Source: a virus
Lineage: Duplodnaviria; Caudoviricetes
Direction: 5' to 3' (one strand)
Length of the DNA: 64,000 nucleotides
IMG/VR virus record: IMGVR_UViG_3300031746_000008
Span: 1-64,000 of that record
Each line of letters begins with the position of its first letter. Positions within the stretch are counted from its first letter, which is position 1. Of this stretch, positions 1 through 64,000 are shown piece by piece. The position numbers and the translations under genes were made by a program. The notes below the pieces were generated by a model. That model was not told the DNA's origin. It made no database searches and saw nothing but the letters and a program-made list of their open reading frames with translations.

Positions 1-125
1 GTGGCCTGACAGAATAGTGATAGAAGAAGATAACGAGAACAGAGTTTCGATCCGTAATCAATCCGAATTAGTGATTGTTTAATTGTCTTTTCGTGTGAGG
101 AATGTCCTCGCACTTTCCATGGGAC

Positions 126-149
126 GGGCAGAAATTCTGCCCATTTTTT
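126..149 (+). terminator. Putative intrinsic terminator just upstream of the Ubl gene RBS
   Basis: GGGCAGA-AAT-TCTGCCC perfect stem followed by ATTTTTT; another hairpin (TGTGAGG..CCTCGCA) lies just upstream. Confidence 0.55.
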
Positions 150-162
150 AGGAGATGTAGTT

Positions 163-399
163 ATGTTGAATGTGACTCTTGTAACGAACAGTGGTCAAGG
201 TGTTCCCCGACAGCTTCAGGTTCGGGAAGGAACTAGTGTGGGCGAGATGCTCAACGTTAATTTTGATGGGCACGTTGAGGATTTCACGGTTAGTTGCCGA
301 CGTGATGGTTGTTCAGAAGTTGTTGATCTGGACGACGAGCTAGAGGACAACGACCGTATTTGCTTATCGCCGAGTAAAGTCGAAGGCGCTACTCTGTAG
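163..399 (+). CDS. Ubiquitin-like beta-grasp protein (ThiS/MoaD/prokaryotic Ub-like)
   Basis: 78 aa, AGGAG RBS; beta-grasp pattern V-x-EGTSVGEML...L-x-DNDRI-x-LSPSKVEG-ATL; followed by E2, JAB and E1 genes. Confidence 0.8.
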   Translation: MLNVTLVTNSGQGVPRQLQVREGTSVGEMLNVNFDGHVEDFTVSCRRDGCSEVVDLDDELEDNDRICLSPSKVEGATL

Positions 400-414
400 T
401 TTGTAGGGTAGTAG

Positions 415-1176
415 TTATGGGGAGGGAGGGGGCAATTTCTCCTCCTTCCCCATTCCCTTTCTATATTTATATATTTTTTCTATTAAGTTCATAAATTCTT
501 CATGAGTATGATTATCTTTCATCCAATTGACTTCCCTGGAAACCCATACGATATTTGTTATATCACTAGCTCTTTCTGGAAAACGAGAAACGGGAAAACC
601 GTGGTCTATAGAATCGTTCTCTCCGAGAGTTAATTTTTCTCCAGTGTAGAAGCACTTATGGTCTTGTTTTTTCAATTTATTTAAAAGATCTACCCATAAA
701 CTGGTATCTCCGAGCCTACCAATAGCCCTAAGTTTTAGATAGTGTTCTAAACAAAGACGAGTTTTACTTTTCTTGCGACCGAAACATTCCAAAAATGGTT
801 CTTTGCCACACACAGTACATAAACCTGCGTTAACAAGTTTAATACATCTTTTCTTTGCTTTTGCTACTGATTCTTCTCTGTGAATCTCACAAAACCTACT
901 TTTGTCCAGCTTTGGATTTTTACAATTAGAAATATTACATTTTCCATCCAATTTTCTAATTTGATTTTTATTCCTTTGTCTTGCAGATGATTTAATTTGG
1001 CAACGAGAACATTGTTTATAGTCGGTATCTCTTTGTTTACCACAGCTAACACATATCCCATTTTTGTTTTGTTCTCTTCGTGTCATTTTTGTTTTTTCGT
1101 TATGTTTTATTCTACAAGAATCACAATGGCATTTTCCATCCGAATCTTTTTTACAAACTCTACATAGTCTGGGCAT
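415..1176 (-). CDS. Zinc-finger-repeat HNH endonuclease
   Basis: Repeated CxxC units, then CFYTG...SIDH...NIVWV...VNWMK; start re-called to ATG 1176 (AAGGAG RBS) rather than 1335. Confidence 0.75.
   Translation of the reverse strand: MPRLCRVCKKDSDGKCHCDSCRIKHNEKTKMTRREQNKNGICVSCGKQRDTDYKQCSRCQIKSSARQRNKNQIRKLDGKCNISNCKNPKLDKSRFCEIHREESVAKAKKRCIKLVNAGLCTVCGKEPFLECFGRKKSKTRLCLEHYLKLRAIGRLGDTSLWVDLLNKLKKQDHKCFYTGEKLTLGENDSIDHGFPVSRFPERASDITNIVWVSREVNWMKDNHTHEEFMNLIEKIYKYRKGMGKEEKLPPPSP
417..453. terminator. GC-rich hairpin between the convergent Ubl and HNH genes
   Basis: ATGGGGAGGGAGG...CCTCCTTCCCCAT inverted repeat at the convergent gene ends. Confidence 0.5.
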
Positions 1177-1237
1177 AAAATTTCTCCTTCTACGTATTAA
1201 TACACAAAAGTAAAATAGTGTTTTTAAGGATTTTAAT

Positions 1238-2437
1238 ATGAATAAATTAGGTTTAGTGGAAACAAACAAACAAATGGCTAAAATAGCTATCTTAATAAGA
1301 AACCAGATACTTTCGCTAACAAATAAAATATCCACAACGACACAACATAAAAAAAATATACAAAATATTGAATATATATTAGAAAATATAAAAAAACAAG
1401 ATAGACTAAAAAATAAGGCTTTTGAAAAAAACTGGTTCTTAGCAGCAAAAAGGCTTGAATATGGAGAAAATGGAACAATTCAGAGTTTTATGAACAAAAT
1501 TGTTGATAACGCAGAAAAAGTAAGTACGTATATTGACGACTTTTATAATCCACCAAATTTTTATCTTCCATCATTTTCAGAAATTATGAAAGATATACAA
1601 GCAACAAAAAAAACATTCCCATCTTTATCATATAAAGATCATATTCTATCGGTGAAAACTAATAAAATAACATTATCTGACGGCGATAATGAAATAGAAT
1701 TAGGAGATTTTAAAATTTGTTTTAATCTAGACACAAGATTTGATTCTAGATTAGACAACATATTAGAAATAAAAGCGTTGAACCCTAATCCTGCGAATGG
1801 GCGTTCGGGAATAACCCATCCACACGTTGATGACGAGCGTTTATGTGCAGGAGACGGTGACTCACTTATTCGTCAAGCTCTCCAACAGGGAAGAATAGAA
1901 GATGCTTTTAAATTAGTTCTTTTAGTATTAGACAATTATAATGAAGAATCTCCTTATGTTCATTTGTATGAATGGAACGGAGAAGTTTATTGCTGTGATG
2001 AATGCGGAGCAGATGATTTAACAGAAGACACTATTTATTCCTGTGAATCTTGTGATAGCGTCCTTTGCGAGAATTGTTGTATTAGTTGTGAAAATTGTTC
2101 TGGATCAACTTGTGCGAAATGCGCCAACATCTGTGGTCGATGCGAGAATATCTCTTGCGAAAGGTGCTCAGAAAACAATACTTGCAAAGATTGTGGCGAA
2201 ACGGTTTGTATAAACTGCATGGAAACATGCAATTCTTGTGGTAAAAACAGATGTTCAGGATGCTTAGAAGAATGCGGTTCGTGCAATAATAAAATTTGTA
2301 ATGAATGTAAGGTAGAGTGCGAAGAATGCTCGACAGAAATGTGTGGTGATTGTTTGATGAAGTGCGAAAATTGTAATAAAATCTTGTGCGCCGAATGTAA
2401 TGAGAAAGATTCTTGTAATATGTTTGCTAAAGTTTAA
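1238..2437 (+). CDS. Prokaryotic E2 (UBC-fold) conjugating enzyme with Cys-rich C-terminal zinc-finger array
   Basis: THPHV-x4-LC(AG) matches the E2 HPN/HPH...catalytic Cys signature; 17 CxxC motifs in the tail; lies between Ubl and JAB. Confidence 0.75.
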   Translation: MNKLGLVETNKQMAKIAILIRNQILSLTNKISTTTQHKKNIQNIEYILENIKKQDRLKNKAFEKNWFLAAKRLEYGENGTIQSFMNKIVDNAEKVSTYIDDFYNPPNFYLPSFSEIMKDIQATKKTFPSLSYKDHILSVKTNKITLSDGDNEIELGDFKICFNLDTRFDSRLDNILEIKALNPNPANGRSGITHPHVDDERLCAGDGDSLIRQALQQGRIEDAFKLVLLVLDNYNEESPYVHLYEWNGEVYCCDECGADDLTEDTIYSCESCDSVLCENCCISCENCSGSTCAKCANICGRCENISCERCSENNTCKDCGETVCINCMETCNSCGKNRCSGCLEECGSCNNKICNECKVECEECSTEMCGDCLMKCENCNKILCAECNEKDSCNMFAKV

Positions 2438-3125
2438 GATGGTCGTGGATTTTTTTGATTAGAATTTTAAATTCTTCTTCTGTGTGATCCCATTTCATTT
2501 TATTAACGTCTCTACTCACCCATTGCAAATTTTTAATCTCTCTTTTAAGTTCTGGAAATTTCCCAGAAGGTAAAATGTGATCTATAGAGTCGTTTGTCCC
2601 GATAATAATTTTATCTCCGGTATATGGACAAATATATTTTTGTTTCTCAAGTATCTGTAATAGATCTTTATAAAAGGTTTTTGATCCAAGATTATTTAAC
2701 GAACAATTTTTTAGATGGCAATCAGAACACCAGATTATATTTTCAAGTGATTTATTTTTCCCACATAGGGTGCATAAACCAAGATCCTTTAATCGGGAGT
2801 GTCTCAACTCAGTAGTTTTTCTGCGAATATCTACGCACGCTCTACAACATTTAAATCCCTCGTCGGGTGGTCTTTGGCCGCAAAGAACACATAAATTATT
2901 ATTAAATCTTTTTAATCTAACTCTTTTGTCTTTTTCAACAATATAAACCACACATTTTTTACAACACTTATTTCCTTCGGCAGGTTTATCTCCACATTTT
3001 GGACAAAGATTTTTAGATAATCTTTCATTATAAATATATTTCTGTTTTTCATTTTCTTTCTTTCGGCAAGATTTGCATCTACTTTTTTCACTTTTATTAC
3101 CACAAATATGACATTTCTTGTTCAT
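2427..3125 (-). CDS. Zinc-finger-repeat HNH endonuclease, paralog of 415-1176
   Basis: CxxC repeats plus CPYTG...NDSIDHILP...NLQWVSRDVNKMK; start re-called to ATG 3125 (AAGGAG RBS). Confidence 0.75.
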   Translation of the reverse strand: MNKKCHICGNKSEKSRCKSCRKKENEKQKYIYNERLSKNLCPKCGDKPAEGNKCCKKCVVYIVEKDKRVRLKRFNNNLCVLCGQRPPDEGFKCCRACVDIRRKTTELRHSRLKDLGLCTLCGKNKSLENIIWCSDCHLKNCSLNNLGSKTFYKDLLQILEKQKYICPYTGDKIIIGTNDSIDHILPSGKFPELKREIKNLQWVSRDVNKMKWDHTEEEFKILIKKIHDHLKL

Positions 3126-3194
3126 GCGAGTCTCCTTTACAAACAATTCTAAGTGGTTTATACACAATCATGGGAAATTTTTTGGAGAAAATAA

Positions 3195-4124
3195 ATGGAA
3201 TTTTTGGAACCGAAACTAAATAGAAGCGGGGTTCTAAGGTTTACAGCATACGCTTTTGCCAAAATAAAGTATATGCGAGACAAAGGAAGTACGGAAATTG
3301 GAGGATATGGAATATGTGAAACCGATGATCCGCTTTTAATAAATGACTTTAAACTTGTTAAGCAACAATGTACTGGAGCCACGGTTGAACTGGATACCGA
3401 GGATTCTATGAAATTTGTCGAGGACATGGTAGACAAAGGGTTCTCGCCGTGGGCTTTTCAAAATGTCTGGATTCACACGCATCCATCCAATTGCCCGAAA
3501 CCTAGTTTGGTCGATGAGGCGAACTTCGACAAGAACTTTAGCCATCCGGCGTGTGCGATATTTTATATTCTGGCAAGAGGTGGTGATAGTTATACTCGTA
3601 TGAGATTTAATACTCCACCTGGAATAGATGTCGAGATTCAATCAGAAACCGATTACAGTGTCCCATTCCCCGCCAGCGACCACGAAAGTTGGAAAAAGGA
3701 GTATGAAGAAAAGGTTTCTGAAGTGAAATATCCTATTGTTATGATGGGAGATGGTGATTCTAGTCTGAACTGGATTAATAAATTGAGAGAAACTTACGAC
3801 CATGTTTATCCTAACGGAACTACGGCGCAAACGATGCAAGAATTGTGTGATGAAAAGGATGAAATGGACGAAAATTTAGAAATGTTTTGGTGTCCAAAAG
3901 AAAATGTTTGTTGGTTTTGGAATGAAGAAGAAGATGATTATTGGAAGTATGATCCGGATTCGAAAAGATTTTATGATGAAAACGACAATCAAGTAACATT
4001 TAAAAATATTCCCAAAGAATGTGAATTATCAGAAATTATTAGGTTCGCTCAAGAAAATTTTAATGCAACAAGTTCATTTTTGAACGAGACGCAAGACATT
4101 GAATATTGTATGGCAGAAGAATAA
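3195..4124 (+). CDS. JAB/JAMM metallopeptidase (deubiquitinase-like) with acidic tail
   Basis: E(IGG)...WIHTHP-x6-S-x2-D JAMM motif; GGAG RBS. Confidence 0.85.
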   Translation: MEFLEPKLNRSGVLRFTAYAFAKIKYMRDKGSTEIGGYGICETDDPLLINDFKLVKQQCTGATVELDTEDSMKFVEDMVDKGFSPWAFQNVWIHTHPSNCPKPSLVDEANFDKNFSHPACAIFYILARGGDSYTRMRFNTPPGIDVEIQSETDYSVPFPASDHESWKKEYEEKVSEVKYPIVMMGDGDSSLNWINKLRETYDHVYPNGTTAQTMQELCDEKDEMDENLEMFWCPKENVCWFWNEEEDDYWKYDPDSKRFYDENDNQVTFKNIPKECELSEIIRFAQENFNATSSFLNETQDIEYCMAEE

Positions 4125-4136
4125 ATATCTGGGGAG

Positions 4137-4823
4137 ATGATAATAAATATGTCCGCATTTGTTAATTTAATTGGGAAAAGATTTGGTCGATTGGTTGTTA
4201 TTGGAAGAGTAGAGAATGATAAATATAACAAAATAAGATATTTGTGTAAATGTGATTGTGGCGAAGAGAAAACGATTCTCAGAAATAGTCTTGTGTCCAA
4301 ACGAACAGTAAGTTGCGGATGTTTACAAAAAGAAAGGGCAAAATCGGTTAACGCAAAGCACAATCACACAAGAAGTCCAATATATAGCGTTTGGCAAAAT
4401 ATGATACAGAGATGTAATAATTATAGAAATAAGCAATATAAAGATTATGGCAAAAGAAAAATAAAAGTTTGTTATAGGTGGTCGAATAAAAATACAAACG
4501 GATTTGAAAATTTCCTAAAAGATATGGGATATCCACCCACCAATAAACATCAAATAGACCGAATAGATAACAACAAAGGCTATTATAAAGAAAATTGTAG
4601 GTGGGTTTTACCCAAAATTAATTGTAGAAACAAAAGAAATAATCACACATTAAAATATAACAATAAAGAACAATGTATCACGGACTGGTCAGAAACCACT
4701 GGGATAAATAAAAAAACAATTAAATCAAGAATAGAAAGAGGTTGGTCTCCAGAAAAGACACTAACAACGCCCGTCAGAAAAATAAAAAGAAAAATAAAAA
4801 ATATAAGAAGTAGAAGAAGTTGA
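4137..4823 (+). CDS. Homing endonuclease-like protein, HNH family A
   Basis: LIGKRFGRL..CKCDCG..SCGC..DYG..IDRIDN..GY..NCRW; real start may be ATG 4149. Confidence 0.8.
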   Translation: MIINMSAFVNLIGKRFGRLVVIGRVENDKYNKIRYLCKCDCGEEKTILRNSLVSKRTVSCGCLQKERAKSVNAKHNHTRSPIYSVWQNMIQRCNNYRNKQYKDYGKRKIKVCYRWSNKNTNGFENFLKDMGYPPTNKHQIDRIDNNKGYYKENCRWVLPKINCRNKRNNHTLKYNNKEQCITDWSETTGINKKTIKSRIERGWSPEKTLTTPVRKIKRKIKNIRSRRS

Positions 4824-5089
4824 ACCGTACCAGGAGACGACAAATGTATAGATTAGTAATTACTTACGAAGGCTATAACGAAGCTTTCGACAACCTAATA
4901 AGGAAAACTGTTTCCTCAAAAGAAATAGGAAGTGGCTATGGAATGGGCGAAAGAGATATATCTTTTGAATTTAAAACATTAAAGGAGTTAATTGGTGCGG
5001 GTAGACGAGTAGAAAATAATAAAAAACTAAAAAGGAAAGTAGAAGTTTTGGCATATAACGATGATAATAAAGTCAAATTACCAAGATAA
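4820..5089 (+). CDS. Hypothetical protein within the Ub locus
   Basis: ORF with CAGGAG RBS before an internal ATG (MYRLVIT). Confidence 0.55.
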   Translation: MNRTRRRQMYRLVITYEGYNEAFDNLIRKTVSSKEIGSGYGMGERDISFEFKTLKELIGAGRRVENNKKLKRKVEVLAYNDDNKVKLPR

Positions 5090-5100
5090 GGAGAATTAAC

Positions 5101-5769
5101 ATGTCGGTAGCCACAATAGATTTAACCAATAGAGATATTAGACAACGCGAACTAGTTCCAGCAGAAAAACTAAAAAACTTGAGTACAATGATTATCGGGG
5201 TTGGCGCGATAGGAAGGAACCTTGCTATACAATTATCGGCTATAGGAGTACAAAAATTAAAGATTGTTGATTTTGATACTGTTGCTGTTGAGAACCTCGC
5301 CACACAAGGCTTCTTCGAGGAGGATTTGGGCAAACCGAAAGTTGAGGCAGTAATGGAATTGTGCAAAAGTATCAATTCTGGAATATCAATTGAATCAAAG
5401 AATATGAAATTTAACAATAGCATATTTCAAGGGGGCGTGGTCTTCGTTTGTGTGGACAGCATTGGCGTTAGGAAAGAAATATTCAATGGGATATGTAATA
5501 AATGTGATTTATTTATTGATGGTCGCATGTCCGCAGAATATATGAGAATTCTAGCCGTAAGTGACCTGGAATCTAAAGAATACTATGAAAAACAATTTTT
5601 TACACAAGAAGAAGCGTATGTCGGAAGTTGCACGGCGAAATCTACTATATATGCAGCATCAACGGCAGCTAGTATTATGGTTGCCCAATTTTGTAGGTGG
5701 ATGAGAGATATTCCAATCGAAAAAGAAGTATGTATAAATTTACTCAGTATGGAAATGCGGTGTTTATAG
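5101..5769 (+). CDS. E1/ThiF-family adenylyltransferase (Ubl-activating enzyme)
   Basis: RDIRQ arginine finger, GVGAIG, DFDTV-x-x-ENL, KPKV, CVDS, IDGRM, candidate catalytic Cys in GSCTAKS. Confidence 0.9.
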   Translation: MSVATIDLTNRDIRQRELVPAEKLKNLSTMIIGVGAIGRNLAIQLSAIGVQKLKIVDFDTVAVENLATQGFFEEDLGKPKVEAVMELCKSINSGISIESKNMKFNNSIFQGGVVFVCVDSIGVRKEIFNGICNKCDLFIDGRMSAEYMRILAVSDLESKEYYEKQFFTQEEAYVGSCTAKSTIYAASTAASIMVAQFCRWMRDIPIEKEVCINLLSMEMRCL

Positions 5770-5779
5770 GAGTATATAA

Positions 5780-6439
5780 TTGCCTAAGTTCGTTGATTTA
5801 ATTGGCCAAATTTTTGGAAGATTGACGGTCATTAAAAAAACAAATAACAAAGATAATAAAAGTATGTGGATATGTCTATGTAGCTGTGGAAATAGGGTTT
5901 TTGTTAATAGCGGACATCTTTTGTCTGGAAATACAAAAAGTTGCGGATGTTTAAATAAAGAAAATAAATTTAAGCACGGTCACGCCCAGGGTGGAAAAGA
6001 ATCACGAACACACAGGATATGGAAAAATATGTTAAGTAGATGCAATAATCCTAATTCTCTATATTATGAACATTATGGAGGAAGAGGAATTACTGTCTGT
6101 TGTCGTTGGTCTAATAAAAATCAAAAAGGTGTGGGTTTTAAAAATTTTCTTAAGGATATGGGAGAATGCCCAGGCGACAAACATCAAATAGATAGAAAAA
6201 ATAATAGTAAGGGATATTTTAAGAAAAATTGCCGTTGGGTTTTATCAAAAGGAAACAATAGAAATAGAAGAAATAATATATTAATTCCCTTAGACGAAAA
6301 ACTTTGTCTATTAATAGAACTGGCAGAGAAATATGGAATAAACAAATATACATTGAAATATAGGCTGGCGGCTGGCTGGCCGACTAAAGATGCTTTAATG
6401 ACCCCGGCAAGAAAATATAAAAAGAGAAAAAGGAAATGA
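5780..6439 (+). CDS. Homing endonuclease-like protein, HNH family A
   Basis: DLIGQIFGRL..CLCSCG..SCGC..YGGRGI..IDRKNN..NCRW. Confidence 0.8.
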   Translation: MPKFVDLIGQIFGRLTVIKKTNNKDNKSMWICLCSCGNRVFVNSGHLLSGNTKSCGCLNKENKFKHGHAQGGKESRTHRIWKNMLSRCNNPNSLYYEHYGGRGITVCCRWSNKNQKGVGFKNFLKDMGECPGDKHQIDRKNNSKGYFKKNCRWVLSKGNNRNRRNNILIPLDEKLCLLIELAEKYGINKYTLKYRLAAGWPTKDALMTPARKYKKRKRK

Positions 6440-6729
6440 TTATAATTTTAATATGTGTGTGGTCTTTTATAGATTTATTTTTGACTTGTCTCTTTTGTAA
6501 CAATGATAAGTTTTTTGAGCTTAACCCCATCGCCAGATTTTTGATATCAAAAGGATTAGAAAATTTAATCTTTTTTAAGATAATTGCGACAGCAATGGTA
6601 TGTTTAATGTACGCCCATTTTTTAGACATTAAAAAAGAATATAAAAGACCTTTAATAATTGCATTTTCGTTTGTCGTTATTATTTGGGGATTTTATTGGA
6701 TAAATTTCTTGATAACCATATGGGGATAA
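6436..6729 (+). CDS. Small membrane protein (DUF5658-like)
   Basis: Three hydrophobic segments; D-x-x-LT...ELNPI motif. Confidence 0.55.
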   Translation: MIIILICVWSFIDLFLTCLFCNNDKFFELNPIARFLISKGLENLIFFKIIATAMVCLMYAHFLDIKKEYKRPLIIAFSFVVIIWGFYWINFLITIWG

Positions 6730-6731
6730 AA

Positions 6732-7679
6732 ATGAGTAAACATGAAGTTCCTGTTATAGAAATAAAATTAGAACCACATATAAACTCAGATTTTCTGAGT
6801 CTCGTTCATATTGATGGATACACCGTTGTTGTTAAAACAAATGAATGGAAAGATGGAGACCTAGCTATTCATATCCCTCCAGACTATGTTGTCAAGAATG
6901 ATGAACAATTCGCTTTTCTAAACGGTAACACCAGAATTAAATCAAGAAAATTTAGGGGTATTTATAGTGAGGGACTACTAATAAAGGCTTTGCCAGACAT
7001 GAAATTGGGTGAATGTGTGATGGAAAGATTGGGTATCACTAGGTGGGAGCCGCCTGTTGAAATAAATATGGGCGGGGAGGACGAGACTGGACCACCAGGA
7101 AATTGGCCCCATTATGATATCGAAAGTTACAAGAAATATAATACACTTATTGTGTCTGGCGAAGAAGTAATAATTAGTGAAAAATTAAATGGTTGTAATG
7201 CACTCTATGTATGGTTAAATGATCGCTTATGGGTTAGATCAAGAAATAACTGGAAAAAGAAAAATGATAAGATTTTATATTGGCAAACTCTTCTTTATAA
7301 TGGTTGGATAGAAAGTTTTTGTCAGCGACACGAAGGATATGGTCTTTTTGGTGAGATATATGGTCAAGTTGGTGAATTTAATTATGGATCAATAAATAGG
7401 TCTCCGCAATTTGCTATATTTGATGTTTATCACAAGAATCAATGGCTAGAATATGACGATGCAAGAAAAATTGCTCCAGAATGTGTCTTTGTTCCAGAAT
7501 TATATCGCGGTCCATGGAATGAAGAAAAATTAATAAAGTTAGCAGAACAAAATAGTTCGATAGATGGGGCAAATCACATGAGAGAGGGGGTCGTTGTGCA
7601 GCCTATTTTAAATAGATTTTCACCAGATATTGGAAGAGTTAAACTTAAAATTGTTAGTTGTAGATATTTATCAAATTAA
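6732..7679 (+). CDS. RNA ligase, DRB0094/Rnl5-like
   Basis: N-terminal HINSDFL/RGIYSEGL module; motif I SEKLNG, FGEIYG, FDV, REGVV, KLK. Confidence 0.85.
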   Translation: MSKHEVPVIEIKLEPHINSDFLSLVHIDGYTVVVKTNEWKDGDLAIHIPPDYVVKNDEQFAFLNGNTRIKSRKFRGIYSEGLLIKALPDMKLGECVMERLGITRWEPPVEINMGGEDETGPPGNWPHYDIESYKKYNTLIVSGEEVIISEKLNGCNALYVWLNDRLWVRSRNNWKKKNDKILYWQTLLYNGWIESFCQRHEGYGLFGEIYGQVGEFNYGSINRSPQFAIFDVYHKNQWLEYDDARKIAPECVFVPELYRGPWNEEKLIKLAEQNSSIDGANHMREGVVVQPILNRFSPDIGRVKLKIVSCRYLSN

Positions 7680-7725
7680 CTGCAAAATATTTATTCTTAA
7701 TAGTTCCATTTAGTGAGATCTTTAA

Positions 7726-8360
7726 ATGAAAAATTTAATCGGTAAAAAATTCAATAAACTTTTAGTCTTACAAAAAGTAAAATCAAATAAATGGGGTAAT
7801 ACTTATTGGTTATGTTTATGCGATTGTGGACGAGAAAAAATAGTTAGGGGAGATTGTCTTAGAAAGGGATTAACAAAAAGTTGTGGATGCATAAATTTAA
7901 AACATGGACACAACATAAAAGGGAAAAAAACAAGGGTTTATATTATATGGCAAAGTATGAAACGTAGGTGTTTAATTCAAATTGCAAAGCATATAAAGAT
8001 TATGGTGGTCGTGGTATCACGGTTTGTAAACGATGGTCAAATAAGAAAAATGGATTTCAGAATTTTTTAAAAGATATGGGAGAACCACCAACGCCGAAGC
8101 ACCAAATTGATAGAATAGATAATAACAAATTAAAAAATGGTTATTCTCCTAAAAATTGCCGTTGGGTTCTTCCAACAATAAATGCAAGAAACAGAAGAAA
8201 TAATATAATTGTGCAATATAATAATAAAACTCAATGTGCTACGACATTTGCCGAAGTATTTAATATTCCACTTAAAATCTTATTGTGGAGACTTAAAAAC
8301 GATTGGTCTGTCGAAAAAGCATTAATAACCCCTGTTAGAAAATATAAAAAGAGAAAATAA
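7726..8360 (+). pseudogene. HNH family A endonuclease split by a 1-nt frameshift near 7971
   Basis: ORFs 7726-8070 and 7968-8360 give the N- and C-halves; one extra T in TGTTTAAT restores KRRCFNSNCKAYKDYGGRG. Confidence 0.8.
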
Positions 8361-8362
8361 AA

Positions 8363-8641
8363 ATGAAACCAATTAAAGACTATGAAATTATTAATCACGG
8401 AATGGAATATTCACAGTATTTTCAAGGATGTGGAATTGCTTTCACAAATTTTACAGACGTAGCAACAGGAATAGGACATGGGGCAAAAGAAGCGGGCGAG
8501 GATGCTTTAACATTGTTAGCAAATAACGAATGGGATGTAGAAAGCAATATACTTCTTTTAAAAGACGTGGAAAGATTAAAAGGAGAAATATCTCGTCCCC
8601 AAGAAGATCTGTGGTGGCATATTTCTGTGAGGGTAAAATAA
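8363..8641 (+). CDS. Hypothetical phage protein
   Basis: Abuts neighbours; SQYFQGCG motif. Confidence 0.6.
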   Translation: MKPIKDYEIINHGMEYSQYFQGCGIAFTNFTDVATGIGHGAKEAGEDALTLLANNEWDVESNILLLKDVERLKGEISRPQEDLWWHISVRVK

Positions 8642-8896
8642 ATGAAATCTCAATTTTACGAATGCGCCTGTTCTTCAAGTGAGCATACCCTTAAGTTCAT
8701 TTACGACAAGGAAGATAAAGAATTATACACAAGTATTTATTTATGTCAATATAGAAATATATTTAAAAGAATTTGGGTTGCTGTAAAATTTGTATTTGGT
8801 TATAGATGTAAATTTGGAGATTTCGATTGTTTTTTATTTAAATCTTCTGATATTAAAGAATTACAAAAATTATTAAAAAGGATAATAAATGAGTAA
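8642..8896 (+). CDS. Hypothetical phage protein
   Basis: Starts right after the previous stop; CxC...H motif. Confidence 0.6.
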   Translation: MKSQFYECACSSSEHTLKFIYDKEDKELYTSIYLCQYRNIFKRIWVAVKFVFGYRCKFGDFDCFLFKSSDIKELQKLLKRIINE

Positions 8897-9676
8897 AGAA
8901 ATATACACAAGAAAAGAAGTAATAGAAATGATCAAAGAAAATTTTGATAATCCAGAATTATCAGATGGTGACATAGCAGAATACGCAAATGAAATATTAA
9001 TTTTCCCCGATAATTTTAAAGTTGTTAGTGATAGTATTTTTTCTTGTATAGAAAATTATTTATAAAGGGGTCAAAAATGAAAAATGATATCCCTATTTAT
9101 GAACAAGAGATTAGAAGAATAATTAAAAGATTAGATACGTGGATAAATGAAGTCTACACAGGGGGTTGCTCAACACAACACGCTGAACCAATGAAAACGC
9201 TGGCAAATAGATTGAGAAGATTATTAAATAAGAAAGAAAGAATCTATGGATTTAAAAAAAAATCGAATTCCATCATCGAGAATCTTTGAAAATATGGGTT
9301 TATGTTTTAGTCATAAAAAATTATATTACACACCAAATGGTTTTATAAAATGGACGCCACGGTGTTTTAAAAGATTAATTGTTAAAATATGGAACAAAAT
9401 TTCTTGTTTGATATTTGGACATTATTATTTCCAAGACAAAAGAGGCAAGGTTTGTGTAGATTGTATGAAAAGGAAAATTCACCATGGAAAATAAAAAACT
9501 AATTACTGTTATTGTAGAGGGCGGATGTATTCAAGAAATATTGGATATTCCAGATGATGTTAAAATAGAAGTTCGAGATTTTGATTGCGATGATCTTCCG
9601 GACCCCGATGATGAATATAATTGTGCAAGAGAAAATGAAGATGGGGATATTTACTGGGAAAGTATGTGGGAGAACA

Positions 9677-10171
9677 ATGATGTCTGACAGATTCGGTGTA
9701 GAAATTCAAATTGGTGGACAACTTCCGCTAGAAAAGGTACAATATTTAATTGACGCAATAAATTCAGAAGAAATGAGTTTGGGCTGGGGCGAATGTCCCA
9801 TTAGGTTAAAAACAAGGGAAGATTTAATCAATTGTCTCGCCTCTAAAGAATCACCCATTGTTTTAGTGGATGATGAAAGAGCGTGGGGAGATATTGATGG
9901 TTTAGAAGAAACTTGTAGAAATCTTAAATTAACTTTTAAAACATTTGTTGGGCCGAAGTACGAGTATAATGGGCAACTCAGGTATTATAGTCCTGTAACT
10001 GGTTTAATTGAATTAGAGTGCGACGTTGATTGCCGTCCAATAATAAAGAAAGAAGATTTACAAGAAATTTTATCTTCTCTAAATTTAGGAAGAACGGATG
10101 GGGCTATCAATAAAATTAAGGAATTTACAAGAGATTTTAGTGCTCCAAAATTTGAAATTACGGAGAAATAA
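9677..10171 (+). CDS. Hypothetical protein
   Basis: GGGAG RBS before MMSDRFGVEIQIGG; overlaps the upstream small acidic ORF 9484-9687. Confidence 0.6.
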   Translation: MMSDRFGVEIQIGGQLPLEKVQYLIDAINSEEMSLGWGECPIRLKTREDLINCLASKESPIVLVDDERAWGDIDGLEETCRNLKLTFKTFVGPKYEYNGQLRYYSPVTGLIELECDVDCRPIIKKEDLQEILSSLNLGRTDGAINKIKEFTRDFSAPKFEITEK

Positions 10172-10687
10172 GTGAAAGAAATATGGAAAGATATTCCCGA
10201 ATATGAAAAACTTTACCAAGCATCTGATTACGGAAATATTAAAGCCTATTTAAGAGAAGGGTCTCGTGGAAAAATTTTAAGGCCAGAAAAAATTAAAAAT
10301 GGCTATTTGCGAGTGAAATTATATAATAATAAAAGACCTAAAAGATTTCTTGTGCATAGACTTGTTCTCGAAACTTTTGTAGGCCCGTGTCCTCCTGGGA
10401 TGGAGTGCAGACATCTTAATGGCATTAGAACAGATAATAGACTGTGTAATTTAAAATGGGATACTCGTCAAAATAATATAGATGATCAAATCAAACACGG
10501 CACTAGATTTAATAAAGCGAGAGGATCAAAACACGGAAATGCAAAGTTGTTAGAATTAAACATACCAAAAATTAAAAAGTTGCACGAACAAGGATTTTCT
10601 CAAAGAAAAATAGCAAAAATTTTTAATGTTACACAAAGAGTGATTTGGGGAATAATCAATGACAATTCCTGGAAACATGTAAAATAA
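10172..10687 (+). CDS. NUMOD4-HNH homing endonuclease
   Basis: EIWKDIPEYEKLYQASDYG (NUMOD4), VHRLV..CRHLNG..DNRLCNL (HNH), C-terminal HTH. Confidence 0.9.
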   Translation: MKEIWKDIPEYEKLYQASDYGNIKAYLREGSRGKILRPEKIKNGYLRVKLYNNKRPKRFLVHRLVLETFVGPCPPGMECRHLNGIRTDNRLCNLKWDTRQNNIDDQIKHGTRFNKARGSKHGNAKLLELNIPKIKKLHEQGFSQRKIAKIFNVTQRVIWGIINDNSWKHVK

Positions 10688-10697
10688 GGAAAAACAA

Positions 10698-11186
10698 ATG
10701 ACCATTAGAAGAAAAATCCACGATTTATGGTATAGGTTTAAATGTAGACTTTTTCATCCGTACAATGTGGTTAAAATTAAATCGCTCCCTTGTACATGGA
10801 CAGATCGTGACCATATTCTTTCACACGCTATGTTCCAAATTTTAGACGACTTCATCGTTAAAGAAAAAATAGATGAAATTATAGATTGGCAAAGTGATGA
10901 AGACCACCGCAGGGCGCGAGCTAAAATGGATGAAATCATTAATTGGTGGAAAAATGTTTTTCTTAAATTTGATGAGTGGGAAGGAATTGAGTTGGATTTC
11001 ACAAAAAATCACGACGATATGTTTATACAATGTAAAGACAATCCTCATCTTTACGAAATGAAACCATGGTCGGATTCGGATAAAGAAAAAATGGATATTG
11101 TCAACGCAAGAAACCGGGCAATGGAAGAAGAACTCGAAAAGAAATTAAGGGAAATTCTTGATATTAGAAAATACATGTGGACATAA
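10698..11186 (+). CDS. Hypothetical phage protein
   Basis: AAGGA RBS; W-x-D-x-D...F-x-x-L-x-x-F pattern, ends KYMWT. Confidence 0.65.
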   Translation: MTIRRKIHDLWYRFKCRLFHPYNVVKIKSLPCTWTDRDHILSHAMFQILDDFIVKEKIDEIIDWQSDEDHRRARAKMDEIINWWKNVFLKFDEWEGIELDFTKNHDDMFIQCKDNPHLYEMKPWSDSDKEKMDIVNARNRAMEEELEKKLREILDIRKYMWT

Positions 11187-11493
11187 CACGAACAAAGAAA
11201 AGGCATTAGAAGAAAAAATAAAAAACCCAGATTTATTATGTGTCGGAGGATCGAATTTATACGGAACAGCAACTCCGGAAAGCGACAAAGACTTAAGGGG
11301 GTTTTTAGTTCCGCCATATGAATATTTAATAGGTTTATCAAATTTTGAACAATCTATAAAAAGAGAACCAGACACAATAAATAGACTTAGAGATTTGATA
11401 CAAGTTCTAGGAGGAGATCCTGGTGCAGACATTTTTACCAGTTCCCAGCTTTATGGAAACAGCAAAGATCTTGGACTGGAGAAGACTTTCTAA
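11158..11493 (+). pseudogene. Truncated Pol-beta-superfamily nucleotidyltransferase (RlaP/YcgL-like)
   Basis: GGSNLYGTATPESDKDLRG is the GS...DxD motif; ORF only about 100 aa, no good ATG. Confidence 0.6.
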
Positions 11494-11851
11494 GCAACGA
11501 GTAGAAGCACGCCAAATTCTAGACGGCTTTTTAAATCCAGTTAAAAACGGATGGAAAAATCACCCAGCTAGTCGTATGTGGACCGGACATCTTCCCGCCT
11601 TAGCACAATATATGAATTGTATGATCAAAGAATGGATAAATCGTGGATATAACAATACCATGAAACTATCTGATTTGCCCGACAAAAATATTGTGGTGTA
11701 TCCGTCGTGGCTTGGCACAGAAAAGTATCATTCTGCTTACCGAGCCATATTACTTGCGAAAAATTATGAATATTATAGTAAATTTGGATGGAGAGAGATT
11801 CCTAACATAGCAATCTGGCCATATCCGGTGGACAGACTTTCTAGGAGATAA
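11423..11851 (+). CDS. Pyrimidine-dimer DNA glycosylase-like (MSMEG_6728/DenV-related) protein
   Basis: MQTFLP..LD..RL.KQRVEA.QIL..W.NHPA..MW; AGGAGG/GGAG RBS. Confidence 0.8.
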   Translation: MQTFLPVPSFMETAKILDWRRLSKQRVEARQILDGFLNPVKNGWKNHPASRMWTGHLPALAQYMNCMIKEWINRGYNNTMKLSDLPDKNIVVYPSWLGTEKYHSAYRAILLAKNYEYYSKFGWREIPNIAIWPYPVDRLSRR

Positions 11852-11857
11852 ATATTT

Positions 11858-12457
11858 ATGATTAAAGATACGTGGGTGTCCGTGGATCTTGATTATTGGG
11901 CTCCTCTGTCCTGGAAAAGGGGCAAAAGAATAAGTTTTGACAGATTTTTAAAATCAATTCCAAACAATATTAGGTGTTTCTTAACTATAGAGCATCACGA
12001 GGTTCTTCACCCCCTGAGAAAAGCTGTTAAAGAAGGCGATCTGTCATTACCAATGAACATTATTCATGTCGATACTCACCATGATTACTATTTTAATATA
12101 GCTCGTGGTAAAAAAATCGACTGCGGTAATTTTATGTGGAAGATTCCCCAGAAATGGTACAAGCAATTCAAATGGTATCAACCACATTTTCCAGAAGAAT
12201 GGGATTGGGAAAAGGTTCAAAAAAAATTAAAAAATAAAACAAAAGTTTGTAATAAAAAACCAAAAATAAACTGGGGTCGAGTGGGATTAATAACTTTTAC
12301 ACTTTCTCCGGATTATTGTGAAGATCTTATAGCCAAAGCAGAAAGAATGATAAAAACTATTACTCAAAAATTTAATCTAGACAGAACAATAGAAAAAAGA
12401 GATGCAAAACCAGATAACAGAATCGACTCGTGGGGATATAAATTATTGAAGGGATAA
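11858..12457 (+). CDS. UPF0489-like (arginase/deacetylase fold) protein
   Basis: SVDLDY, EHHEV, HVDTHHD, DCGNF, SPDY motifs. Confidence 0.6.
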   Translation: MIKDTWVSVDLDYWAPLSWKRGKRISFDRFLKSIPNNIRCFLTIEHHEVLHPLRKAVKEGDLSLPMNIIHVDTHHDYYFNIARGKKIDCGNFMWKIPQKWYKQFKWYQPHFPEEWDWEKVQKKLKNKTKVCNKKPKINWGRVGLITFTLSPDYCEDLIAKAERMIKTITQKFNLDRTIEKRDAKPDNRIDSWGYKLLKG

Positions 12458-12460
12458 ACA

Positions 12461-12898
12461 ATGTCTTATATCCGTTGTACTTCAAATCCGGAAGGATTAT
12501 ATGTTTTTGAATCTACAGAAGGATTAGAATTTTCCACCGATGAAACCACTTCGGCAGACGATAGGATTCTGGTCGATCCCAAAGATTTTAAAAATTTTAT
12601 TAGAAAAATTCTAAAATTAGACAATTATATTACAGAAAAACCAATAAAACATAAAAATATTTCGATAAAAGAAGTAAGTGTTTCTATTCATAAAAAAACA
12701 GGAAAATTAAAAATATGGAATAAAGAGCCGTCTTTTAAAGTGATGTTTGGAACTTTAAAAAATAAGTCAAAATATAAATGGGATACCCTACACTGTTTAA
12801 CAATAAATGGAAAAAATATACTTCTTTACAAAGTTACGTGGGATTATTTTTATAATAGTTATTTAAATCAAGAGTTATTTAATCATAGGAGAGTATGA
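12461..12898 (+). CDS. Hypothetical protein
   Basis: 145-aa ORF in the operon-like run. Confidence 0.6.
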   Translation: MSYIRCTSNPEGLYVFESTEGLEFSTDETTSADDRILVDPKDFKNFIRKILKLDNYITEKPIKHKNISIKEVSVSIHKKTGKLKIWNKEPSFKVMFGTLKNKSKYKWDTLHCLTINGKNILLYKVTWDYFYNSYLNQELFNHRRV

Positions 12899-13111
12899 TG
12901 GAATTTTGTCTTAAATGTAGACAAAAGACAAATTATATAGAAGGTAATAAATTTAAAGAATGTGAATGTGGCACATACGGACAAGACCCATCAGAAATTG
13001 CAGGAGAAATTTTCTGCAACGATAATGTGATGGACCAATTGTGGGCGACCGCTAGAATACTTACCGAACAAGAAAAACGCATTCGTCTTTTGGAAAGACC
13101 GGAGGAGCAAT

Positions 13112-13363
13112 ATGACTAAAGAACAAGCAAATTTTTTTAAAGACGCACTAGATAATGACGACATATATCCTGTCGAAATACGAGACAACTATTCTGGAAG
13201 GGGAATGTATGGAAAAACCACCTTCGCCATCGTAACAGATAGTGTTTCTGATCTTATACCAGCCCTTTTGCGTCAGGCTCAGGAAGATCCAGAATCAATG
13301 CCAGATTTTTCAATTTTTAAATTAAGACAAGATAATATGGGACTTGGAGTTGTGTTGTATTAA
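13112..13363 (+). CDS. Conserved-looking hypothetical phage protein
   Basis: YSGRGMYG...DNMGLG motif; GGAGG RBS. Confidence 0.65.
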   Translation: MTKEQANFFKDALDNDDIYPVEIRDNYSGRGMYGKTTFAIVTDSVSDLIPALLRQAQEDPESMPDFSIFKLRQDNMGLGVVLY

Positions 13364-13899
13364 TTTGGAGTAATAAAATAATGTACGTATGGTCCTATTT
13401 TAAAAATAATAAATGCATACAAGCTGTTCCAGAAATAAAATCAAACCCATTAACTCCGATGCAAGTGGTGTTGCTAAAAACCAATGGAATAAAACGAATC
13501 CTTTGCGACGTTCCAGATAACTTTGATCCTACCGGGAAAGATGAAAAAGAGTTAAAAGAATATTTAAGATGAACGTCCGAATAATAAAAATTCCTCGAAT
13601 CATATAACAAATTATCGTATAATGTGATGTTAATGTTTTCTAAAGGAGAAATAGTATGTTGGCAGTATATAATGGAATAGACGAAGTGATCGTTATACAG
13701 TGTGATAAAAATAACAAACCAAACAGAAAAGAATTTAAAGATTATTTTGGCCCCGGCACCGGAAGAGATATAGACGAGTATGATCTAGAAATGAATCCTA
13801 AATCTGTTCATATACAACCAATGTTAAAGACACGATAAAAATATAAATATGGTGTAACGTAGTTGGTTTTCATTTACTTTTTTTAGAAGGAGTGATCCG

Positions 13900-14145
13900 A
13901 TGACAGAAGAGACGACTCAAATCAAAGACGTGAATCATGCTTATGAAGTGGTTGAAAGAAATCTTGAGGATGGGACAGTTACTTTGCGTATAAACAAGGG
14001 AATTCTGGGGGCACTCGGCAACCAACTCAAGTCCACGTCGGATAAGAAAAGAAAAGGAGCTTCAATTTTACGCAAATTGGGCTACGACCTAGCTGATGCG
14101 GGAGATTTTTTGTATAGTAAACAAAATCAAGGAAGTGTGATTTAA
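13900..14145 (+). CDS. Hypothetical protein
   Basis: AAGGAG RBS. Confidence 0.6.
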   Translation: MTEETTQIKDVNHAYEVVERNLEDGTVTLRINKGILGALGNQLKSTSDKKRKGASILRKLGYDLADAGDFLYSKQNQGSVI

Positions 14146-14148
14146 AGA

Positions 14149-14823
14149 ATGCTAGATTTAAAGGGAAAGAAATTTAATAAATTAACGGGAATCCAACCAA
14201 CCAAAAAGAGAAAAGATAATAAAATAGTTTGGTTGTGGAAATGCGATTGTGGCAAAGAGCACGAAGCCACGGGGAGAGATGTAAAAAGTGGGCATACAAA
14301 AAGCTGTGGCTGTCTAAACATAGAACGTGTAACCAATATGGGCAAGGCCAACAAGACACACGGACACGCCAGCGGAGGAAAATTATCAAAAACATACATG
14401 GTCTGGAGCAGTATGTTGAGAAGATGTAGAGACAAAAATCATAAAAGTTTTCCGATTTATGGGGGTAGGGGCATAACTGTTTGTAAAGAATGGCTCCCGG
14501 AAAACGATGGTTATAATAACTTTTTAAAAGATATGGGAAAATGCCCCAGGGGACATCAAATAGATAGAATAAATAATGATAAATTAATTAGAGGGTATTC
14601 TCCTGAAAATTGTCATTGGACAACATCCAAAATAAATAATAGAAACAGAAGAAGTAATCATCTAATCCCATTTAACGGGAAAGAATTAACTATAGTAGAG
14701 TGGTCAGAAATAACAGGTATCAATAAAAGAACTATTCTAAGACGAATAGCCGCCGGTTGGACTCCCGAAGAAGCCCTAACAATTCCACCAGACACCCGCC
14801 ATAATTGGAGAACTAAAAAATGA
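14149..14823 (+). CDS. Homing endonuclease-like protein, HNH family A
   Basis: DLKGKKFNKL..CDCG..SCGC..YGGRGI..IDRINN..NCHW. Confidence 0.8.
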   Translation: MLDLKGKKFNKLTGIQPTKKRKDNKIVWLWKCDCGKEHEATGRDVKSGHTKSCGCLNIERVTNMGKANKTHGHASGGKLSKTYMVWSSMLRRCRDKNHKSFPIYGGRGITVCKEWLPENDGYNNFLKDMGKCPRGHQIDRINNDKLIRGYSPENCHWTTSKINNRNRRSNHLIPFNGKELTIVEWSEITGINKRTILRRIAAGWTPEEALTIPPDTRHNWRTKK

Positions 14824-15584
14824 ATCACCAAGAAGCAAATGAGTTATTCTTAAAAAAGAGCAAAGGAAAAGAATTCCCAATAACCCAAGAGGACCAAATA
14901 GAAAAAAATACAGTTCAACTAGAAAAAAATGTTACCTTAGAAAAAGTCAATAAGTCTTTTATAATTAATTTATATTCTACACCAATAATTACCATACTAC
15001 CAAACGGATTATTCAGATTATCTACAAATGGACAATTAACAAATCTAACAAAATCACGAATGGAAAAATATAGTCCCATTAAATTAAAACAAATAGATGG
15101 CTGGTTTTGGATAATTGATAAAAAAGAAAAGATATTGTCTTTATATTATGAAAGAGTTTTAATAGATAAAAACGGTAAAATCCCAGTAAAAATAAGTGAA
15201 AAATCTATAATATTTAAACGATTAATTTTAATTTTAAATAAAATAATAGATCAATTATCAGATTATAAAATCAACAGTATTTTTGGAAAATCTTTTTCAA
15301 AAAATGAAACAAATAATTTAATAGAATTATTAAAATATTCTTCAAAAGATTTACGATCAATATATTTTAATTCTAATTACAATATAATTTTAAATATGGA
15401 TCAATTGATATATGATATGTTAAAATTTGGTAACATAAATCAATATGATTCATATAAAAATATATCAAATAATTTTAGATCTAAGGAAAGTTTCTTCAAA
15501 GCATATTTTATCCCATATGCATTAAATCAATTAAAGTTTGTCTTAAAACAAAATATAAAAGAAAAAGAGAAAATAGATGCTTGA
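14820..15584 (+). CDS. Hypothetical phage protein
   Basis: 254-aa ORF coupled (ATGA) to the upstream gene. Confidence 0.65.
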   Translation: MNHQEANELFLKKSKGKEFPITQEDQIEKNTVQLEKNVTLEKVNKSFIINLYSTPIITILPNGLFRLSTNGQLTNLTKSRMEKYSPIKLKQIDGWFWIIDKKEKILSLYYERVLIDKNGKIPVKISEKSIIFKRLILILNKIIDQLSDYKINSIFGKSFSKNETNNLIELLKYSSKDLRSIYFNSNYNIILNMDQLIYDMLKFGNINQYDSYKNISNNFRSKESFFKAYFIPYALNQLKFVLKQNIKEKEKIDA

Positions 15585-16048
15585 CAAAGAAATAAAGTGC
15601 GAGTTAAGGCGAATTCTGCGAAAAGCCGGTAGAGACCCGGAGATCATCAATCAGAAGCTCTCCTCTAAGCATGATAATGATGAGATTAGATTACTCTTAG
15701 AACATATATCTTTGGTTGTAGAATATCTATTATTTGATGCGCAGGCGAGTCGATCAGAGTTATTCGATTTAAAGAGATTAAATGAATACGGAGATAATTA
15801 TGGAGATGCCGGAAAATTTAATTGAAAAAGTAATTTGGGATCGACATATTACAAATGATACTTTGCGAGAATGTATTGCTCATCAAAAAATTTGTTTTGC
15901 TACAAGAAAATATTCTGCAAATGACCGGATATCCCGCGAAGAGTGGGAAGATAATATGCAGAGATCTCGTGAAGAAAATAAAATGGATAAAAAACGCGAC
16001 GATATTTTTAAACAGATATTTAATTAAAATAAATGGACAATATAATTT

Positions 16049-16690
16049 ATGAATAATTTAATTGGACAAAGATTCGGTAGATTATTAATTATAAAAAGAA
16101 TATTAACTATAACTAAAAGAAGATTAAGATGGTTGTGTAAGTGTGATTGTGGGAATCAAAAAATAATTCTTTCAGATTCCTTGAAAAGTGGCAAAACGAA
16201 AAGTTGTGGGTGTCTGCAAAAAGAAACAGCAAAGATATTTAGTACGAAACATGGTTTATATCAATTGAATATCTATAATTCATATCATAATATGAAACAA
16301 AGATGTAATAATCCAAATAATCATGCATACAAAGATTATGGCGGTCGTGGAATAAAAGTTTGCAAAAGATGGTCCGGCTCAAGGGGATTCTTAAATTTTC
16401 TAGAAGATATGGGACAACCTCCAACTAATAAATATCAGATAGATAGAATAAATAATAACAAAGGTTATTATAAACGAAATTGTAGATGGGTTGTTTCTAA
16501 AAACAATAACAGGAACAGAAGAGACAATCTTATAATTGAATATGATAATAAAAAACAATGTATGTCTGCTATGGCAGAAGAATATAATATGAATCCGCAT
16601 GTACTAAGAGACAGATTGTCTAGCGGTCAATCAATAGAAAAAGCTTTATTAACGCCTGTTAGAAAATATATTAAAAGGAAAAATAAATGA
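16049..16690 (+). CDS. Homing endonuclease-like protein, HNH family A
   Basis: LIGQRFGRL..CKCDCG..SCGC..DYGGRGI..IDRINN..NCRW. Confidence 0.8.
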   Translation: MNNLIGQRFGRLLIIKRILTITKRRLRWLCKCDCGNQKIILSDSLKSGKTKSCGCLQKETAKIFSTKHGLYQLNIYNSYHNMKQRCNNPNNHAYKDYGGRGIKVCKRWSGSRGFLNFLEDMGQPPTNKYQIDRINNNKGYYKRNCRWVVSKNNNRNRRDNLIIEYDNKKQCMSAMAEEYNMNPHVLRDRLSSGQSIEKALLTPVRKYIKRKNK

Positions 16691-18243
16691 CCAATAATAA
16701 TTTTCATACTGATCTCGTCGATTATTTATTGTCGGGCCACGCTTTGTTATCAATTGATACTTTTGAAAAATCAAGATGTATTGATCATATATCAAAATGC
16801 GCTAAAGAAATAAATAGAAAAATCTTTATATGGTCGGCGGCAACTTCGTGGGTAGATGAGAAAAACTGCAAAGTCGGGGGCACAACGGGCCAATTACCCC
16901 CAGAAGAAGTCATAAAATCTATAAATGAAATGCAAGAGAATTCAATTTTTATATTGAAGGAATTCTGTATATATTTACATCACGAAACATACAATTCATT
17001 TGATATGGCAATTTCGTGGCTAGAGGAAACAAGAGAAATTTTAAGTAATTCGTGTAAAACAATCATCTTCTTGGATTCAGCTTTCAAAGCCCCGAACTGT
17101 TTAAAAAATGATATAACTAACATTGACTTCCCTCTACCGCAAAAGAACGATATCGAAAATAATATAAAATTCATTTGCGAAGGCGTGAGCACAAAAGACG
17201 ACACCAAATTCGAACCCGCACAAGAACTATTGCCAGATATTGTAAAATCCTGTTGTGGGATGACGAACACCCAAATAATTGATCGTCTAGCTCTTTCAAT
17301 AAGAAAACACAAAGATTTTAATCAAGATGCTTTAAAAACTATCTTGTCAGAAAAGGCTTCGGTAATAAAAAAATCTGGAATATTGCAGTATATAGAACCC
17401 CCTCCAGGTGGATTGAATAACATTGGTGGATATGGTGCGCTTAAAAATCATCTAAAATTAGATAAACCATGTTTTTCCGATGAGGCAAGAGATTTTGGTA
17501 TTAGATATCCTCGTGGACTTATGTTGGTAGGAATTCCTGGCTGTGGAAAATCTTTGATTACAGTTGCAATTGGATCTGAATTTAACTTGCCATTAGTAAG
17601 TTTAGATATTGGGTCGATTATGTCACAATATGTAGGTAGTTCAGAAAGTAATATGCGAGAGGCGATTAAAATTATAGAAAGTGTTGCTCCGTGTGTACTT
17701 GTTTTGGACGAAATAGAGAAAGGATTGGCAGGCTCCGGCGACTTAGACGGTGGAGCAAGTCGGCGAGTATTTGGTACATTTTTGAAATGGCTTTCTGATA
17801 GAATAGCACCAGTTTATCTTGCGGCTACAGCAAATGATATTAATGGTATTCCCGTAGAATTTTTGCGAAGTGGTCGATTTGATTGTGTTTTTGCACTGGA
17901 TTTACCTAATGATCTTGAAAGAAAATCAATTTTTAATATTCATATATCAAAAAGAAAACGAGAACCATCAAATTATGATATGAAATCTTTAGTAGAAAAA
18001 ACAAATGGGTTTACGGGAAGTGATATTGAAAATAGTATTGAACTAGCATTGAAAATTGCTTTTTGTCAAAAAACAGAATTATCCCAGAGTCATTTAGAAA
18101 TAGCAATTGAATCTACAATTCCATTATCTAAACTTGAACCAGAAAGAATTCAGAAAACAAGAGAATGGGGACTAAAACATGCTCGTAATGCCAACAGTCC
18201 AACAGAAAGAATTGTAGATAAAAAAAGAAAGGTTTCGACGTAA
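16687..18243 (+). CDS. AAA+ ATPase, Ycf46-like (classical AAA clade)
   Basis: Degenerate N-terminal AAA module plus active module: GIPGCGKS, YVGSSE, VLDEIEK, ATAND, RSGRFD, GFTGSDI. Confidence 0.9.
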   Translation: MTNNNFHTDLVDYLLSGHALLSIDTFEKSRCIDHISKCAKEINRKIFIWSAATSWVDEKNCKVGGTTGQLPPEEVIKSINEMQENSIFILKEFCIYLHHETYNSFDMAISWLEETREILSNSCKTIIFLDSAFKAPNCLKNDITNIDFPLPQKNDIENNIKFICEGVSTKDDTKFEPAQELLPDIVKSCCGMTNTQIIDRLALSIRKHKDFNQDALKTILSEKASVIKKSGILQYIEPPPGGLNNIGGYGALKNHLKLDKPCFSDEARDFGIRYPRGLMLVGIPGCGKSLITVAIGSEFNLPLVSLDIGSIMSQYVGSSESNMREAIKIIESVAPCVLVLDEIEKGLAGSGDLDGGASRRVFGTFLKWLSDRIAPVYLAATANDINGIPVEFLRSGRFDCVFALDLPNDLERKSIFNIHISKRKREPSNYDMKSLVEKTNGFTGSDIENSIELALKIAFCQKTELSQSHLEIAIESTIPLSKLEPERIQKTREWGLKHARNANSPTERIVDKKRKVST

Positions 18244-18912
18244 ATGAATAGGTTCATAGATTTAACCGGACAAAGATTTGGAAAACTTATCGTGGATAAA
18301 TATATAGGTAAAAACAAATGGAGACATATCAGGTGGCTATGTTCGTGTGATTGTGGGAATAAATCCGAAATAAGCGGATGTAATTTATTGTCTGGTAAAA
18401 CTAAAAGCTGTGGATGTTTTGCGAAACAAATTAAAACAAAACATGGATACGCCAAGAGAAATAAAAAATTAAGAGTTTACCAAATATGGTGTGATATGAA
18501 GAAAAGATGTAATAATAAAAATGCTCAATTCTATAGAGACTATGGCGGCAGAAATATTAAGGTTTGTTATAGATGGGCAAATAAGAAAAATGGATTTCAG
18601 AATTTTCTAGAAGATATGGGTGAACCACCATCAACAAAACATCAAATTGACAGAATTAATAATAGTCTAGGATATTACAAAGAAAATTGTCGATGGGTTA
18701 CATCCAAAGAAAATAATAGAAACAGAAGAGATAATCGTGTGTTCAAATATAATAATAAAGATCAGTGCGTTTCAGCATTGGCCGAAAAATATAATATTAA
18801 AAGATCAACATTGTCATCAAGAATAAATAGAGATAAACTTTCAATAGAAGAAGCTTTAACAATTCCTATAAATAAACAACAGCGGAGAAAGAAAAATGCC
18901 AGAAGAAATTAA
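18244..18912 (+). CDS. Homing endonuclease-like protein, HNH family A
   Basis: DLTGQRFGKL..CSCDCG..SCGC..DYGGR..IDRINN..NCRW. Confidence 0.8.
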   Translation: MNRFIDLTGQRFGKLIVDKYIGKNKWRHIRWLCSCDCGNKSEISGCNLLSGKTKSCGCFAKQIKTKHGYAKRNKKLRVYQIWCDMKKRCNNKNAQFYRDYGGRNIKVCYRWANKKNGFQNFLEDMGEPPSTKHQIDRINNSLGYYKENCRWVTSKENNRNRRDNRVFKYNNKDQCVSALAEKYNIKRSTLSSRINRDKLSIEEALTIPINKQQRRKKNARRN

Positions 18913-19840
18913 ATTATTTGATCTTGGATGTTTAATAAATTTAAAAATCGGCTATTGGAGTGCTCGCAAAATGGTTTCACGAGCCGACTTAATAAGCGTT
19001 GGCCTTGATCCAGACGCATTGCCGAAAGATCTTGTGAACTATGGGCGCAAATTATTGGTTTCTAAAAATGAAATTCAAGCCATAAGCAAGGTCGAACAAC
19101 GTGCCCGTTCATATCTTGCAAAATATAGTGCTCCTTTTGAAGCGGCTAATTGTTTCTTCGTTCCAAATAAAATGATTCCAGATCTAGAACACAATCTTAA
19201 ATGTTTTAGAAAAGATTTTTTTGATGTAGTAGACAGCTTTATTTCTCGTTTTAATGACCTGAAAGACGAAGTAAAGAAACAGCACCCTGAATTTTTTGAA
19301 AAATGCTTAAGACAATTCTATCCGTCAACAGCAGAATCTTTGAGGTCAAGATTTTATTTTGAGTGGCATATGTTCACAATCAGTAATATTAATTCAATAC
19401 AACAAACCTCTTCTGAAGAAATTGAATTAAAAAGAGAAAAATTGCAGAAAGAAGCAAATAAGTTTGCAGAAAATTATATTCAAACTATGAGAAAAGAAGT
19501 TGTTGATTTTTGTACTTTGATGGAATGCAGAGTTAATGGAAAAATTTATGGTGATGAAAGTGATCCAAAACAGCTTACAGGAAGAAGTTTAGCATTTTTT
19601 AGAAAATATGTAACAAAATTCCGAAACATGAATATATTCGGCGACAACGAAATTGAAAAAATGCTTATCGAATTTCAAAACAACTATTTGGATCTCGGAG
19701 TTACATCAAAAAGTTTTGATAGCGCAGCAATGAAAACGGCAGTATCACTATCCTTGTCAAGCATCCGTAAACAAGCTTCTCTTGAAGAAGGCGAGGGTTC
19801 GCAGTTTATCAATTCCCTCAAGAGAAAGGTAATTATATGA
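18896..19840 (+). CDS. DUF3150-like helical protein
   Basis: L-x-IGYWSARK...LP-x-x-L-x-x-GRKLL N-terminus; position after the AAA ATPase; family recalled, not searched. Confidence 0.55.
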   Translation: MPEEIKLFDLGCLINLKIGYWSARKMVSRADLISVGLDPDALPKDLVNYGRKLLVSKNEIQAISKVEQRARSYLAKYSAPFEAANCFFVPNKMIPDLEHNLKCFRKDFFDVVDSFISRFNDLKDEVKKQHPEFFEKCLRQFYPSTAESLRSRFYFEWHMFTISNINSIQQTSSEEIELKREKLQKEANKFAENYIQTMRKEVVDFCTLMECRVNGKIYGDESDPKQLTGRSLAFFRKYVTKFRNMNIFGDNEIEKMLIEFQNNYLDLGVTSKSFDSAAMKTAVSLSLSSIRKQASLEEGEGSQFINSLKRKVII

Positions 19841-20100
19841 TAAAAAATAATGGAAAATATATATTAAATATAATTCATTATGATGACATAGGTTTAAATA
19901 AAGAAATTGAAAAAGTGGTTGGTGAAAAAAGTAATGGCTCTGGCGAATGTAATTTTAATGGTTTAATAGATTGTAGTGGAGCAAAATATATATTCTGGAA
20001 TTTTGAAACGTCAAAAAAAGCAGAAGATATTGTTGATAAATTAAAGAAAAATAAAGAATTAATAAAAAAACTTCACATTAGTATTGTCAAAGGAAAATAA

Positions 20101-20466
20101 ATGAATAAAGAAAAACATGAAACAAATTTAATAATAAAAGAAATACGAGATTTAATTTCCGTAAAATGTTTTTATATTCAATTATATGAAAATCAAGGCA
20201 TAATAATTGAAGTTGCGTGGGTTTCAGGTACAAATCTTGATCTTAGTACATATCCAATTATCTATGTTCAAGATTTTAATAAATGGACAATGAAAAAATG
20301 TATCACCTTAGATCAATTAACTTATAAATTAAACGAATTAAAATCACGTATTGGTAGTATTTGTAGATTATGCGACACTGTTGCTAAAAATAGAAGAGTA
20401 AACAAAGTAGAATTTTTTGAAAATTTACTAGAAAGGGCAGAATATAAATGCAAACAAAAAAAATAA
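20101..20466 (+). CDS. Hypothetical protein
   Basis: AAGGA RBS; abuts ORF 19837-20100. Confidence 0.55.
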   Translation: MNKEKHETNLIIKEIRDLISVKCFYIQLYENQGIIIEVAWVSGTNLDLSTYPIIYVQDFNKWTMKKCITLDQLTYKLNELKSRIGSICRLCDTVAKNRRVNKVEFFENLLERAEYKCKQKK

Positions 20467-20522
20467 CATATGATGAAGTTATACAACAAATTACGGAGAT
20501 ATGTCAACTACCCACCGATAAA

Positions 20523-21671
20523 TCAGGTGAGCTTGCGAGAAATTAATCCCGTGATTGGCGAGTTGACAATCGCCTGCCCTTCAAGGATGTTGCCACCCAG
20601 GTAGGGGAGATTTGAGCGTTGGGCTAATACGTGAGAAGCGTTAACATCTGCATCATATACTAGGCCGCTCTTTGAATAAAACCTACATCCCACTCTTTTA
20701 CCTTCTCTTTTTCCGGTAACAGAATCAATTTGAGAAGAAAATTTTGGGCAAACTCTGACCACTAACTTACCAATTAGTGCGGCTTTGTAGGTTAGAACAT
20801 CCAGGGTTTCTGCAAAACCAACTTGACTACGCCGGTTTACATTATCTTTAAAATGTTTTTTTGTTTTAATGCTTTTCGCGTTTAAATTTTCAACAACAAC
20901 AACATTTGCCTTAGTCTTTAATAGAACATTAACTAATTTATGTCTAAATTCTTTATTTATATTTCGTTCTTTGTGACGAAGTTTTTTCAATTGACGAGTA
21001 GCAGATTTAGCTTTAAGTCTACGCTTTAGAAAACGTATCTTTCTTAATTGTTTTTTATAGTCTTTGTCTAAAAAGATTCTGCCATCGCTTGTAGCAGCAA
21101 ATCTCCGACAACCAAGATCAACACCTAGTGCAAGTTTGGGCTCAACTAAGAGAGTGGAGACCTTAAAAGGTAAGCAAATCCAAATATCATTGTTTTCACA
21201 AAAAATGGTTGGATCACTGAAAAGATATTTTTCCAAAAATCTGGTAAGCCTCTCATAAATACATAAAGAAACTTCCACTCGTTTTTTCAATGTTGTAATA
21301 CGAAACGCTGTATTTTTATAGGAGTATAATCTTTTATCCAACGTAAGCGACAGCCTTTTCTTTTCGCAGGGTTTAGTAATTTTATGTTTATTGCTTTTAG
21401 CGGAACGATAGGCCGATAAAACAGCTTGTTCTGCCTTAATAACTAGTTGAGACTTTATTTCTGGAAATTCGTTTCGTACACGCCGGTACGCTTTATCGTG
21501 GAGATTTTTAATACCATTTTTACAATTCAAGTATCCATTTTCATTAACACTAAAATGCAAAGGAGAAATTTCATTAAACAAAAGCCTGGAGGATTCAAGA
21601 ACTTCAAATAACGCTCTTTTATCTTCCTCGTTTTTAAAAATCAATTTTGTCTTTAATGCCAACGTTTGCAT
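20523..21671 (-). CDS. tnpB: RNA-guided endonuclease TnpB
   Basis: RuvC triad GVDLG / VVENL / DADVNA; 382 aa; stop codon inside the right-end hairpin. Confidence 0.9.
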   Translation of the reverse strand: MQTLALKTKLIFKNEEDKRALFEVLESSRLLFNEISPLHFSVNENGYLNCKNGIKNLHDKAYRRVRNEFPEIKSQLVIKAEQAVLSAYRSAKSNKHKITKPCEKKRLSLTLDKRLYSYKNTAFRITTLKKRVEVSLCIYERLTRFLEKYLFSDPTIFCENNDIWICLPFKVSTLLVEPKLALGVDLGCRRFAATSDGRIFLDKDYKKQLRKIRFLKRRLKAKSATRQLKKLRHKERNINKEFRHKLVNVLLKTKANVVVVENLNAKSIKTKKHFKDNVNRRSQVGFAETLDVLTYKAALIGKLVVRVCPKFSSQIDSVTGKREGKRVGCRFYSKSGLVYDADVNASHVLAQRSNLPYLGGNILEGQAIVNSPITGLISRKLT

Positions 21672-21676
21672 ACTAT

Positions 21677-21685
21677 ATTATACAC
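21677..21685 (-). promoter_or_regulatory. GTGTATAAT promoter motif, probably giving a leaderless tnpB mRNA
   Basis: Minus strand reads GTG-TATAAT-ATAGT-ATG; no SD sequence. Confidence 0.55.
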
Positions 21686-21806
21686 CAAATATCATTTAAA
21701 AGATAAAAAATATTAAATTTTATTAAAAATATGCAATATTCGAGGAGGTAAGATCGTCTTTCCTCCCTATATTGAAATAACAGGGTTTCCGGACGAGGTA
21801 ATTATT

Positions 21807-21950
21807 ATGAAAACAGATGGAAGATTTTGTATAACAGAATGTATGGAGGCTTGGCCCGCAAGATTTGTGGATCTGTCAAACGGCGACGAGCACGGAACAA
21901 GCGAAAATACAATGGTAGAACCACTTTCTCTTCAGGTTACGGACAATTAA
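21807..21950 (+). CDS. Small hypothetical protein starting at the IS insertion site
   Basis: 47-aa ORF MKTDGRF...; GAGGT 7 nt upstream lies inside the IS end; stop is 1 nt before the next ATG. Confidence 0.45.
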   Translation: MKTDGRFCITECMEAWPARFVDLSNGDEHGTSENTMVEPLSLQVTDN

Positions 21951-21951
21951 A

Positions 21952-22302
21952 ATGAAAATTTTAAATAAATTCAAAGGATTTTCTTCTCATAGATACAATA
22001 GAGAACCCTTAGAAAAATTGTTTGCCGAATGTTGGCAAGAAGAAAACACCCAATTAGCTGTAAGAAATTGTACTTTGGATCATTTGTTTTCAGGGAATGT
22101 AGATGAACATTATGTTGAAATTCAATCTAATGAAAATTACAAACTTGCAGCGACACTAATTCAGTGGTTAGGAAGTCCGGTCGGCCAAGGATTTTTGGCT
22201 CACGTAATAGAAAAAGCGATGAACAAAAATATACCAATGCCAATGTTTGAGCCGGTAAGTGGTTGTTTTGGTAAAAGCTTAACTGATCCGGGACGGAGAT
22301 AA
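21952..22302 (+). CDS. Hypothetical phage protein
   Basis: AAT-x-IQWLGSPVG motif. Confidence 0.65.
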   Translation: MKILNKFKGFSSHRYNREPLEKLFAECWQEENTQLAVRNCTLDHLFSGNVDEHYVEIQSNENYKLAATLIQWLGSPVGQGFLAHVIEKAMNKNIPMPMFEPVSGCFGKSLTDPGRR

Positions 22303-22947
22303 TTGATGGATTTAATCGGGCAAAGATTTGAAAGACTTCTCGTTATTAAACAGGACGGTAGAAATAGATCCAACCAAATACTTTGGTTATGCTTGTGTGA
22401 TTGTGGAAAAGAAATAAAAGTAACATCCGGTGATTTAAAAAGTAAACACACAAAAAGCTGTGGATGTTTTAGTAAAGAACAAACAATATTAAGAAATAAA
22501 AATAGAACCAAGCACCAAAAATGCAAAACTAAAATTTATTATATATGGTCGAGTATGATTTCTAGATGTAACGACAAAAATCATAAAGCATACAAGAACT
22601 ATGGAGGAAGAATCCCTCCAATTACAGTTTGTAAAAGATGGTCAAATAAGAAAAACGGATTTGAAAATTTTTATAAAGACGTTGGCGATCCACCATATAA
22701 AAAATCTCTTGATAGAACAGACAATAACAAGGGGTATTTTCCAGGTAACTGGAGATGGGCAACAAACAAACAACAACATAGAAACATGAAAACTAACATA
22801 AACATTAATGGATTGTGTTTAAAAGATCATTGCAAAAAATTTAATCTAAATTATCATACGATAATGACAAGGATAGATACATACGGATATTCTATGGAAG
22901 AAGCTTTAACAATACCAATAAGAAAATATAATAGGAGAAAAAAATAA
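22303..22947 (+). CDS. Homing endonuclease-like protein, HNH family A
   Basis: DLIGQRFERL..CLCDCG..SCGC..YGGR..LDRTDN..NWRW. Confidence 0.8.
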   Translation: MMDLIGQRFERLLVIKQDGRNRSNQILWLCLCDCGKEIKVTSGDLKSKHTKSCGCFSKEQTILRNKNRTKHQKCKTKIYYIWSSMISRCNDKNHKAYKNYGGRIPPITVCKRWSNKKNGFENFYKDVGDPPYKKSLDRTDNNKGYFPGNWRWATNKQQHRNMKTNININGLCLKDHCKKFNLNYHTIMTRIDTYGYSMEEALTIPIRKYNRRKK

Positions 22948-23360
22948 TGTCCCTTTATTGTCAAATTGAAACTGCTATGAAAAATCAAGAAGCTTTAATT
23001 TTTGCTTTGATGGAAACTGGCTTGTGGCAAAGGGAACAAATAGAAATTTATGATGAACCACAACATCTTTTCGGATATAGGGGAGATTTAAGACAAGATA
23101 AAGCTAATATTATTATTCGTCGTAAAAATGTGGGTCCGAGTTCTAATGATATAGGATTCCAAAGAAATGAAGATGGAACATTCAAAGCCATTATTTCAGA
23201 GTTTGATAAATCAAAATACAACCAATCATGGATAGACAAGCTCAAGGCAAACTACGCTTTCCAAGCTATTCGTCTACAACAAGAAAAGAAAGGCAGACAA
23301 GTATCTAGAACCAAATTACCAGACGGTAAACAGAGGGTAACAATTCATGGATATAGATAA
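22947..23360 (+). CDS. DUF1257 (Ycf35-like) protein
   Basis: MS..I.T...L..AL...LFGYRGD.R..A.IIIRR..V...SNDIGF...DG.F.AIIS.FD pattern. Confidence 0.75.
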   Translation: MSLYCQIETAMKNQEALIFALMETGLWQREQIEIYDEPQHLFGYRGDLRQDKANIIIRRKNVGPSSNDIGFQRNEDGTFKAIISEFDKSKYNQSWIDKLKANYAFQAIRLQQEKKGRQVSRTKLPDGKQRVTIHGYR

Positions 23361-23569
23361 AGGAAAATGAAATGCAAAAAATATTATATTTTAACAGCGA
23401 GGGATACTGTACACTAATAAGAGATAAGGAAACAATTTTTACCATGTTCTGTGAATTGCCGGAAGATTTTATTCCTGAAGGAATACCTATTGAAGAATTT
23501 GTTTGTAATCCAAAATTTAGAATAACAAATGGTCGTCATGTAAATAAAGGAAGTGTATGTTAAAATTTT

Positions 23570-24241
23570 ATGTTTATTAAAGGTTATATCTCTGGTATTT
23601 ATAGAATAACCTGTTCATCAACAGGAAAATTTTATATAGGAAGTGCTATTAATCTTAAAAGACGGTTCGAGTTTCATTTATCTAGATTAAAAAACGGAAA
23701 TCATATCAATACCTATTTACAAAACTCATGGAATAAATATGGAAAAGAAAATTTTAAATTTGAAATAATTGAAATTGTTTATGATATAAAAAAATTATCA
23801 ATAAAAGAACAATTGTGGTTAGACCAAACAAAATGTTATAATTCAAATATTGGATTCAATATTTCTAAAAATACTATTACTCCAATGTTGGGCCGGAATC
23901 ATACAAGAGCAACAAAAGAAAAAATAAGCAATTCTAAAAAAGGAACAAGGCTCACCAAAGAACATAAATTAAAATTAAGTATTGCTTTAAAGGGACGACA
24001 CCGACCCAGTTTAGTTAAGGAAAAAATTAGAAAAGCACAGATTGGTATCCCGAAACCACAATCAAGTCAACCAGGAAGTAAGCACGGAGCAGCTACAATA
24101 AACGAAAAAACAGCGATAGACATTATAAGAGATCATAAAAAAGGATTGTCTTATAAGGAATTAGTTATAAAATATGGAGCCAGCTATAAAACAATTTGGT
24201 TATTGACACATAAAATAACATGGAAACATATCAAGGAATAA
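23570..24241 (+). CDS. GIY-YIG homing endonuclease with NUMOD3 repeats
   Basis: SGIYRI..FYIGSA..R..H..LQNSWNKYG; H-T-x-x-TKEKIS repeats. Confidence 0.9.
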   Translation: MFIKGYISGIYRITCSSTGKFYIGSAINLKRRFEFHLSRLKNGNHINTYLQNSWNKYGKENFKFEIIEIVYDIKKLSIKEQLWLDQTKCYNSNIGFNISKNTITPMLGRNHTRATKEKISNSKKGTRLTKEHKLKLSIALKGRHRPSLVKEKIRKAQIGIPKPQSSQPGSKHGAATINEKTAIDIIRDHKKGLSYKELVIKYGASYKTIWLLTHKITWKHIKE

Positions 24242-24246
24242 AATAA

Positions 24247-24363
24247 ATGAGCGATTTAGTCCGATCATATAATTTTAAGGACGTAGCAATTTGCCAAAAA
24301 GAAAATATTTGTAATAGTAGGCTAGACGCAAAAAATAGAGGGGAAATAAGGGAATATAGGTAA
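24247..24363 (+). pseudogene. Duplicate N-terminal fragment of the downstream GMP reductase-like gene
   Basis: MSDLVRSYNFKDVAICQKENICNSRLDAK aligns with MFKKSYKFSDIAIYQKENICKSRLDTK at 24989. Confidence 0.75.
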
Positions 24364-24989
24364 TGGGCAAATTTATTGATTTAACGGGATTAAAATTTGG
24401 AAGATGGACAATTCTTAAACAAATAAACACCAACAAAAAGAAATCTAGATGGAAATGTGAATGTAGTTGCGGAATCATAAAAAATATAGACGGATATAGT
24501 TTAAGAACAGGAGATTCAAAAAGTTGCGGATGCCTGCACAAAGATATAATGACCAAACATGGGCTTAGCAATTCTCATATTGATAAAATATGGAAATCTA
24601 TGATTCAAAGGTGTACCAACCCCAAAAATCCAAGATATAAAGATTACGGAAATAGAGGCATTACGGTTTGCAAAAGGTGGTTGCCTAAAAATAACGGATT
24701 TATTAATTTTCTTAATGACATGGGACTACCGCCAAGCAAGAAGCATCAGATAGATAGAATTGATAACAATAAAGGATATCATAAAAAGAATTGTCGATGG
24801 AGCACCAATAAAGAAAATAATTACAACAGAAGAGATAGCCATATGTTAACATATAAAGGTAAAACACAATGTATTGCAGCCTGGGCCGAAGAATATAATC
24901 TTCCTTACGATACACTTCGGACAAGAATAAGGAGGGGTTGGAATATTGATAGAGCATTAAACGAACCCATCAGGAGAAAAATAAAATAA
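24363..24989 (+). CDS. Homing endonuclease-like protein, HNH family A
   Basis: DLTGLKFGRW..CECSCG..SCGC..DYG.RGI..IDRIDN..NCRW. Confidence 0.8.
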   Translation: MGKFIDLTGLKFGRWTILKQINTNKKKSRWKCECSCGIIKNIDGYSLRTGDSKSCGCLHKDIMTKHGLSNSHIDKIWKSMIQRCTNPKNPRYKDYGNRGITVCKRWLPKNNGFINFLNDMGLPPSKKHQIDRIDNNKGYHKKNCRWSTNKENNYNRRDSHMLTYKGKTQCIAAWAEEYNLPYDTLRTRIRRGWNIDRALNEPIRRKIK

Positions 24990-27055
24990 TGTTTAAAAAA
25001 TCATATAAATTTTCTGACATAGCAATTTATCAAAAAGAGAATATTTGCAAAAGTCGGCTTGACACAAAAATAAAAAGCGAGATAATTCGCGGAGTAATCC
25101 GTCCACTTCCCCTTTTGGCAGCGAATATGTCAACAGTCACGAATGCGGAATTCTCGATAGGGCTTTATAGGCTTGGGGCTATGGGGGTTTTACACAGAGC
25201 TTTTCCAAATACAGATGATTATATATCGGAAACAAAAAAAATAACAAAGGAAATTCCCTCTGTTGCGGTTTCCATTGGAATAAAAGATTCAGATTATATA
25301 TTGGTTGAAAAATTAATAAAAGCTGGATCTAACATTATTTTCGTCGATGTAGCTCATGGTTTTAATAAATATGCATTACAAATGTGCCAACATATAAAAA
25401 AATTCTATCCAACAATAAAAGTTGTCGCCGGAAATACTATTAATCCTGATATGATAGGGATGTTCAATGATTATGTAGATGCAATAAAAATCGGCATAGG
25501 TGGTGGTAATTCCTGTTCGACGGCGACAGTAGTTGGTTGTACAAAAAATCAATTTTCTGCTATCTATGATTTAAAAGAAATCTCACAAAAATATGGTATG
25601 CCAATCATTAGTGACGGGAACATTCGTTGCCCCGCCGATTTCACCAAAGCTATCGGGGCAGGAGCTAGTTGTGCTATGGCTGGTAGTATATTCGCCAGAT
25701 GCCCAGAGAGTGCTTCAGAAACGATAGAAATTGATGGGATAAAGAAGAAAATTCTGGCGGGCATGTCATGTTATAGCGACGACACAGAAATATTAACCAT
25801 CAATGGATGGAAAAATTTTTCAGAAATAAAATTATCTGACGATTTAGCAACTTTAAATACAGAAACAAAATTAATGGAATTTCAAAAACCAACAAATATT
25901 TTTAATTATAATTATAACGGGGAAATGATAAATATAAATCATAAAGCTATTGATTTATTAGTAACACCAAATCACAGAATGTATGTTGCTAAACGAGCAA
26001 GAATTAAGGATGGATATAAAGAAAAATTTAAATTCGTTAAGGCGGAACGGTGTTGTAAGGAAAATTTTAAGTATCAAAAAATATGCGGATGGAAGGGAGA
26101 ATATTCCAAATTTTTTAAGATACCCGATGTTGTCTCTGGATATAAAAATAAATATAAGAAAATAGGAACAAATTTTCTGACAGAAGAATGGATTGATTTT
26201 TTTGGATTCTGGTTAGCAGAAGGGTGGGCAAATAAAAGAATATCAAAATCAAAAAAACATATCAGTTATAATCCTAATCATTTTGTGTATTCCATAAGTA
26301 TTTCAAATAATAATAAAAAATTGATAAATCATTATGTAACCTTATTAAGAAAATATAATATTGGTTCCTTTGTAAGAAAAAGGAATAAAAATTATGAACT
26401 TACAATACAAAACATGCCCCTTTGCAGTTATTTGATGAAATTTGGGAAGGCTCATGAAAAATTTATTCCGAAAAAAATTAAAAATCTACCGACTAAATTA
26501 TTAGAGATTTTAATAAATTCAATATTTCTCGGTGACGGTTGTAAAAACAGAAATTCTATAACTAGTTCTTCCACTAAATTTATAGACGATATATCAGAGA
26601 TATGTATAAAATGTGGATTAACTCCAACAATTCACTTGAATCATCCAAAGGGATCTTTAGGAGAAATTAATGGGAAAAGTTTCGTTAGAAAATATGATTC
26701 ATTTTCTGTTTATGTAGGTAAATATTGGCATAACCCCACCATCCTCCCAAAACACTATAGTTTTATAGATTATAGTGGCAAAGTGTATTGCGCAGAGGTT
26801 CCTAATGGAATATTATGTGTAAGAAGAAACAATAAATATACGTGGTGTGGCAATAGTGAATATGTCCAGAATAAATGGAAGGGTGGTTTAAAACCAGGAA
26901 CTTCGGCAGAGGGCAAATTAATTCATCTTGACATAGGAGAACCAGTAGAATCACTTTTAAATAGGTATGCGGGGGCATTAAGAAGCGCGATAAGTTATGC
27001 CGGTTTTGATAACATTCAAGATTTTCAGAGGGGGTGTGAATTTCTTCTGATATAG
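24989..27055 (+). CDS. guaC: GMP reductase / IMP dehydrogenase family enzyme with intein
   Basis: AANM, DVAHG, AGN, KIGIGGGNSC, SDG, GMS|S, AEG, LRSAISY; extein about 326 aa without CBS domains; GuaC versus GuaB not resolved. Confidence 0.75.
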   Translation: MFKKSYKFSDIAIYQKENICKSRLDTKIKSEIIRGVIRPLPLLAANMSTVTNAEFSIGLYRLGAMGVLHRAFPNTDDYISETKKITKEIPSVAVSIGIKDSDYILVEKLIKAGSNIIFVDVAHGFNKYALQMCQHIKKFYPTIKVVAGNTINPDMIGMFNDYVDAIKIGIGGGNSCSTATVVGCTKNQFSAIYDLKEISQKYGMPIISDGNIRCPADFTKAIGAGASCAMAGSIFARCPESASETIEIDGIKKKILAGMSCYSDDTEILTINGWKNFSEIKLSDDLATLNTETKLMEFQKPTNIFNYNYNGEMININHKAIDLLVTPNHRMYVAKRARIKDGYKEKFKFVKAERCCKENFKYQKICGWKGEYSKFFKIPDVVSGYKNKYKKIGTNFLTEEWIDFFGFWLAEGWANKRISKSKKHISYNPNHFVYSISISNNNKKLINHYVTLLRKYNIGSFVRKRNKNYELTIQNMPLCSYLMKFGKAHEKFIPKKIKNLPTKLLEILINSIFLGDGCKNRNSITSSSTKFIDDISEICIKCGLTPTIHLNHPKGSLGEINGKSFVRKYDSFSVYVGKYWHNPTILPKHYSFIDYSGKVYCAEVPNGILCVRRNNKYTWCGNSEYVQNKWKGGLKPGTSAEGKLIHLDIGEPVESLLNRYAGALRSAISYAGFDNIQDFQRGCEFLLI
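25769..26854 (+). mobile_element. Intein with LAGLIDADG endonuclease in the guaC-like gene (362 aa)
   Basis: CYSDDTEILT start, VTPNH block B, GFWLAEG and FLGDG motifs, ends WCGN|S. Confidence 0.9.
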
Positions 27056-27064
27056 AGACTAAAT

Positions 27065-27388
27065 ATGTTAAATAAAGATACAGTATTCTGTTTTACTGGC
27101 AAAGGCCCATTCTCTCGTAACAAAATGACAGATATAGCTATCAAGGCTGGAGCATCGGTCACAAAATCTGTCACTAATAAAACAACTATACTAGTTATAA
27201 TGGATATGAATAGCCAATCTATCAAGGCAAAAAGGGCTCGTGAAAATGGCATAGATTTGATTGGCCCACAAACATTTTTTGTAATGTGTAATATAAAAAA
27301 TAATACGTATACTGAGCATAAAGCTGAGTTTGAACAAAAAATTATTGCAGAACAAACCAAAAAACTATTGAGGAAAATAATTCTATGA
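27065..27388 (+). CDS. Stand-alone BRCT-domain protein
   Basis: FCFTG..SR....GASVTKSVTNKTTILV...S.K..RA..NGI, as in the NAD-ligase BRCT domain. Confidence 0.8.
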   Translation: MLNKDTVFCFTGKGPFSRNKMTDIAIKAGASVTKSVTNKTTILVIMDMNSQSIKAKRARENGIDLIGPQTFFVMCNIKNNTYTEHKAEFEQKIIAEQTKKLLRKIIL

Positions 27389-27626
27389 AAATTAAAAAAA
27401 TAGGAAACACAACGAGGGTGTGGTTGTCCCAAAACGACACGTTTAAATGGAGTCGCAGACCTAATGCGCAATGGCCCTGTTCTACAATAAGCGACAGAAG
27501 AGTATATGTAGAATTAAATGGTGCAAACGATATCGTTAATGTAAAAATAAATGGGAGAGATGCAAAAGATCTAGATTCCCACGAATTGAGATGTTGCCTC
27601 AACGATTTGACGAAAGGAAAATAATA

Positions 27627-27884
27627 ATGCAAATACCTATTATGGAAATAAATGAAAAAGGCAATATATCAACGATTTATAATGATTTTATAGATTTATA
27701 TGATCTAGGTTTAGTAACAAATATCCGTAGAGCATCTCATATTTTGTTTAATCAAGAAAAACAATATTGGGAAATTATAAACGCACAAACAAATGAAATT
27801 GTCTCTCAAAATAAGATTAGAGATAAGTGCGTCGAATGGGAGATAGAAAATTTTCAATGCGGGGGTAAATATTATAATGAATAA
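27627..27884 (+). CDS. Hypothetical protein with IRRASH motif
   Basis: IY-x-D-x-IDL-x-x-LG...IRRASH...W; AAAGGA RBS; overlaps the DUF2997-like gene. Confidence 0.65.
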   Translation: MQIPIMEINEKGNISTIYNDFIDLYDLGLVTNIRRASHILFNQEKQYWEIINAQTNEIVSQNKIRDKCVEWEIENFQCGGKYYNE

Positions 27885-28068
27885 TAAAAAAATTATAGTA
27901 GATATAACCAAAACAGGAGATGTGTCAATAGAAGGAAATAATTTCGTCGGACCTGAATGCGATCACTTTATAAAAGAGATAGCAGATTCAATAGGTAAAA
28001 CAATTTCTTCTGCGAAGAAAAAAGAATACAATATGAAAACCAGCACTAAGCAGAAAGAGAGAAATTAA
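27877..28068 (+). CDS. DUF2997-like protein
   Basis: I-x-V-x-I-x-x-x-G-x-V-x-I...F-x-G-x-x-C....I...IG....K-x-EY. Confidence 0.7.
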   Translation: MNNKKIIVDITKTGDVSIEGNNFVGPECDHFIKEIADSIGKTISSAKKKEYNMKTSTKQKERN

Positions 28069-28259
28069 TGAACAGCATATTAAATCAATCTGCCACTAAG
28101 AAATTTATATTGGCAAAAATAGCGGCACTTAGACCAGGATTTGAAAAACAAATTACTAGAGTTAGCAAATTAGCAATTGAAAATTACGAAGCAAGACTTC
28201 GCGCTATGATAGAATCAGATATAATGATTCACCCATCAGTAGGAAGGACATTTAAATGA
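28068..28259 (+). CDS. Putative histone-fold protein
   Basis: 63 aa, basic; S-x-x-KK...TRVS-x-x-A...long helix...GRT resembles prokaryotic histone L1/L2 loops. Confidence 0.45.
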   Translation: MNSILNQSATKKFILAKIAALRPGFEKQITRVSKLAIENYEARLRAMIESDIMIHPSVGRTFK

Positions 28260-28282
28260 AATTAGGACAGGAGAATAAAATA

Positions 28283-29398
28283 ATGATTAAAAATTTTCCC
28301 ACACTTTATTCAAAAAACAATGATGGTTCAATCCAACAATGGAATATATCTGTAAAAGATAATATAATTATTAAAAAATATGGTAAAATAAATGGCAAAA
28401 TCCAGGAAACAAAAGATGAAATAAATGCAGGGAAAAACATCGGAAAGGTCAATGAAACTTCCCCAGAAGAACAAACTTTGTCTGAAGCACAATCCCAATG
28501 GGAGAAAAAATTAAAATCAGGATACTGTCAAACAGAGGCGGAAGCGAGACAAGGAAAAGTGGATACAGCGTGGATTTCGGGCGGTGCAGAGCCTATGTTG
28601 GCCCATAAATTTAGAGACCATGAATCAAAGATAACATATCCGGCGTATTCTCAACCAAAATTGGATGGACATAGATGTATAGCTATAATATATAGGGGAA
28701 AGTGTGAGTTGTGGAGTAGAACGCGCAAACCAATAACTAGCGTCCCGCACATTATTAAAGCCATGGAAGAAACCTTTCCAAAGCAGCCTATAGTTTGTGA
28801 TGGAGAGCTTTATAATCATTTATATAAAAATAAATTTGAAGAAATAACTTCTTTAATAAGATCTCAGTCTCCAAAAGAAAATCATACCGTAGTAGAGTAT
28901 CATGTTTACGATTTAGTATCTAACACTTTAACTTTTAAAGAGAGAACAGAAAAAATCCAAAAAATAAAATTCGCCAGCGATAAAATAGTGAAGGTAGAGA
29001 CCAGAAAAGTTAATAATGTTGAAGAATTGATGGAATATTTTACCAAAGATCTAGAAACTGGATATGAAGGTTCTATGGTAAGGAACTCGAAAAGTCTTTA
29101 TAAACACGGAAGATCCTACGATTTACAAAAAATTAAATCATTCTCCGACGATGAATTCGAAATCATAGGTGTAAAAAATGGGAAAGGGAGAATGGTAGAT
29201 TGTGCAATTTTTATATGTAGGACGAAAACGGGTAATGAATTTTCCTGCAAAATGGAAGGGTCTTTGGGAAATCTTAAAAAATATCTAATTAATCCAGAAA
29301 TAGTTATTGGAAAACAAATAACTGTCAAATTTCAAAATCTAACCTCTGATGGATTACCACGATTCCCTGTCGGAGTTCGTGTTGAAGAAGATATTTAA
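28283..29398 (+). CDS. lig: ATP-dependent DNA ligase
   Basis: PMLA, QPKLDGHR, DGELY, YD, YEGSMVR, KIK, RFP motifs; N-terminal WGR-like domain; CAGGAG RBS. Confidence 0.92.
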   Translation: MIKNFPTLYSKNNDGSIQQWNISVKDNIIIKKYGKINGKIQETKDEINAGKNIGKVNETSPEEQTLSEAQSQWEKKLKSGYCQTEAEARQGKVDTAWISGGAEPMLAHKFRDHESKITYPAYSQPKLDGHRCIAIIYRGKCELWSRTRKPITSVPHIIKAMEETFPKQPIVCDGELYNHLYKNKFEEITSLIRSQSPKENHTVVEYHVYDLVSNTLTFKERTEKIQKIKFASDKIVKVETRKVNNVEELMEYFTKDLETGYEGSMVRNSKSLYKHGRSYDLQKIKSFSDDEFEIIGVKNGKGRMVDCAIFICRTKTGNEFSCKMEGSLGNLKKYLINPEIVIGKQITVKFQNLTSDGLPRFPVGVRVEEDI

Positions 29399-29417
29399 AA
29401 GGAAGGATATATCGTGA

Positions 29418-30077
29418 ATGAAATTTGTTGATTTAACAGGATTAAAATTTAGTAGATTAACAGTTATGAAAAGAATTGGTTATGCAAAAGATGGACACAT
29501 AACATGGTCTTGTTTGTGTGAATGCGGCAAGGAAATAATTGTTCCTGGAAATAGTCTTAGGAGCGGGAATACAAAGAGTTGTGGATGTCTATATAAAGAA
29601 AAAATAAAAAATGGATTAAATTTAAAGCATGGTCTTGCAAGAAATAAAAAATCAAAAATATATAAAACATGGCAAGATATGAAATCTAGATGTTTTAATA
29701 AAAATAATAAAGATTATAAAAATTATGGAGAACGAGGAATAACTGTTTGTGAAAGATGGTTAAACAAGAAAACTGGGTTTGAAAATTTTCTTGAAGATAT
29801 TGGCGAAATACCAAAAGGATTAACGTTAGACAGAATAGATAATAATGGAAATTATGATTTTAACAATTGGAAACTGTCTTCTAGAAAAGAGCAACGTAGA
29901 AATCAACGTTGGAATAGACCAATAACATTTAATAATAAAACACAATTTTTAATAGATTGGGCGAAAGAATATAATATTAATCCAAATACATTATGGATCA
30001 GATTATATAGGCTTGGGTGGTCAATAGAAAAGGCATTAACAACACCAGTTAAAAAATATAGAAAAAAAATAAAATGA
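29418..30077 (+). CDS. Homing endonuclease-like protein, HNH family A
   Basis: DLTGLKFSRL..CLCECG..SCGC..YGERGI..LDRIDN. Confidence 0.8.
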   Translation: MKFVDLTGLKFSRLTVMKRIGYAKDGHITWSCLCECGKEIIVPGNSLRSGNTKSCGCLYKEKIKNGLNLKHGLARNKKSKIYKTWQDMKSRCFNKNNKDYKNYGERGITVCERWLNKKTGFENFLEDIGEIPKGLTLDRIDNNGNYDFNNWKLSSRKEQRRNQRWNRPITFNNKTQFLIDWAKEYNINPNTLWIRLYRLGWSIEKALTTPVKKYRKKIK

Positions 30078-30291
30078 AAAGACAGATTAAAAAATTAAAT
30101 ACATTTAATAGAAAATTACAAAAATTGGCCAAAGACATAAACGAAGAAACAAAAAGATTAACAAAAATTACAAATATAAATATCAAAGTTTTTGAGGATG
30201 ACCCTGATGAATTAGATGACATAGATCTTCTCTGGGATAATTTAGATACATTGTGTGAAGATGTTATAAGATATACTGTGTGCAATCCTTT

Positions 30292-30810
30292 ATGAAAAAA
30301 TTAAAACAAGAAAATAAAAAAGATCAGAAAAAACACCACAAGAAAATACTGGCGGTTTTAATCGGACCTCCTGGTTCTGGAAAGTCATATTATTGCGCAC
30401 ACACATTATATAATTACTATAGAGTCTCACAAGATGAACAAAAGAAGGGGCATTACAAAAAGTTCCTAGAAACATTGTTGTCTGGCCAAGATTTGATTGT
30501 AATTGACCGTATGAATTTTAACGTTGTTCAACGTTTACAATACGTCTTACCGGCACAAAAACTTAAATATAAAATAATGTATTATTTTTTTACTTGCCCG
30601 GACAATATCCTACTTCAAAGAATGAGAGATAGGAAGGGGCATCCTACAGTTAAAAGTAATGATTATAATAAGCATAAAGAATTAATAGAATTTTTCAAGA
30701 ATAATTATGAAGAACCTGGAAGTCTTGAAGACTTTGATATGACAGAAGTGAAAACCGGAGAAGAAAACAATATAAAGAATTGGAAAACCATAGATGAGAA
30801 AACTAGCTAA
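30292..30810 (+). CDS. P-loop polynucleotide kinase-like protein (AAA_33)
   Basis: LIGPPGSGKS, SQD, VIDRMN, R-x-x-x-R lid; overlaps the phosphoesterase-ligase gene. Confidence 0.75.
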   Translation: MKKLKQENKKDQKKHHKKILAVLIGPPGSGKSYYCAHTLYNYYRVSQDEQKKGHYKKFLETLLSGQDLIVIDRMNFNVVQRLQYVLPAQKLKYKIMYYFFTCPDNILLQRMRDRKGHPTVKSNDYNKHKELIEFFKNNYEEPGSLEDFDMTEVKTGEENNIKNWKTIDEKTS

Positions 30811-32677
30811 AACAATAGATTTGTCAGATATTAAAGATAAAAGATTTATTATAGTGGGAGATCTCCATGGATGTTTTGACCAATTAACAGAACTTTTGAA
30901 AAAATGTAATTACAATAAAGAAAAAGATATTATTATTGCAACTGGAGATCTCGTGGATCGTGGACCTAATTCTGTAGATGTATTAAAATTTTTTCTGCCA
31001 GATAATCCACACCAAGACCATCATATTTATTCCGTTTTAGGAAATCACGATTGGAAATTCTATCGCTGGTTAATTGGTAATAAGATTATTGTAGGAAAAT
31101 CACTGCAAAGAACAATAGACGAACTCCAAAATAAGTGTGTGACAGATTTAGAAAAGGGCGCTATGATCTTATATTTACAAGCCCTTCCGCACATAATACG
31201 TTTACCAGATTTAAATAACAAACCCTGTTACGTAGTTCACGCCGGAGTCGATACCAAATTTCCAATTGATAAGCAATCTTTTGAAACATGCATTTATATT
31301 AGAGGGATAGACCCTAAAAATTATTTTAACGAGAGTGCTGGATTATGGTTTGATACATTAGATGGTTCCTATTATATTTTGTCGGGTCACATAAAATCAG
31401 AGAAAGTCAACCCCGTACCGTGGAATTTTGCTTTAGACGGAGGTTGTTGCGCTGGTAAAGTGCTAAGAGCGATGGTGATCGAAAATAATCAATATTCAAT
31501 CATAGAAGTTGAAGGATATAAAATGGATGAAAAAATACCAGAGACTTTTAGAGTTATAGAAGGAAATAGTGGAGAAAAATTAATAACTCCAGAATTTGGT
31601 GTGGGTAATGAATCTTGGAAAAATTATCAATTAAGATGGTTAAGATCTTTGCACGTTGATTCTGAAGACAAGGTAATAAGTTGTGGTTTTCCGAAATTTT
31701 TTAACATAAACGAAGGAGCGGACGAATTCAAGATCACAGAACAAGATCTTTTAAATAAAAAAGATTTAATAACAACTCTAAAGTATGATGGTTCGTTACT
31801 TGTTAGGTATGTCCAAAATCAAGTTGTAAAATTTAGAACGAGAGGTTCCTTGACGGTGGGCCTTGATAATAAATATGAAATAGATGAATTTATAAAAAAA
31901 TACCCTGTATTAAACGATCCAGAGTTTTGTTCAAATCTTTCATTGTTGTTGGAATGGTGTAGCCCGGCTAACCAAATAGTTATAAAATATAGTGAACCAG
32001 ATATAATTTTAGTGGGCGCGGTTTGGTATAATAAAAACCTGCCCTGGTATGATAACGAATTCAAATTATTAACAATAAAAGAACTATCAGACATATCTTC
32101 TTTGTCTGGCATTAAATTGGTAGATAATTTTAAATTGAATAATCAAAAAGAAGTAATTAATCTTATAGAAAAATTAAAAACAGAAAAAGAAATTGAAGGA
32201 TACGTAATAAGATTGAATAATGAACAAGAATTGGTAAAAATAAAAAGCGACCACTATTTCATATTACATAGCCTCAAATCAAAACTTGATTCTTGTGCTA
32301 TAGTTGACTTATTCTTATCGTGGGAAAGACCATCATTTGAAGAATTCAAAAATAAATTCATTGCAGCTTACGACTTTGAAATTTGGACGACCATATTGCC
32401 AGCGGCCTCTTCTATAATTGATGCTTCTAAAATAGCAGATAGTGTGTATAATCATATAGTAAATTTAGTAGAAGAAAATAGAAAATTGTCAAGAAAAGAT
32501 TTTGCATTGTTGATGAAGCAAAAATATTCTGGAGAAAAATTGGCCGCTTGTTTTTCGTTGTTGGACAATAAACCCATAAAATCAAATTTATTTAAAACCA
32601 TTATCCTGCAAAATATTAAAGATTATAATTTTTCTATGTTTAAAAAAGAAAAAATAAACGACAATGAAGAAGAATAA
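30794..32677 (+). CDS. Metallophosphoesterase fused to T4 Rnl1-like RNA ligase
   Basis: GDLHG, GDLVDRG, GNHD, HAG, GH; then FPKFFN, KYDGS, TRG, LE, EGYV, KIK. Confidence 0.85.
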   Translation: MRKLAKTIDLSDIKDKRFIIVGDLHGCFDQLTELLKKCNYNKEKDIIIATGDLVDRGPNSVDVLKFFLPDNPHQDHHIYSVLGNHDWKFYRWLIGNKIIVGKSLQRTIDELQNKCVTDLEKGAMILYLQALPHIIRLPDLNNKPCYVVHAGVDTKFPIDKQSFETCIYIRGIDPKNYFNESAGLWFDTLDGSYYILSGHIKSEKVNPVPWNFALDGGCCAGKVLRAMVIENNQYSIIEVEGYKMDEKIPETFRVIEGNSGEKLITPEFGVGNESWKNYQLRWLRSLHVDSEDKVISCGFPKFFNINEGADEFKITEQDLLNKKDLITTLKYDGSLLVRYVQNQVVKFRTRGSLTVGLDNKYEIDEFIKKYPVLNDPEFCSNLSLLLEWCSPANQIVIKYSEPDIILVGAVWYNKNLPWYDNEFKLLTIKELSDISSLSGIKLVDNFKLNNQKEVINLIEKLKTEKEIEGYVIRLNNEQELVKIKSDHYFILHSLKSKLDSCAIVDLFLSWERPSFEEFKNKFIAAYDFEIWTTILPAASSIIDASKIADSVYNHIVNLVEENRKLSRKDFALLMKQKYSGEKLAACFSLLDNKPIKSNLFKTIILQNIKDYNFSMFKKEKINDNEEE

Positions 32678-33446
32678 AATTTCCTGTATTTATAAAATAA
32701 TATGTAAAAATAATAATAAATTTTATATAGGAAGTAGTATAAATATCAATATAAGATTAAATCAACACATAAGATTATTAAAACGAAATAAACATAAAAA
32801 TAAATATTTACAAAAATCTTGGAATAAATACGGTGAGAAAAATTTCCGATTTGAGATTATGGAAACTGTTCACGACATAAATCAATTACTAACAAGAGAG
32901 AAGTGGTGGATTGATACCACCGATTGTTGTAATAGAAAAATCGGTTTTAATATATCTATTAATCCTATCGCTCCAAATACAGGAAGATTCATTGATTTAA
33001 CTGGGCAAAATTTTGGAAGATTAACCCCAATTAAACACATAGGTAAAAATGAGTGGGGTCATTCGCAATGGCTGTGTAGGTGTAGTTGTGGTAAAGAAAA
33101 AATAATTCTTGGAAACAGTCTTCGCAGAGGATTAACAAAAAGTTGTGGGTGTCTTCACAACGAGGGAAATAATTTTAAACATGGCCATTCTCAAAAAGAT
33201 AAAATTTCAAGAACATATCAAAGATGGCAAAATATAATAGATAGATGTAGTAATCCAAATAATGCATCTTATGAAAATTATAATAAAATAAAAATTAAAA
33301 TATGTTATGAATGGTCAAATAAAGAAAATGGATTTAAAAATTTTTTAAAAGATATGGGTGAATGCCCAGGTAAAGAATATTCAATTTATAAAATTAATAA
33401 TAATCTTGGATACTATAAAGAAAATTGTAGGTGGGTTAAAAAATAA
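32664..33446 (+). CDS. Chimeric GIY-YIG + HNH family A endonuclease-like protein
   Basis: CIY..FYIGSS N-domain, then RFIDLTGQNFGRL..CRCSCG..SCGC..ENCRW. Confidence 0.8.
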   Translation: MKKNKISCIYKIICKNNNKFYIGSSININIRLNQHIRLLKRNKHKNKYLQKSWNKYGEKNFRFEIMETVHDINQLLTREKWWIDTTDCCNRKIGFNISINPIAPNTGRFIDLTGQNFGRLTPIKHIGKNEWGHSQWLCRCSCGKEKIILGNSLRRGLTKSCGCLHNEGNNFKHGHSQKDKISRTYQRWQNIIDRCSNPNNASYENYNKIKIKICYEWSNKENGFKNFLKDMGECPGKEYSIYKINNNLGYYKENCRWVKK

Positions 33447-33712
33447 AATAAAAATGTAGGAAAAATTATAGGAATGGCCGATGAAGAATAGAAAAACCTT
33501 AATAAAATTAAAAAAATTTATTTTAGAAATAAAAAATCTATCTAACACAGAATTATTAGAAGAATACAGAAAAAGCAACAGCGACATAGATTATAATATA
33601 GAATCAGGGATGTCTAACAATATAGAATATGATCGCAATTCAATCATACAGATGTGTATATTACATAGAATGGGGGATAATAAATCAATTAAACCAGATT
33701 TTTTCAAAAAAG

Positions 33713-34339
33713 ATGAAGAAAAATAAAGTTTCTTGTATTTATAAAATAACGTGTTTGAATAATAATAAATTCTATATAGGAAGTACTATTGATATAAATA
33801 AAAGATTAATGAATCATGTTAGTTTCTTGAAACACAATAAACATCCCAACAAATATTTACAAAATTGTTGGAATAAATACGGGGAGAAAAATTTTAAATT
33901 TGAGATAATTGAAACTATTAACGATACAAATCAACTATTACTAAAAGAAAAGTGCTGGTTAGATAATACTAATTGTTGTAACGGCAAAATAGGTTTTAAT
34001 ATTGCAACAAATCCATTTGCGTTGATGGCGGGTAGGAAGCATTCATTAAAGACAAGACAAATAATGAGTTTAACTCGCAAGAGTGAAAAATTCTTACAAA
34101 ATATGACAAAACAAAATATAATAAAAAATATATTGACTAATCTTAGAGTATTAGTAAAAGAAAATAAAAGTTTGTATGAAATATCAAAAACTATTAAAAT
34201 ATCTGATCCTACTTTAAGAAAGTGGCTAAAAATATTAGACCCTAATCTTTATTTATTATTCCAAATTAATGGAAAAAATAAAAAGAGTATGAATGGATTT
34301 AAAACCGGCCATTACTATTTCAAACATGGAACAAAATAA
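33713..34339 (+). CDS. GIY-YIG endonuclease with NUMOD3 and HTH
   Basis: CIY..FYIGST; GRKHSLKTRQIMS; N-domain close to that of 32664. Confidence 0.85.
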   Translation: MKKNKVSCIYKITCLNNNKFYIGSTIDINKRLMNHVSFLKHNKHPNKYLQNCWNKYGEKNFKFEIIETINDTNQLLLKEKCWLDNTNCCNGKIGFNIATNPFALMAGRKHSLKTRQIMSLTRKSEKFLQNMTKQNIIKNILTNLRVLVKENKSLYEISKTIKISDPTLRKWLKILDPNLYLLFQINGKNKKSMNGFKTGHYYFKHGTK

Positions 34340-34882
34340 GCCCAAACTCACCACCTAAAGTATACCCAAATTGATTTTTACAGACCTCAAGCCGATTTTA
34401 AAAGGAGAAAACCCCATGAATATAGATGACATTGTCCACGTAGACACAGACAACGAGGAATGGGGAAGAGTGGTCTCGGACGGGGTGGTTTTGGAAGTTT
34501 TTGAATCCGATGCTTTGGTTAATATTATTGATATTCGAGCCAACATTTTAGTGCCCCTGACAGATATTGTAGAGAAATAAAGTAATATTTTAAAAATAAA
34601 AGTAAAAACAACATTTAAAAATCTGACGAAGAAAATAGTGTGGTGTGTTGTCTAAAAAATTTTCATCTATAAACCATTGTCAATTATAAAGTTAACGAAT
34701 TTCAAAATTTTCTATGAAACAAAGGCGCGAAAACAAACTATATAGAGTATAGTTTTTATCTCTTATTCTCTTGTAAGATTTACTAAAAAGTAATCTCATC
34801 ACAAATCTAAAAAAGACTGCATGACAAGAACTATAAATTAATTACCAATGTTTGTGTCGTGCAAGCCTTTAGGAATAGTTAA

Positions 34883-35194
34883 ATGATATGTTATATTTGT
34901 AAAAAAGAAATAACTATAGATTCTAGGATGGCAAAGGTAATAAATATAAAACAAATACAACACGATGGAACGAATGCGAGACTAGAGTACGAGAGTGGTC
35001 AGGAAGAACTATACATACACTTTAATTGCTTAAGAATAGGAATCCCACCAACAATCTCTTGTCCCGCTAAAGACCCTAATCGTGAAAATTCTATAGTAGG
35101 TTTTCGTATAATACACAATACAAAGAAAATTTTACCTGGTGATGAATCAGAGAATACGGAATCATTAGTTAGAAACAATCTTTTAAATTTTTGA
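34883..35194 (+). CDS. Hypothetical zinc-binding protein
   Basis: CYIC...HFNC; AGGA RBS. Confidence 0.55.
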   Translation: MICYICKKEITIDSRMAKVINIKQIQHDGTNARLEYESGQEELYIHFNCLRIGIPPTISCPAKDPNRENSIVGFRIIHNTKKILPGDESENTESLVRNNLLNF

Positions 35195-35209
35195 AAGGAA
35201 ACACATTAA

Positions 35210-36610
35210 ATGAATGATTTGCTAAAAGTGTTTCCAAAAGGCAGTATTATCAAAAAATCTTTATCTAATAATTTTGGAAAAATACCTAAATATTGTAGTG
35301 ATTATCTTATATCTCAACTTGTAGATCCGGAAAATCCGGAAACCGGACTTTTAAAAATATATCAAATTTTAGATGAGCATTATGTTGAATCAAATAAAAA
35401 GGAACTAATCAAAAGCAAAATTAAAGAAATCGGTCGTTATTCTTTCTTGGGCAATTTACAGGCGAGGCTTGAAGAGGGGAAAAATGAATATTTCGCTACA
35501 ATTAATGTTTTAGAAAACTCTAACGTAAGAATTCACGAATCTGTATTGGAAAATTTTGGCGAAACATTATTAACAACCGGATGTTTCGGCTCGATGGTTG
35601 TAGCCTATGATCCAGACTATCTTGTTAAAAAGAAAAACTATCCGTTTGTCGTGATAGAATTTGTGCCTTTACAAATTACAAAAATAAATTTGCAATCATG
35701 GATAAATAATAGAAATAATTTTTCATTTGAAGAATGGCTAAATTTAATAATTAATTCAATTGGATTTGATCCATCTAATTTGTCTTTTGATGAAAAAATG
35801 ATCTATATTTATCGGTTAATGCCATTTGTTGAACCAAATTTAAATCTAATAGAATTAGGTGGTGTAGAAACAGGGAAAACATTTTTTTATAGAAGTCTTA
35901 GTAATTATAGTTTTGTTTTATCTGGGTCTCAAACGACGGTCGCAAGTTTATTTTATAATAAGCTACGAAGAAAAGTAGGATTACTTGGCCAAAAAGATGT
36001 CGTCGCCTTTGACGAGATTGCACATTCTAAATTTTCTCAACAAGATTTAACAGACATATTAAAAGATTATATGGGGAACGGGAGATTCGGGAGAGATAAT
36101 TTTGATTTTTCTTCTGGGTGTTCACTGGTGTTTCTCGGTAACATTGATTGTGATAGACAAACAAAAACAGTAAAGGGCTATTATCAACATTTATTTAAGC
36201 CTTTGCCCCCTAGTTTAAATTCGGATCGTGCATTTTTGGATAGAATTCATGGGTATATAGGTGGCTGGGGTGCTGCACAAATATCGGAATCGTTAATGTC
36301 TAAAGGAGAGGGGTTTGTAGCAGACTATTTAGCTGAAATTTTCCACAAACTTAGAAATAAAGACTACTCGCACGTCATTTCTTCTCGCGTTATTTTCGAT
36401 AAAATTGGTATGCGGAATCAGATTGCGGTAACAAAAATGGTTTCCGCTATGATTAAAATATTATTTCCATTTTCTATTAATGACGATGAATTAAAACTGG
36501 TTATGGACAAGGCAATAGAATTAAGACAGAGAGTTGTCGATCAATTGACCATTATCAATTCTGGAGAATTTAAAGGAAATAAAATAGAATATAAAATAAA
36601 AGGAGAATGA
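35210..36610 (+). CDS. brxL: BrxL-like (MCM-related AAA+) ATPase lacking the Lon protease domain
   Basis: RLMPFVE.N.NLIELG...TGKT, TVASLFYN, DVVAFDE, LKDYM..G.F.R, AFLDRIH.YI.GW, GF..DYLAE..H.LR. Confidence 0.8.
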   Translation: MNDLLKVFPKGSIIKKSLSNNFGKIPKYCSDYLISQLVDPENPETGLLKIYQILDEHYVESNKKELIKSKIKEIGRYSFLGNLQARLEEGKNEYFATINVLENSNVRIHESVLENFGETLLTTGCFGSMVVAYDPDYLVKKKNYPFVVIEFVPLQITKINLQSWINNRNNFSFEEWLNLIINSIGFDPSNLSFDEKMIYIYRLMPFVEPNLNLIELGGVETGKTFFYRSLSNYSFVLSGSQTTVASLFYNKLRRKVGLLGQKDVVAFDEIAHSKFSQQDLTDILKDYMGNGRFGRDNFDFSSGCSLVFLGNIDCDRQTKTVKGYYQHLFKPLPPSLNSDRAFLDRIHGYIGGWGAAQISESLMSKGEGFVADYLAEIFHKLRNKDYSHVISSRVIFDKIGMRNQIAVTKMVSAMIKILFPFSINDDELKLVMDKAIELRQRVVDQLTIINSGEFKGNKIEYKIKGE

Positions 36611-36611
36611 T

Positions 36612-36860
36612 GTGAAGGGAAATTTTTATATACAAAAGACGATAGAAGGATTACAAACAGAAAAACCCAGGAAGAATATTGGATACATTTCCTGTAATGA
36701 TAAAAAATTAAATTGTTTTCTTGAAGACAATTCTTTTATGTTGAAAATGGATGTTTTAGACATTATGATATCTGCGGACGGAATTTTGTTTAAAGGAATA
36801 GAAGATTTGAATGGGCGAAAATTATATCAAGAATTATGGTTTATACCCAGAGGAAAATAA
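36612..36860 (+). CDS. Hypothetical protein
   Basis: AAGGAG RBS directly after the brxL-like gene. Confidence 0.55.
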   Translation: MKGNFYIQKTIEGLQTEKPRKNIGYISCNDKKLNCFLEDNSFMLKMDVLDIMISADGILFKGIEDLNGRKLYQELWFIPRGK

Positions 36861-36925
36861 TGGAAGAAATTTGGAAATCAATTATTAATTATGAAGGATT
36901 ATATCAAGTATCTAATTGTGGGATA
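36860..36925 (+). pseudogene. NUMOD4 remnant interrupted by the IS605-like element
   Basis: MEEIWKSIINYEGLYQVSNCGI; continues in frame as VKRTEV* at 38459 once the IS is removed. Confidence 0.75.
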
Positions 36926-36942
36926 CTGACATACTCTCTATG

Positions 36943-37965
36943 CTAAAGCGATAGAGGTTCTGGGGTTAATCGCATTAAAACCATTGCCCCTTGAGCAATA
37001 TCAGAGTTGCTCTCTATTAAATCCCTGTCTTTAATCGAACGAACACACATTGATGCTTTTGCTATATTGAATGCGGCATTGGCATCTGCGTGGTCATTGT
37101 GGCCACAGCCACACAAGAAATTTTTTTTATTTCTATTTTCTTTTTTTATCAGTCCACATCTACTACAGGTTTGACTTGTATAATGGGGATCAACATAAAA
37201 AACTTTAACACCAAGCAACTTGGCCTTATATTTTATAAAAGTTTCTAATTGATAAAATGGCCAATTGGATTTGATATTATTAAATACTCTCCCTTGATTT
37301 TTATTTGTTTTATTTAATTTTTCTAATTTTATTGCATAGTTTTTCTCCTTTGCTATATTTATTATTTTTCTACTAATCTTATGGTTAATGTCTTTAATAA
37401 TTCTACTTTCTTTATTTTTTAGTTTTTTAATGAAATTATATTTTTTAAGTTTTTGAGCACCACTTCTAATGTTTTTGTATTTGTTTCTTATATGTTGTGC
37501 TCTTTTACCCATTTTTAATATTTTATGATCTATTGCGCAAACTGCAATGTGTCCGGTTGCATTTCTATCAATACCGATATATCCAATTTCTTTTATTGGG
37601 GTCTCATCCAAAACCGTACAAGAAATATATGCATAGACATTATCTAATTCTATTTGATTTATTTTTTCTACTTGCTTATTAAAACAAAGATTCAGTTTCA
37701 AAGAAGATATATAAATATTATTATTTAAAAATTTGATGCCCTGCCCAGGTATTGTTAATTTAACAGATTTTATATTTTTGCATTTTTTATTTCTTGAATA
37801 TTTCCTTAAGATTTGATTTGATATTACGGATTTAAGTCCAAAACATTTAACATCTTTACTAGATAATGTCCTTGTTCTTATTGCAAATTCAGCAATTCTT
37901 TTTGCAATAGATAATTCCTTTAAAAGATTCTTATTGTGTTTTATTTTATAAGTTAACTTAGACAT
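36943..37965 (-). CDS. tnpB: RNA-guided endonuclease TnpB
   Basis: GIDRN / KLEKL / HADANAA RuvC triad; TSQTCSRCG..CGCG zinc ribbon; start re-called to ATG 37965, overlapping the tnpA stop. Confidence 0.9.
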   Translation of the reverse strand: MSKLTYKIKHNKNLLKELSIAKRIAEFAIRTRTLSSKDVKCFGLKSVISNQILRKYSRNKKCKNIKSVKLTIPGQGIKFLNNNIYISSLKLNLCFNKQVEKINQIELDNVYAYISCTVLDETPIKEIGYIGIDRNATGHIAVCAIDHKILKMGKRAQHIRNKYKNIRSGAQKLKKYNFIKKLKNKESRIIKDINHKISRKIINIAKEKNYAIKLEKLNKTNKNQGRVFNNIKSNWPFYQLETFIKYKAKLLGVKVFYVDPHYTSQTCSRCGLIKKENRNKKNFLCGCGHNDHADANAAFNIAKASMCVRSIKDRDLIESNSDIAQGAMVLMRLTPEPLSL

Positions 37966-38371
37966 TTTTTTGATCTTGGATATATTTTTTAACAGTTTCC
38001 AAAGAAACGCATCCAACAGAAGAAATAAATCTTGATTTAGTCCACAAAGTAGGTAGTTTTGATTTTAATTCCGGGAATTCATTCCTTAACATATTTGATG
38101 TACATCCTTTTATTTTTGATATTATAGTATATATTCCTCTTTTGGGATTAACTTCTATTAATAAATGTACGTGATCTGTCATTATTTCTAATTCTATAAT
38201 ATTGTATTTATATTCTTCTTGTTTTAAGTAGATTATTTCTTTTAATCTATCAGCGATTTTATCTAATAATATACTTCTTCTATATTTAGGACAAAAAATA
38301 ACGTGATATTGACAAGAATAAATTAATCCATTGTCTTTATTGTATATTTTATTAGGGTTATTAATTATCAT
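37958..38371 (-). CDS. tnpA: IS200-family Y1 (HUH) transposase
   Basis: YHVIFCPKYRR, DHVHL (HUH), LW, KKYI-x-x-Q catalytic Tyr. Confidence 0.95.
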   Translation of the reverse strand: MIINNPNKIYNKDNGLIYSCQYHVIFCPKYRRSILLDKIADRLKEIIYLKQEEYKYNIIELEIMTDHVHLLIEVNPKRGIYTIISKIKGCTSNMLRNEFPELKSKLPTLWTKSRFISSVGCVSLETVKKYIQDQKNV

Positions 38372-38480
38372 ATATCAACCCGCGACACATACCCGATCTA
38401 TTATACACAAAATTCATCCAGAATTCTAAAGAATTTCGGCTTTCTTTTGTAATTTCTTGTAAAAAGAACGGAGGTGTAAT

Positions 38481-39188
38481 ATCCGCTACGTAGGGGGAAA
38501 AGTTAGGATAGCCAAACAATTAACAGATTTCCTTAAATCGGTTCGTAAACCTGGACAAATATATGCCGAGCCATTTGTCGGAGGGGGTGCTATTGTTTCC
38601 TTGATGGACGGAACAAGAATAGCTTCTGATATTTGTTCTTATTTAATAGCATTTTATAAAGAACTTCAACAATCAAATTTATTTCCTCTAAAAACATTGT
38701 CAGAAGAAAGATATAACGAATTAAAACAATTGTATAAAAATGGTATATGTAACGCAGAGATAGGATTTGGTCTTTATTTTTGTTCGTTCGCAGGAAAATT
38801 CAAAGGAGGCTATGCAAGGAGCCCAAAAGATGGATATGATTTTTCTAAGGGGGCATATAATAGCGCTCTAAGACTTAAACTAGGAATAAAAGATGTTCAA
38901 TTTTATAGTTTAGACTACAGAGAATTATTTAAAATACTTCCACAAAGATGTCTTATTTATTGTGATATTCCATACATTAATACCACAGAATATAGATTCA
39001 AGTTTGATCACGAATCCTATTGGAAGTTCATTAGAGAACAATCCAATAATCATGATATATATACATCAAGTTACGTTGCACCAGAAGATTTCAATTGTGT
39101 GTTTGAAATTAAAAGAAAAACTTGTTTAAACGTAAAGGGCGGGGGAAAAGAAGATAGAACGGAGAAACTTTTTAAATATAAAGGATAA
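38481..39188 (+). CDS. Dam-like (D12 class) N6-adenine DNA methyltransferase, apparent ATC start
   Basis: (M)RYVGGK, EPFVGGG motif I, YCDIPY motif IV; frame is open from ATC 38481, 5 nt after GGAGGT. Confidence 0.85.
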   Translation: MRYVGGKVRIAKQLTDFLKSVRKPGQIYAEPFVGGGAIVSLMDGTRIASDICSYLIAFYKELQQSNLFPLKTLSEERYNELKQLYKNGICNAEIGFGLYFCSFAGKFKGGYARSPKDGYDFSKGAYNSALRLKLGIKDVQFYSLDYRELFKILPQRCLIYCDIPYINTTEYRFKFDHESYWKFIREQSNNHDIYTSSYVAPEDFNCVFEIKRKTCLNVKGGGKEDRTEKLFKYKG

Positions 39189-39260
39189 TAGATGTAATCT
39201 TGTCAACCTATAATTGGTACACTGGAGTAGATGAACCAATAACTTTTAAAGGAAAATAAA

Positions 39261-39827
39261 ATGAATATAATATCTCTTGATCTAGAAACAACCGGGCTAG
39301 ACCCAAATAAACACAATGTTATATCTATTGGTGCAGTTAATCTAATAGACGACGATGAATTTTATAGGGAAATATATTATAAAGATTTATTTGTATCCAC
39401 AAAAACTCAAGCGTTTTTAAAAATTGATTTTAGTAAAATTGAAAATGTTCAACGATCAGAACCGTTTATTGCAATTTGTGATTTTAATACTTGGTTAATA
39501 AGACAATATAATTATAAACCAATTATAGTTATGGGTTTAAATGTTGGATCTTTTGATTTACAATTTATTAGAAAATTATCGCAGTCGGTAAATTCACCAG
39601 GAACAATGGAATTATTTGATTATCGTTCACTTGATTTAAATTCTGTAATGATGTATATGTCTCAATTTTCAAAATTATCTTTTGTAGAATTCAAAAAAGA
39701 AAAAACAATACAGGCTACCGAAAAATTTAAAACAGATCAACCATTTCTACACAAATTTGGTTCGCACCATGCTTTATTTGATGCATGGTTTAACGTTCAT
39801 TTGTGGGAGGTTTTAAAAAATGAATAA
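39261..39827 (+). CDS. DEDDh 3'-5' exonuclease
   Basis: LDLETTG, N-x-x-x-FD, HHALFDA. Confidence 0.88.
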   Translation: MNIISLDLETTGLDPNKHNVISIGAVNLIDDDEFYREIYYKDLFVSTKTQAFLKIDFSKIENVQRSEPFIAICDFNTWLIRQYNYKPIIVMGLNVGSFDLQFIRKLSQSVNSPGTMELFDYRSLDLNSVMMYMSQFSKLSFVEFKKEKTIQATEKFKTDQPFLHKFGSHHALFDAWFNVHLWEVLKNE

Positions 39828-40411
39828 TATATGTTTTGAATGTGGAAATCGTCCCGGCTTAGAATGTCCAGGAAGAAAAGAAGGTGAACACACTCGATGT
39901 CAGATATGTTTTAATCATTTTATGATCAAGGAAAATGTTCGAAATGCTCAACATATATTACAATTATTATATGATACTCTTTCGGATTATAGAGGAAAAG
40001 ACACCTGTATTCAAAAATGCAAAGAAATTATTGATTCTTGTAAGAATACAAATACGGATTATTTATTTCATGATTTTTTACAAAAGCTTGTTAAATGAAA
40101 ACTAAGGATTTGATGTTAATGTTGAAGACGAAATTGATGAAGACTGAAGGGAAAAAATATGAGAAGGTCATCTGGAAAATATTCTGAAGGACAAATGGTA
40201 AGAATGAAAATAAATCCACAACATATGTGTCAAGTTGTTGGAAGGGATGGATATGGTTATACAATTAGATGCCCAATTAAAAATAGTCTTACACCAAATA
40301 TATCCGCCAATGCCTCTTTTTTTGGCGGCGATACAGTACCAAATAATATGATTTTTCAAGATATATATGTTCAAGAATTTGAAATAGAACTCGCCAAGGA
40401 GAATAATTGAA

Positions 40412-42136
40412 ATGAATGATTTTATAATTAAACCAAAAGTAAAATTAATTGGAAAAAGCATAATAAATATAGATGGTCTAACGGCATTCTTAGAAGATTC
40501 AAATATGTGTTGGCCAGAATTTCAAAGAAAACTTGACTCGAATATTGATCTCGGCGACGACGATGGAAACTGGCTAATAGAGTTCGGCGGAAGAAATTGC
40601 TACCAATCATGGCCTAAAAAAGGAGAAGAATTAAAAGGTAGAACACACGATGAACACCTTAAACATTTAATAGATGTAGGACATGAAAGTTGTTTAGAAC
40701 ATGCGACTTTTAATTTCCAAATTTGGAATGTGTCAAGATCATTAACTCACGAACTCGTAAGAACTAGAATTGGGGTTGCATATTGTTTATCTGGAGATAC
40801 TATAATTAATGGCGGAATTAAAAGTAACGGAAAATGGAGTAACAGAGGAGAAAAAAGAACTATAAAACAAATATATGAATGGACATTGAATGGTCTAAAA
40901 AGAGGGAATGTTAAAAAAATTAAAGTAAGATGTTTTGATGGAGAGCAATTTGTTCAAGCAAATATAAAATCTGTTCAAAAATCTGGTATTAAAAATACAT
41001 ATACGATGATTCTTGAAAACGGTAAACAAATATGTTGTTCTAAAGATCATAAATTTTTAGTAAAAACAAAGTTTGCAAATGTATGGAAATCTCTACAAAA
41101 TATTAAAAAAAATGATTTAATCGCAACAAATGGAATTGTTTCCCACAAATCTAAAGAATGGTTATATGAACAATATTATATTAAAAATTTATTGCCAAAA
41201 GAAATTGCGAATATATGTAGAGTTAGTAGGCAGACTATAATGAATTGGATTAAATATTTTAATATACAAAAGTCTATTCGACCGCCAATAACAGAGTTAA
41301 CAAGAAAAAAATTAAGTGATAGAAAAAGCAAAAATAATAGCCCAGCGTGGAAAGGAAATCTGGCAGGGATAGAAGCTGGAAGAGCAAGAGCAAGAAGATG
41401 GTATAAAAGTAGGCCGTGTGAAAAATGTCGTTCTATAAATAATATTGTAAGACATCATATTGATAGAAATACGTTAAATAATGATATTAACAATATTATA
41501 TTTTTATGTAGTTCCTGCCATAGAAAACTTCATAATGATGAAGATGGACACCCTAATTGTCTAACAATAAAATGGACAAAAGTAATAGATATTAAATATT
41601 GTTGTAAACAAATGACTTACGATTTAGAAATTGATCATCCTGCACATAATTTTGTTGCTAATGGATTCGTAACTCATAACTCACAATTATCACAGAGATA
41701 TGTAGATTCCTCTAATGTCTCTTTTATTATTCCGGGAGCTATTTGCGAACTAGGAATTAAAAAACCAGAAATTCTAGAGAAATGGAAAGAATTTTGCTTA
41801 AAATCAAGAAATTTCTATGAAGAATTAACAATAGAACTTTCAGAATTATATAAAAACATTGAAAATAAAACAGAAAAAAGAAAAAAAGCTAGGCAAGCAG
41901 CGAGAAGTGTCCTACCAGGATGCACAGAAACGAAAATCATGACAACTTTAAACGGAAGATCCGTTAGATATTTTATGAGTCTAAGAGGAGGAGAAGGTGT
42001 AGAACCTGAAATAAGATCTTTGAGTGTTGAAATGTTCAAAATAATGCAACAAGAATTTCCTCTTATTGTGTACAAAATGGAACTTTTTAAACTCCAGGAT
42101 GGAAGCGAGGGGGTGCGTAGAATTTTAAATGAATAA
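40412..42136 (+). CDS. thyX: Flavin-dependent thymidylate synthase with intein
   Basis: GR.CY.S, GHESCLEH, SRSLTHELVRTR..Y|SQLSQRY, ARSVLP, N.RS..F..LR, EIR. Confidence 0.92.
   Translation: MNDFIIKPKVKLIGKSIINIDGLTAFLEDSNMCWPEFQRKLDSNIDLGDDDGNWLIEFGGRNCYQSWPKKGEELKGRTHDEHLKHLIDVGHESCLEHATFNFQIWNVSRSLTHELVRTRIGVAYCLSGDTIINGGIKSNGKWSNRGEKRTIKQIYEWTLNGLKRGNVKKIKVRCFDGEQFVQANIKSVQKSGIKNTYTMILENGKQICCSKDHKFLVKTKFANVWKSLQNIKKNDLIATNGIVSHKSKEWLYEQYYIKNLLPKEIANICRVSRQTIMNWIKYFNIQKSIRPPITELTRKKLSDRKSKNNSPAWKGNLAGIEAGRARARRWYKSRPCEKCRSINNIVRHHIDRNTLNNDINNIIFLCSSCHRKLHNDEDGHPNCLTIKWTKVIDIKYCCKQMTYDLEIDHPAHNFVANGFVTHNSQLSQRYVDSSNVSFIIPGAICELGIKKPEILEKWKEFCLKSRNFYEELTIELSELYKNIENKTEKRKKARQAARSVLPGCTETKIMTTLNGRSVRYFMSLRGGEGVEPEIRSLSVEMFKIMQQEFPLIVYKMELFKLQDGSEGVRRILNE
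40784..41680 (+). mobile_element. Intein with HNH endonuclease in thyX (299 aa)
   Basis: CLSGDT start, SKDH block B, CEKC..HHIDRN..NN..N...LC..CH...H, ends VTHN|S. Confidence 0.9.
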
Positions 42137-42791
42137 AATTAAAGATTTAATTGGTAAAAAATTCGGAAGATTAACTGTCATTAAAGAATATGGTAAAAAC
42201 AAATTAGGTCGAATCCTATACGAGTGCTTGTGTGATTGTGGTATTATTAAAATAATTCCTCGTTATAGCCTTGTGACAGGGAATACAAAAAGTTGTGGAT
42301 GTTTGATGATAGAAAAAATAAAATTGGCTCAAACAAAACATAATCATACCAAAAATAACAAAGCATCAAAAACATATGAAGCATATCATCACATGATACA
42401 AAGATGCACAAATCCAAATGATAAATCATATAAAAACTATGGAGGAAGAACACAGCCAATCACTGTTTGTAGAAGATGGTCAAATAAGAAAAATGGATTT
42501 CAAAACTTTTTAAAAGACATGGGAGAATGTTCTCCTGGATTAACACTTGAAAGAATAAATAACAATTTAGGGTATTATAAATCAAATTGCAGATGGGCAA
42601 CACGAAAAGAACAGAATAGAAATAAAAGAAATAATATTGTTATTCCATTGAATGGAAAATTATTGTGTTTAAAAGACTATTGTAAAATAAAAAATTTAAA
42701 CTACAATGCGATTATAATAAGAATAAATACTCTTAAATGGCCCCTAGAAAAAGCTTTAACAACATCAATCAAGAAAAGAAAAAAAAATTAA
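42129..42791 (+). CDS. Homing endonuclease-like protein, HNH family A
   Basis: DLIGKKFGRL..CLCDCG..SCGC..YGGR..LERINN..NCRW. Confidence 0.8.
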   Translation: MNKIKDLIGKKFGRLTVIKEYGKNKLGRILYECLCDCGIIKIIPRYSLVTGNTKSCGCLMIEKIKLAQTKHNHTKNNKASKTYEAYHHMIQRCTNPNDKSYKNYGGRTQPITVCRRWSNKKNGFQNFLKDMGECSPGLTLERINNNLGYYKSNCRWATRKEQNRNKRNNIVIPLNGKLLCLKDYCKIKNLNYNAIIIRINTLKWPLEKALTTSIKKRKKN

Positions 42792-43035
42792 ATAATTTTA
42801 AGGAAAAATAATATGCAAAAGGAATTCTTTAAATGCAGTAGAAAAAAAATTAAAAAATTAGTAAAAGATTTAAAAGAAGATACTGAAATGTTGGATTTAT
42901 CAAAAATACAATTAATTGATAAGATACGAAAATTGATAGAAACAAATAAAAGATTGAGAAGAAAGATAAAGTTATTTAATAATGATTTTAGATTCAGTAA
43001 ATATAGTATGAATTAAAGATATACTTTATTATAAT

Positions 43036-43064
43036 TAGACACAAACCGAATGTGTATGTATAAT
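43036..43064 (+). promoter_or_regulatory. Sigma70-type promoter
   Basis: TAGACA-17 nt-TATAAT; a second extended -10 (TGGTATAAT) at 43210-43218. Confidence 0.6.
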
Positions 43065-43281
43065 ATAGCACGACAAGAAATTGCGGTTAAAGGTAAGGCT
43101 GGATGAATAAAATGATGCCCATTAAAAATAATGCCGCGAATCTCCCCGATTCACACATCTTATCCTTGTCTAGCAAGCCTAAAAAATTTCATTTTTTAAA
43201 TGATTCTTGTGGTATAATTAATTATGAAACATTGGCAATATACCCCTATGTACATTTTTTTTTTCAATTCCGAGAAATTAA

Positions 43282-43911
43282 ATGAAAAATAAAAAAGAAG
43301 AGCCCGAATGCGATTGCGAAGTTTGCCAAGCAGAAAATGATTTAAATAACGATCTAGAAGAAATGTTAATAAAGACCCGTCGCATCCTTCTCACAGGAGA
43401 AATTACAGATCAAAAAGCAGACTATATTTGCCAGAGATTACAGGCATACGCTTTTAATAAATTACCAGTATATATTTATATTAATAGTGCCGGTGGAGAA
43501 TTGGGTGGTGGTTATGCAATTATAGATACTATGGAACTTAGTCCATTTCCTATATATACCATTGTGCGCGGAACCTCGGCAAGTATGGCGGCTACGATAA
43601 CAGCTTACGGAACCAAGGGGTGTCGTTTCATTACTAAAAATAGTACGATGTTTCTTCATAATATTAATGTTGCACTTCCTGAGAATGAAATTCTTTCACA
43701 AAAAACAGCTATAGAACATTTGACGAAATATTCGGAAGATAAAACGAAAGATCTTGTTTCCAGACTTAAAATTAATAGGAAAAAATTTAATGAATTGTTA
43801 AATAAAACAACTTGGTTAATGCCGGAAGAAGCTATTAAGATTGGGATTGTAGATGGAATTTGGACAAAGGAAATGGAAGATAAGTTAAATATTAATTCTT
43901 TAAAGGAATAA
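43282..43911 (+). CDS. clpP: ClpP-family protease subunit
   Basis: R.ILL.GEI, YINSAGG, ASMA (Ser), FLH (His), PEEA..IG.VD. Confidence 0.88.
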   Translation: MKNKKEEPECDCEVCQAENDLNNDLEEMLIKTRRILLTGEITDQKADYICQRLQAYAFNKLPVYIYINSAGGELGGGYAIIDTMELSPFPIYTIVRGTSASMAATITAYGTKGCRFITKNSTMFLHNINVALPENEILSQKTAIEHLTKYSEDKTKDLVSRLKINRKKFNELLNKTTWLMPEEAIKIGIVDGIWTKEMEDKLNINSLKE

Positions 43912-43913
43912 TA

Positions 43914-44438
43914 ATGGTTAAAAGAAGAATAACCAGTGGATATTTTGATTTTTATTACAAACAAAAATATAACTTATTAAAAAAAATAGCAAATGATTTG
44001 TTTAAAAAATTTGGAAAAGGATATGATGAAAATTATCTCAACGATTTTCTTTCAATTGCAAGAACAGAACTTTTATATTCTATGATTCATTTTAATATAA
44101 CTTTAGGTGCTTTTAATACTTTTCTTTATCATCGTGTAAGTGGGTCTATAAGACATTTTATAGATTCAAACATAAAACAAGCAACGAGATACGAAACAGA
44201 ATTAAGAAAAGAGTTTATTAATGCTGAATATAACGAGCCAGTCGGATCGGGACTTATTATTGAAGAAATGTTTGATTCTTTAAAAGAAGAAGAAGCGGAA
44301 GTTCTGAGACTGAGATATCTAAGTAATATGACTCTTTTAGAAATTACAGAAAAAACGGGATTTTCAACTTATTCTATATTGAATTTGCAAAAAAAAGCAA
44401 CCGAAAAATTAATATTAAAGTTTGGTGATAAAATTTAA
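43914..44438 (+). CDS. Sigma-70-family RNA polymerase sigma factor
   Basis: Region 2 (F..G.FNTF...R..G.I) and region 4 HTH (L.EEE.EVL.LRY..MTL.EI...G.S). Confidence 0.75.
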   Translation: MVKRRITSGYFDFYYKQKYNLLKKIANDLFKKFGKGYDENYLNDFLSIARTELLYSMIHFNITLGAFNTFLYHRVSGSIRHFIDSNIKQATRYETELRKEFINAEYNEPVGSGLIIEEMFDSLKEEEAEVLRLRYLSNMTLLEITEKTGFSTYSILNLQKKATEKLILKFGDKI

Positions 44439-45320
44439 ATGAGCAAGTTTATTGATTTAACGGAACAAAAATTTAATAGATTATTAGTAATAAAAAGGGA
44501 GGAAAACGATAGATTTGGAAAGACAAGGTGGTTGTGCAGATGTGATTGTGGAAATGAAAAGATAATTAATGGCAATAGTCTTGTGTCCGGAAGCAGCAAA
44601 AGTTGTGGTTGTCTAAACACAGAGAAAATACAACTTCGAAACATTAAAAATAAACATGGGGAAACTCATGGATGCTCTGGAACAAAAACATATAGGGCTT
44701 GGGGTAGTATGATTCAAAGATGTACCAATTCAAAACACATAGGATATAAAAATTACGGAGGACGAGATAAGCCAATAACGGTTTGCGATAGATGGAATCC
44801 CAAAAAGGGCGGATCGTTTGAAAACTTTTTAAAAGATATTGGTGAAATACCCAAAGGGCTAACATTCGATAGAATAGATAACAATGGAGATTATTCTCTT
44901 GACAACTGGAGATTAGCAACAAGAAGCGTGCAGGCTAAAAATAGAAGGACAAATATAAAAATTGATAGACTGTGTTTAAAAGATTATTGCAAAATTAAAA
45001 ATTTAAACTATAGTACAATTCGTGGCAGAATTCGTAATGGTATGTCTTTAGAAAAGGCATTAAATATTCCAATTAGAAAAAGAAATAAACTGCGAATAGA
45101 TTTGAAAGGTAATTTGATTATGCAAGATGATCTTAAATCAATTTCAGAAGAATTAGACAAGTTCGATGCGCAAAAGGCCGAGGCGTTTGTTAAAAAAGTT
45201 GGTCCTCCTGGCAAAGAGTGGTGTGTTGTGAGTGAAAGAACAGGGAAGAAATTAGCATGTTACCCAACTAAAAAAGAGGCCGAAGATAGGCTCGAATTTA
45301 TTAAGAGGTTCGCCAAGTGA
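44439..45320 (+). CDS. HNH family A endonuclease-like protein fused in frame to a 66-aa module
   Basis: Family A motifs up to ALNIPIRKR, then MQDD...WCVVSERTGKKLACYPTKKEA. Confidence 0.75.
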   Translation: MSKFIDLTEQKFNRLLVIKREENDRFGKTRWLCRCDCGNEKIINGNSLVSGSSKSCGCLNTEKIQLRNIKNKHGETHGCSGTKTYRAWGSMIQRCTNSKHIGYKNYGGRDKPITVCDRWNPKKGGSFENFLKDIGEIPKGLTFDRIDNNGDYSLDNWRLATRSVQAKNRRTNIKIDRLCLKDYCKIKNLNYSTIRGRIRNGMSLEKALNIPIRKRNKLRIDLKGNLIMQDDLKSISEELDKFDAQKAEAFVKKVGPPGKEWCVVSERTGKKLACYPTKKEAEDRLEFIKRFAK

Positions 45321-45468
45321 TAGAAGAATTTTTTAATAATATTACGGAGATTTGGCGGGATACGAGGAATTGTGTCAGATCTCTAGTTTAGGGATAATAA
45401 AAGGAGTTACAGGTGGATTTGGAAATACGTGCAATAAAATTTTAAAATCTAGAAACATGTAAAATTAA

Positions 45469-45477
45469 GTGTATAAA
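45469..45477 (+). promoter_or_regulatory. GTGTATAA promoter-like motif
   Basis: Intergenic, 26 nt before the ATG at 45503 and upstream of its AAGGAG RBS. Confidence 0.45.
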
Positions 45478-45502
45478 ACAAAGGAAAGAAAAGGAGAAAT
45501 TT

Positions 45503-45985
45503 ATGGTAAAAATGATTAAATTGGCTCTGGTGTCACAAATGTTTTTGTATGGCGGTTGTGCGATGTTGAGTTCCCCCCAAAATGCGGCGAAACTTAGTAA
45601 TCCTTCACTTCACTTTGAAAGGAATAGTCGCGGTGTTACATTTGATGCAGGAAGTGAATTTAATGGTAAACTTAAGGGTAAATATGATGCAACAACTGGA
45701 TCGTTTGATATTGATACGGAGGTTAATTCTAGCCCGTCTCCAGTTATAGCCGCAGAATCAGAAAGAGCACAGGCGATGTTCCAGTTCTATCAAGTTCAAG
45801 CAGAAGCCCATAAAGCAGATATGCAGGCGTTTGCCAGCATCATTAATAATGCTATTTCAGCTATTCCAGGTGTTCTTGGTGGAATAAATAATCAGCCATC
45901 ACCGCCATCCTCTACCCCTTCTTTGAAAGAAATATTGGATCTACTTAAAGAAATTAAAGCTTTAAATTCAAAGCCGACGCCGTAA
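45503..45985 (+). CDS. Putative lipoprotein
   Basis: Basic N-terminus, hydrophobic stretch, LYGG-C lipobox-like site. Confidence 0.55.
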   Translation: MVKMIKLALVSQMFLYGGCAMLSSPQNAAKLSNPSLHFERNSRGVTFDAGSEFNGKLKGKYDATTGSFDIDTEVNSSPSPVIAAESERAQAMFQFYQVQAEAHKADMQAFASIINNAISAIPGVLGGINNQPSPPSSTPSLKEILDLLKEIKALNSKPTP

Positions 45986-46004
45986 AATATAATGGAGACA
46001 TAAT

Positions 46005-46739
46005 ATGAAAAAAAGTTTTCTTCAAAACAATAAAAAATTATTAACGTCGTATTTTGTATGTCTTGTGATGGTGTGTGTGACAGTATTTTTTCTCACAAGT
46101 ACCCCTATTAAATCGACTCAAAAAATGAACGATTCGGTAGTAAAAATAGAAACTGAGTTTGGATATGGTTCTGGGGTTATCATAGGTAAAGAAAAACAGG
46201 AAGAAAAATTTCTTTATTATGTCTTGACGGCCTTCCATCTAATAAATGGCCAGATACCTGAAGAAGACAAATTATCTTCACAAGAAATTCCATTTTTGTT
46301 AACTTCTTATAATGATAAAGAGGAGGTTGTAGGAGTTAATAATGGAACATTTTTTTCTAGTGACGAAAAATTAGATGTGATGGTAATTACTTTTTTGTCT
46401 ACGCGAGATTTTGCTGTAACAAAAATTTCTACGAATTATGAATTAATAAAAGAAGTTTATTCTTGTACTTGTCAATTATCGGAATTTCCATCTGTGACTA
46501 AAGGAATAATTTCAAGATTAGCGGGGCACTTTATAATTAGTGATGCTCAAATATCTCCAGGCTCAAGTGGCGGCGGATTATTTGTGAAATATGGTGACGA
46601 ATATTGTTTAATCGGAGTTGCAGTACAGGTAGCGATAAGAGGGGAGTATATCTTTTTCCATTGTTCTTATTATGTTTCTTCGAAATCATTTATCAGATTC
46701 TTAAAAGATAACAAGATTCCAATTGTGGTTCAGAATTAA
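46005..46739 (+). CDS. Membrane-anchored trypsin-like serine protease
   Basis: N-terminal TM; GSGV, LTAFH, D, PGSSGGG. Confidence 0.88.
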   Translation: MKKSFLQNNKKLLTSYFVCLVMVCVTVFFLTSTPIKSTQKMNDSVVKIETEFGYGSGVIIGKEKQEEKFLYYVLTAFHLINGQIPEEDKLSSQEIPFLLTSYNDKEEVVGVNNGTFFSSDEKLDVMVITFLSTRDFAVTKISTNYELIKEVYSCTCQLSEFPSVTKGIISRLAGHFIISDAQISPGSSGGGLFVKYGDEYCLIGVAVQVAIRGEYIFFHCSYYVSSKSFIRFLKDNKIPIVVQN

Positions 46740-46746
46740 TAAAAAT

Positions 46747-47511
46747 ATGAATAAGCAGTGGTCAAGAGAAGACGAGATTTGGTTAATAAATAATTATAAA
46801 TTAATGAAAATCCATGAATTATCTAAATATCTTGGAAGAACAATTCCTTCTATCAACAACAAACTAATCAAATTGAATTGTGCTAAGTCAATTGATAAAA
46901 AACATTGGACACAAAAAGATATAAATTATTTAACAGATAATTATAAAAAAATATCTATAAAAACAATAGCCCAAACTTTGCATAGATCTAAAAAACAGGT
47001 ATATTGTAAACTTTATGCTATTAAACATTGTATAGGCAATGGTCGTAAAAGGGGTGGAGAAGAAGAAAATCAAAAACTTCTTATTTTATATAATGAAAAT
47101 AAAAATTTAAATGAAATAAAAGAAATACTTGGACTATCAATTAACTCTATAAGAACAAAATTAAGAAAATATCATATATCTTCATATAAAGAACGTAGTA
47201 CAAAACTACGTTTTAGGTCAAAAAATTTCTATTCATCTATCAAACAAGCAATGCAAAATGGGACTGTTGGATCAGAATGCTGTTTATGTAGATATAATTT
47301 GTGTATAGATTTGCACCACATAGACGGGAACAGAGAAAACAACACCAAAGAAAATATTTCTTCTCTTTGTCCAAATCATCACAGAGAAATAGAAAGAGGA
47401 ATGCATAAAGACAAAAAATTATATTGTGTCTGGTGGAAAATTAATTCAGACGGTTCTCTTGGTGAAAAATTTGATAATAATTTAAATTCGAGATCATGTA
47501 TAATTCAATAG
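46747..47511 (+). CDS. HNH endonuclease with N-terminal Myb-like/HTH repeats
   Basis: W(S/T)-x-x-D-x-x-x-L repeats; CCLC..HHIDGN..NN..N...LCPNHH. Confidence 0.8.
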   Translation: MNKQWSREDEIWLINNYKLMKIHELSKYLGRTIPSINNKLIKLNCAKSIDKKHWTQKDINYLTDNYKKISIKTIAQTLHRSKKQVYCKLYAIKHCIGNGRKRGGEEENQKLLILYNENKNLNEIKEILGLSINSIRTKLRKYHISSYKERSTKLRFRSKNFYSSIKQAMQNGTVGSECCLCRYNLCIDLHHIDGNRENNTKENISSLCPNHHREIERGMHKDKKLYCVWWKINSDGSLGEKFDNNLNSRSCIIQ

Positions 47512-47531
47512 TAGATTAAAAGGAGAATTAA

Positions 47532-48062
47532 TTGGACAGGATTTGTTGGGATGATTATTTTATGGGATTAACCCTATTTATTAGCAGGAAAAGTAAAGAT
47601 AGTTCAACACGCCACGGTTGCCTTTTAGTAGATAAAAACAATAAAGCTGTCTCTTGGGGGTACAACGGAACACCTAGATCGTGCAAAGAGGAATTGCTTT
47701 CGCATTTGGCTCCAGACAAATATTTTGTCTATATCCACGGAGAATCCAATGCTCTACTCAACGCAAATTCTAGTGTAGAAGGATGCAAGGCATATATTTC
47801 TGGACATCCATGTGTTAGATGTTTATGTTTATTGATGCAAGCCGGAATTAAAGAAATAATTTATGGTCCCGTAAAATCTAAAAATCCAGAAAGTCCGCAT
47901 TTTAAAGAATCTGAAAATAAAATAATTAAAAATTTATTAGATGGATATGATATTAAATTGAAAGAGTGGGAACCTCAAAATTTGAATTTATTAATTGAGG
48001 AATTCAAATCAATTATTAATATATTAGAAGAAAATTATAAAACAATTGATATTCCATTTTAA
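47532..48062 (+). CDS. dCMP deaminase
   Basis: WDDYFM, SKD, GYNG, HGESNA, PCVRC. Confidence 0.92.
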   Translation: MDRICWDDYFMGLTLFISRKSKDSSTRHGCLLVDKNNKAVSWGYNGTPRSCKEELLSHLAPDKYFVYIHGESNALLNANSSVEGCKAYISGHPCVRCLCLLMQAGIKEIIYGPVKSKNPESPHFKESENKIIKNLLDGYDIKLKEWEPQNLNLLIEEFKSIINILEENYKTIDIPF

Positions 48063-48074
48063 AAATCCAAACTT

Positions 48075-48083
48075 GTGTATAAT
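48075..48083 (+). promoter_or_regulatory. GTGTATAAT promoter-like motif upstream of the RNR operon
   Basis: Intergenic, precedes the CAGGAG RBS of 48111. Confidence 0.5.
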
Positions 48084-48110
48084 CCCTAACAAGAAACAGG
48101 AGATCAAATT

Positions 48111-48416
48111 TTGAAAACAGCAGAAATTCATTTATTATATTTTAAACAGGGCGATGACTTACAAGCGTGTCTAGAGGGGGCGGATTATAATATTGTTCAA
48201 GGACTAGAAAATCATTCAGAAATGCTCAAATACTGTGGTCGTCATTTAGATAAAATTAGAAATCTTATTAAAAATAAATATTTTAAAGAAATTAAAAATA
48301 TAAAAATAGATGCAGATTGTCATTTCATATCCATCGAAGGTCCAGACGATTTTATTGATGAATTAGTTGAAAAAGAACTCGCGGAAATTCACGAATACGA
48401 AGAAAGTATTGATTAG
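48111..48416 (+). CDS. Hypothetical protein
   Basis: CAGGAG RBS; coupled to nrdJ. Confidence 0.6.
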   Translation: MKTAEIHLLYFKQGDDLQACLEGADYNIVQGLENHSEMLKYCGRHLDKIRNLIKNKYFKEIKNIKIDADCHFISIEGPDDFIDELVEKELAEIHEYEESID

Positions 48417-51400
48417 TGGAAAATACTCTCCCAATTTACGAACCTTCAGGATTCGCTCTTCAGATATTTAAAGATCGTTATGCGATAAGTCAAGACGAGG
48501 GATTCCAGGAAGCGTGTCGTCGTGTAGCTAACTTTATGGCAAGTGCAGAAGATGGAGAAAAAATAAAAGAATTTGAAAAAAAATTCTATGAAATATTGAG
48601 TCAGAATAGATTAGTTCCTGGCGGAAGAATATTCCGTGGGGCAGGACGAAAAAAATCTGCTATGCTTAATTGTTTCGTAGTAAAATGTGGTGACAGTAGA
48701 GAAGAATGGGCACAATTACTATATGATATAACAGTAATTACAAGTCTTGGTGGTGGCGTTGGATGCAATTTTAGCTCAGTAAGACCAAGAGGAACACCAA
48801 TAAAAGGCAGTGGTGGAACCGCTACTGGGGCTGTAAGTTTGATGAAAATGGTAGATGGTATATGTAATGAATTAAGAGAAGGCGGCGGGAGAAGATGTCT
48901 CCCAAAGGGATCGCTAATACATACTTATAACGGACTAATCAAAATTGAAAATATTAAAATTGGAGATATTGTACAAACGGGATTAAACAAATACGATAAA
49001 GTTATTGCATCTGAACGCACCGGAAATCAAGAAATAGTTTTAATTGATACACAAATGGGTATATTTAAATCTTCTTTAAATCATAGATGGGCTACTCTAA
49101 AAAATTTAACTGGTAAAGTAGAATGGAAGCTTGCCAAAGATTTAATTTATGGGGACAGAATTTTATTTATTCCAGAAGAAATACAAGGGCATAAAACAAA
49201 ATTGCCCGAATATAATTATATTAAACCAAAAATGTCCACAACATGCAAGGATATTACAATACCGACCCTGGATACAGAAATTGCATGGCTTTTTGGATAT
49301 TTGCATGGGAATGGATGTGTAGAAATCTTAAACGAAGGAAACAAGGGCACTGTTTCATTTTCTTGTCCATATGATATTCCTGAAATACACAATAGAATTG
49401 TTAAAAATATAAAAAGATTCGGAGATAATTTACATATAAATGATTACTTTCAAACGAAAGAAAAATGTAGTAAGCCTCGTGTTTGTTCAAAACAACTTGC
49501 AGAATACTTATCTCAATTTAAATTACCCCACCAAACAATGAACGTGCCTGATTTTATTTTACAAGGATTGCCAGAAATTAGAAAGGCATACTTGGCGGGG
49601 TTATTAGATGCAGATGGATATCTTGGAAAAACAAAAAAGAAAACTTTGCCCAAAATAGCATCATCCGTCTATCCAGATTTTTTAAGACAAATAAGAGCCG
49701 TTCTTTCTTCTCTTGGTATAGTCTCTAAAACTAGACTTGATAGGGAAGCCACAGGAGAATGGAAAGACATGTATTCTGTTGCAGCATTTTCTTATTTTGG
49801 AATAGAAAAAATTAAAAATGATATATCTCCATATTCTTTAAAATATGCCAGAGATGGCATCCAAGAAAGAAAAAAGGAACAATTTTCATTAACAGTACCA
49901 AGAAAAATGTTACGAGAATATAATAACAGAGGGAATTTTAGTCCTGCGTATTGGACAGATCTTAAGAATTCGGAAAAAGCAAAAATGGAGTGTAGTTGGA
50001 AAAAATTTATTTTGACAGAAGGAGACAGAGATTTTCTTCCTATTAAAGTTTTAAGCATAACAAGACAAAATGAAAAAGAAGAAACATATGATATCCAGAT
50101 TGAACATGATGCGAAATTTATATCCGAGGGATTATTGGTACATAATTCCGCGCTAATGTTTTGTTTAAGATACGATCATGGAGATATTGAAGAATTTTTA
50201 CGTGTCAAATTAGACGAGAAGGAATTAAATAATGCTAATATTAGCGTATTAATAGACGATAAATTTTTAGACTTAGTAGAAAAAGATAAAGATATAATAT
50301 TGGAATGGGCAGGAAAAGAAATAAAAACTGTTAAAGCAAAATGGTTATATGACAAGATAATAGAAAATTCTTTGTCGTGCGGGGATCCTGGAATTTTATC
50401 TATAGGTAATGCAGATAAATATAACAATATATGGTGGGTTGCTCCTATGTCATCCACTAACCCTTGTGGTGAACAATGGTTGCCGGTATATGATGCATGT
50501 ACACTGGGATCAATAAATTTATCTGTCCATGTAACAAGTAACGATGAAATAAATTGGGACTTATTAGATGATACAATTCGTATGGGAGTAAGATTTCTAG
50601 ATAATGTTTTAGACAAAAATGAATATCCCCTCGAAATAATTAAAAAAACATGTCAAAATCACAGAAGAATTGGGCTTGGAATTTTAGGCTTACATGATAT
50701 GTTCCTTAAAATGGGAATAAAATATAGTTCAGAAGAGGCATTGAAAATAACAGATAAAATTATGCTCTTTATAAAAAAGAAAGCTTATGAAGCAAGTGTT
50801 TTTTTGGGGGTGGAAAAGGGATCATTCCCCCTTCTTGATAGGAAAAAATTCTTAGAAAGTGGATTTTGTAAAGAATGTTTGACTATATCTACAAGAAAAA
50901 AAATATTATCTTATGGGATTAGAAATTGCGCGATATTATCTATACAACCAACTGGGACAACAAGTATAGTGGCTGGTTGTAGTTCTGGTATAGAGCCTTT
51001 ATTCTCTCCGGTTTATCGCAGGAATTTTAATAAACATAAAGATATTCATTCAAAACTTACAAATAAATCAACAGAAATTGTTATTCATCCACTATTAAAA
51101 GAATTTATAGAAAAGGGAAAAGATTATTCTCATTTTGAGGGTGCTCACGAAATATCCCCAGAGCAACACTGTAAAATACAATCAATATGCCAGAAACATA
51201 TAGACGGAGCCATCTCGAAAACTATAAATTTGCCCAAAGATACAACAAAAAATCAATTATCAAATTTAATTAAAAAGTATATGTATGATCTCAAAGGAAT
51301 AAGTATTTTCCGAGATGGAAGCAAGGGCGAAAGTCCACTAATGCCTCTTCCAACAAAAGAAGCAGAAAAATATTTAAAAGAAATCACAACAAAGGTAGAA

Positions 51401-51445
51401 TCTACTGACAATAGTTGTCTTAATGGGAAATGCTCATTAGAATAA
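48416..51445 (+). CDS. nrdJ: Ribonucleotide reductase, probably class II (B12-dependent), with intein
   Basis: PGGRI, NCFV, GGGVG, GGRR|SA, TNPCGEQ, CTLGS, RRIGLG, PTGT, SSGIEP, C-terminal CLNGKC; no small subunit in the window. Confidence 0.9.
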   Translation: MENTLPIYEPSGFALQIFKDRYAISQDEGFQEACRRVANFMASAEDGEKIKEFEKKFYEILSQNRLVPGGRIFRGAGRKKSAMLNCFVVKCGDSREEWAQLLYDITVITSLGGGVGCNFSSVRPRGTPIKGSGGTATGAVSLMKMVDGICNELREGGGRRCLPKGSLIHTYNGLIKIENIKIGDIVQTGLNKYDKVIASERTGNQEIVLIDTQMGIFKSSLNHRWATLKNLTGKVEWKLAKDLIYGDRILFIPEEIQGHKTKLPEYNYIKPKMSTTCKDITIPTLDTEIAWLFGYLHGNGCVEILNEGNKGTVSFSCPYDIPEIHNRIVKNIKRFGDNLHINDYFQTKEKCSKPRVCSKQLAEYLSQFKLPHQTMNVPDFILQGLPEIRKAYLAGLLDADGYLGKTKKKTLPKIASSVYPDFLRQIRAVLSSLGIVSKTRLDREATGEWKDMYSVAAFSYFGIEKIKNDISPYSLKYARDGIQERKKEQFSLTVPRKMLREYNNRGNFSPAYWTDLKNSEKAKMECSWKKFILTEGDRDFLPIKVLSITRQNEKEETYDIQIEHDAKFISEGLLVHNSALMFCLRYDHGDIEEFLRVKLDEKELNNANISVLIDDKFLDLVEKDKDIILEWAGKEIKTVKAKWLYDKIIENSLSCGDPGILSIGNADKYNNIWWVAPMSSTNPCGEQWLPVYDACTLGSINLSVHVTSNDEINWDLLDDTIRMGVRFLDNVLDKNEYPLEIIKKTCQNHRRIGLGILGLHDMFLKMGIKYSSEEALKITDKIMLFIKKKAYEASVFLGVEKGSFPLLDRKKFLESGFCKECLTISTRKKILSYGIRNCAILSIQPTGTTSIVAGCSSGIEPLFSPVYRRNFNKHKDIHSKLTNKSTEIVIHPLLKEFIEKGKDYSHFEGAHEISPEQHCKIQSICQKHIDGAISKTINLPKDTTKNQLSNLIKKYMYDLKGISIFRDGSKGESPLMPLPTKEAEKYLKEITTKVESTDNSCLNGKCSLE
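48896..50146 (+). mobile_element. Intein with LAGLIDADG endonuclease in RNR (417 aa)
   Basis: CLPKGS start, NH block B, FGYLHGNG and LAGLLDADG motifs, ends LVHN|S. Confidence 0.92.
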
Positions 51446-51449
51446 GGGT

Positions 51450-52637
51450 GTGAATTTAGTGAATGATGAAAGAAAAAATCTCCAAGAAGCTGTAGATTCA
51501 GTAAAGAAATATGGTTCTATTGCGGCAGCGGCAAAAGTTTTGAAAATACCTAGAAAAACTTTGTCAGGAAGATACAACAAGGCACTGGATAAAGGATATG
51601 TTTCTGGAACCCCCATGCTTTCAACAGAACAGGAAATAGGATTAGATTCAAAATTAAAAACGGTGGTTAGAGAAAAAAGAGATCTTCAGAAAAAATACGA
51701 AGAACTTCTAAAACTTTTTGAGTACCAGTCTGGACAAATTAATACAATAGAATTGTTTAGTAAAAATATAGATTTAATTCAACACGAAAAAATTAAAATA
51801 GTTTCTGAAGGAAAGCCCTCCGAATCAACAGCTATTATTTTATGCTCCGATTTACACTATGAAGAAACCGTTGATCCTAGAACGGTAGACGGTTTAAATG
51901 AATATAATATAACAATAGCAAAAGAGAGATTCCATAAAGTGTTTCAGAATGGATTAAAATTAATAGAAATGTGCAGAAGTAAATCAAATATTAAAAAACT
52001 TGTCTTGTGGCTAGGGGGAGACTTGATATCGGGTTATATTCATGAGGAGCTTGTGGAAAACAACGCCATGAGTCCAATAGAGGCAAGTATAGATGTTTAT
52101 AAACTATGTGTTTCAGCAATAGATTTTCTGATAGAAGCCGGAGATTTCAACGAGATAGTAATAGTAACAAGCGTAGGCAACCACTCTCGTACTACAGAAA
52201 AAATTAGAATATCCACCTGCGTGGAAAACAATTACGAATGGCTAATATACAATTTCTTGTCAAGCCACTACGAAAAATCAGATATAATTAAGTTTAAACT
52301 ATCTAGAGGATATTTTAATTATTTAGATATATATGACTATACCGTAAGATTTCATCACGGAAACTTCATAAGATACTCTGGTGGCGTGGGGGGTATTAGT
52401 ATACCCATTAATAAGGCAATAGCCCAATGGAACCAGGGTAAATATGCTGATCTAGATGTCTTTGGGCATTGGCACCAAAGATTGTCAAGCAAGAATTTTA
52501 TAGTAAATGGATCAATAATTGGGTATGGGCCTTATAGTCTTAGTATAAAGGCCGCGTTTGAAAAGCCCCAACAATCATTCTTTTTGGTACATCCGATATG
52601 GGGCAAAACCGTAGAAGCTCCTATTTTTGTGGATTAA
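51450..52637 (+). CDS. HTH + coiled coil + calcineurin-like metallophosphoesterase
   Basis: SIAAAAKVLKIPRKTL HTH; SDLH, GGD, GNH, HHG, GHWH. Confidence 0.85.
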   Translation: MNLVNDERKNLQEAVDSVKKYGSIAAAAKVLKIPRKTLSGRYNKALDKGYVSGTPMLSTEQEIGLDSKLKTVVREKRDLQKKYEELLKLFEYQSGQINTIELFSKNIDLIQHEKIKIVSEGKPSESTAIILCSDLHYEETVDPRTVDGLNEYNITIAKERFHKVFQNGLKLIEMCRSKSNIKKLVLWLGGDLISGYIHEELVENNAMSPIEASIDVYKLCVSAIDFLIEAGDFNEIVIVTSVGNHSRTTEKIRISTCVENNYEWLIYNFLSSHYEKSDIIKFKLSRGYFNYLDIYDYTVRFHHGNFIRYSGGVGGISIPINKAIAQWNQGKYADLDVFGHWHQRLSSKNFIVNGSIIGYGPYSLSIKAAFEKPQQSFFLVHPIWGKTVEAPIFVD

Positions 52638-52641
52638 AATT

Positions 52642-52701
52642 ATGCGCAAACTTATTGATTTAACCGGACAAGTGTTTGGAAAACTAGAAGTTGTAATATG
52701 A
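52642..52701 (+). pseudogene. HNH family A remnant
   Basis: MRKLIDLTGQVFGKLEVVI*. Confidence 0.65.
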
Positions 52702-52784
52702 TGAGATGTACAAAAATATACAACTTCCAATTAAAAATACAAATCCATTGTGGAAATATTTAAATGCATAATAAAGGAAAATAA

Positions 52785-53813
52785 ATGAAAAAGAAAAATT
52801 TAACAAAGAAAACAAAAATAACAAACAAAGATGGAGTAGAAACTATTGCTATTGACACAAAAGAAGAATTAAAGAATGTTGCAAATTCATTACAGCTTGT
52901 AAAACTTAAGTGTGATATTATAACTAATAAATTTCTTTGCCACAAAGAACAAGAAGTAGTAGAAGCAATACTTGAAATGGCAGAAGAATTTAAGAAAGAT
53001 AAGAAAGAAGATATAAAATCCGATAATTCTTTTGAAGCACTTGGCGAACTTGTTGAAGAATATGTTAAAGATAAATTTTTTAGTGCCGAAATTTTAGAGA
53101 GTATAGTTTTCATTTTTCAAACATGTTCTGCCATTGCTATTGCCGATTCGTTTAATAATGATGCCCTTAAACAAGTATATGACGATGATCAAAATTTTAC
53201 AATTGCTCTTGGAATTACTGTTCTTGCAGAAGGTATCTATAGTGGAGCAAAAAGAATATTAACAGGAGACGACGAAGAAGAGGAACCAGAAGAAGATTTA
53301 ACAGGCCAAAAATTTGGTAATTTGACAGTTCTTCGAAAAGCAACTGAAGAAGAGGTTGCCGAGGCAGAAGCGAATGGGGCTTTGGATGAATGTTGTTGTG
53401 AAAACGAAGAAAATGATTCAGAAATAGAAGAGGAAGAGGAGATAGATGAGTACGATCTTATTCATAACGACAGATATATGGGGAGAAACAGTATAGTCAC
53501 TCGCAGAGCTACAGAAGAAGACGTTAAAAAATTAGGTAAACATGGTGTTAAATTGGGATATCCATTAGAGTGGAGATCAACTATAGAAGAAGATATAGAG
53601 GAAGCTAAAGCAAATGGAACTTTTGAAAAAAGAATGATTAAAACTTATAAGGCTTACGAAGACACGCTCGGAAGATATGAAGATCCAGACCACGCCGAAT
53701 ACAAAGACTATGGAGGGAAAGGGGTCGGGTTAGCCACCGACTGCGACTGGAAAGAGCCAAAGGGTAAAGGTTTTGAAAATTTTCTAAAACACAATGGACT
53801 AGAACCAGAATAA
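52785..53813 (+). CDS. Acidic protein containing degenerate HNH family A segments
   Basis: EDLTGQKFGNLTVLR and YKDYGGKGV...KGFENFLK embedded in E/D-rich sequence. Confidence 0.7.
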   Translation: MKKKNLTKKTKITNKDGVETIAIDTKEELKNVANSLQLVKLKCDIITNKFLCHKEQEVVEAILEMAEEFKKDKKEDIKSDNSFEALGELVEEYVKDKFFSAEILESIVFIFQTCSAIAIADSFNNDALKQVYDDDQNFTIALGITVLAEGIYSGAKRILTGDDEEEEPEEDLTGQKFGNLTVLRKATEEEVAEAEANGALDECCCENEENDSEIEEEEEIDEYDLIHNDRYMGRNSIVTRRATEEDVKKLGKHGVKLGYPLEWRSTIEEDIEEAKANGTFEKRMIKTYKAYEDTLGRYEDPDHAEYKDYGGKGVGLATDCDWKEPKGKGFENFLKHNGLEPE

Positions 53814-53814
53814 A

Positions 53815-54540
53815 ATGTTTGACATAATTTCTTATTGCTCAGCAAGTTATTTTTCAAAACTAGAAAAAACACTTAAAAATTGGAACGACCAATCTTCCGT
53901 AGAAAATATTTTTATCTACACAAACGAAATAGATCAATCTGATCTTAACAAGTATAAAAATTTAAATAGAGTAAAATTTATTGAAATATTTGATGATGAT
54001 TCGACATGTTTTGGTATAAATTGCGCAAGAAAGGCTGAATCATTAAAATATTTTATTAATAATAATAAATTTGAAAATATTCTTCTTTTAGATATTGATT
54101 GCTTAATTGTGAAGGATCTTAATAATTTATTCAAAGAAAATGCAAATATTTTTGTTACAATTTATCCGGAAGTCAAGGAAAAATATAGAACAAATAATAT
54201 AAGCGCAGGGTTCGTAGCACTTAAAAATTGTGATCAAATAAAAGATTTTATAAACCAGTGGGTAGAAAGACAAAAAAGTTTACATAGCGCTCCGTCGAGA
54301 GACCAGAGAGCACTTTCGGAATTGATTACAGATTTATACAAAAATAAAAACGATATCTATAAAATCAAACTTTTAAACGGAAATGTGTTCAACTCACATC
54401 CATGTTCTGGTAGCAAAGGATATATAGAGGAGTGGTTACATAGAATTAGAATCAACAAGCCATATATTTTACACTTTGCTTCGGGTTCAATAGATTCACA
54501 AGATATAATAGATAAAGCAATAATAGCAGGTGGAGAATAA
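53815..54540 (+). CDS. Putative glycosyltransferase (GT-A fold)
   Basis: LLLDIDC DxD motif, ISAGF, DQ-x-AL, ILHF. Confidence 0.75.
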   Translation: MFDIISYCSASYFSKLEKTLKNWNDQSSVENIFIYTNEIDQSDLNKYKNLNRVKFIEIFDDDSTCFGINCARKAESLKYFINNNKFENILLLDIDCLIVKDLNNLFKENANIFVTIYPEVKEKYRTNNISAGFVALKNCDQIKDFINQWVERQKSLHSAPSRDQRALSELITDLYKNKNDIYKIKLLNGNVFNSHPCSGSKGYIEEWLHRIRINKPYILHFASGSIDSQDIIDKAIIAGGE

Positions 54541-54931
54541 AATGAACAATAATTCAATAGAATTTATGATAATAAAAGATAATAAACATTTTAATAAAAT
54601 GGGTGTCATAGGTTCAAGAACTTTTAGTAATTATAAATATATGAAAGAGATTCTTGATAGTTTTCCTTTTTCTAAAATTGTAAGTGGAGGCGCGAAAGGC
54701 GCAGATAGTCTCGCAAGAAGATACGCAGAAGAAAAAAATATTCCTATAACAGAAATTTTACCAGATTGGAATCAATATGGAAAAAGCGCCGGGTTCAAAA
54801 GAAATAAATCAATAATAGATCAATCAGACGCCATCATAGCTTTTTGGGACGGTAATTCCAAAGGAACGGCGCATAGTGTTCGTCTTGCTAAAGAAGTCGG
54901 GAAAAACGTTTACGTATTTTGGAAGGAGTAA
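54530..54931 (+). CDS. SLOG-superfamily protein (DUF2493/YspA-like)
   Basis: IGSR, VSGGAKGAD, AG.KRN, AFWDG.SKGT. Confidence 0.85.
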   Translation: MENKMNNNSIEFMIIKDNKHFNKMGVIGSRTFSNYKYMKEILDSFPFSKIVSGGAKGADSLARRYAEEKNIPITEILPDWNQYGKSAGFKRNKSIIDQSDAIIAFWDGNSKGTAHSVRLAKEVGKNVYVFWKE

Positions 54932-54932
54932 A

Positions 54933-55106
54933 ATGAAAAAAATTATATGCGCATCAATTTTATTTTGGTTAATTATACTTGGATTAATAATTTTTGGAAC
55001 TGGTTGCGACATAGATTTTGTGACAGATACAGTATATGTTCCATCTCCAATATATTATATCGAAGAACCATGTTGTAATGATTATATTGAGATTTGGACC
55101 TATTAA
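54933..55106 (+). CDS. Small putative lipoprotein
   Basis: AAGGAG RBS; MKK-hydrophobic-GTG-C. Confidence 0.5.
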   Translation: MKKIICASILFWLIILGLIIFGTGCDIDFVTDTVYVPSPIYYIEEPCCNDYIEIWTY

Positions 55107-56029
55107 TGGCCGATATTAAATTACAATTTGCTTGGTCCGAAAGTCGCGTAAAACTTCTTAGAGAATGCGCTTATAAATATTTTCTTAATTATTACGAAAG
55201 TTGGGAAGGTTGGCACAAAAACGCTCCACAAAGAAAACAACAGGCATATTTATTAAAGCAATTAACGAACAAACACATGTGGCCCGGAAGTATTGTGCAT
55301 GAAGTAATAGAACACGTAATCAAAACTTACAAGTTAACTGGAAATTGGTTATCTTTGCAAGATGCAAAAAATCTAGGATTAAATAAATTACGATCTGGGT
55401 GGGTTTCTTCTACGAAAAAAGAATGGAAAAATAATCCAAAATCAACAAATTTGTTTGAACATTATTATAAAGATGGGTTGTCAAAAGAAGAAACAGATAA
55501 GTGTAAAAAAATAGTTTTAGATTCTATTCGTGGTTTTTATATATCTAAAATGGCTGAAATTATACAAACTCTTAAAAAAGAGGATTGGATCGCTTTAGAA
55601 GATTTTCAAAAATTTGAAATGGACGACAAAAGCGAGGTTTCAGTAAAAATAGACTGTGGTTTTAAATATCAAGAAAAAGTTTATTTAATTGACTGGAAAA
55701 CCGGCAAGGTAAACGATAATGTTATAGATCAACTCATAACGTATAGTATGTATGCCCTTAAAAAAGGATTCGCCAAAAAATTATCAGATATAGTTATAGT
55801 GCCGGTTTATCTTATGCACATGGCAGAAGTCGGGGAATTAGAATTAACTATAAACAAACAACAACTTCTTGGTCACGCATCAGTAATTAAAAATGAATCA
55901 GTAATATTAAATCAAGCCCATAACAATAGGGACAATGAAAAATATTTTGAAATGACAGAAAATACCAAGAAGTGTGTTTATTGTAACTTCAAAGAAATTT
56001 GTCCAAACGGAAAGCAATATGGTCATTAA
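55106..56029 (+). CDS. PD-(D/E)XK (RecB/AddB-like) exonuclease
   Basis: WS.S....C, G..VH, E..., KID, IDWKTG, QL..Y, C..C..K..C. Confidence 0.85.
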   Translation: MADIKLQFAWSESRVKLLRECAYKYFLNYYESWEGWHKNAPQRKQQAYLLKQLTNKHMWPGSIVHEVIEHVIKTYKLTGNWLSLQDAKNLGLNKLRSGWVSSTKKEWKNNPKSTNLFEHYYKDGLSKEETDKCKKIVLDSIRGFYISKMAEIIQTLKKEDWIALEDFQKFEMDDKSEVSVKIDCGFKYQEKVYLIDWKTGKVNDNVIDQLITYSMYALKKGFAKKLSDIVIVPVYLMHMAEVGELELTINKQQLLGHASVIKNESVILNQAHNNRDNEKYFEMTENTKKCVYCNFKEICPNGKQYGH

Positions 56030-56717
56030 AGGTTGTATATCTGGAATCTACAAAATAATGTGTTTACCAACGGGAAAAATCTACGTAGGAAGTTCTGTAA
56101 ACATAAATAATAGATGGGGCGAACATAGGCACCGATTAAGAAAAAATATACATAGTAATACTTATTTACAAAACGCCTGGAATAAATATAGAGAGCAAAA
56201 TTTTAAATTTGAAATAATCGAAATAATAAAACCCGATTTATTAACAGAAAATGAATTAAAATGGTTTAAGAAAACTAATTGTTGTAATCCCGAATATGGT
56301 TTTAATATTGGTAAAAATCCAGATAGAACTATGTTAGGAAGATTGCATAGTAAGGAATCTAGATTAAAAATGAGTAATGCCCACAAGGGAAAAATTTTTA
56401 CAGACGAACATAGAAAAAATATATCGAAGATTCGTTTTGGTAAAAAACACTCAGAAGAAACAAAACAAAAAATAGGTATAGCACACAAAGGTAAAATAGT
56501 CTCTATAAAAACAATAGAAAATATGAAAAGGGCAAAGAAAGGGCTATATAAAGGATCAAAAAATCCTAATTCCAAATTAAACGACAATAAGATAATACAA
56601 ATTAGAAAATTGCATTCGGAAGGAAAATCGAACATAGAAATTGCAAAAATCTTTAATATTTCACGGTCTAGTATTTCCCTTATAATTAATAATAAAATCT
56701 GGAAACATATAAAATGA
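56019..56717 (+). CDS. GIY-YIG endonuclease with NUMOD3 repeats and HTH
   Basis: SGIYKI..IYVGSS; HSKESRLKMS and HSEETKQKIG repeats. Confidence 0.9.
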   Translation: MVIKGCISGIYKIMCLPTGKIYVGSSVNINNRWGEHRHRLRKNIHSNTYLQNAWNKYREQNFKFEIIEIIKPDLLTENELKWFKKTNCCNPEYGFNIGKNPDRTMLGRLHSKESRLKMSNAHKGKIFTDEHRKNISKIRFGKKHSEETKQKIGIAHKGKIVSIKTIENMKRAKKGLYKGSKNPNSKLNDNKIIQIRKLHSEGKSNIEIAKIFNISRSSISLIINNKIWKHIK

Positions 56718-56760
56718 ACGTAATTCTTTTAAAAAATGTGTCCTGGGGCAAATAGATAAT

Positions 56761-56940
56761 ATGTTATGGCGCATAGTTTTGCCTTATGCAGTATTTGGTG
56801 TAATAGTTAAAAACGATATTGTAGTAGATTCTGCCCCAATTGGTAAATGGATGATTGGAAAAACTTTAAACTTTATTCAACTGTGGGTAGCAAATAAAAA
56901 TGGAACCATACTATATACAAAAAAGAAAGATACACTATGA
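56761..56940 (+). CDS. Small hypothetical protein (not in the ORF track)
   Basis: 59-aa ORF MLWRIVLPYAVFG..SAPIGKWMIGK, coupled (ATGA) to rnhA. Confidence 0.5.
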   Translation: MLWRIVLPYAVFGVIVKNDIVVDSAPIGKWMIGKTLNFIQLWVANKNGTILYTKKKDTL

Positions 56941-57359
56941 AAGAAGTTATACTTCGCACGGATGGCGGAATTCGTGAATTTAAAATGGCTTGTGCTTGGA
57001 TTGCATTCAATCCAGAAGATGTTAAGGAAATTGTTTTTCAAGGTTCTAAAAAATGTGGAAAAAAAGGCACAAGTAATATAGCCGAGTACCGGGGGTTGAT
57101 CGCCGGTTTGACACATGCTCTTAAAGAAAAAATTGAAATAATTCATATAATAGTTGATAGTCAATTGATTGTAAAACAGATTACAAAGGCAGCAAAAACA
57201 AATAACGAAGAATTGATTAAGCATAGGGATAAAGTTTTAGAATTATTAGAGCAATTTAAAGAATTCTCAATAAAATGGGAATCTAGAGAAAACAATAAGT
57301 TAGCTGATGAGTTAGTGAATAAAATCTTTGGTGGTAAGAAAAAAAATGTTAAGAAATAA
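56937..57359 (+). CDS. rnhA: Ribonuclease HI
   Basis: TDGG, TSNIAEY.GL, DSQLI, REN.N..AD.L. Confidence 0.9.
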   Translation: MKEVILRTDGGIREFKMACAWIAFNPEDVKEIVFQGSKKCGKKGTSNIAEYRGLIAGLTHALKEKIEIIHIIVDSQLIVKQITKAAKTNNEELIKHRDKVLELLEQFKEFSIKWESRENNKLADELVNKIFGGKKKNVKK

Positions 57360-57900
57360 ACTTATGGTTGGCACCGGAATCCTGACATTGGCCCTAATGG
57401 GCTTAGTAATCTATATCCTACTCTTTCTCACAACATCGTGTGTCTCGCCAGGGGCCGCTAAACTGGAAGCTAGGGTTGGTGTCGTTGAAGACAATTTTAA
57501 TCAACTTGAGTCTGTTGTTGATAATAATATTGAAGAAGTCGGCACGCTGAAAAACCAATTAGTAGAAGTAAGTAATACTGTAAATAATTCAGGAGTAATT
57601 AAATATTCTGGTGCAGGATACGTTGTTCTTGGCACTTCTTTAATGGCTATTATTTTTCTTTTGGCCATCGGTATATTTCTCAAATATTATCTTAAAGCTA
57701 AGAATAGTACGAATATGTTAAATTTAGTAACCAAGGCGGTTAAAAATGTTGACCCAGAAACCCAAAGAAGAGTTAAGGGTGCTATTGAATCTCAAACATC
57801 TAATGGCGGACCTTTGACGGAGAAGCATAAAAATCTTTTGGCAAAATTCACTAAAGCCAACGGAACTTTCGTCGAAAAAGTAATTAAATCCATAGTATAA
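57346..57900 (+). CDS. Membrane/lipoprotein with coiled coil and second TM helix
   Basis: Hydrophobic N-terminus ending TTS-C, heptad region, second TM segment. Confidence 0.55.
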   Translation: MLRNKLMVGTGILTLALMGLVIYILLFLTTSCVSPGAAKLEARVGVVEDNFNQLESVVDNNIEEVGTLKNQLVEVSNTVNNSGVIKYSGAGYVVLGTSLMAIIFLLAIGIFLKYYLKAKNSTNMLNLVTKAVKNVDPETQRRVKGAIESQTSNGGPLTEKHKNLLAKFTKANGTFVEKVIKSIV

Positions 57901-58309
57901 TACGTTATGATGCCAGACCCTAAGTGTCCGGACTGTAAAGGAACGGGAGAGATCCTTTTGTTTGTTAGAACAGTAAAATGTTTTTGTCTCAACAGAATTA
58001 TTGATGACGACCCACTGGAATTAAAAAAATTGTTTGATGAAAGATTAAAAGAAAATAATGATATTAACTGGCCAATAATTTAAAGGATTTTAAAATGGGG
58101 AAAGGTTCTCTTAGGCGAAAATGTCAAGTATCAAAAGAAATAGAAGATGCTAATTGGGAATCTGTGTTCGGTAAGAAGAAGTTGAATGTGATGTCTGAAG
58201 AAGAGCGGGATGCGTTGGCCCTGGAGAATGATGACTTCCGAGAATCAGAAGATGATATTGATGGACTTGACGAAATAGACAAAATGATAAAAGAAGGCGA
58301 AAATAATTA

Positions 58310-58987
58310 ATGTTTATTAAGGGTCATATATCTGGAGTCTATAAAATAATTTGTTTACCAACAGGAAAAATTTATATAGGAAGTTCTGTAAATATATTTG
58401 ATAGATGGACCATACATAAAAGCGGATTAAGAAATAATAAACATTATAATCCACATTTGCAAAAAGCTTGGAATAAATACAAGGAAAATAATTTTAATTT
58501 TGAAATAATAGAAAAAGTAGACAATAATTTTTTAACAGAAAAAGAAAATTTCTGGATAGAAAAATTCAATAGTCGTAATAATAAATATGGTTTTAATATT
58601 GCTAAACCAGGAGATATCAGACATAGAACTAATCCTGGTATGACAGGACGATCACATAGTGAAAAATCTAAATTAAAAATGAGTTTAGCTCGGATTGGTA
58701 GGGTTGGATATAAACATACACAAGAAGATAAAATAAGATTAAGCTTAGCCTTAAAAGGAAAGAAAAGATCTAAAATAGCTATAAAAAATATGACAAAAGC
58801 ACAAAAATTAGTAGACAGAAGGGGATCAAAAAATCCAAAAGCAAAACTGGTAGATAAAAATATTCCAGAAATTAGAAAAATGAAAAAAGAAGGTCGGTCA
58901 ACAAAAGAAATAGCAAATAAGTATAATGTTAGCATAGATGCGATTTATGATATTATAAACGGTAGAAAATGGAGACATATACCATGA
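58310..58987 (+). CDS. GIY-YIG endonuclease with NUMOD3 repeats and HTH
   Basis: SGVYKI..IYIGSS; paralog of 23570 and 56019. Confidence 0.9.
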   Translation: MFIKGHISGVYKIICLPTGKIYIGSSVNIFDRWTIHKSGLRNNKHYNPHLQKAWNKYKENNFNFEIIEKVDNNFLTEKENFWIEKFNSRNNKYGFNIAKPGDIRHRTNPGMTGRSHSEKSKLKMSLARIGRVGYKHTQEDKIRLSLALKGKKRSKIAIKNMTKAQKLVDRRGSKNPKAKLVDKNIPEIRKMKKEGRSTKEIANKYNVSIDAIYDIINGRKWRHIP

Positions 58988-59346
58988 AAAAAATTGTTTT
59001 AAATTATATTGAAGAGACAGATATCAAAGAAAGAACGCCTCTTGGAATTTCTGACAAGGGAAATGTGGTCGCAACTTGCTCCATATGTAAGAGGGATTTA
59101 ATGATTTTTCAATTAACAAAAACAAACGAAGAACTTGTAGGAGAAAATAAAAATCCTATCACCACAAGAATAGCTGTTTATTGCGAAAATTGTAAAAATA
59201 TAAATAGGGTTATCTCAATCAAAGGACAATTTTATCCAGGAGCAGCAAATGATAATATTAAATTTGAAGTAGATGAAAATATTCAACATGGCGGTGGATT
59301 AAGTCCTGATTGCGATGTAATTTTTAAAGTCAATAGGAGAAAATAA
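58984..59346 (+). CDS. Hypothetical zinc-ribbon protein
   Basis: CSIC...CENC; coupled (ATGA) to the upstream gene. Confidence 0.55.
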   Translation: MKKIVLNYIEETDIKERTPLGISDKGNVVATCSICKRDLMIFQLTKTNEELVGENKNPITTRIAVYCENCKNINRVISIKGQFYPGAANDNIKFEVDENIQHGGGLSPDCDVIFKVNRRK

Positions 59347-59663
59347 TGCACGACATAAAATACATAGATAAAAATGGTACTCCACATATTGCTAAATCCG
59401 AAACCGAAGCAACATTGTCTTCAAATAAAGATGTTTTTGCTTATACGATTGGTGATATGAATTTTGTATTGATTTCAAACGATGGCGATTTATTTAATCC
59501 GTTTGATTCTTCTGCCAATAGGAATAAGAAAGATTTGGAGAAGGGTGATTTATTCTACAATCTTAGAAAATGTAATAAAACGTGTTTTGATTATTATACC
59601 ATGTTCTTAAAGACAAAAAATAGAACACATTTAACGTTAGCCCAAAGAAATTATTTAAATTAA
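59346..59663 (+). CDS. Hypothetical phage protein
   Basis: TAATG coupling; G-x-LFNP...F..Y..FL.TKN. Confidence 0.65.
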   Translation: MHDIKYIDKNGTPHIAKSETEATLSSNKDVFAYTIGDMNFVLISNDGDLFNPFDSSANRNKKDLEKGDLFYNLRKCNKTCFDYYTMFLKTKNRTHLTLAQRNYLN

Positions 59664-59678
59664 AATAAAGGAAATAAA

Positions 59679-60041
59679 ATGAAACACATAGATAAAAAAT
59701 TGTCTGACGATTTTTCAAAATTTCTCGATCAAAAACTATTTTATAAAAACGACAAACCCTTAAAACAAACCAAAAATAAGTTAGATCTTTTTAATAGATG
59801 TACGACATTATTTGAAGAATTTATAAATACGTATATTGTTTCAGATTTGTCTCTCTACGAACAATCAGAATCAACATCTTCACCTATTGTTCCAAAAGAT
59901 AACAAACCAAAAAACGCTAATGTTATAAGTATAAAAATAAAAAACCCAATAGATGGGGGGAAAGGAACTACTATTATGACGGCATCAGAATCCATGAAGG
60001 CTGATAGTGAAAGGTACTCCGGAGTAAAAAAGAATGAATAA
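59679..60041 (+). CDS. Hypothetical protein
   Basis: AAGGA RBS; IMT-x-x-x-S-x-x-AD motif. Confidence 0.6.
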   Translation: MKHIDKKLSDDFSKFLDQKLFYKNDKPLKQTKNKLDLFNRCTTLFEEFINTYIVSDLSLYEQSESTSSPIVPKDNKPKNANVISIKIKNPIDGGKGTTIMTASESMKADSERYSGVKKNE

Positions 60042-60441
60042 TGAAGAATTGATAAGTTTTACGGTTCCAACGAATTGCAGCAAGTATTATGTTGCAACTT
60101 TATCCAATAATAAAGAAGTCTTTCAAGATGAAAGAAAAGATGGACCTCATTCGTGGTTGCGTCTCAAGCAATTTTTACAATTAAATGCAGACTTAAAAAT
60201 TATAGACTTTAAACTTATCGAAGGAAATAAAAGTTTTGATATGCCAAAATTACAAAGAGGTTATTGTTTTGGGAAGAAAATGGTAAAAATTTTTATGGGA
60301 AATACAGAAGTACAAGGAACTTGTGTCGGGTATTTTGATGGTATAAATGCGACCCTCTTCTGGGTTTCAGAGGACGGCGAAAATGTCGGGAAAGAAATTA
60401 GAAGCAAAGACAAGTGTGGATTCTTTCTTATCGAGAATTAA
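60034..60441 (+). CDS. Hypothetical protein
   Basis: Overlaps upstream gene; LSN...QD...SW.RLK. Confidence 0.6.
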   Translation: MNNEELISFTVPTNCSKYYVATLSNNKEVFQDERKDGPHSWLRLKQFLQLNADLKIIDFKLIEGNKSFDMPKLQRGYCFGKKMVKIFMGNTEVQGTCVGYFDGINATLFWVSEDGENVGKEIRSKDKCGFFLIEN

Positions 60442-60891
60442 ATGGAAAAGTCATTCGATTCACCAACAACCCCAGGTCTTCCTATAGATTTTCGTAATTA
60501 CGTCGTAGAATTAGTGTGTTTAAATATGGATAAGAAACTCGGTCCTCGATTCTGGAAATCCAATAATTATTGGGCCAAAAAATATCCGAGAGAAATTAAA
60601 GGCATAAGCAACTTAAGTAAATTAACAGATTTTAATAATCCTTTAATTCAAAAATTATTAATTGGTATTATTAAAGATGGTTGGATTAAATCTCTTTCGG
60701 CTAAAAAGACTTTAAATACAATAATTAAAAAATTAGATATATTATATAAAAAAGAAATAGAGAAAAGAAAAGATGAAAAAATAGTTATAAGTATCTTTTC
60801 TCCAGAAGAAAATGCAAGATATGTAGATACTGGGACAAAAAATAAATTGTCAATTTTAAAGGATATTGAAAATAGTGGCAAAGAAATCTAA
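60442..60891 (+). CDS. Hypothetical protein upstream of recA
   Basis: Abuts neighbours. Confidence 0.6.
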   Translation: MEKSFDSPTTPGLPIDFRNYVVELVCLNMDKKLGPRFWKSNNYWAKKYPREIKGISNLSKLTDFNNPLIQKLLIGIIKDGWIKSLSAKKTLNTIIKKLDILYKKEIEKRKDEKIVISIFSPEENARYVDTGTKNKLSILKDIENSGKEI

Positions 60892-61921
60892 AGAAAAGGT
60901 TGTTGATGAAAGTTTTGATAAATTTCTTGAAAGAACTTATGGAGAGGGAATTATTAGGACGGCAGATAAAGTAATAGACCGAAAGAGAGATGTTTTAAAA
61001 ACAGCATCAATTTCCCTGGACATTAGTTTAAATGGAGGAATTCCCGATGGCGCTACTTGTCTTATTAGCGGAAAGAGCAAGGTTGGCAAAACTTCAATTT
61101 GTTTAGAAATCTTAAAGAATGCCATAGACGACAATAGACCCGCATTTTATTTTGATATCGAGCGCAGAGCATCTGCGAGTCTTATTGGAACCATCCAAGG
61201 GCTAGATACTAGTAAACTTCAAATAATTAAATCCACTCTCGATCACAATTTAAGCGCCGAGGAATGGTTAAGAGTAATCGAATCTACAATAAAGGAAAAT
61301 AAAAAAGCAGTCATGGTTATAGACAGCATAGCAGCACTTTCCACGATGGCGGAGCAGGCGGAAATGATTGGAGACAATAGGGATATGGCTGGAGTTCCGA
61401 AGCTCTTGGCGGGATTTTTTAGAAAAGTACAACCCGTAGCAGACGACAATGACGTAATATTATTATTTATTTCCCAACTTCAAACGAATCGGGAAGTTAA
61501 TGGTAAAAAATTTATTGAGAAAGGGGGTCTCGCAATATCTTACGCTTGTAGCGTATGGTTAAATGCAAACTGGGCTAAACAATGGGACAAAGATCCAGAC
61601 ACAAATGCTCCAGCAGGACATGATGTGATGGTAACAGTGGTGTGTTCTGCATTAGGTAAACCTTTTCTTCCTTGTGCTGTTCCCTTGCGATTTGGTGAAG
61701 GTGTTGATAGAATAAAAGATATCTTAATTAACGCAGAAAATCTTGGTCTCATAGAAAAGAGCGGTAGTTGGTATATAATCTCCAGCATCTTAGATAAAGA
61801 CAATAATCCTCTTAAGTTGCAGGGACTTGAGAAAGTTCGTGAATATTTTAAAAATAATCCTCAATACATAGAAAAATTTGATAAAGAAATTCGTGAAATA
61901 TTATTGCCAGGAATAAAATAA
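60875..61921 (+). CDS. recA: RecA/UvsX-like recombinase
   Basis: SLD..L.GGIP.G, GKSKVGKT Walker A, FDIE, VIDSIAAL, ISQL, GG.A..Y, I.KSGSWY; start uncertain (60866 or 60875). Confidence 0.92.
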   Translation: MAKKSKEKVVDESFDKFLERTYGEGIIRTADKVIDRKRDVLKTASISLDISLNGGIPDGATCLISGKSKVGKTSICLEILKNAIDDNRPAFYFDIERRASASLIGTIQGLDTSKLQIIKSTLDHNLSAEEWLRVIESTIKENKKAVMVIDSIAALSTMAEQAEMIGDNRDMAGVPKLLAGFFRKVQPVADDNDVILLFISQLQTNREVNGKKFIEKGGLAISYACSVWLNANWAKQWDKDPDTNAPAGHDVMVTVVCSALGKPFLPCAVPLRFGEGVDRIKDILINAENLGLIEKSGSWYIISSILDKDNNPLKLQGLEKVREYFKNNPQYIEKFDKEIREILLPGIK

Positions 61922-62760
61922 TGAGAAGATTCATTGATCTGATAGGACAAAAATTTAATGAATTGATACCGATTAGATATATGGGCAACAATAAATGGGG
62001 AAATGCTTTATGGTTGTGTCGATGTGATTGTGGTAAAGAAAAGATAATATTAGGATCAGATATCAAAAGAGGTCGTAGTAAAAATTGTGGATGTTCAAAA
62101 TTAAAACATTGCCACGCTAGAAGTAAAAAAATATCAAAAACATACAAATCGTGGGATGGTATGATCCAAAGATGTACCAATCCAAAAAATGCAAGTTATG
62201 AAAATTATGGTGGCCGTGGTATAACTATCTGCGATCGCTGGTTGGAATCAAATGGCAAAGGATTTATTAATTTTCTTGCGGACATGGGAGAAAGACCAGA
62301 AGGTAAATCTCTTGACAGAAGAGATAATAATAAATTAATATGTGGATATTCACCAGGAAATTGCAAATGGTCAACAAAGAAAGAACAAGCAAATAATAGG
62401 AGAAGTAATCTTGATAAAAAATCCTTGCTTATCCGAAAATATAAATGTATATTAATGAGCGTTTTAAATAATTTAAAATCAAAAAGAATTAATTTTTCTA
62501 AACATCTTCCATATGGCTCTAGAGAACTCTGCGAACATTTAAATAATATACTAAAAGTACAAAACAATTGTTGTCCAATGTGCAATAAATCTTACAATGA
62601 TATTAAATTTGATATAGATCATATTATCCCAACTTCGTCAGCGAAAACTAAAGAAGACCTATTAAAACTTTTCGATTTAAATAATCTATCTTTGTTATGT
62701 TTTTATTGTAATAGATATGTTAAAAGAAATAAAATAAAAGGAAAAATAAATGAAAAATAA
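61921..62760 (+). CDS. HNH family A protein fused to a second, His-containing HNH domain
   Basis: Family A motifs, then CPMC...DIDHIIP...NL..LC..CN...K. Confidence 0.8.
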   Translation: MRRFIDLIGQKFNELIPIRYMGNNKWGNALWLCRCDCGKEKIILGSDIKRGRSKNCGCSKLKHCHARSKKISKTYKSWDGMIQRCTNPKNASYENYGGRGITICDRWLESNGKGFINFLADMGERPEGKSLDRRDNNKLICGYSPGNCKWSTKKEQANNRRSNLDKKSLLIRKYKCILMSVLNNLKSKRINFSKHLPYGSRELCEHLNNILKVQNNCCPMCNKSYNDIKFDIDHIIPTSSAKTKEDLLKLFDLNNLSLLCFYCNRYVKRNKIKGKINEK

Positions 62761-62950
62761 ATTAACATTAATAATTTTAATAACATCTGTATTATTCGGA
62801 TGCGAAATTAGGCCAGGAATTTATGTCGAGCCTCGTCCCGTTGTGGTAGTTCACGAGGAACCTCCAACAGAAGTTGTAATAATTCAAGGCCATCCCGTAA
62901 GACGTGTTATCGTTGCTCCTCGTCCAATTATTATTCATAGACACAGATAG
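62750..62950 (+). CDS. Small Pro/Val-rich putative lipoprotein
   Basis: MKNK-hydrophobic-LFG-C; AAGGA RBS. Confidence 0.55.
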   Translation: MKNKLTLIILITSVLFGCEIRPGIYVEPRPVVVVHEEPPTEVVIIQGHPVRRVIVAPRPIIIHRHR

Positions 62951-62956
62951 TGTTTA

Positions 62957-63313
62957 ATGTTAATTCAACTTTTAAATGGAGCAGAAGAGAAAATAAATTT
63001 AAAAAAATACTTATTAAGAGAGACATACCAAAAATCAAAATTTCAAACAAGAGTTAAGGAACAATTAAAGAAAGAATACCCCTCTGATAATATTTATGAA
63101 GAGGTATATATCAAGGGTGAAAAGTTCTATCTTGATTTTTTTATTCCTTCTCGTGGGCTTGTGGTAGAGGTTCAAGGAAGACAGCACGAACTTCATATTA
63201 AATTTTTCCATAAAACAAAAATAGATTTTAACAATCAAAAAAATCGTGATGAGCGTAAAATAGCATGGTGTTTGCTTAATCACTTGAAATTGATTGAAGT
63301 ATATGACAAATAA
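62957..63313 (+). CDS. Vsr/DUF559-like endonuclease
   Basis: EE....LDFF...VEVQG.QH...RD..K..WC. Confidence 0.75.
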   Translation: MLIQLLNGAEEKINLKKYLLRETYQKSKFQTRVKEQLKKEYPSDNIYEEVYIKGEKFYLDFFIPSRGLVVEVQGRQHELHIKFFHKTKIDFNNQKNRDERKIAWCLLNHLKLIEVYDK

Positions 63314-63722
63314 TTTTGACGAAGAATATAAAAAATACAGTGACGATCTTACGGCATGGGAAAAATCTTTGTGTCTTTCCTTTAAAGAATCTAATAGATC
63401 AGAGATTGAAAAGATACTCGAATTATCAATAGAAGAAATTAGATTAGAAACAACAATGAGACTTTGTGAATATTCATTCATGCTTTCACAATATTTAATT
63501 TTTCTTCAAAAAAAGAGCAACGAAGCAGAAGGATATTTAAAATGGTCCAAGAATGTTACGAACAAACTTTTTAATGAAGATAAAGCTAAGTGCGGCAGAA
63601 TTCAACAGAAGGTGGATCTAAGATTGTCGAGAATAATTTATTTGTCTCGCCGAATTGAGTTTTATGCACAAAATATGCAAAATATAATTCGTCAACGTAA
63701 TTTGGAGATAAAAAATGGATAG
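63303..63722 (+). CDS. Helical hypothetical protein (possible recombination mediator)
   Basis: Coiled-coil-like ORF near recA; function inferred from position only. Confidence 0.45.
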   Translation: MTNNFDEEYKKYSDDLTAWEKSLCLSFKESNRSEIEKILELSIEEIRLETTMRLCEYSFMLSQYLIFLQKKSNEAEGYLKWSKNVTNKLFNEDKAKCGRIQQKVDLRLSRIIYLSRRIEFYAQNMQNIIRQRNLEIKNG

Positions 63723-64000
63723 TCCCATACAACTTATTAAAAATGGAATCATCGCTAATAATTGGTCTTTAGTTTGCCAGGGGTATGAGGAGATCACTGG
63801 AGAATTAATTAAAGCAAATGAAATAATTGAATCACCCAATGAATTAATAGAAGAGATAGAACAAATAATTAACAAACACAAAAAAATAATTACACCGAAT
63901 CCAGATGGACAAACATATGAAAGAAATCCCCCAGAACCAAAAAATCGCCGTCAAGACCCACCACCAATTAAAAAAACAGTTACAGTTGGCCCCTTTGTTA

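Follow-up and report, generated by a model that had tools for sequence, protein, structure and literature searches.

A five-gene AAA ATPase module in a phage genome that is probably autonomous rather than an appendage of the neighbouring ubiquitin-like cassette

Cyanobacteria and red-lineage plastids encode Ycf46 (an AAA protein, slr0374), Ycf35 (DUF1257), and DUF2997, the same three Pfam families that form the core of the phage gene set described here. The accessible parts of PMC4284462 and PMC5940233 present this core as a conserved gene set in cyanobacteria and plastids, and in the former the cyanobacterial DUF2997 and Ycf35 genes are adjacent and clustered with the ferredoxin gene fed7. 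The available text of PMC7496141 describes a ycf46 operon induced by iron and other stresses and a lowered EcaB activity upon loss of Ycf46. Two other systems invite comparison through their ATPases, namely, Cdc48/p97/VAT and IetAS/SgiAT, the latter being a toxin–antitoxin pair of an AAA-ATPase and an S8 serine protease carried by plasmids and islands, as given in the accessible part of PMC10954446.

The window, a 64-kb stretch of DNA from a large uncultured phage, carries genes for an AAA ATPase, a DUF3150 protein, a DUF1257 protein, an IRRASH-family protein, and a DUF2997 protein, scattered along the + strand and with all frames open. Unlike the cyanobacterial and plastid set, the phage module adds DUF3150 and IRRASH and has phage replication and nucleotide genes as neighbours; in the window its surroundings are nucleotide-metabolism and repair genes. 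The five genes span 11.4 kb with at least 12 other ORFs interspersed, and the genes that split them include four HNH homing endonucleases, TnpB, a GIY-YIG endonuclease, and an intein-bearing GMP reductase. The IRRASH and DUF2997 ORFs share 8 nt, the latter and the ORF that follows share 1 nt, and a promoter scan gave no operon signal (93 sites versus 84.7 ± 9.5 expected). An earlier note, made from the letters of the window, had described this layout correctly: its AAA, DUF3150, DUF1257, and DUF2997 calls all exceed the Pfam gathering scores, the ORF at 27627, in which it saw the IRRASH motif, is a member of a conserved family, all five genes share one orientation, and mobile or accessory genes do lie between them.

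The AAA gene (16687..18243, + strand) encodes a single-tier, classical-clade AAA+ ATPase of 518 aa, which matches PF00004 (E = 3.3e-23, 83 bits, cut-off 21.2) and phrog_8638, annotated as unknown function (1.2e-116). Residues 1–232 form a family-specific N-domain, followed by the AAA domain at about 233–470 and a C-terminal tail. The hallmarks of the classical clade (Walker A GxxGxGK[ST], Walker B hhhhDE, a sensor-1 Asn, and two SRH arginines) are all present, as Walker A GIPGCGKS with K288, Walker B VLVLDE with D341/E342, sensor-1 N383, and the Arg fingers R394/R397. These catalytic motifs are invariant in 36/36 sequences of alignment A1 and kept in 170–177 of the 179 in a wider set. Judged by its sequence, the protein is an intact classical ATPase that lacks none of the catalytic residues expected in an active AAA+ enzyme of this class. 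Pore loop 1 reads Y315-V316-G317, an aromatic-hydrophobic-Gly arrangement whose aromatic residue recurs in 29 of 36 close relatives; family-wide, the aromatic is present in only 71 of 179 members, with Leu or Ile in 92, and full substrate threading may thus not be the common mode.

In a PDB profile search, the AAA domain (query 233–470) found its best match in Cdc48/p97 D2 (1.8e-72), in agreement with the earlier assignment to the classical clade. The module shares with Cdc48/p97/VAT a classical-clade domain, intact motifs, an aromatic pore loop, and small partner proteins encoded alongside. However, its ATPase has one tier rather than two, about half of the family has lost the pore-loop aromatic, the searches turned up no ubiquitin-binding cofactor, and the N-domain showed no relation to anything named. 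Membership of the Cdc48/p97 family was rejected because of the single AAA domain and a TIGR01243 score of 91.9 bits against a cut-off of 802.65. The N-domain is not a degenerate AAA domain either, as hhalign of the N-domain against the AAA domain returned a probability of 0.1%.

The DUF3150 protein (18896..19840, + strand, 314 aa) matches PF11348 with E = 4.2e-22 and 79.1 bits (gathering score 24.9). Its model (pLDDT 83, pTM 0.73), in which long helices follow a small beta-sheet region at the N terminus, has no relative among solved structures; in BFVD it matched only uncharacterised or DUF3150 phage proteins, with one of the latter as the top structural match (E = 2.2e-12, TM 0.70), and a cluster-O mycobacteriophage protein matched by structure only (E = 3e-3). 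DUF3150 adjoins the AAA gene in 28/84 viral sources and 0/79 cellular loci. On the one IncA/C-type plasmid inspected, it lies beside YqaJ and VWA genes without an AAA of the module family. The IRRASH-family protein (27627..27884, + strand, alternative start 27591, 85 aa) carries the motif NIRRASH and has no Pfam match. Its family, present in 25/84 viral sources and 1/79 cellular loci, shares the core motif (R/K)-A-S-(N/H)-V-E-F among the 21 sequences of alignment A7, and in Pseudomonas phage SM1 a homologue (blastp 5.8e-7) lies immediately 3' of DUF2997.

The DUF1257 (Ycf35-type) protein (22947..23360, + strand, 137 aa) matches PF06868 with E = 4.5e-12 and 46.5 bits (gathering score 22.2), and its family comprises 4982 representative clusters at E <= 0.001. 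The N-terminal Met-Ser is invariant in alignment A2, the C terminus is GYR, and the model (pLDDT 91.3, pTM 0.83) has no fold relative among solved structures. The DUF2997 protein (27877..28068, + strand, 63 aa) matches PF11211 with E = 1.8e-8 and 34.5 bits (gathering score 24.1), and its family is marked by a G-F-x-G-x-x-C motif, which holds the one near-invariant Cys, and by a KPEY-type tail (alignment A3). DUF1257 and DUF2997 probably pair physically, since a natural fusion, P0384, joins both in one chain (DUF1257 at residues 20–131, DUF2997 at 147–193). This fusion is a single case, and a gene-calling artefact could explain it.

The interruptions of the window copy can be followed gene by gene. 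An HNH homing endonuclease (16049..16690, + strand; phrog_374, 6.7e-65) abuts the start of the AAA gene, and three others of phrog_374 lie within the module at 18244–18912, 22303–22947, and 24363–24989; they belong to a set of eight HNH paralogues that are 46–54% identical (A6). The block between DUF3150 and DUF1257 (19837..22946) contains ORFs of 87, 121, 47, and 116 aa, a TnpB gene on the minus strand (20523–21671; PF01385 1.3e-10, PF07282 4.9e-9), and the HNH copy at 22303–22947. Between DUF1257 and IRRASH (23570..27388, + strand) are an HNH gene and three + strand genes with Pfam assignments, namely, a GIY-YIG endonuclease (23570–24241), a GMP reductase/IMPDH-family enzyme with a LAGLIDADG intein (24989–27055), and a BRCT protein (27065–27388). 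The GMP reductase (20 sources) and BRCT (13 sources) genes hold the same place in much of the window clade and are missing from compact distant modules, the reductase from every one. In one relative (L005) the reductase is a 325-aa protein without intein and the insert 3' of the AAA gene is missing; L004, the closest relative, has a gap of 222 nt from DUF3150 to DUF1257, in which a truncated remnant is all that is left of the 22303 HNH copy and no other gene intervenes. The inserts hence vary even among the closest relatives, with the five module genes constant. The window copy, which adjoins a Ubl-JAMM-ThiF cassette, has seven or more mobile or accessory genes breaking it up; these homing endonucleases, TnpB, and accessory genes have left all five frames open, and the module is split yet intact.

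It is uncertain whether some flanking genes belong to the module. A 63-aa protein is encoded directly 3' of DUF2997 (28068..28259, + strand) and was found by jackhmmer in 16/84 viral sources, all from the close clade. Just 5' of the AAA gene, + strand genes for proteins of 81, 254, and 82 aa (13900–14145, 14820–15584, and 15577–15825), which are conserved in the clade, were found by jackhmmer in 19, 11, and 19 sources, respectively, all within the clade, and an HNH gene (14149–14823, + strand) lies among them. Neither the downstream 63-aa gene nor these three upstream genes gave a family match.

Beyond the window, module families cluster around the AAA gene in 44/83 viral and 29/79 cellular loci; the AAA gene stands alone in 39/83 and 50/79, respectively, with the profiles used, whose sensitivity is limited. 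All five families lie within about 4.2 kb in four loci outside the window clade, two of which (L054 and L070) have the order AAA-DUF3150-DUF1257-DUF2997-IRRASH and two (L029 and L073) the order IRRASH-AAA-DUF1257-DUF2997-DUF3150. Pseudomonas phage SM1 carries AAA-x-x-DUF1257-DUF2997-IRRASH, in which only a recognisable DUF3150 is missing, and Agrobacterium phage JP1 carries AAA...DUF1257-DUF2997; in both phages the module is placed between lysis genes and DnaB. The three-gene core of AAA, DUF1257, and DUF2997 is present in 19/79 cellular loci, with DUF2997 alone beside the AAA gene in nine more, and extends over many phyla of both bacteria and archaea and to plasmids of cyanobacteria, including one of Nostoc. 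Relatives of the AAA protein were found in 678 plasmid records, 574 of them conjugative. On cyanobacterial plasmids they are full-length, with 31–34% identity over 90–97% of the protein, and one of them adjoins DUF1257 and DUF2997. This recurrence supports what the earlier note had stated, a conserved uncharacterised AAA-DUF1257-DUF2997 cluster with IRRASH travelling along. Its hint at a Planctomycetota host found no support: the window has a G+C content of about 31%, no cellular AAA relative exceeds 39% identity, and Planctomycetota account for 3 of the 79 cellular loci.

The module could instead be a conflict system of mobile elements, serving anti-defence, exclusion, or addiction and stability in the manner of IetAS/SgiAT, with the ATPase restraining a toxic or effector partner or disarming a host defence protein. 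Its AAA domain is matched by the PADLOC IetA (2.3e-23) and NCBIfam IteA (1.3e-21) models, both systems are borne on mobile elements, and the spread over phages and conjugative plasmids, patchy across phyla, resembles that of conflict genes. However, the matches span the generic AAA domain only, and the IteA score is 77.1 bits against a curated cut-off of 510. No S8 protease adjoins the AAA gene or is encoded by any ORF between 13900 and 34339, and DUF3150, DUF1257, DUF2997, and IRRASH match no PADLOC model; membership of IetAS/SgiAT was rejected on the protease and the score. Moreover, conservation of the core in cyanobacteria and plastids, as far as the accessible text of PMC4284462 and PMC5940233 goes, is a better fit to a housekeeping or stress role. 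We consider a conflict function unlikely.

The earlier note had cast the five genes as a candidate downstream arm of a ubiquitin system, the AAA acting like Cdc48/p97 on Ubl-tagged proteins and possibly feeding ClpP. The cassette in question (163..5769, + strand, interrupted by HNH genes) encodes a Ubl (163–399) that ends in SKVEGATL and belongs to a family with KVEGA, KIEGA, or KVDGA tails, a Cys-rich 399-aa protein, p399 (1238–2437), a JAMM-like protein with an HTHPS motif (3195–4124; PADLOC JAB models, 1.8e-5), and a ThiF-type E1 (5101–5769; PF00899, 2.7e-24), all on the + strand. The Ubl, p399, and the JAMM-like protein have no Pfam match at E <= 0.01. An assignment to a PRTRC cassette was rejected, as the ThiF protein scores 26.7 bits against the TIGR03736 cut-off of 144.75 and the other PRTRC models were unmatched.

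In the window clade, the cassette, where present, always lies near the module. Ubl, p399, JAMM, and ThiF genes lie 2–11 kb 5' of the AAA gene on the same strand in 15/20 clade sources, three of the other five are truncated on that side, and all 16 ThiF relatives with an identity of 50% or more fall inside the clade, each with the module downstream. The resemblance of the AAA domain to Cdc48/p97 D2 and a phage ClpP gene in the window (43282–43911) point the same way. However, this synteny is confined to one lineage and so counts as one effective observation, and two members of that clade, L015 and L021, carry the module but no ThiF in records that are 86% and 84% complete. Outside the clade, ThiF is present in 2/11 module-bearing records, separated from the AAA gene by 21 and 59 kb, and the nine without it include three that are 93–100% complete. 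Neither ThiF nor JAMM occurs within 8 kb of the AAA gene in any of 79 cellular loci, and the module AAA is found in 0/7 other ThiF-bearing phage records (positive control 5/5). An RNA ligase, an endonuclease V-type glycosylase, and many small ORFs separate cassette and module, family searches recognised no ubiquitin-binding cofactor or E2, and the module proteins match no Ub- or Ubl-binding family, the folds of the partners being without solved relatives. ClpP is present in 4 of the 10 module-bearing records tested and missing from 6, which, as far as co-occurrence goes, speaks against the proposed action with ClpP and against a ClpP-docking unfoldase of the ClpX/ClpA type.

The co-occurrence of module and Ubl cassette is thus synteny within one phage clade, and a dependency is not supported. 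Co-inheritance across independent lineages, which the co-occurrence analysis proposed earlier called for, was not found, and the claim of a downstream arm is left unsupported; the module does lie near Ubl operons with KVEGA, KIEGA, or KVDGA tails as stated, though without a Planctomycetota signal. Both ThiF-bearing records outside the clade, two of eight metagenomic ones, have a Prok-JAB gene directly 5' of ThiF and, taken with the clade synteny, make a facultative Ubl link possible. As a reading for this clade, the Ubl arm is improbable. It is at least as doubtful that the AAA module, recruited there beside Ubl, E1, and JAMM, would form with ClpP a virus-encoded ubiquitin-proteasome-like pathway, in which proteins bearing the KVEGA-tailed Ubl would be seen via DUF1257, DUF2997, and IRRASH, unfolded by the AAA ring, and degraded.

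A third possibility is that the module acts as a chaperone in the assembly or activation of an enzyme of redox or nucleotide metabolism, with the DUF2997 Cys in metal or Fe–S handling. The fed7 clustering of DUF2997 and Ycf35 in the accessible part of PMC4284462, the response of the ycf46 operon to iron and other stresses in that of PMC7496141, the GMP reductase gene within the module in the 20 clade sources, and the near-invariant Cys are consistent with it. However, none of the compact distant modules contains the reductase, a lone Cys cannot bind a cluster by itself, no metal-binding family was matched, and nothing in this analysis tied the AAA to an enzyme, making such a role rather improbable. 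That the five genes are chance neighbours in a gene-dense phage region, as their spread over 11.4 kb, the ORFs between them, and the promoter scan might suggest, is refuted by the recurrence of the families in differing orders in unrelated phages and cellular genomes and by their retention among close relatives that differ in the intervening DNA, and its likelihood is negligible.

Our preferred reading, to which we assign a probability of roughly 60%, is that the five genes make up a single autonomous module borne on mobile elements, rather than an appendage of the Ubl cassette, and act by the mechanism that follows. An autonomous conserved module is very likely, because the five families recur, compact and in varying order, in unrelated phages. 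We propose more tentatively, at somewhat less than even odds, that the AAA carries out adaptor-guided remodelling of a target protein. The AAA would form a hexameric ring that spends ATP on remodelling or unfolding a specific protein, with its family-specific 232-residue N-domain as the docking platform. A DUF1257–DUF2997 heterodimer would be the dedicated adaptor of the ring or its regulated client; neither the DUF3150 nor the DUF1257 model resembles a solved fold, and so structure lends the adaptor role no support. DUF3150 and IRRASH may be accessories, specific to phages and plasmids, that direct the motor to its target during the early or replication phase of infection.

The window, which is the leading 64 kb of a virus record of 81.7 kb in total, has a G+C content of ~31% and codes almost wholly on the plus strand. 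Pfam confirmed, all above gathering scores, the four families that the earlier note had named from the sequence alone, namely the AAA ATPase (16687–18243), DUF3150 (18896–19840), DUF1257 (22947–23360), and DUF2997 (27877–28068), each on the plus strand. The fifth gene, also on the plus strand, is an 85-aa ORF of the IRRASH family (27627–27884) that carries the sequence NIRRASH and has no match in Pfam, NCBIfam, or PADLOC. These genes are best read as an autonomous module for AAA+ remodelling, equipped with its own partner proteins and fragmented in the window by selfish elements. A promoter and terminator scan of the window placed promoters at chance level (93 versus 84.7 ± 9.5).

Relatives of the AAA protein are held by 132 deposited phage records at 27–34% identity. 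Pseudomonas phage SM1 has the order AAA, a 201-aa gene, a 319-aa gene, DUF1257, DUF2997, and a 116-aa gene, the last of which matches the IRRASH protein of the window at 5.8e-7, and Agrobacterium phage JP1 has the order AAA, two genes, DUF1257, and DUF2997. A search with the AAA alignment (A1) yielded 294 AAA relatives on viral contigs, the best 80 of which were used with 10-kb flanks. With window sequences as seeds, iterative profile searches across all ORFs of 84 viral sources (these 80 contigs, the window itself, and three deposited phages) detected DUF1257 in 39, DUF2997 in 38, DUF3150 in 28, and IRRASH in 25. Alignments A2–A4 and A7, which include those of DUF1257 (A2), DUF2997 (A3), and IRRASH (A7), exclude the deposited phages (L001–L003), and duplicate sequences were removed before alignment. 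Four loci beyond the window's clade, which comprises the window and contigs L004–L022 with an AAA identity of at least 48%, carry all five genes in ~4.2 kb, in one order in L054 and L070 and in another in L029 and L073. This recurrence across phages, as in SM1 and the four compact loci, bears out the statement in the earlier note that AAA, DUF1257, DUF2997, and IRRASH form a conserved set.

Across 79 cellular loci from many phyla, DUF1257 and DUF2997 both lie beside the AAA gene in 19 and DUF2997 alone does so in 9, with DUF3150 present in none and IRRASH in one. A Nostoc plasmid holds two DUF1257 genes, DUF2997, and AAA inside 4.5 kb, and the 355-aa and 85-aa neighbours there gave no match at E ≤ 1 to the DUF3150 and IRRASH profiles. 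By the window-seeded profiles, the AAA gene stands alone at 39 of the 83 viral loci and at 50 of the 79 cellular ones, although the sensitivity of these profiles is limited; for example, in Mycobacterium phage Dylan, an AAA carrier, a 275-aa protein matches the DUF3150 model by structure only (E 3e-3). Taken together, the counts over viral and cellular loci show that the module consists of a three-gene core common to cells and two accessories typical of phages. Plasmid records with DUF3150 relatives number 811 and those with AAA relatives 678, and the host genera of the two sets are similar. One IncA/C-type plasmid was inspected, the conjugative Aeromonas salmonicida plasmid L104 (NC_009349.1), in which a DUF3150 gene encoding 425 aa, longer than that of the window, is flanked by genes for a YqaJ recombinase and a VWA-domain protein (5964–10126), and no AAA of the module family was found on this record.

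Mobile or accessory genes separate the five genes in the window, as had been guessed. The separators include four HNH homing endonucleases, a TnpB gene in opposite orientation, a GIY-YIG endonuclease, a GMP-reductase gene that bears a LAGLIDADG intein (24989–27055; GMP reductase/IMPDH family), and a BRCT protein. The four HNH genes belong to a family of eight free-standing paralogues (phrog_374; 4137–4823, 5780–6439, 14149–14823, 16049–16690, 18244–18912, 22303–22947, 24363–24989, and 29418–30077), which are 46–54% identical to one another and all lie in the first 30 kb of the window. Each of these genes tightly abuts or overlaps the genes adjacent to it. The TnpB-like gene inside the module is solo (20523–21671, minus strand), and an IS200/IS605 element with both TnpA and TnpB is located at 36943–38371 on the minus strand, the nearest TnpA relatives (96% and 88% identity) being on metagenome contigs. 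Three genes of the window bear inteins, the other two being ThyX (40412–42136) and the ribonucleotide reductase large subunit (48416–51445; LAGLIDADG/Hom_end).

Comparison with the closest relative of the window, contig L004 (AAA identity 91%), reveals a mosaic over window positions 8642–28068, in which stretches of 100% identity stand beside stretches of 57–90%. Window positions 23570–27624 have 100% protein identity in L004, whereas the flanking genes have 57–91%, and the mosaic as a whole suggests that it arose recently, through recombination or exchange driven by homing. The window block from 19841 to ~22600 is missing from L004, where the gap between DUF3150 and DUF1257 is 222 nt. L004 also has its own insert of ~1.9 kb between IRRASH and DUF2997, whereas in the window the two genes share 8 nt. 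Likewise, contig L005 has no HNH gene after AAA, and its GMP reductase is without an intein (325 aa versus 688 aa in the window). These differences in inserts show that the interruptions of the module are recent and variable and that the five genes are its constant part. The window illustrates the extent of homing-endonuclease fragmentation of a multi-gene module in which every gene is still undestroyed.

The likeness of the AAA protein to Cdc48/p97 concerns the D2 domain, which best resembles the AAA domain of the module (residues ~233–470, 1.8e-72), and the module protein has a single AAA tier. The Walker A, Walker B, and sensor 1 motifs and both arginine fingers are invariant. Pore loop 1 of the window protein reads Tyr-Val-Gly (residue 315 at about nt 17629–17631), and the pore-loop aromatic is present in only 71 of 179 family members, Leu or Ile taking its place in 92. 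Some family members may remodel without threading. The N-domain of 232 residues matched unnamed clusters only in the Atlas, and its interpretation as a degenerate second AAA tier was ruled out (hhalign probability 0.1%).

In DUF1257, a Met-Ser start is invariant in the alignment, and the domain starts at residue 1 in nearly all of the best 150 of 4982 representative clusters (E ≤ 0.001), which points to a functional free N terminus. The C terminus is Gly-Tyr-Arg in the window's clade, and many distant members have an aromatic last residue. DUF2997 has a single near-invariant Cys within a G-F-x-G-x-x-C motif. The best evidence that DUF1257 and DUF2997 may act as a pair is one representative protein, P0384, in which the two are fused. 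DUF1257 is also found fused to an APH-type phosphotransferase domain in P0327 and to an endonuclease VII domain in P0310, the latter probably a homing-endonuclease gene-call fusion. The predicted models of DUF3150 and DUF1257 are confident (pLDDT 83 and 91, respectively), and neither matched a solved structure above noise. For DUF3150, Foldseek gave no PDB match at E ≤ 0.001 (best 0.24), and the best hit of a wide VIA-align search (Z 8.4, rmsd 3.3, 107 aligned) covered residues 181–308 only, leaving the N-terminal half barely covered. The VIA-align matches were rejected as generic helical bundles below the stated noise level of the tool for helical folds. For DUF1257, the best matches were Bcs1 by Foldseek (E 0.04, TM 0.34) and a wide VIA-align hit (Z 6.3, rmsd 3.1, 84 aligned), and no fold was assigned from either. 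Sequence-profile searches of the PDB with DUF1257 and DUF2997 gave none below E 0.001.

The earlier note had proposed that the module is the downstream arm of a ubiquitin-like system. The Ubl cassette of the window consists of a 78-aa ThiS/MoaD-like Ubl ending in SKVEGATL (163–399), a 399-aa Cys-rich protein with CxxC pairs crowded in its C-terminal third (1238–2437), a JAMM-like protein with an HTHPS motif (3195–4124), and a 222-aa ThiF (5101–5769), and no recognizable E2 was found. Relatives of the Ubl end in KVEGAN, KIEGA, or KVDGA, and its tail is thus Gly-Ala, not Gly-Gly. Co-occurrence of cassette and module holds inside the window's clade, where the cassette lies 2–11 kb upstream of AAA in 15 of 20 sources, a count that overstates independent observations because L007 and L008 share one layout, as do L014 and L022; three of the other five sources are cut short upstream. 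From the ThiF side, 18 viral loci were found; 16 of them reach 50% identity or more with the window ThiF, and every one of these belongs to the window's clade and has the module downstream. Several observations speak against a functional dependency. Neither ThiF nor JAMM lies within 8 kb of AAA at any of the 79 cellular loci, and no AAA of the module family was found in seven other ThiF-bearing records, namely the records of two remoter ThiF relatives (77% and 85% complete) and those of five deposited phages (FpV4, cr85_1, PhiXhv-12, Dulem virus 41, and Acinetobacter MD-2021a); as a positive control, the same search recovered AAA in 5/5 known carriers. ThiF is missing from 9 of 11 module-bearing records beyond the clade, three of them 93–100% complete, and even the clade members L015 and L021, whose records are 86% and 84% complete, have the full module and no ThiF. 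Deposited phages that carry ThiF (50 records) and those that carry the AAA (132 records) have host genera that hardly overlap. A link is favoured by the two ThiF-bearing records outside the clade, in both of which a Prok-JAB gene immediately precedes ThiF, 21 and 59 kb from AAA, and there may be a weak enrichment of JAB–ThiF pairs in module-bearing phages. ClpP is present in 4 of 10 module-bearing records. The synteny of cassette and module is that of one lineage, and the downstream-arm proposal is not supported. Cassette and module should be treated as separate systems in further study.

The hint at a Planctomycetota host found no support either, as identity to the cellular AAA relatives does not exceed 39% and these relatives come from many phyla, with Planctomycetota at 3 of 79 loci (counted by record titles). 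No tRNA genes were found in the window.

Elsewhere in the window, a 466-aa BrxL-like protein (35210–36610; BrxL_N and BrxL ATPase, E 7.9e-101; PADLOC BrxL, 1.6e-117), a component of a defence system on a phage genome, spans the front ~470 of 680–698 BrxL model positions, with the rear part uncovered. The window also encodes a P-loop kinase (AAA_33) and, after it, a fusion of a metallophosphatase with a T4-Rnl1-type RNA ligase (30280–32677), as well as a second RNA ligase (6684–7679) and an ATP-dependent DNA ligase (28256–29398), which together look like an RNA-repair kit.

Literature searches, with subscription journals and supplements outside their reach, returned no published description of the phage module, nothing on it among work on AAA, Ycf46, and phage, and no papers joining ubiquitin-like, JAB, ThiF, phage, and Cdc48. 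Ycf35 (DUF1257), DUF2997, and Ycf46 have long stood as conserved but unexplained families in cyanobacteria and plastids, and passages of PMC7496141 describe their operon as stress-responsive and of unknown function. The occurrence of the core with two phage-specific partners in cultured Pseudomonas and Agrobacterium phages offers tractable systems for finding the substrate of the motor.
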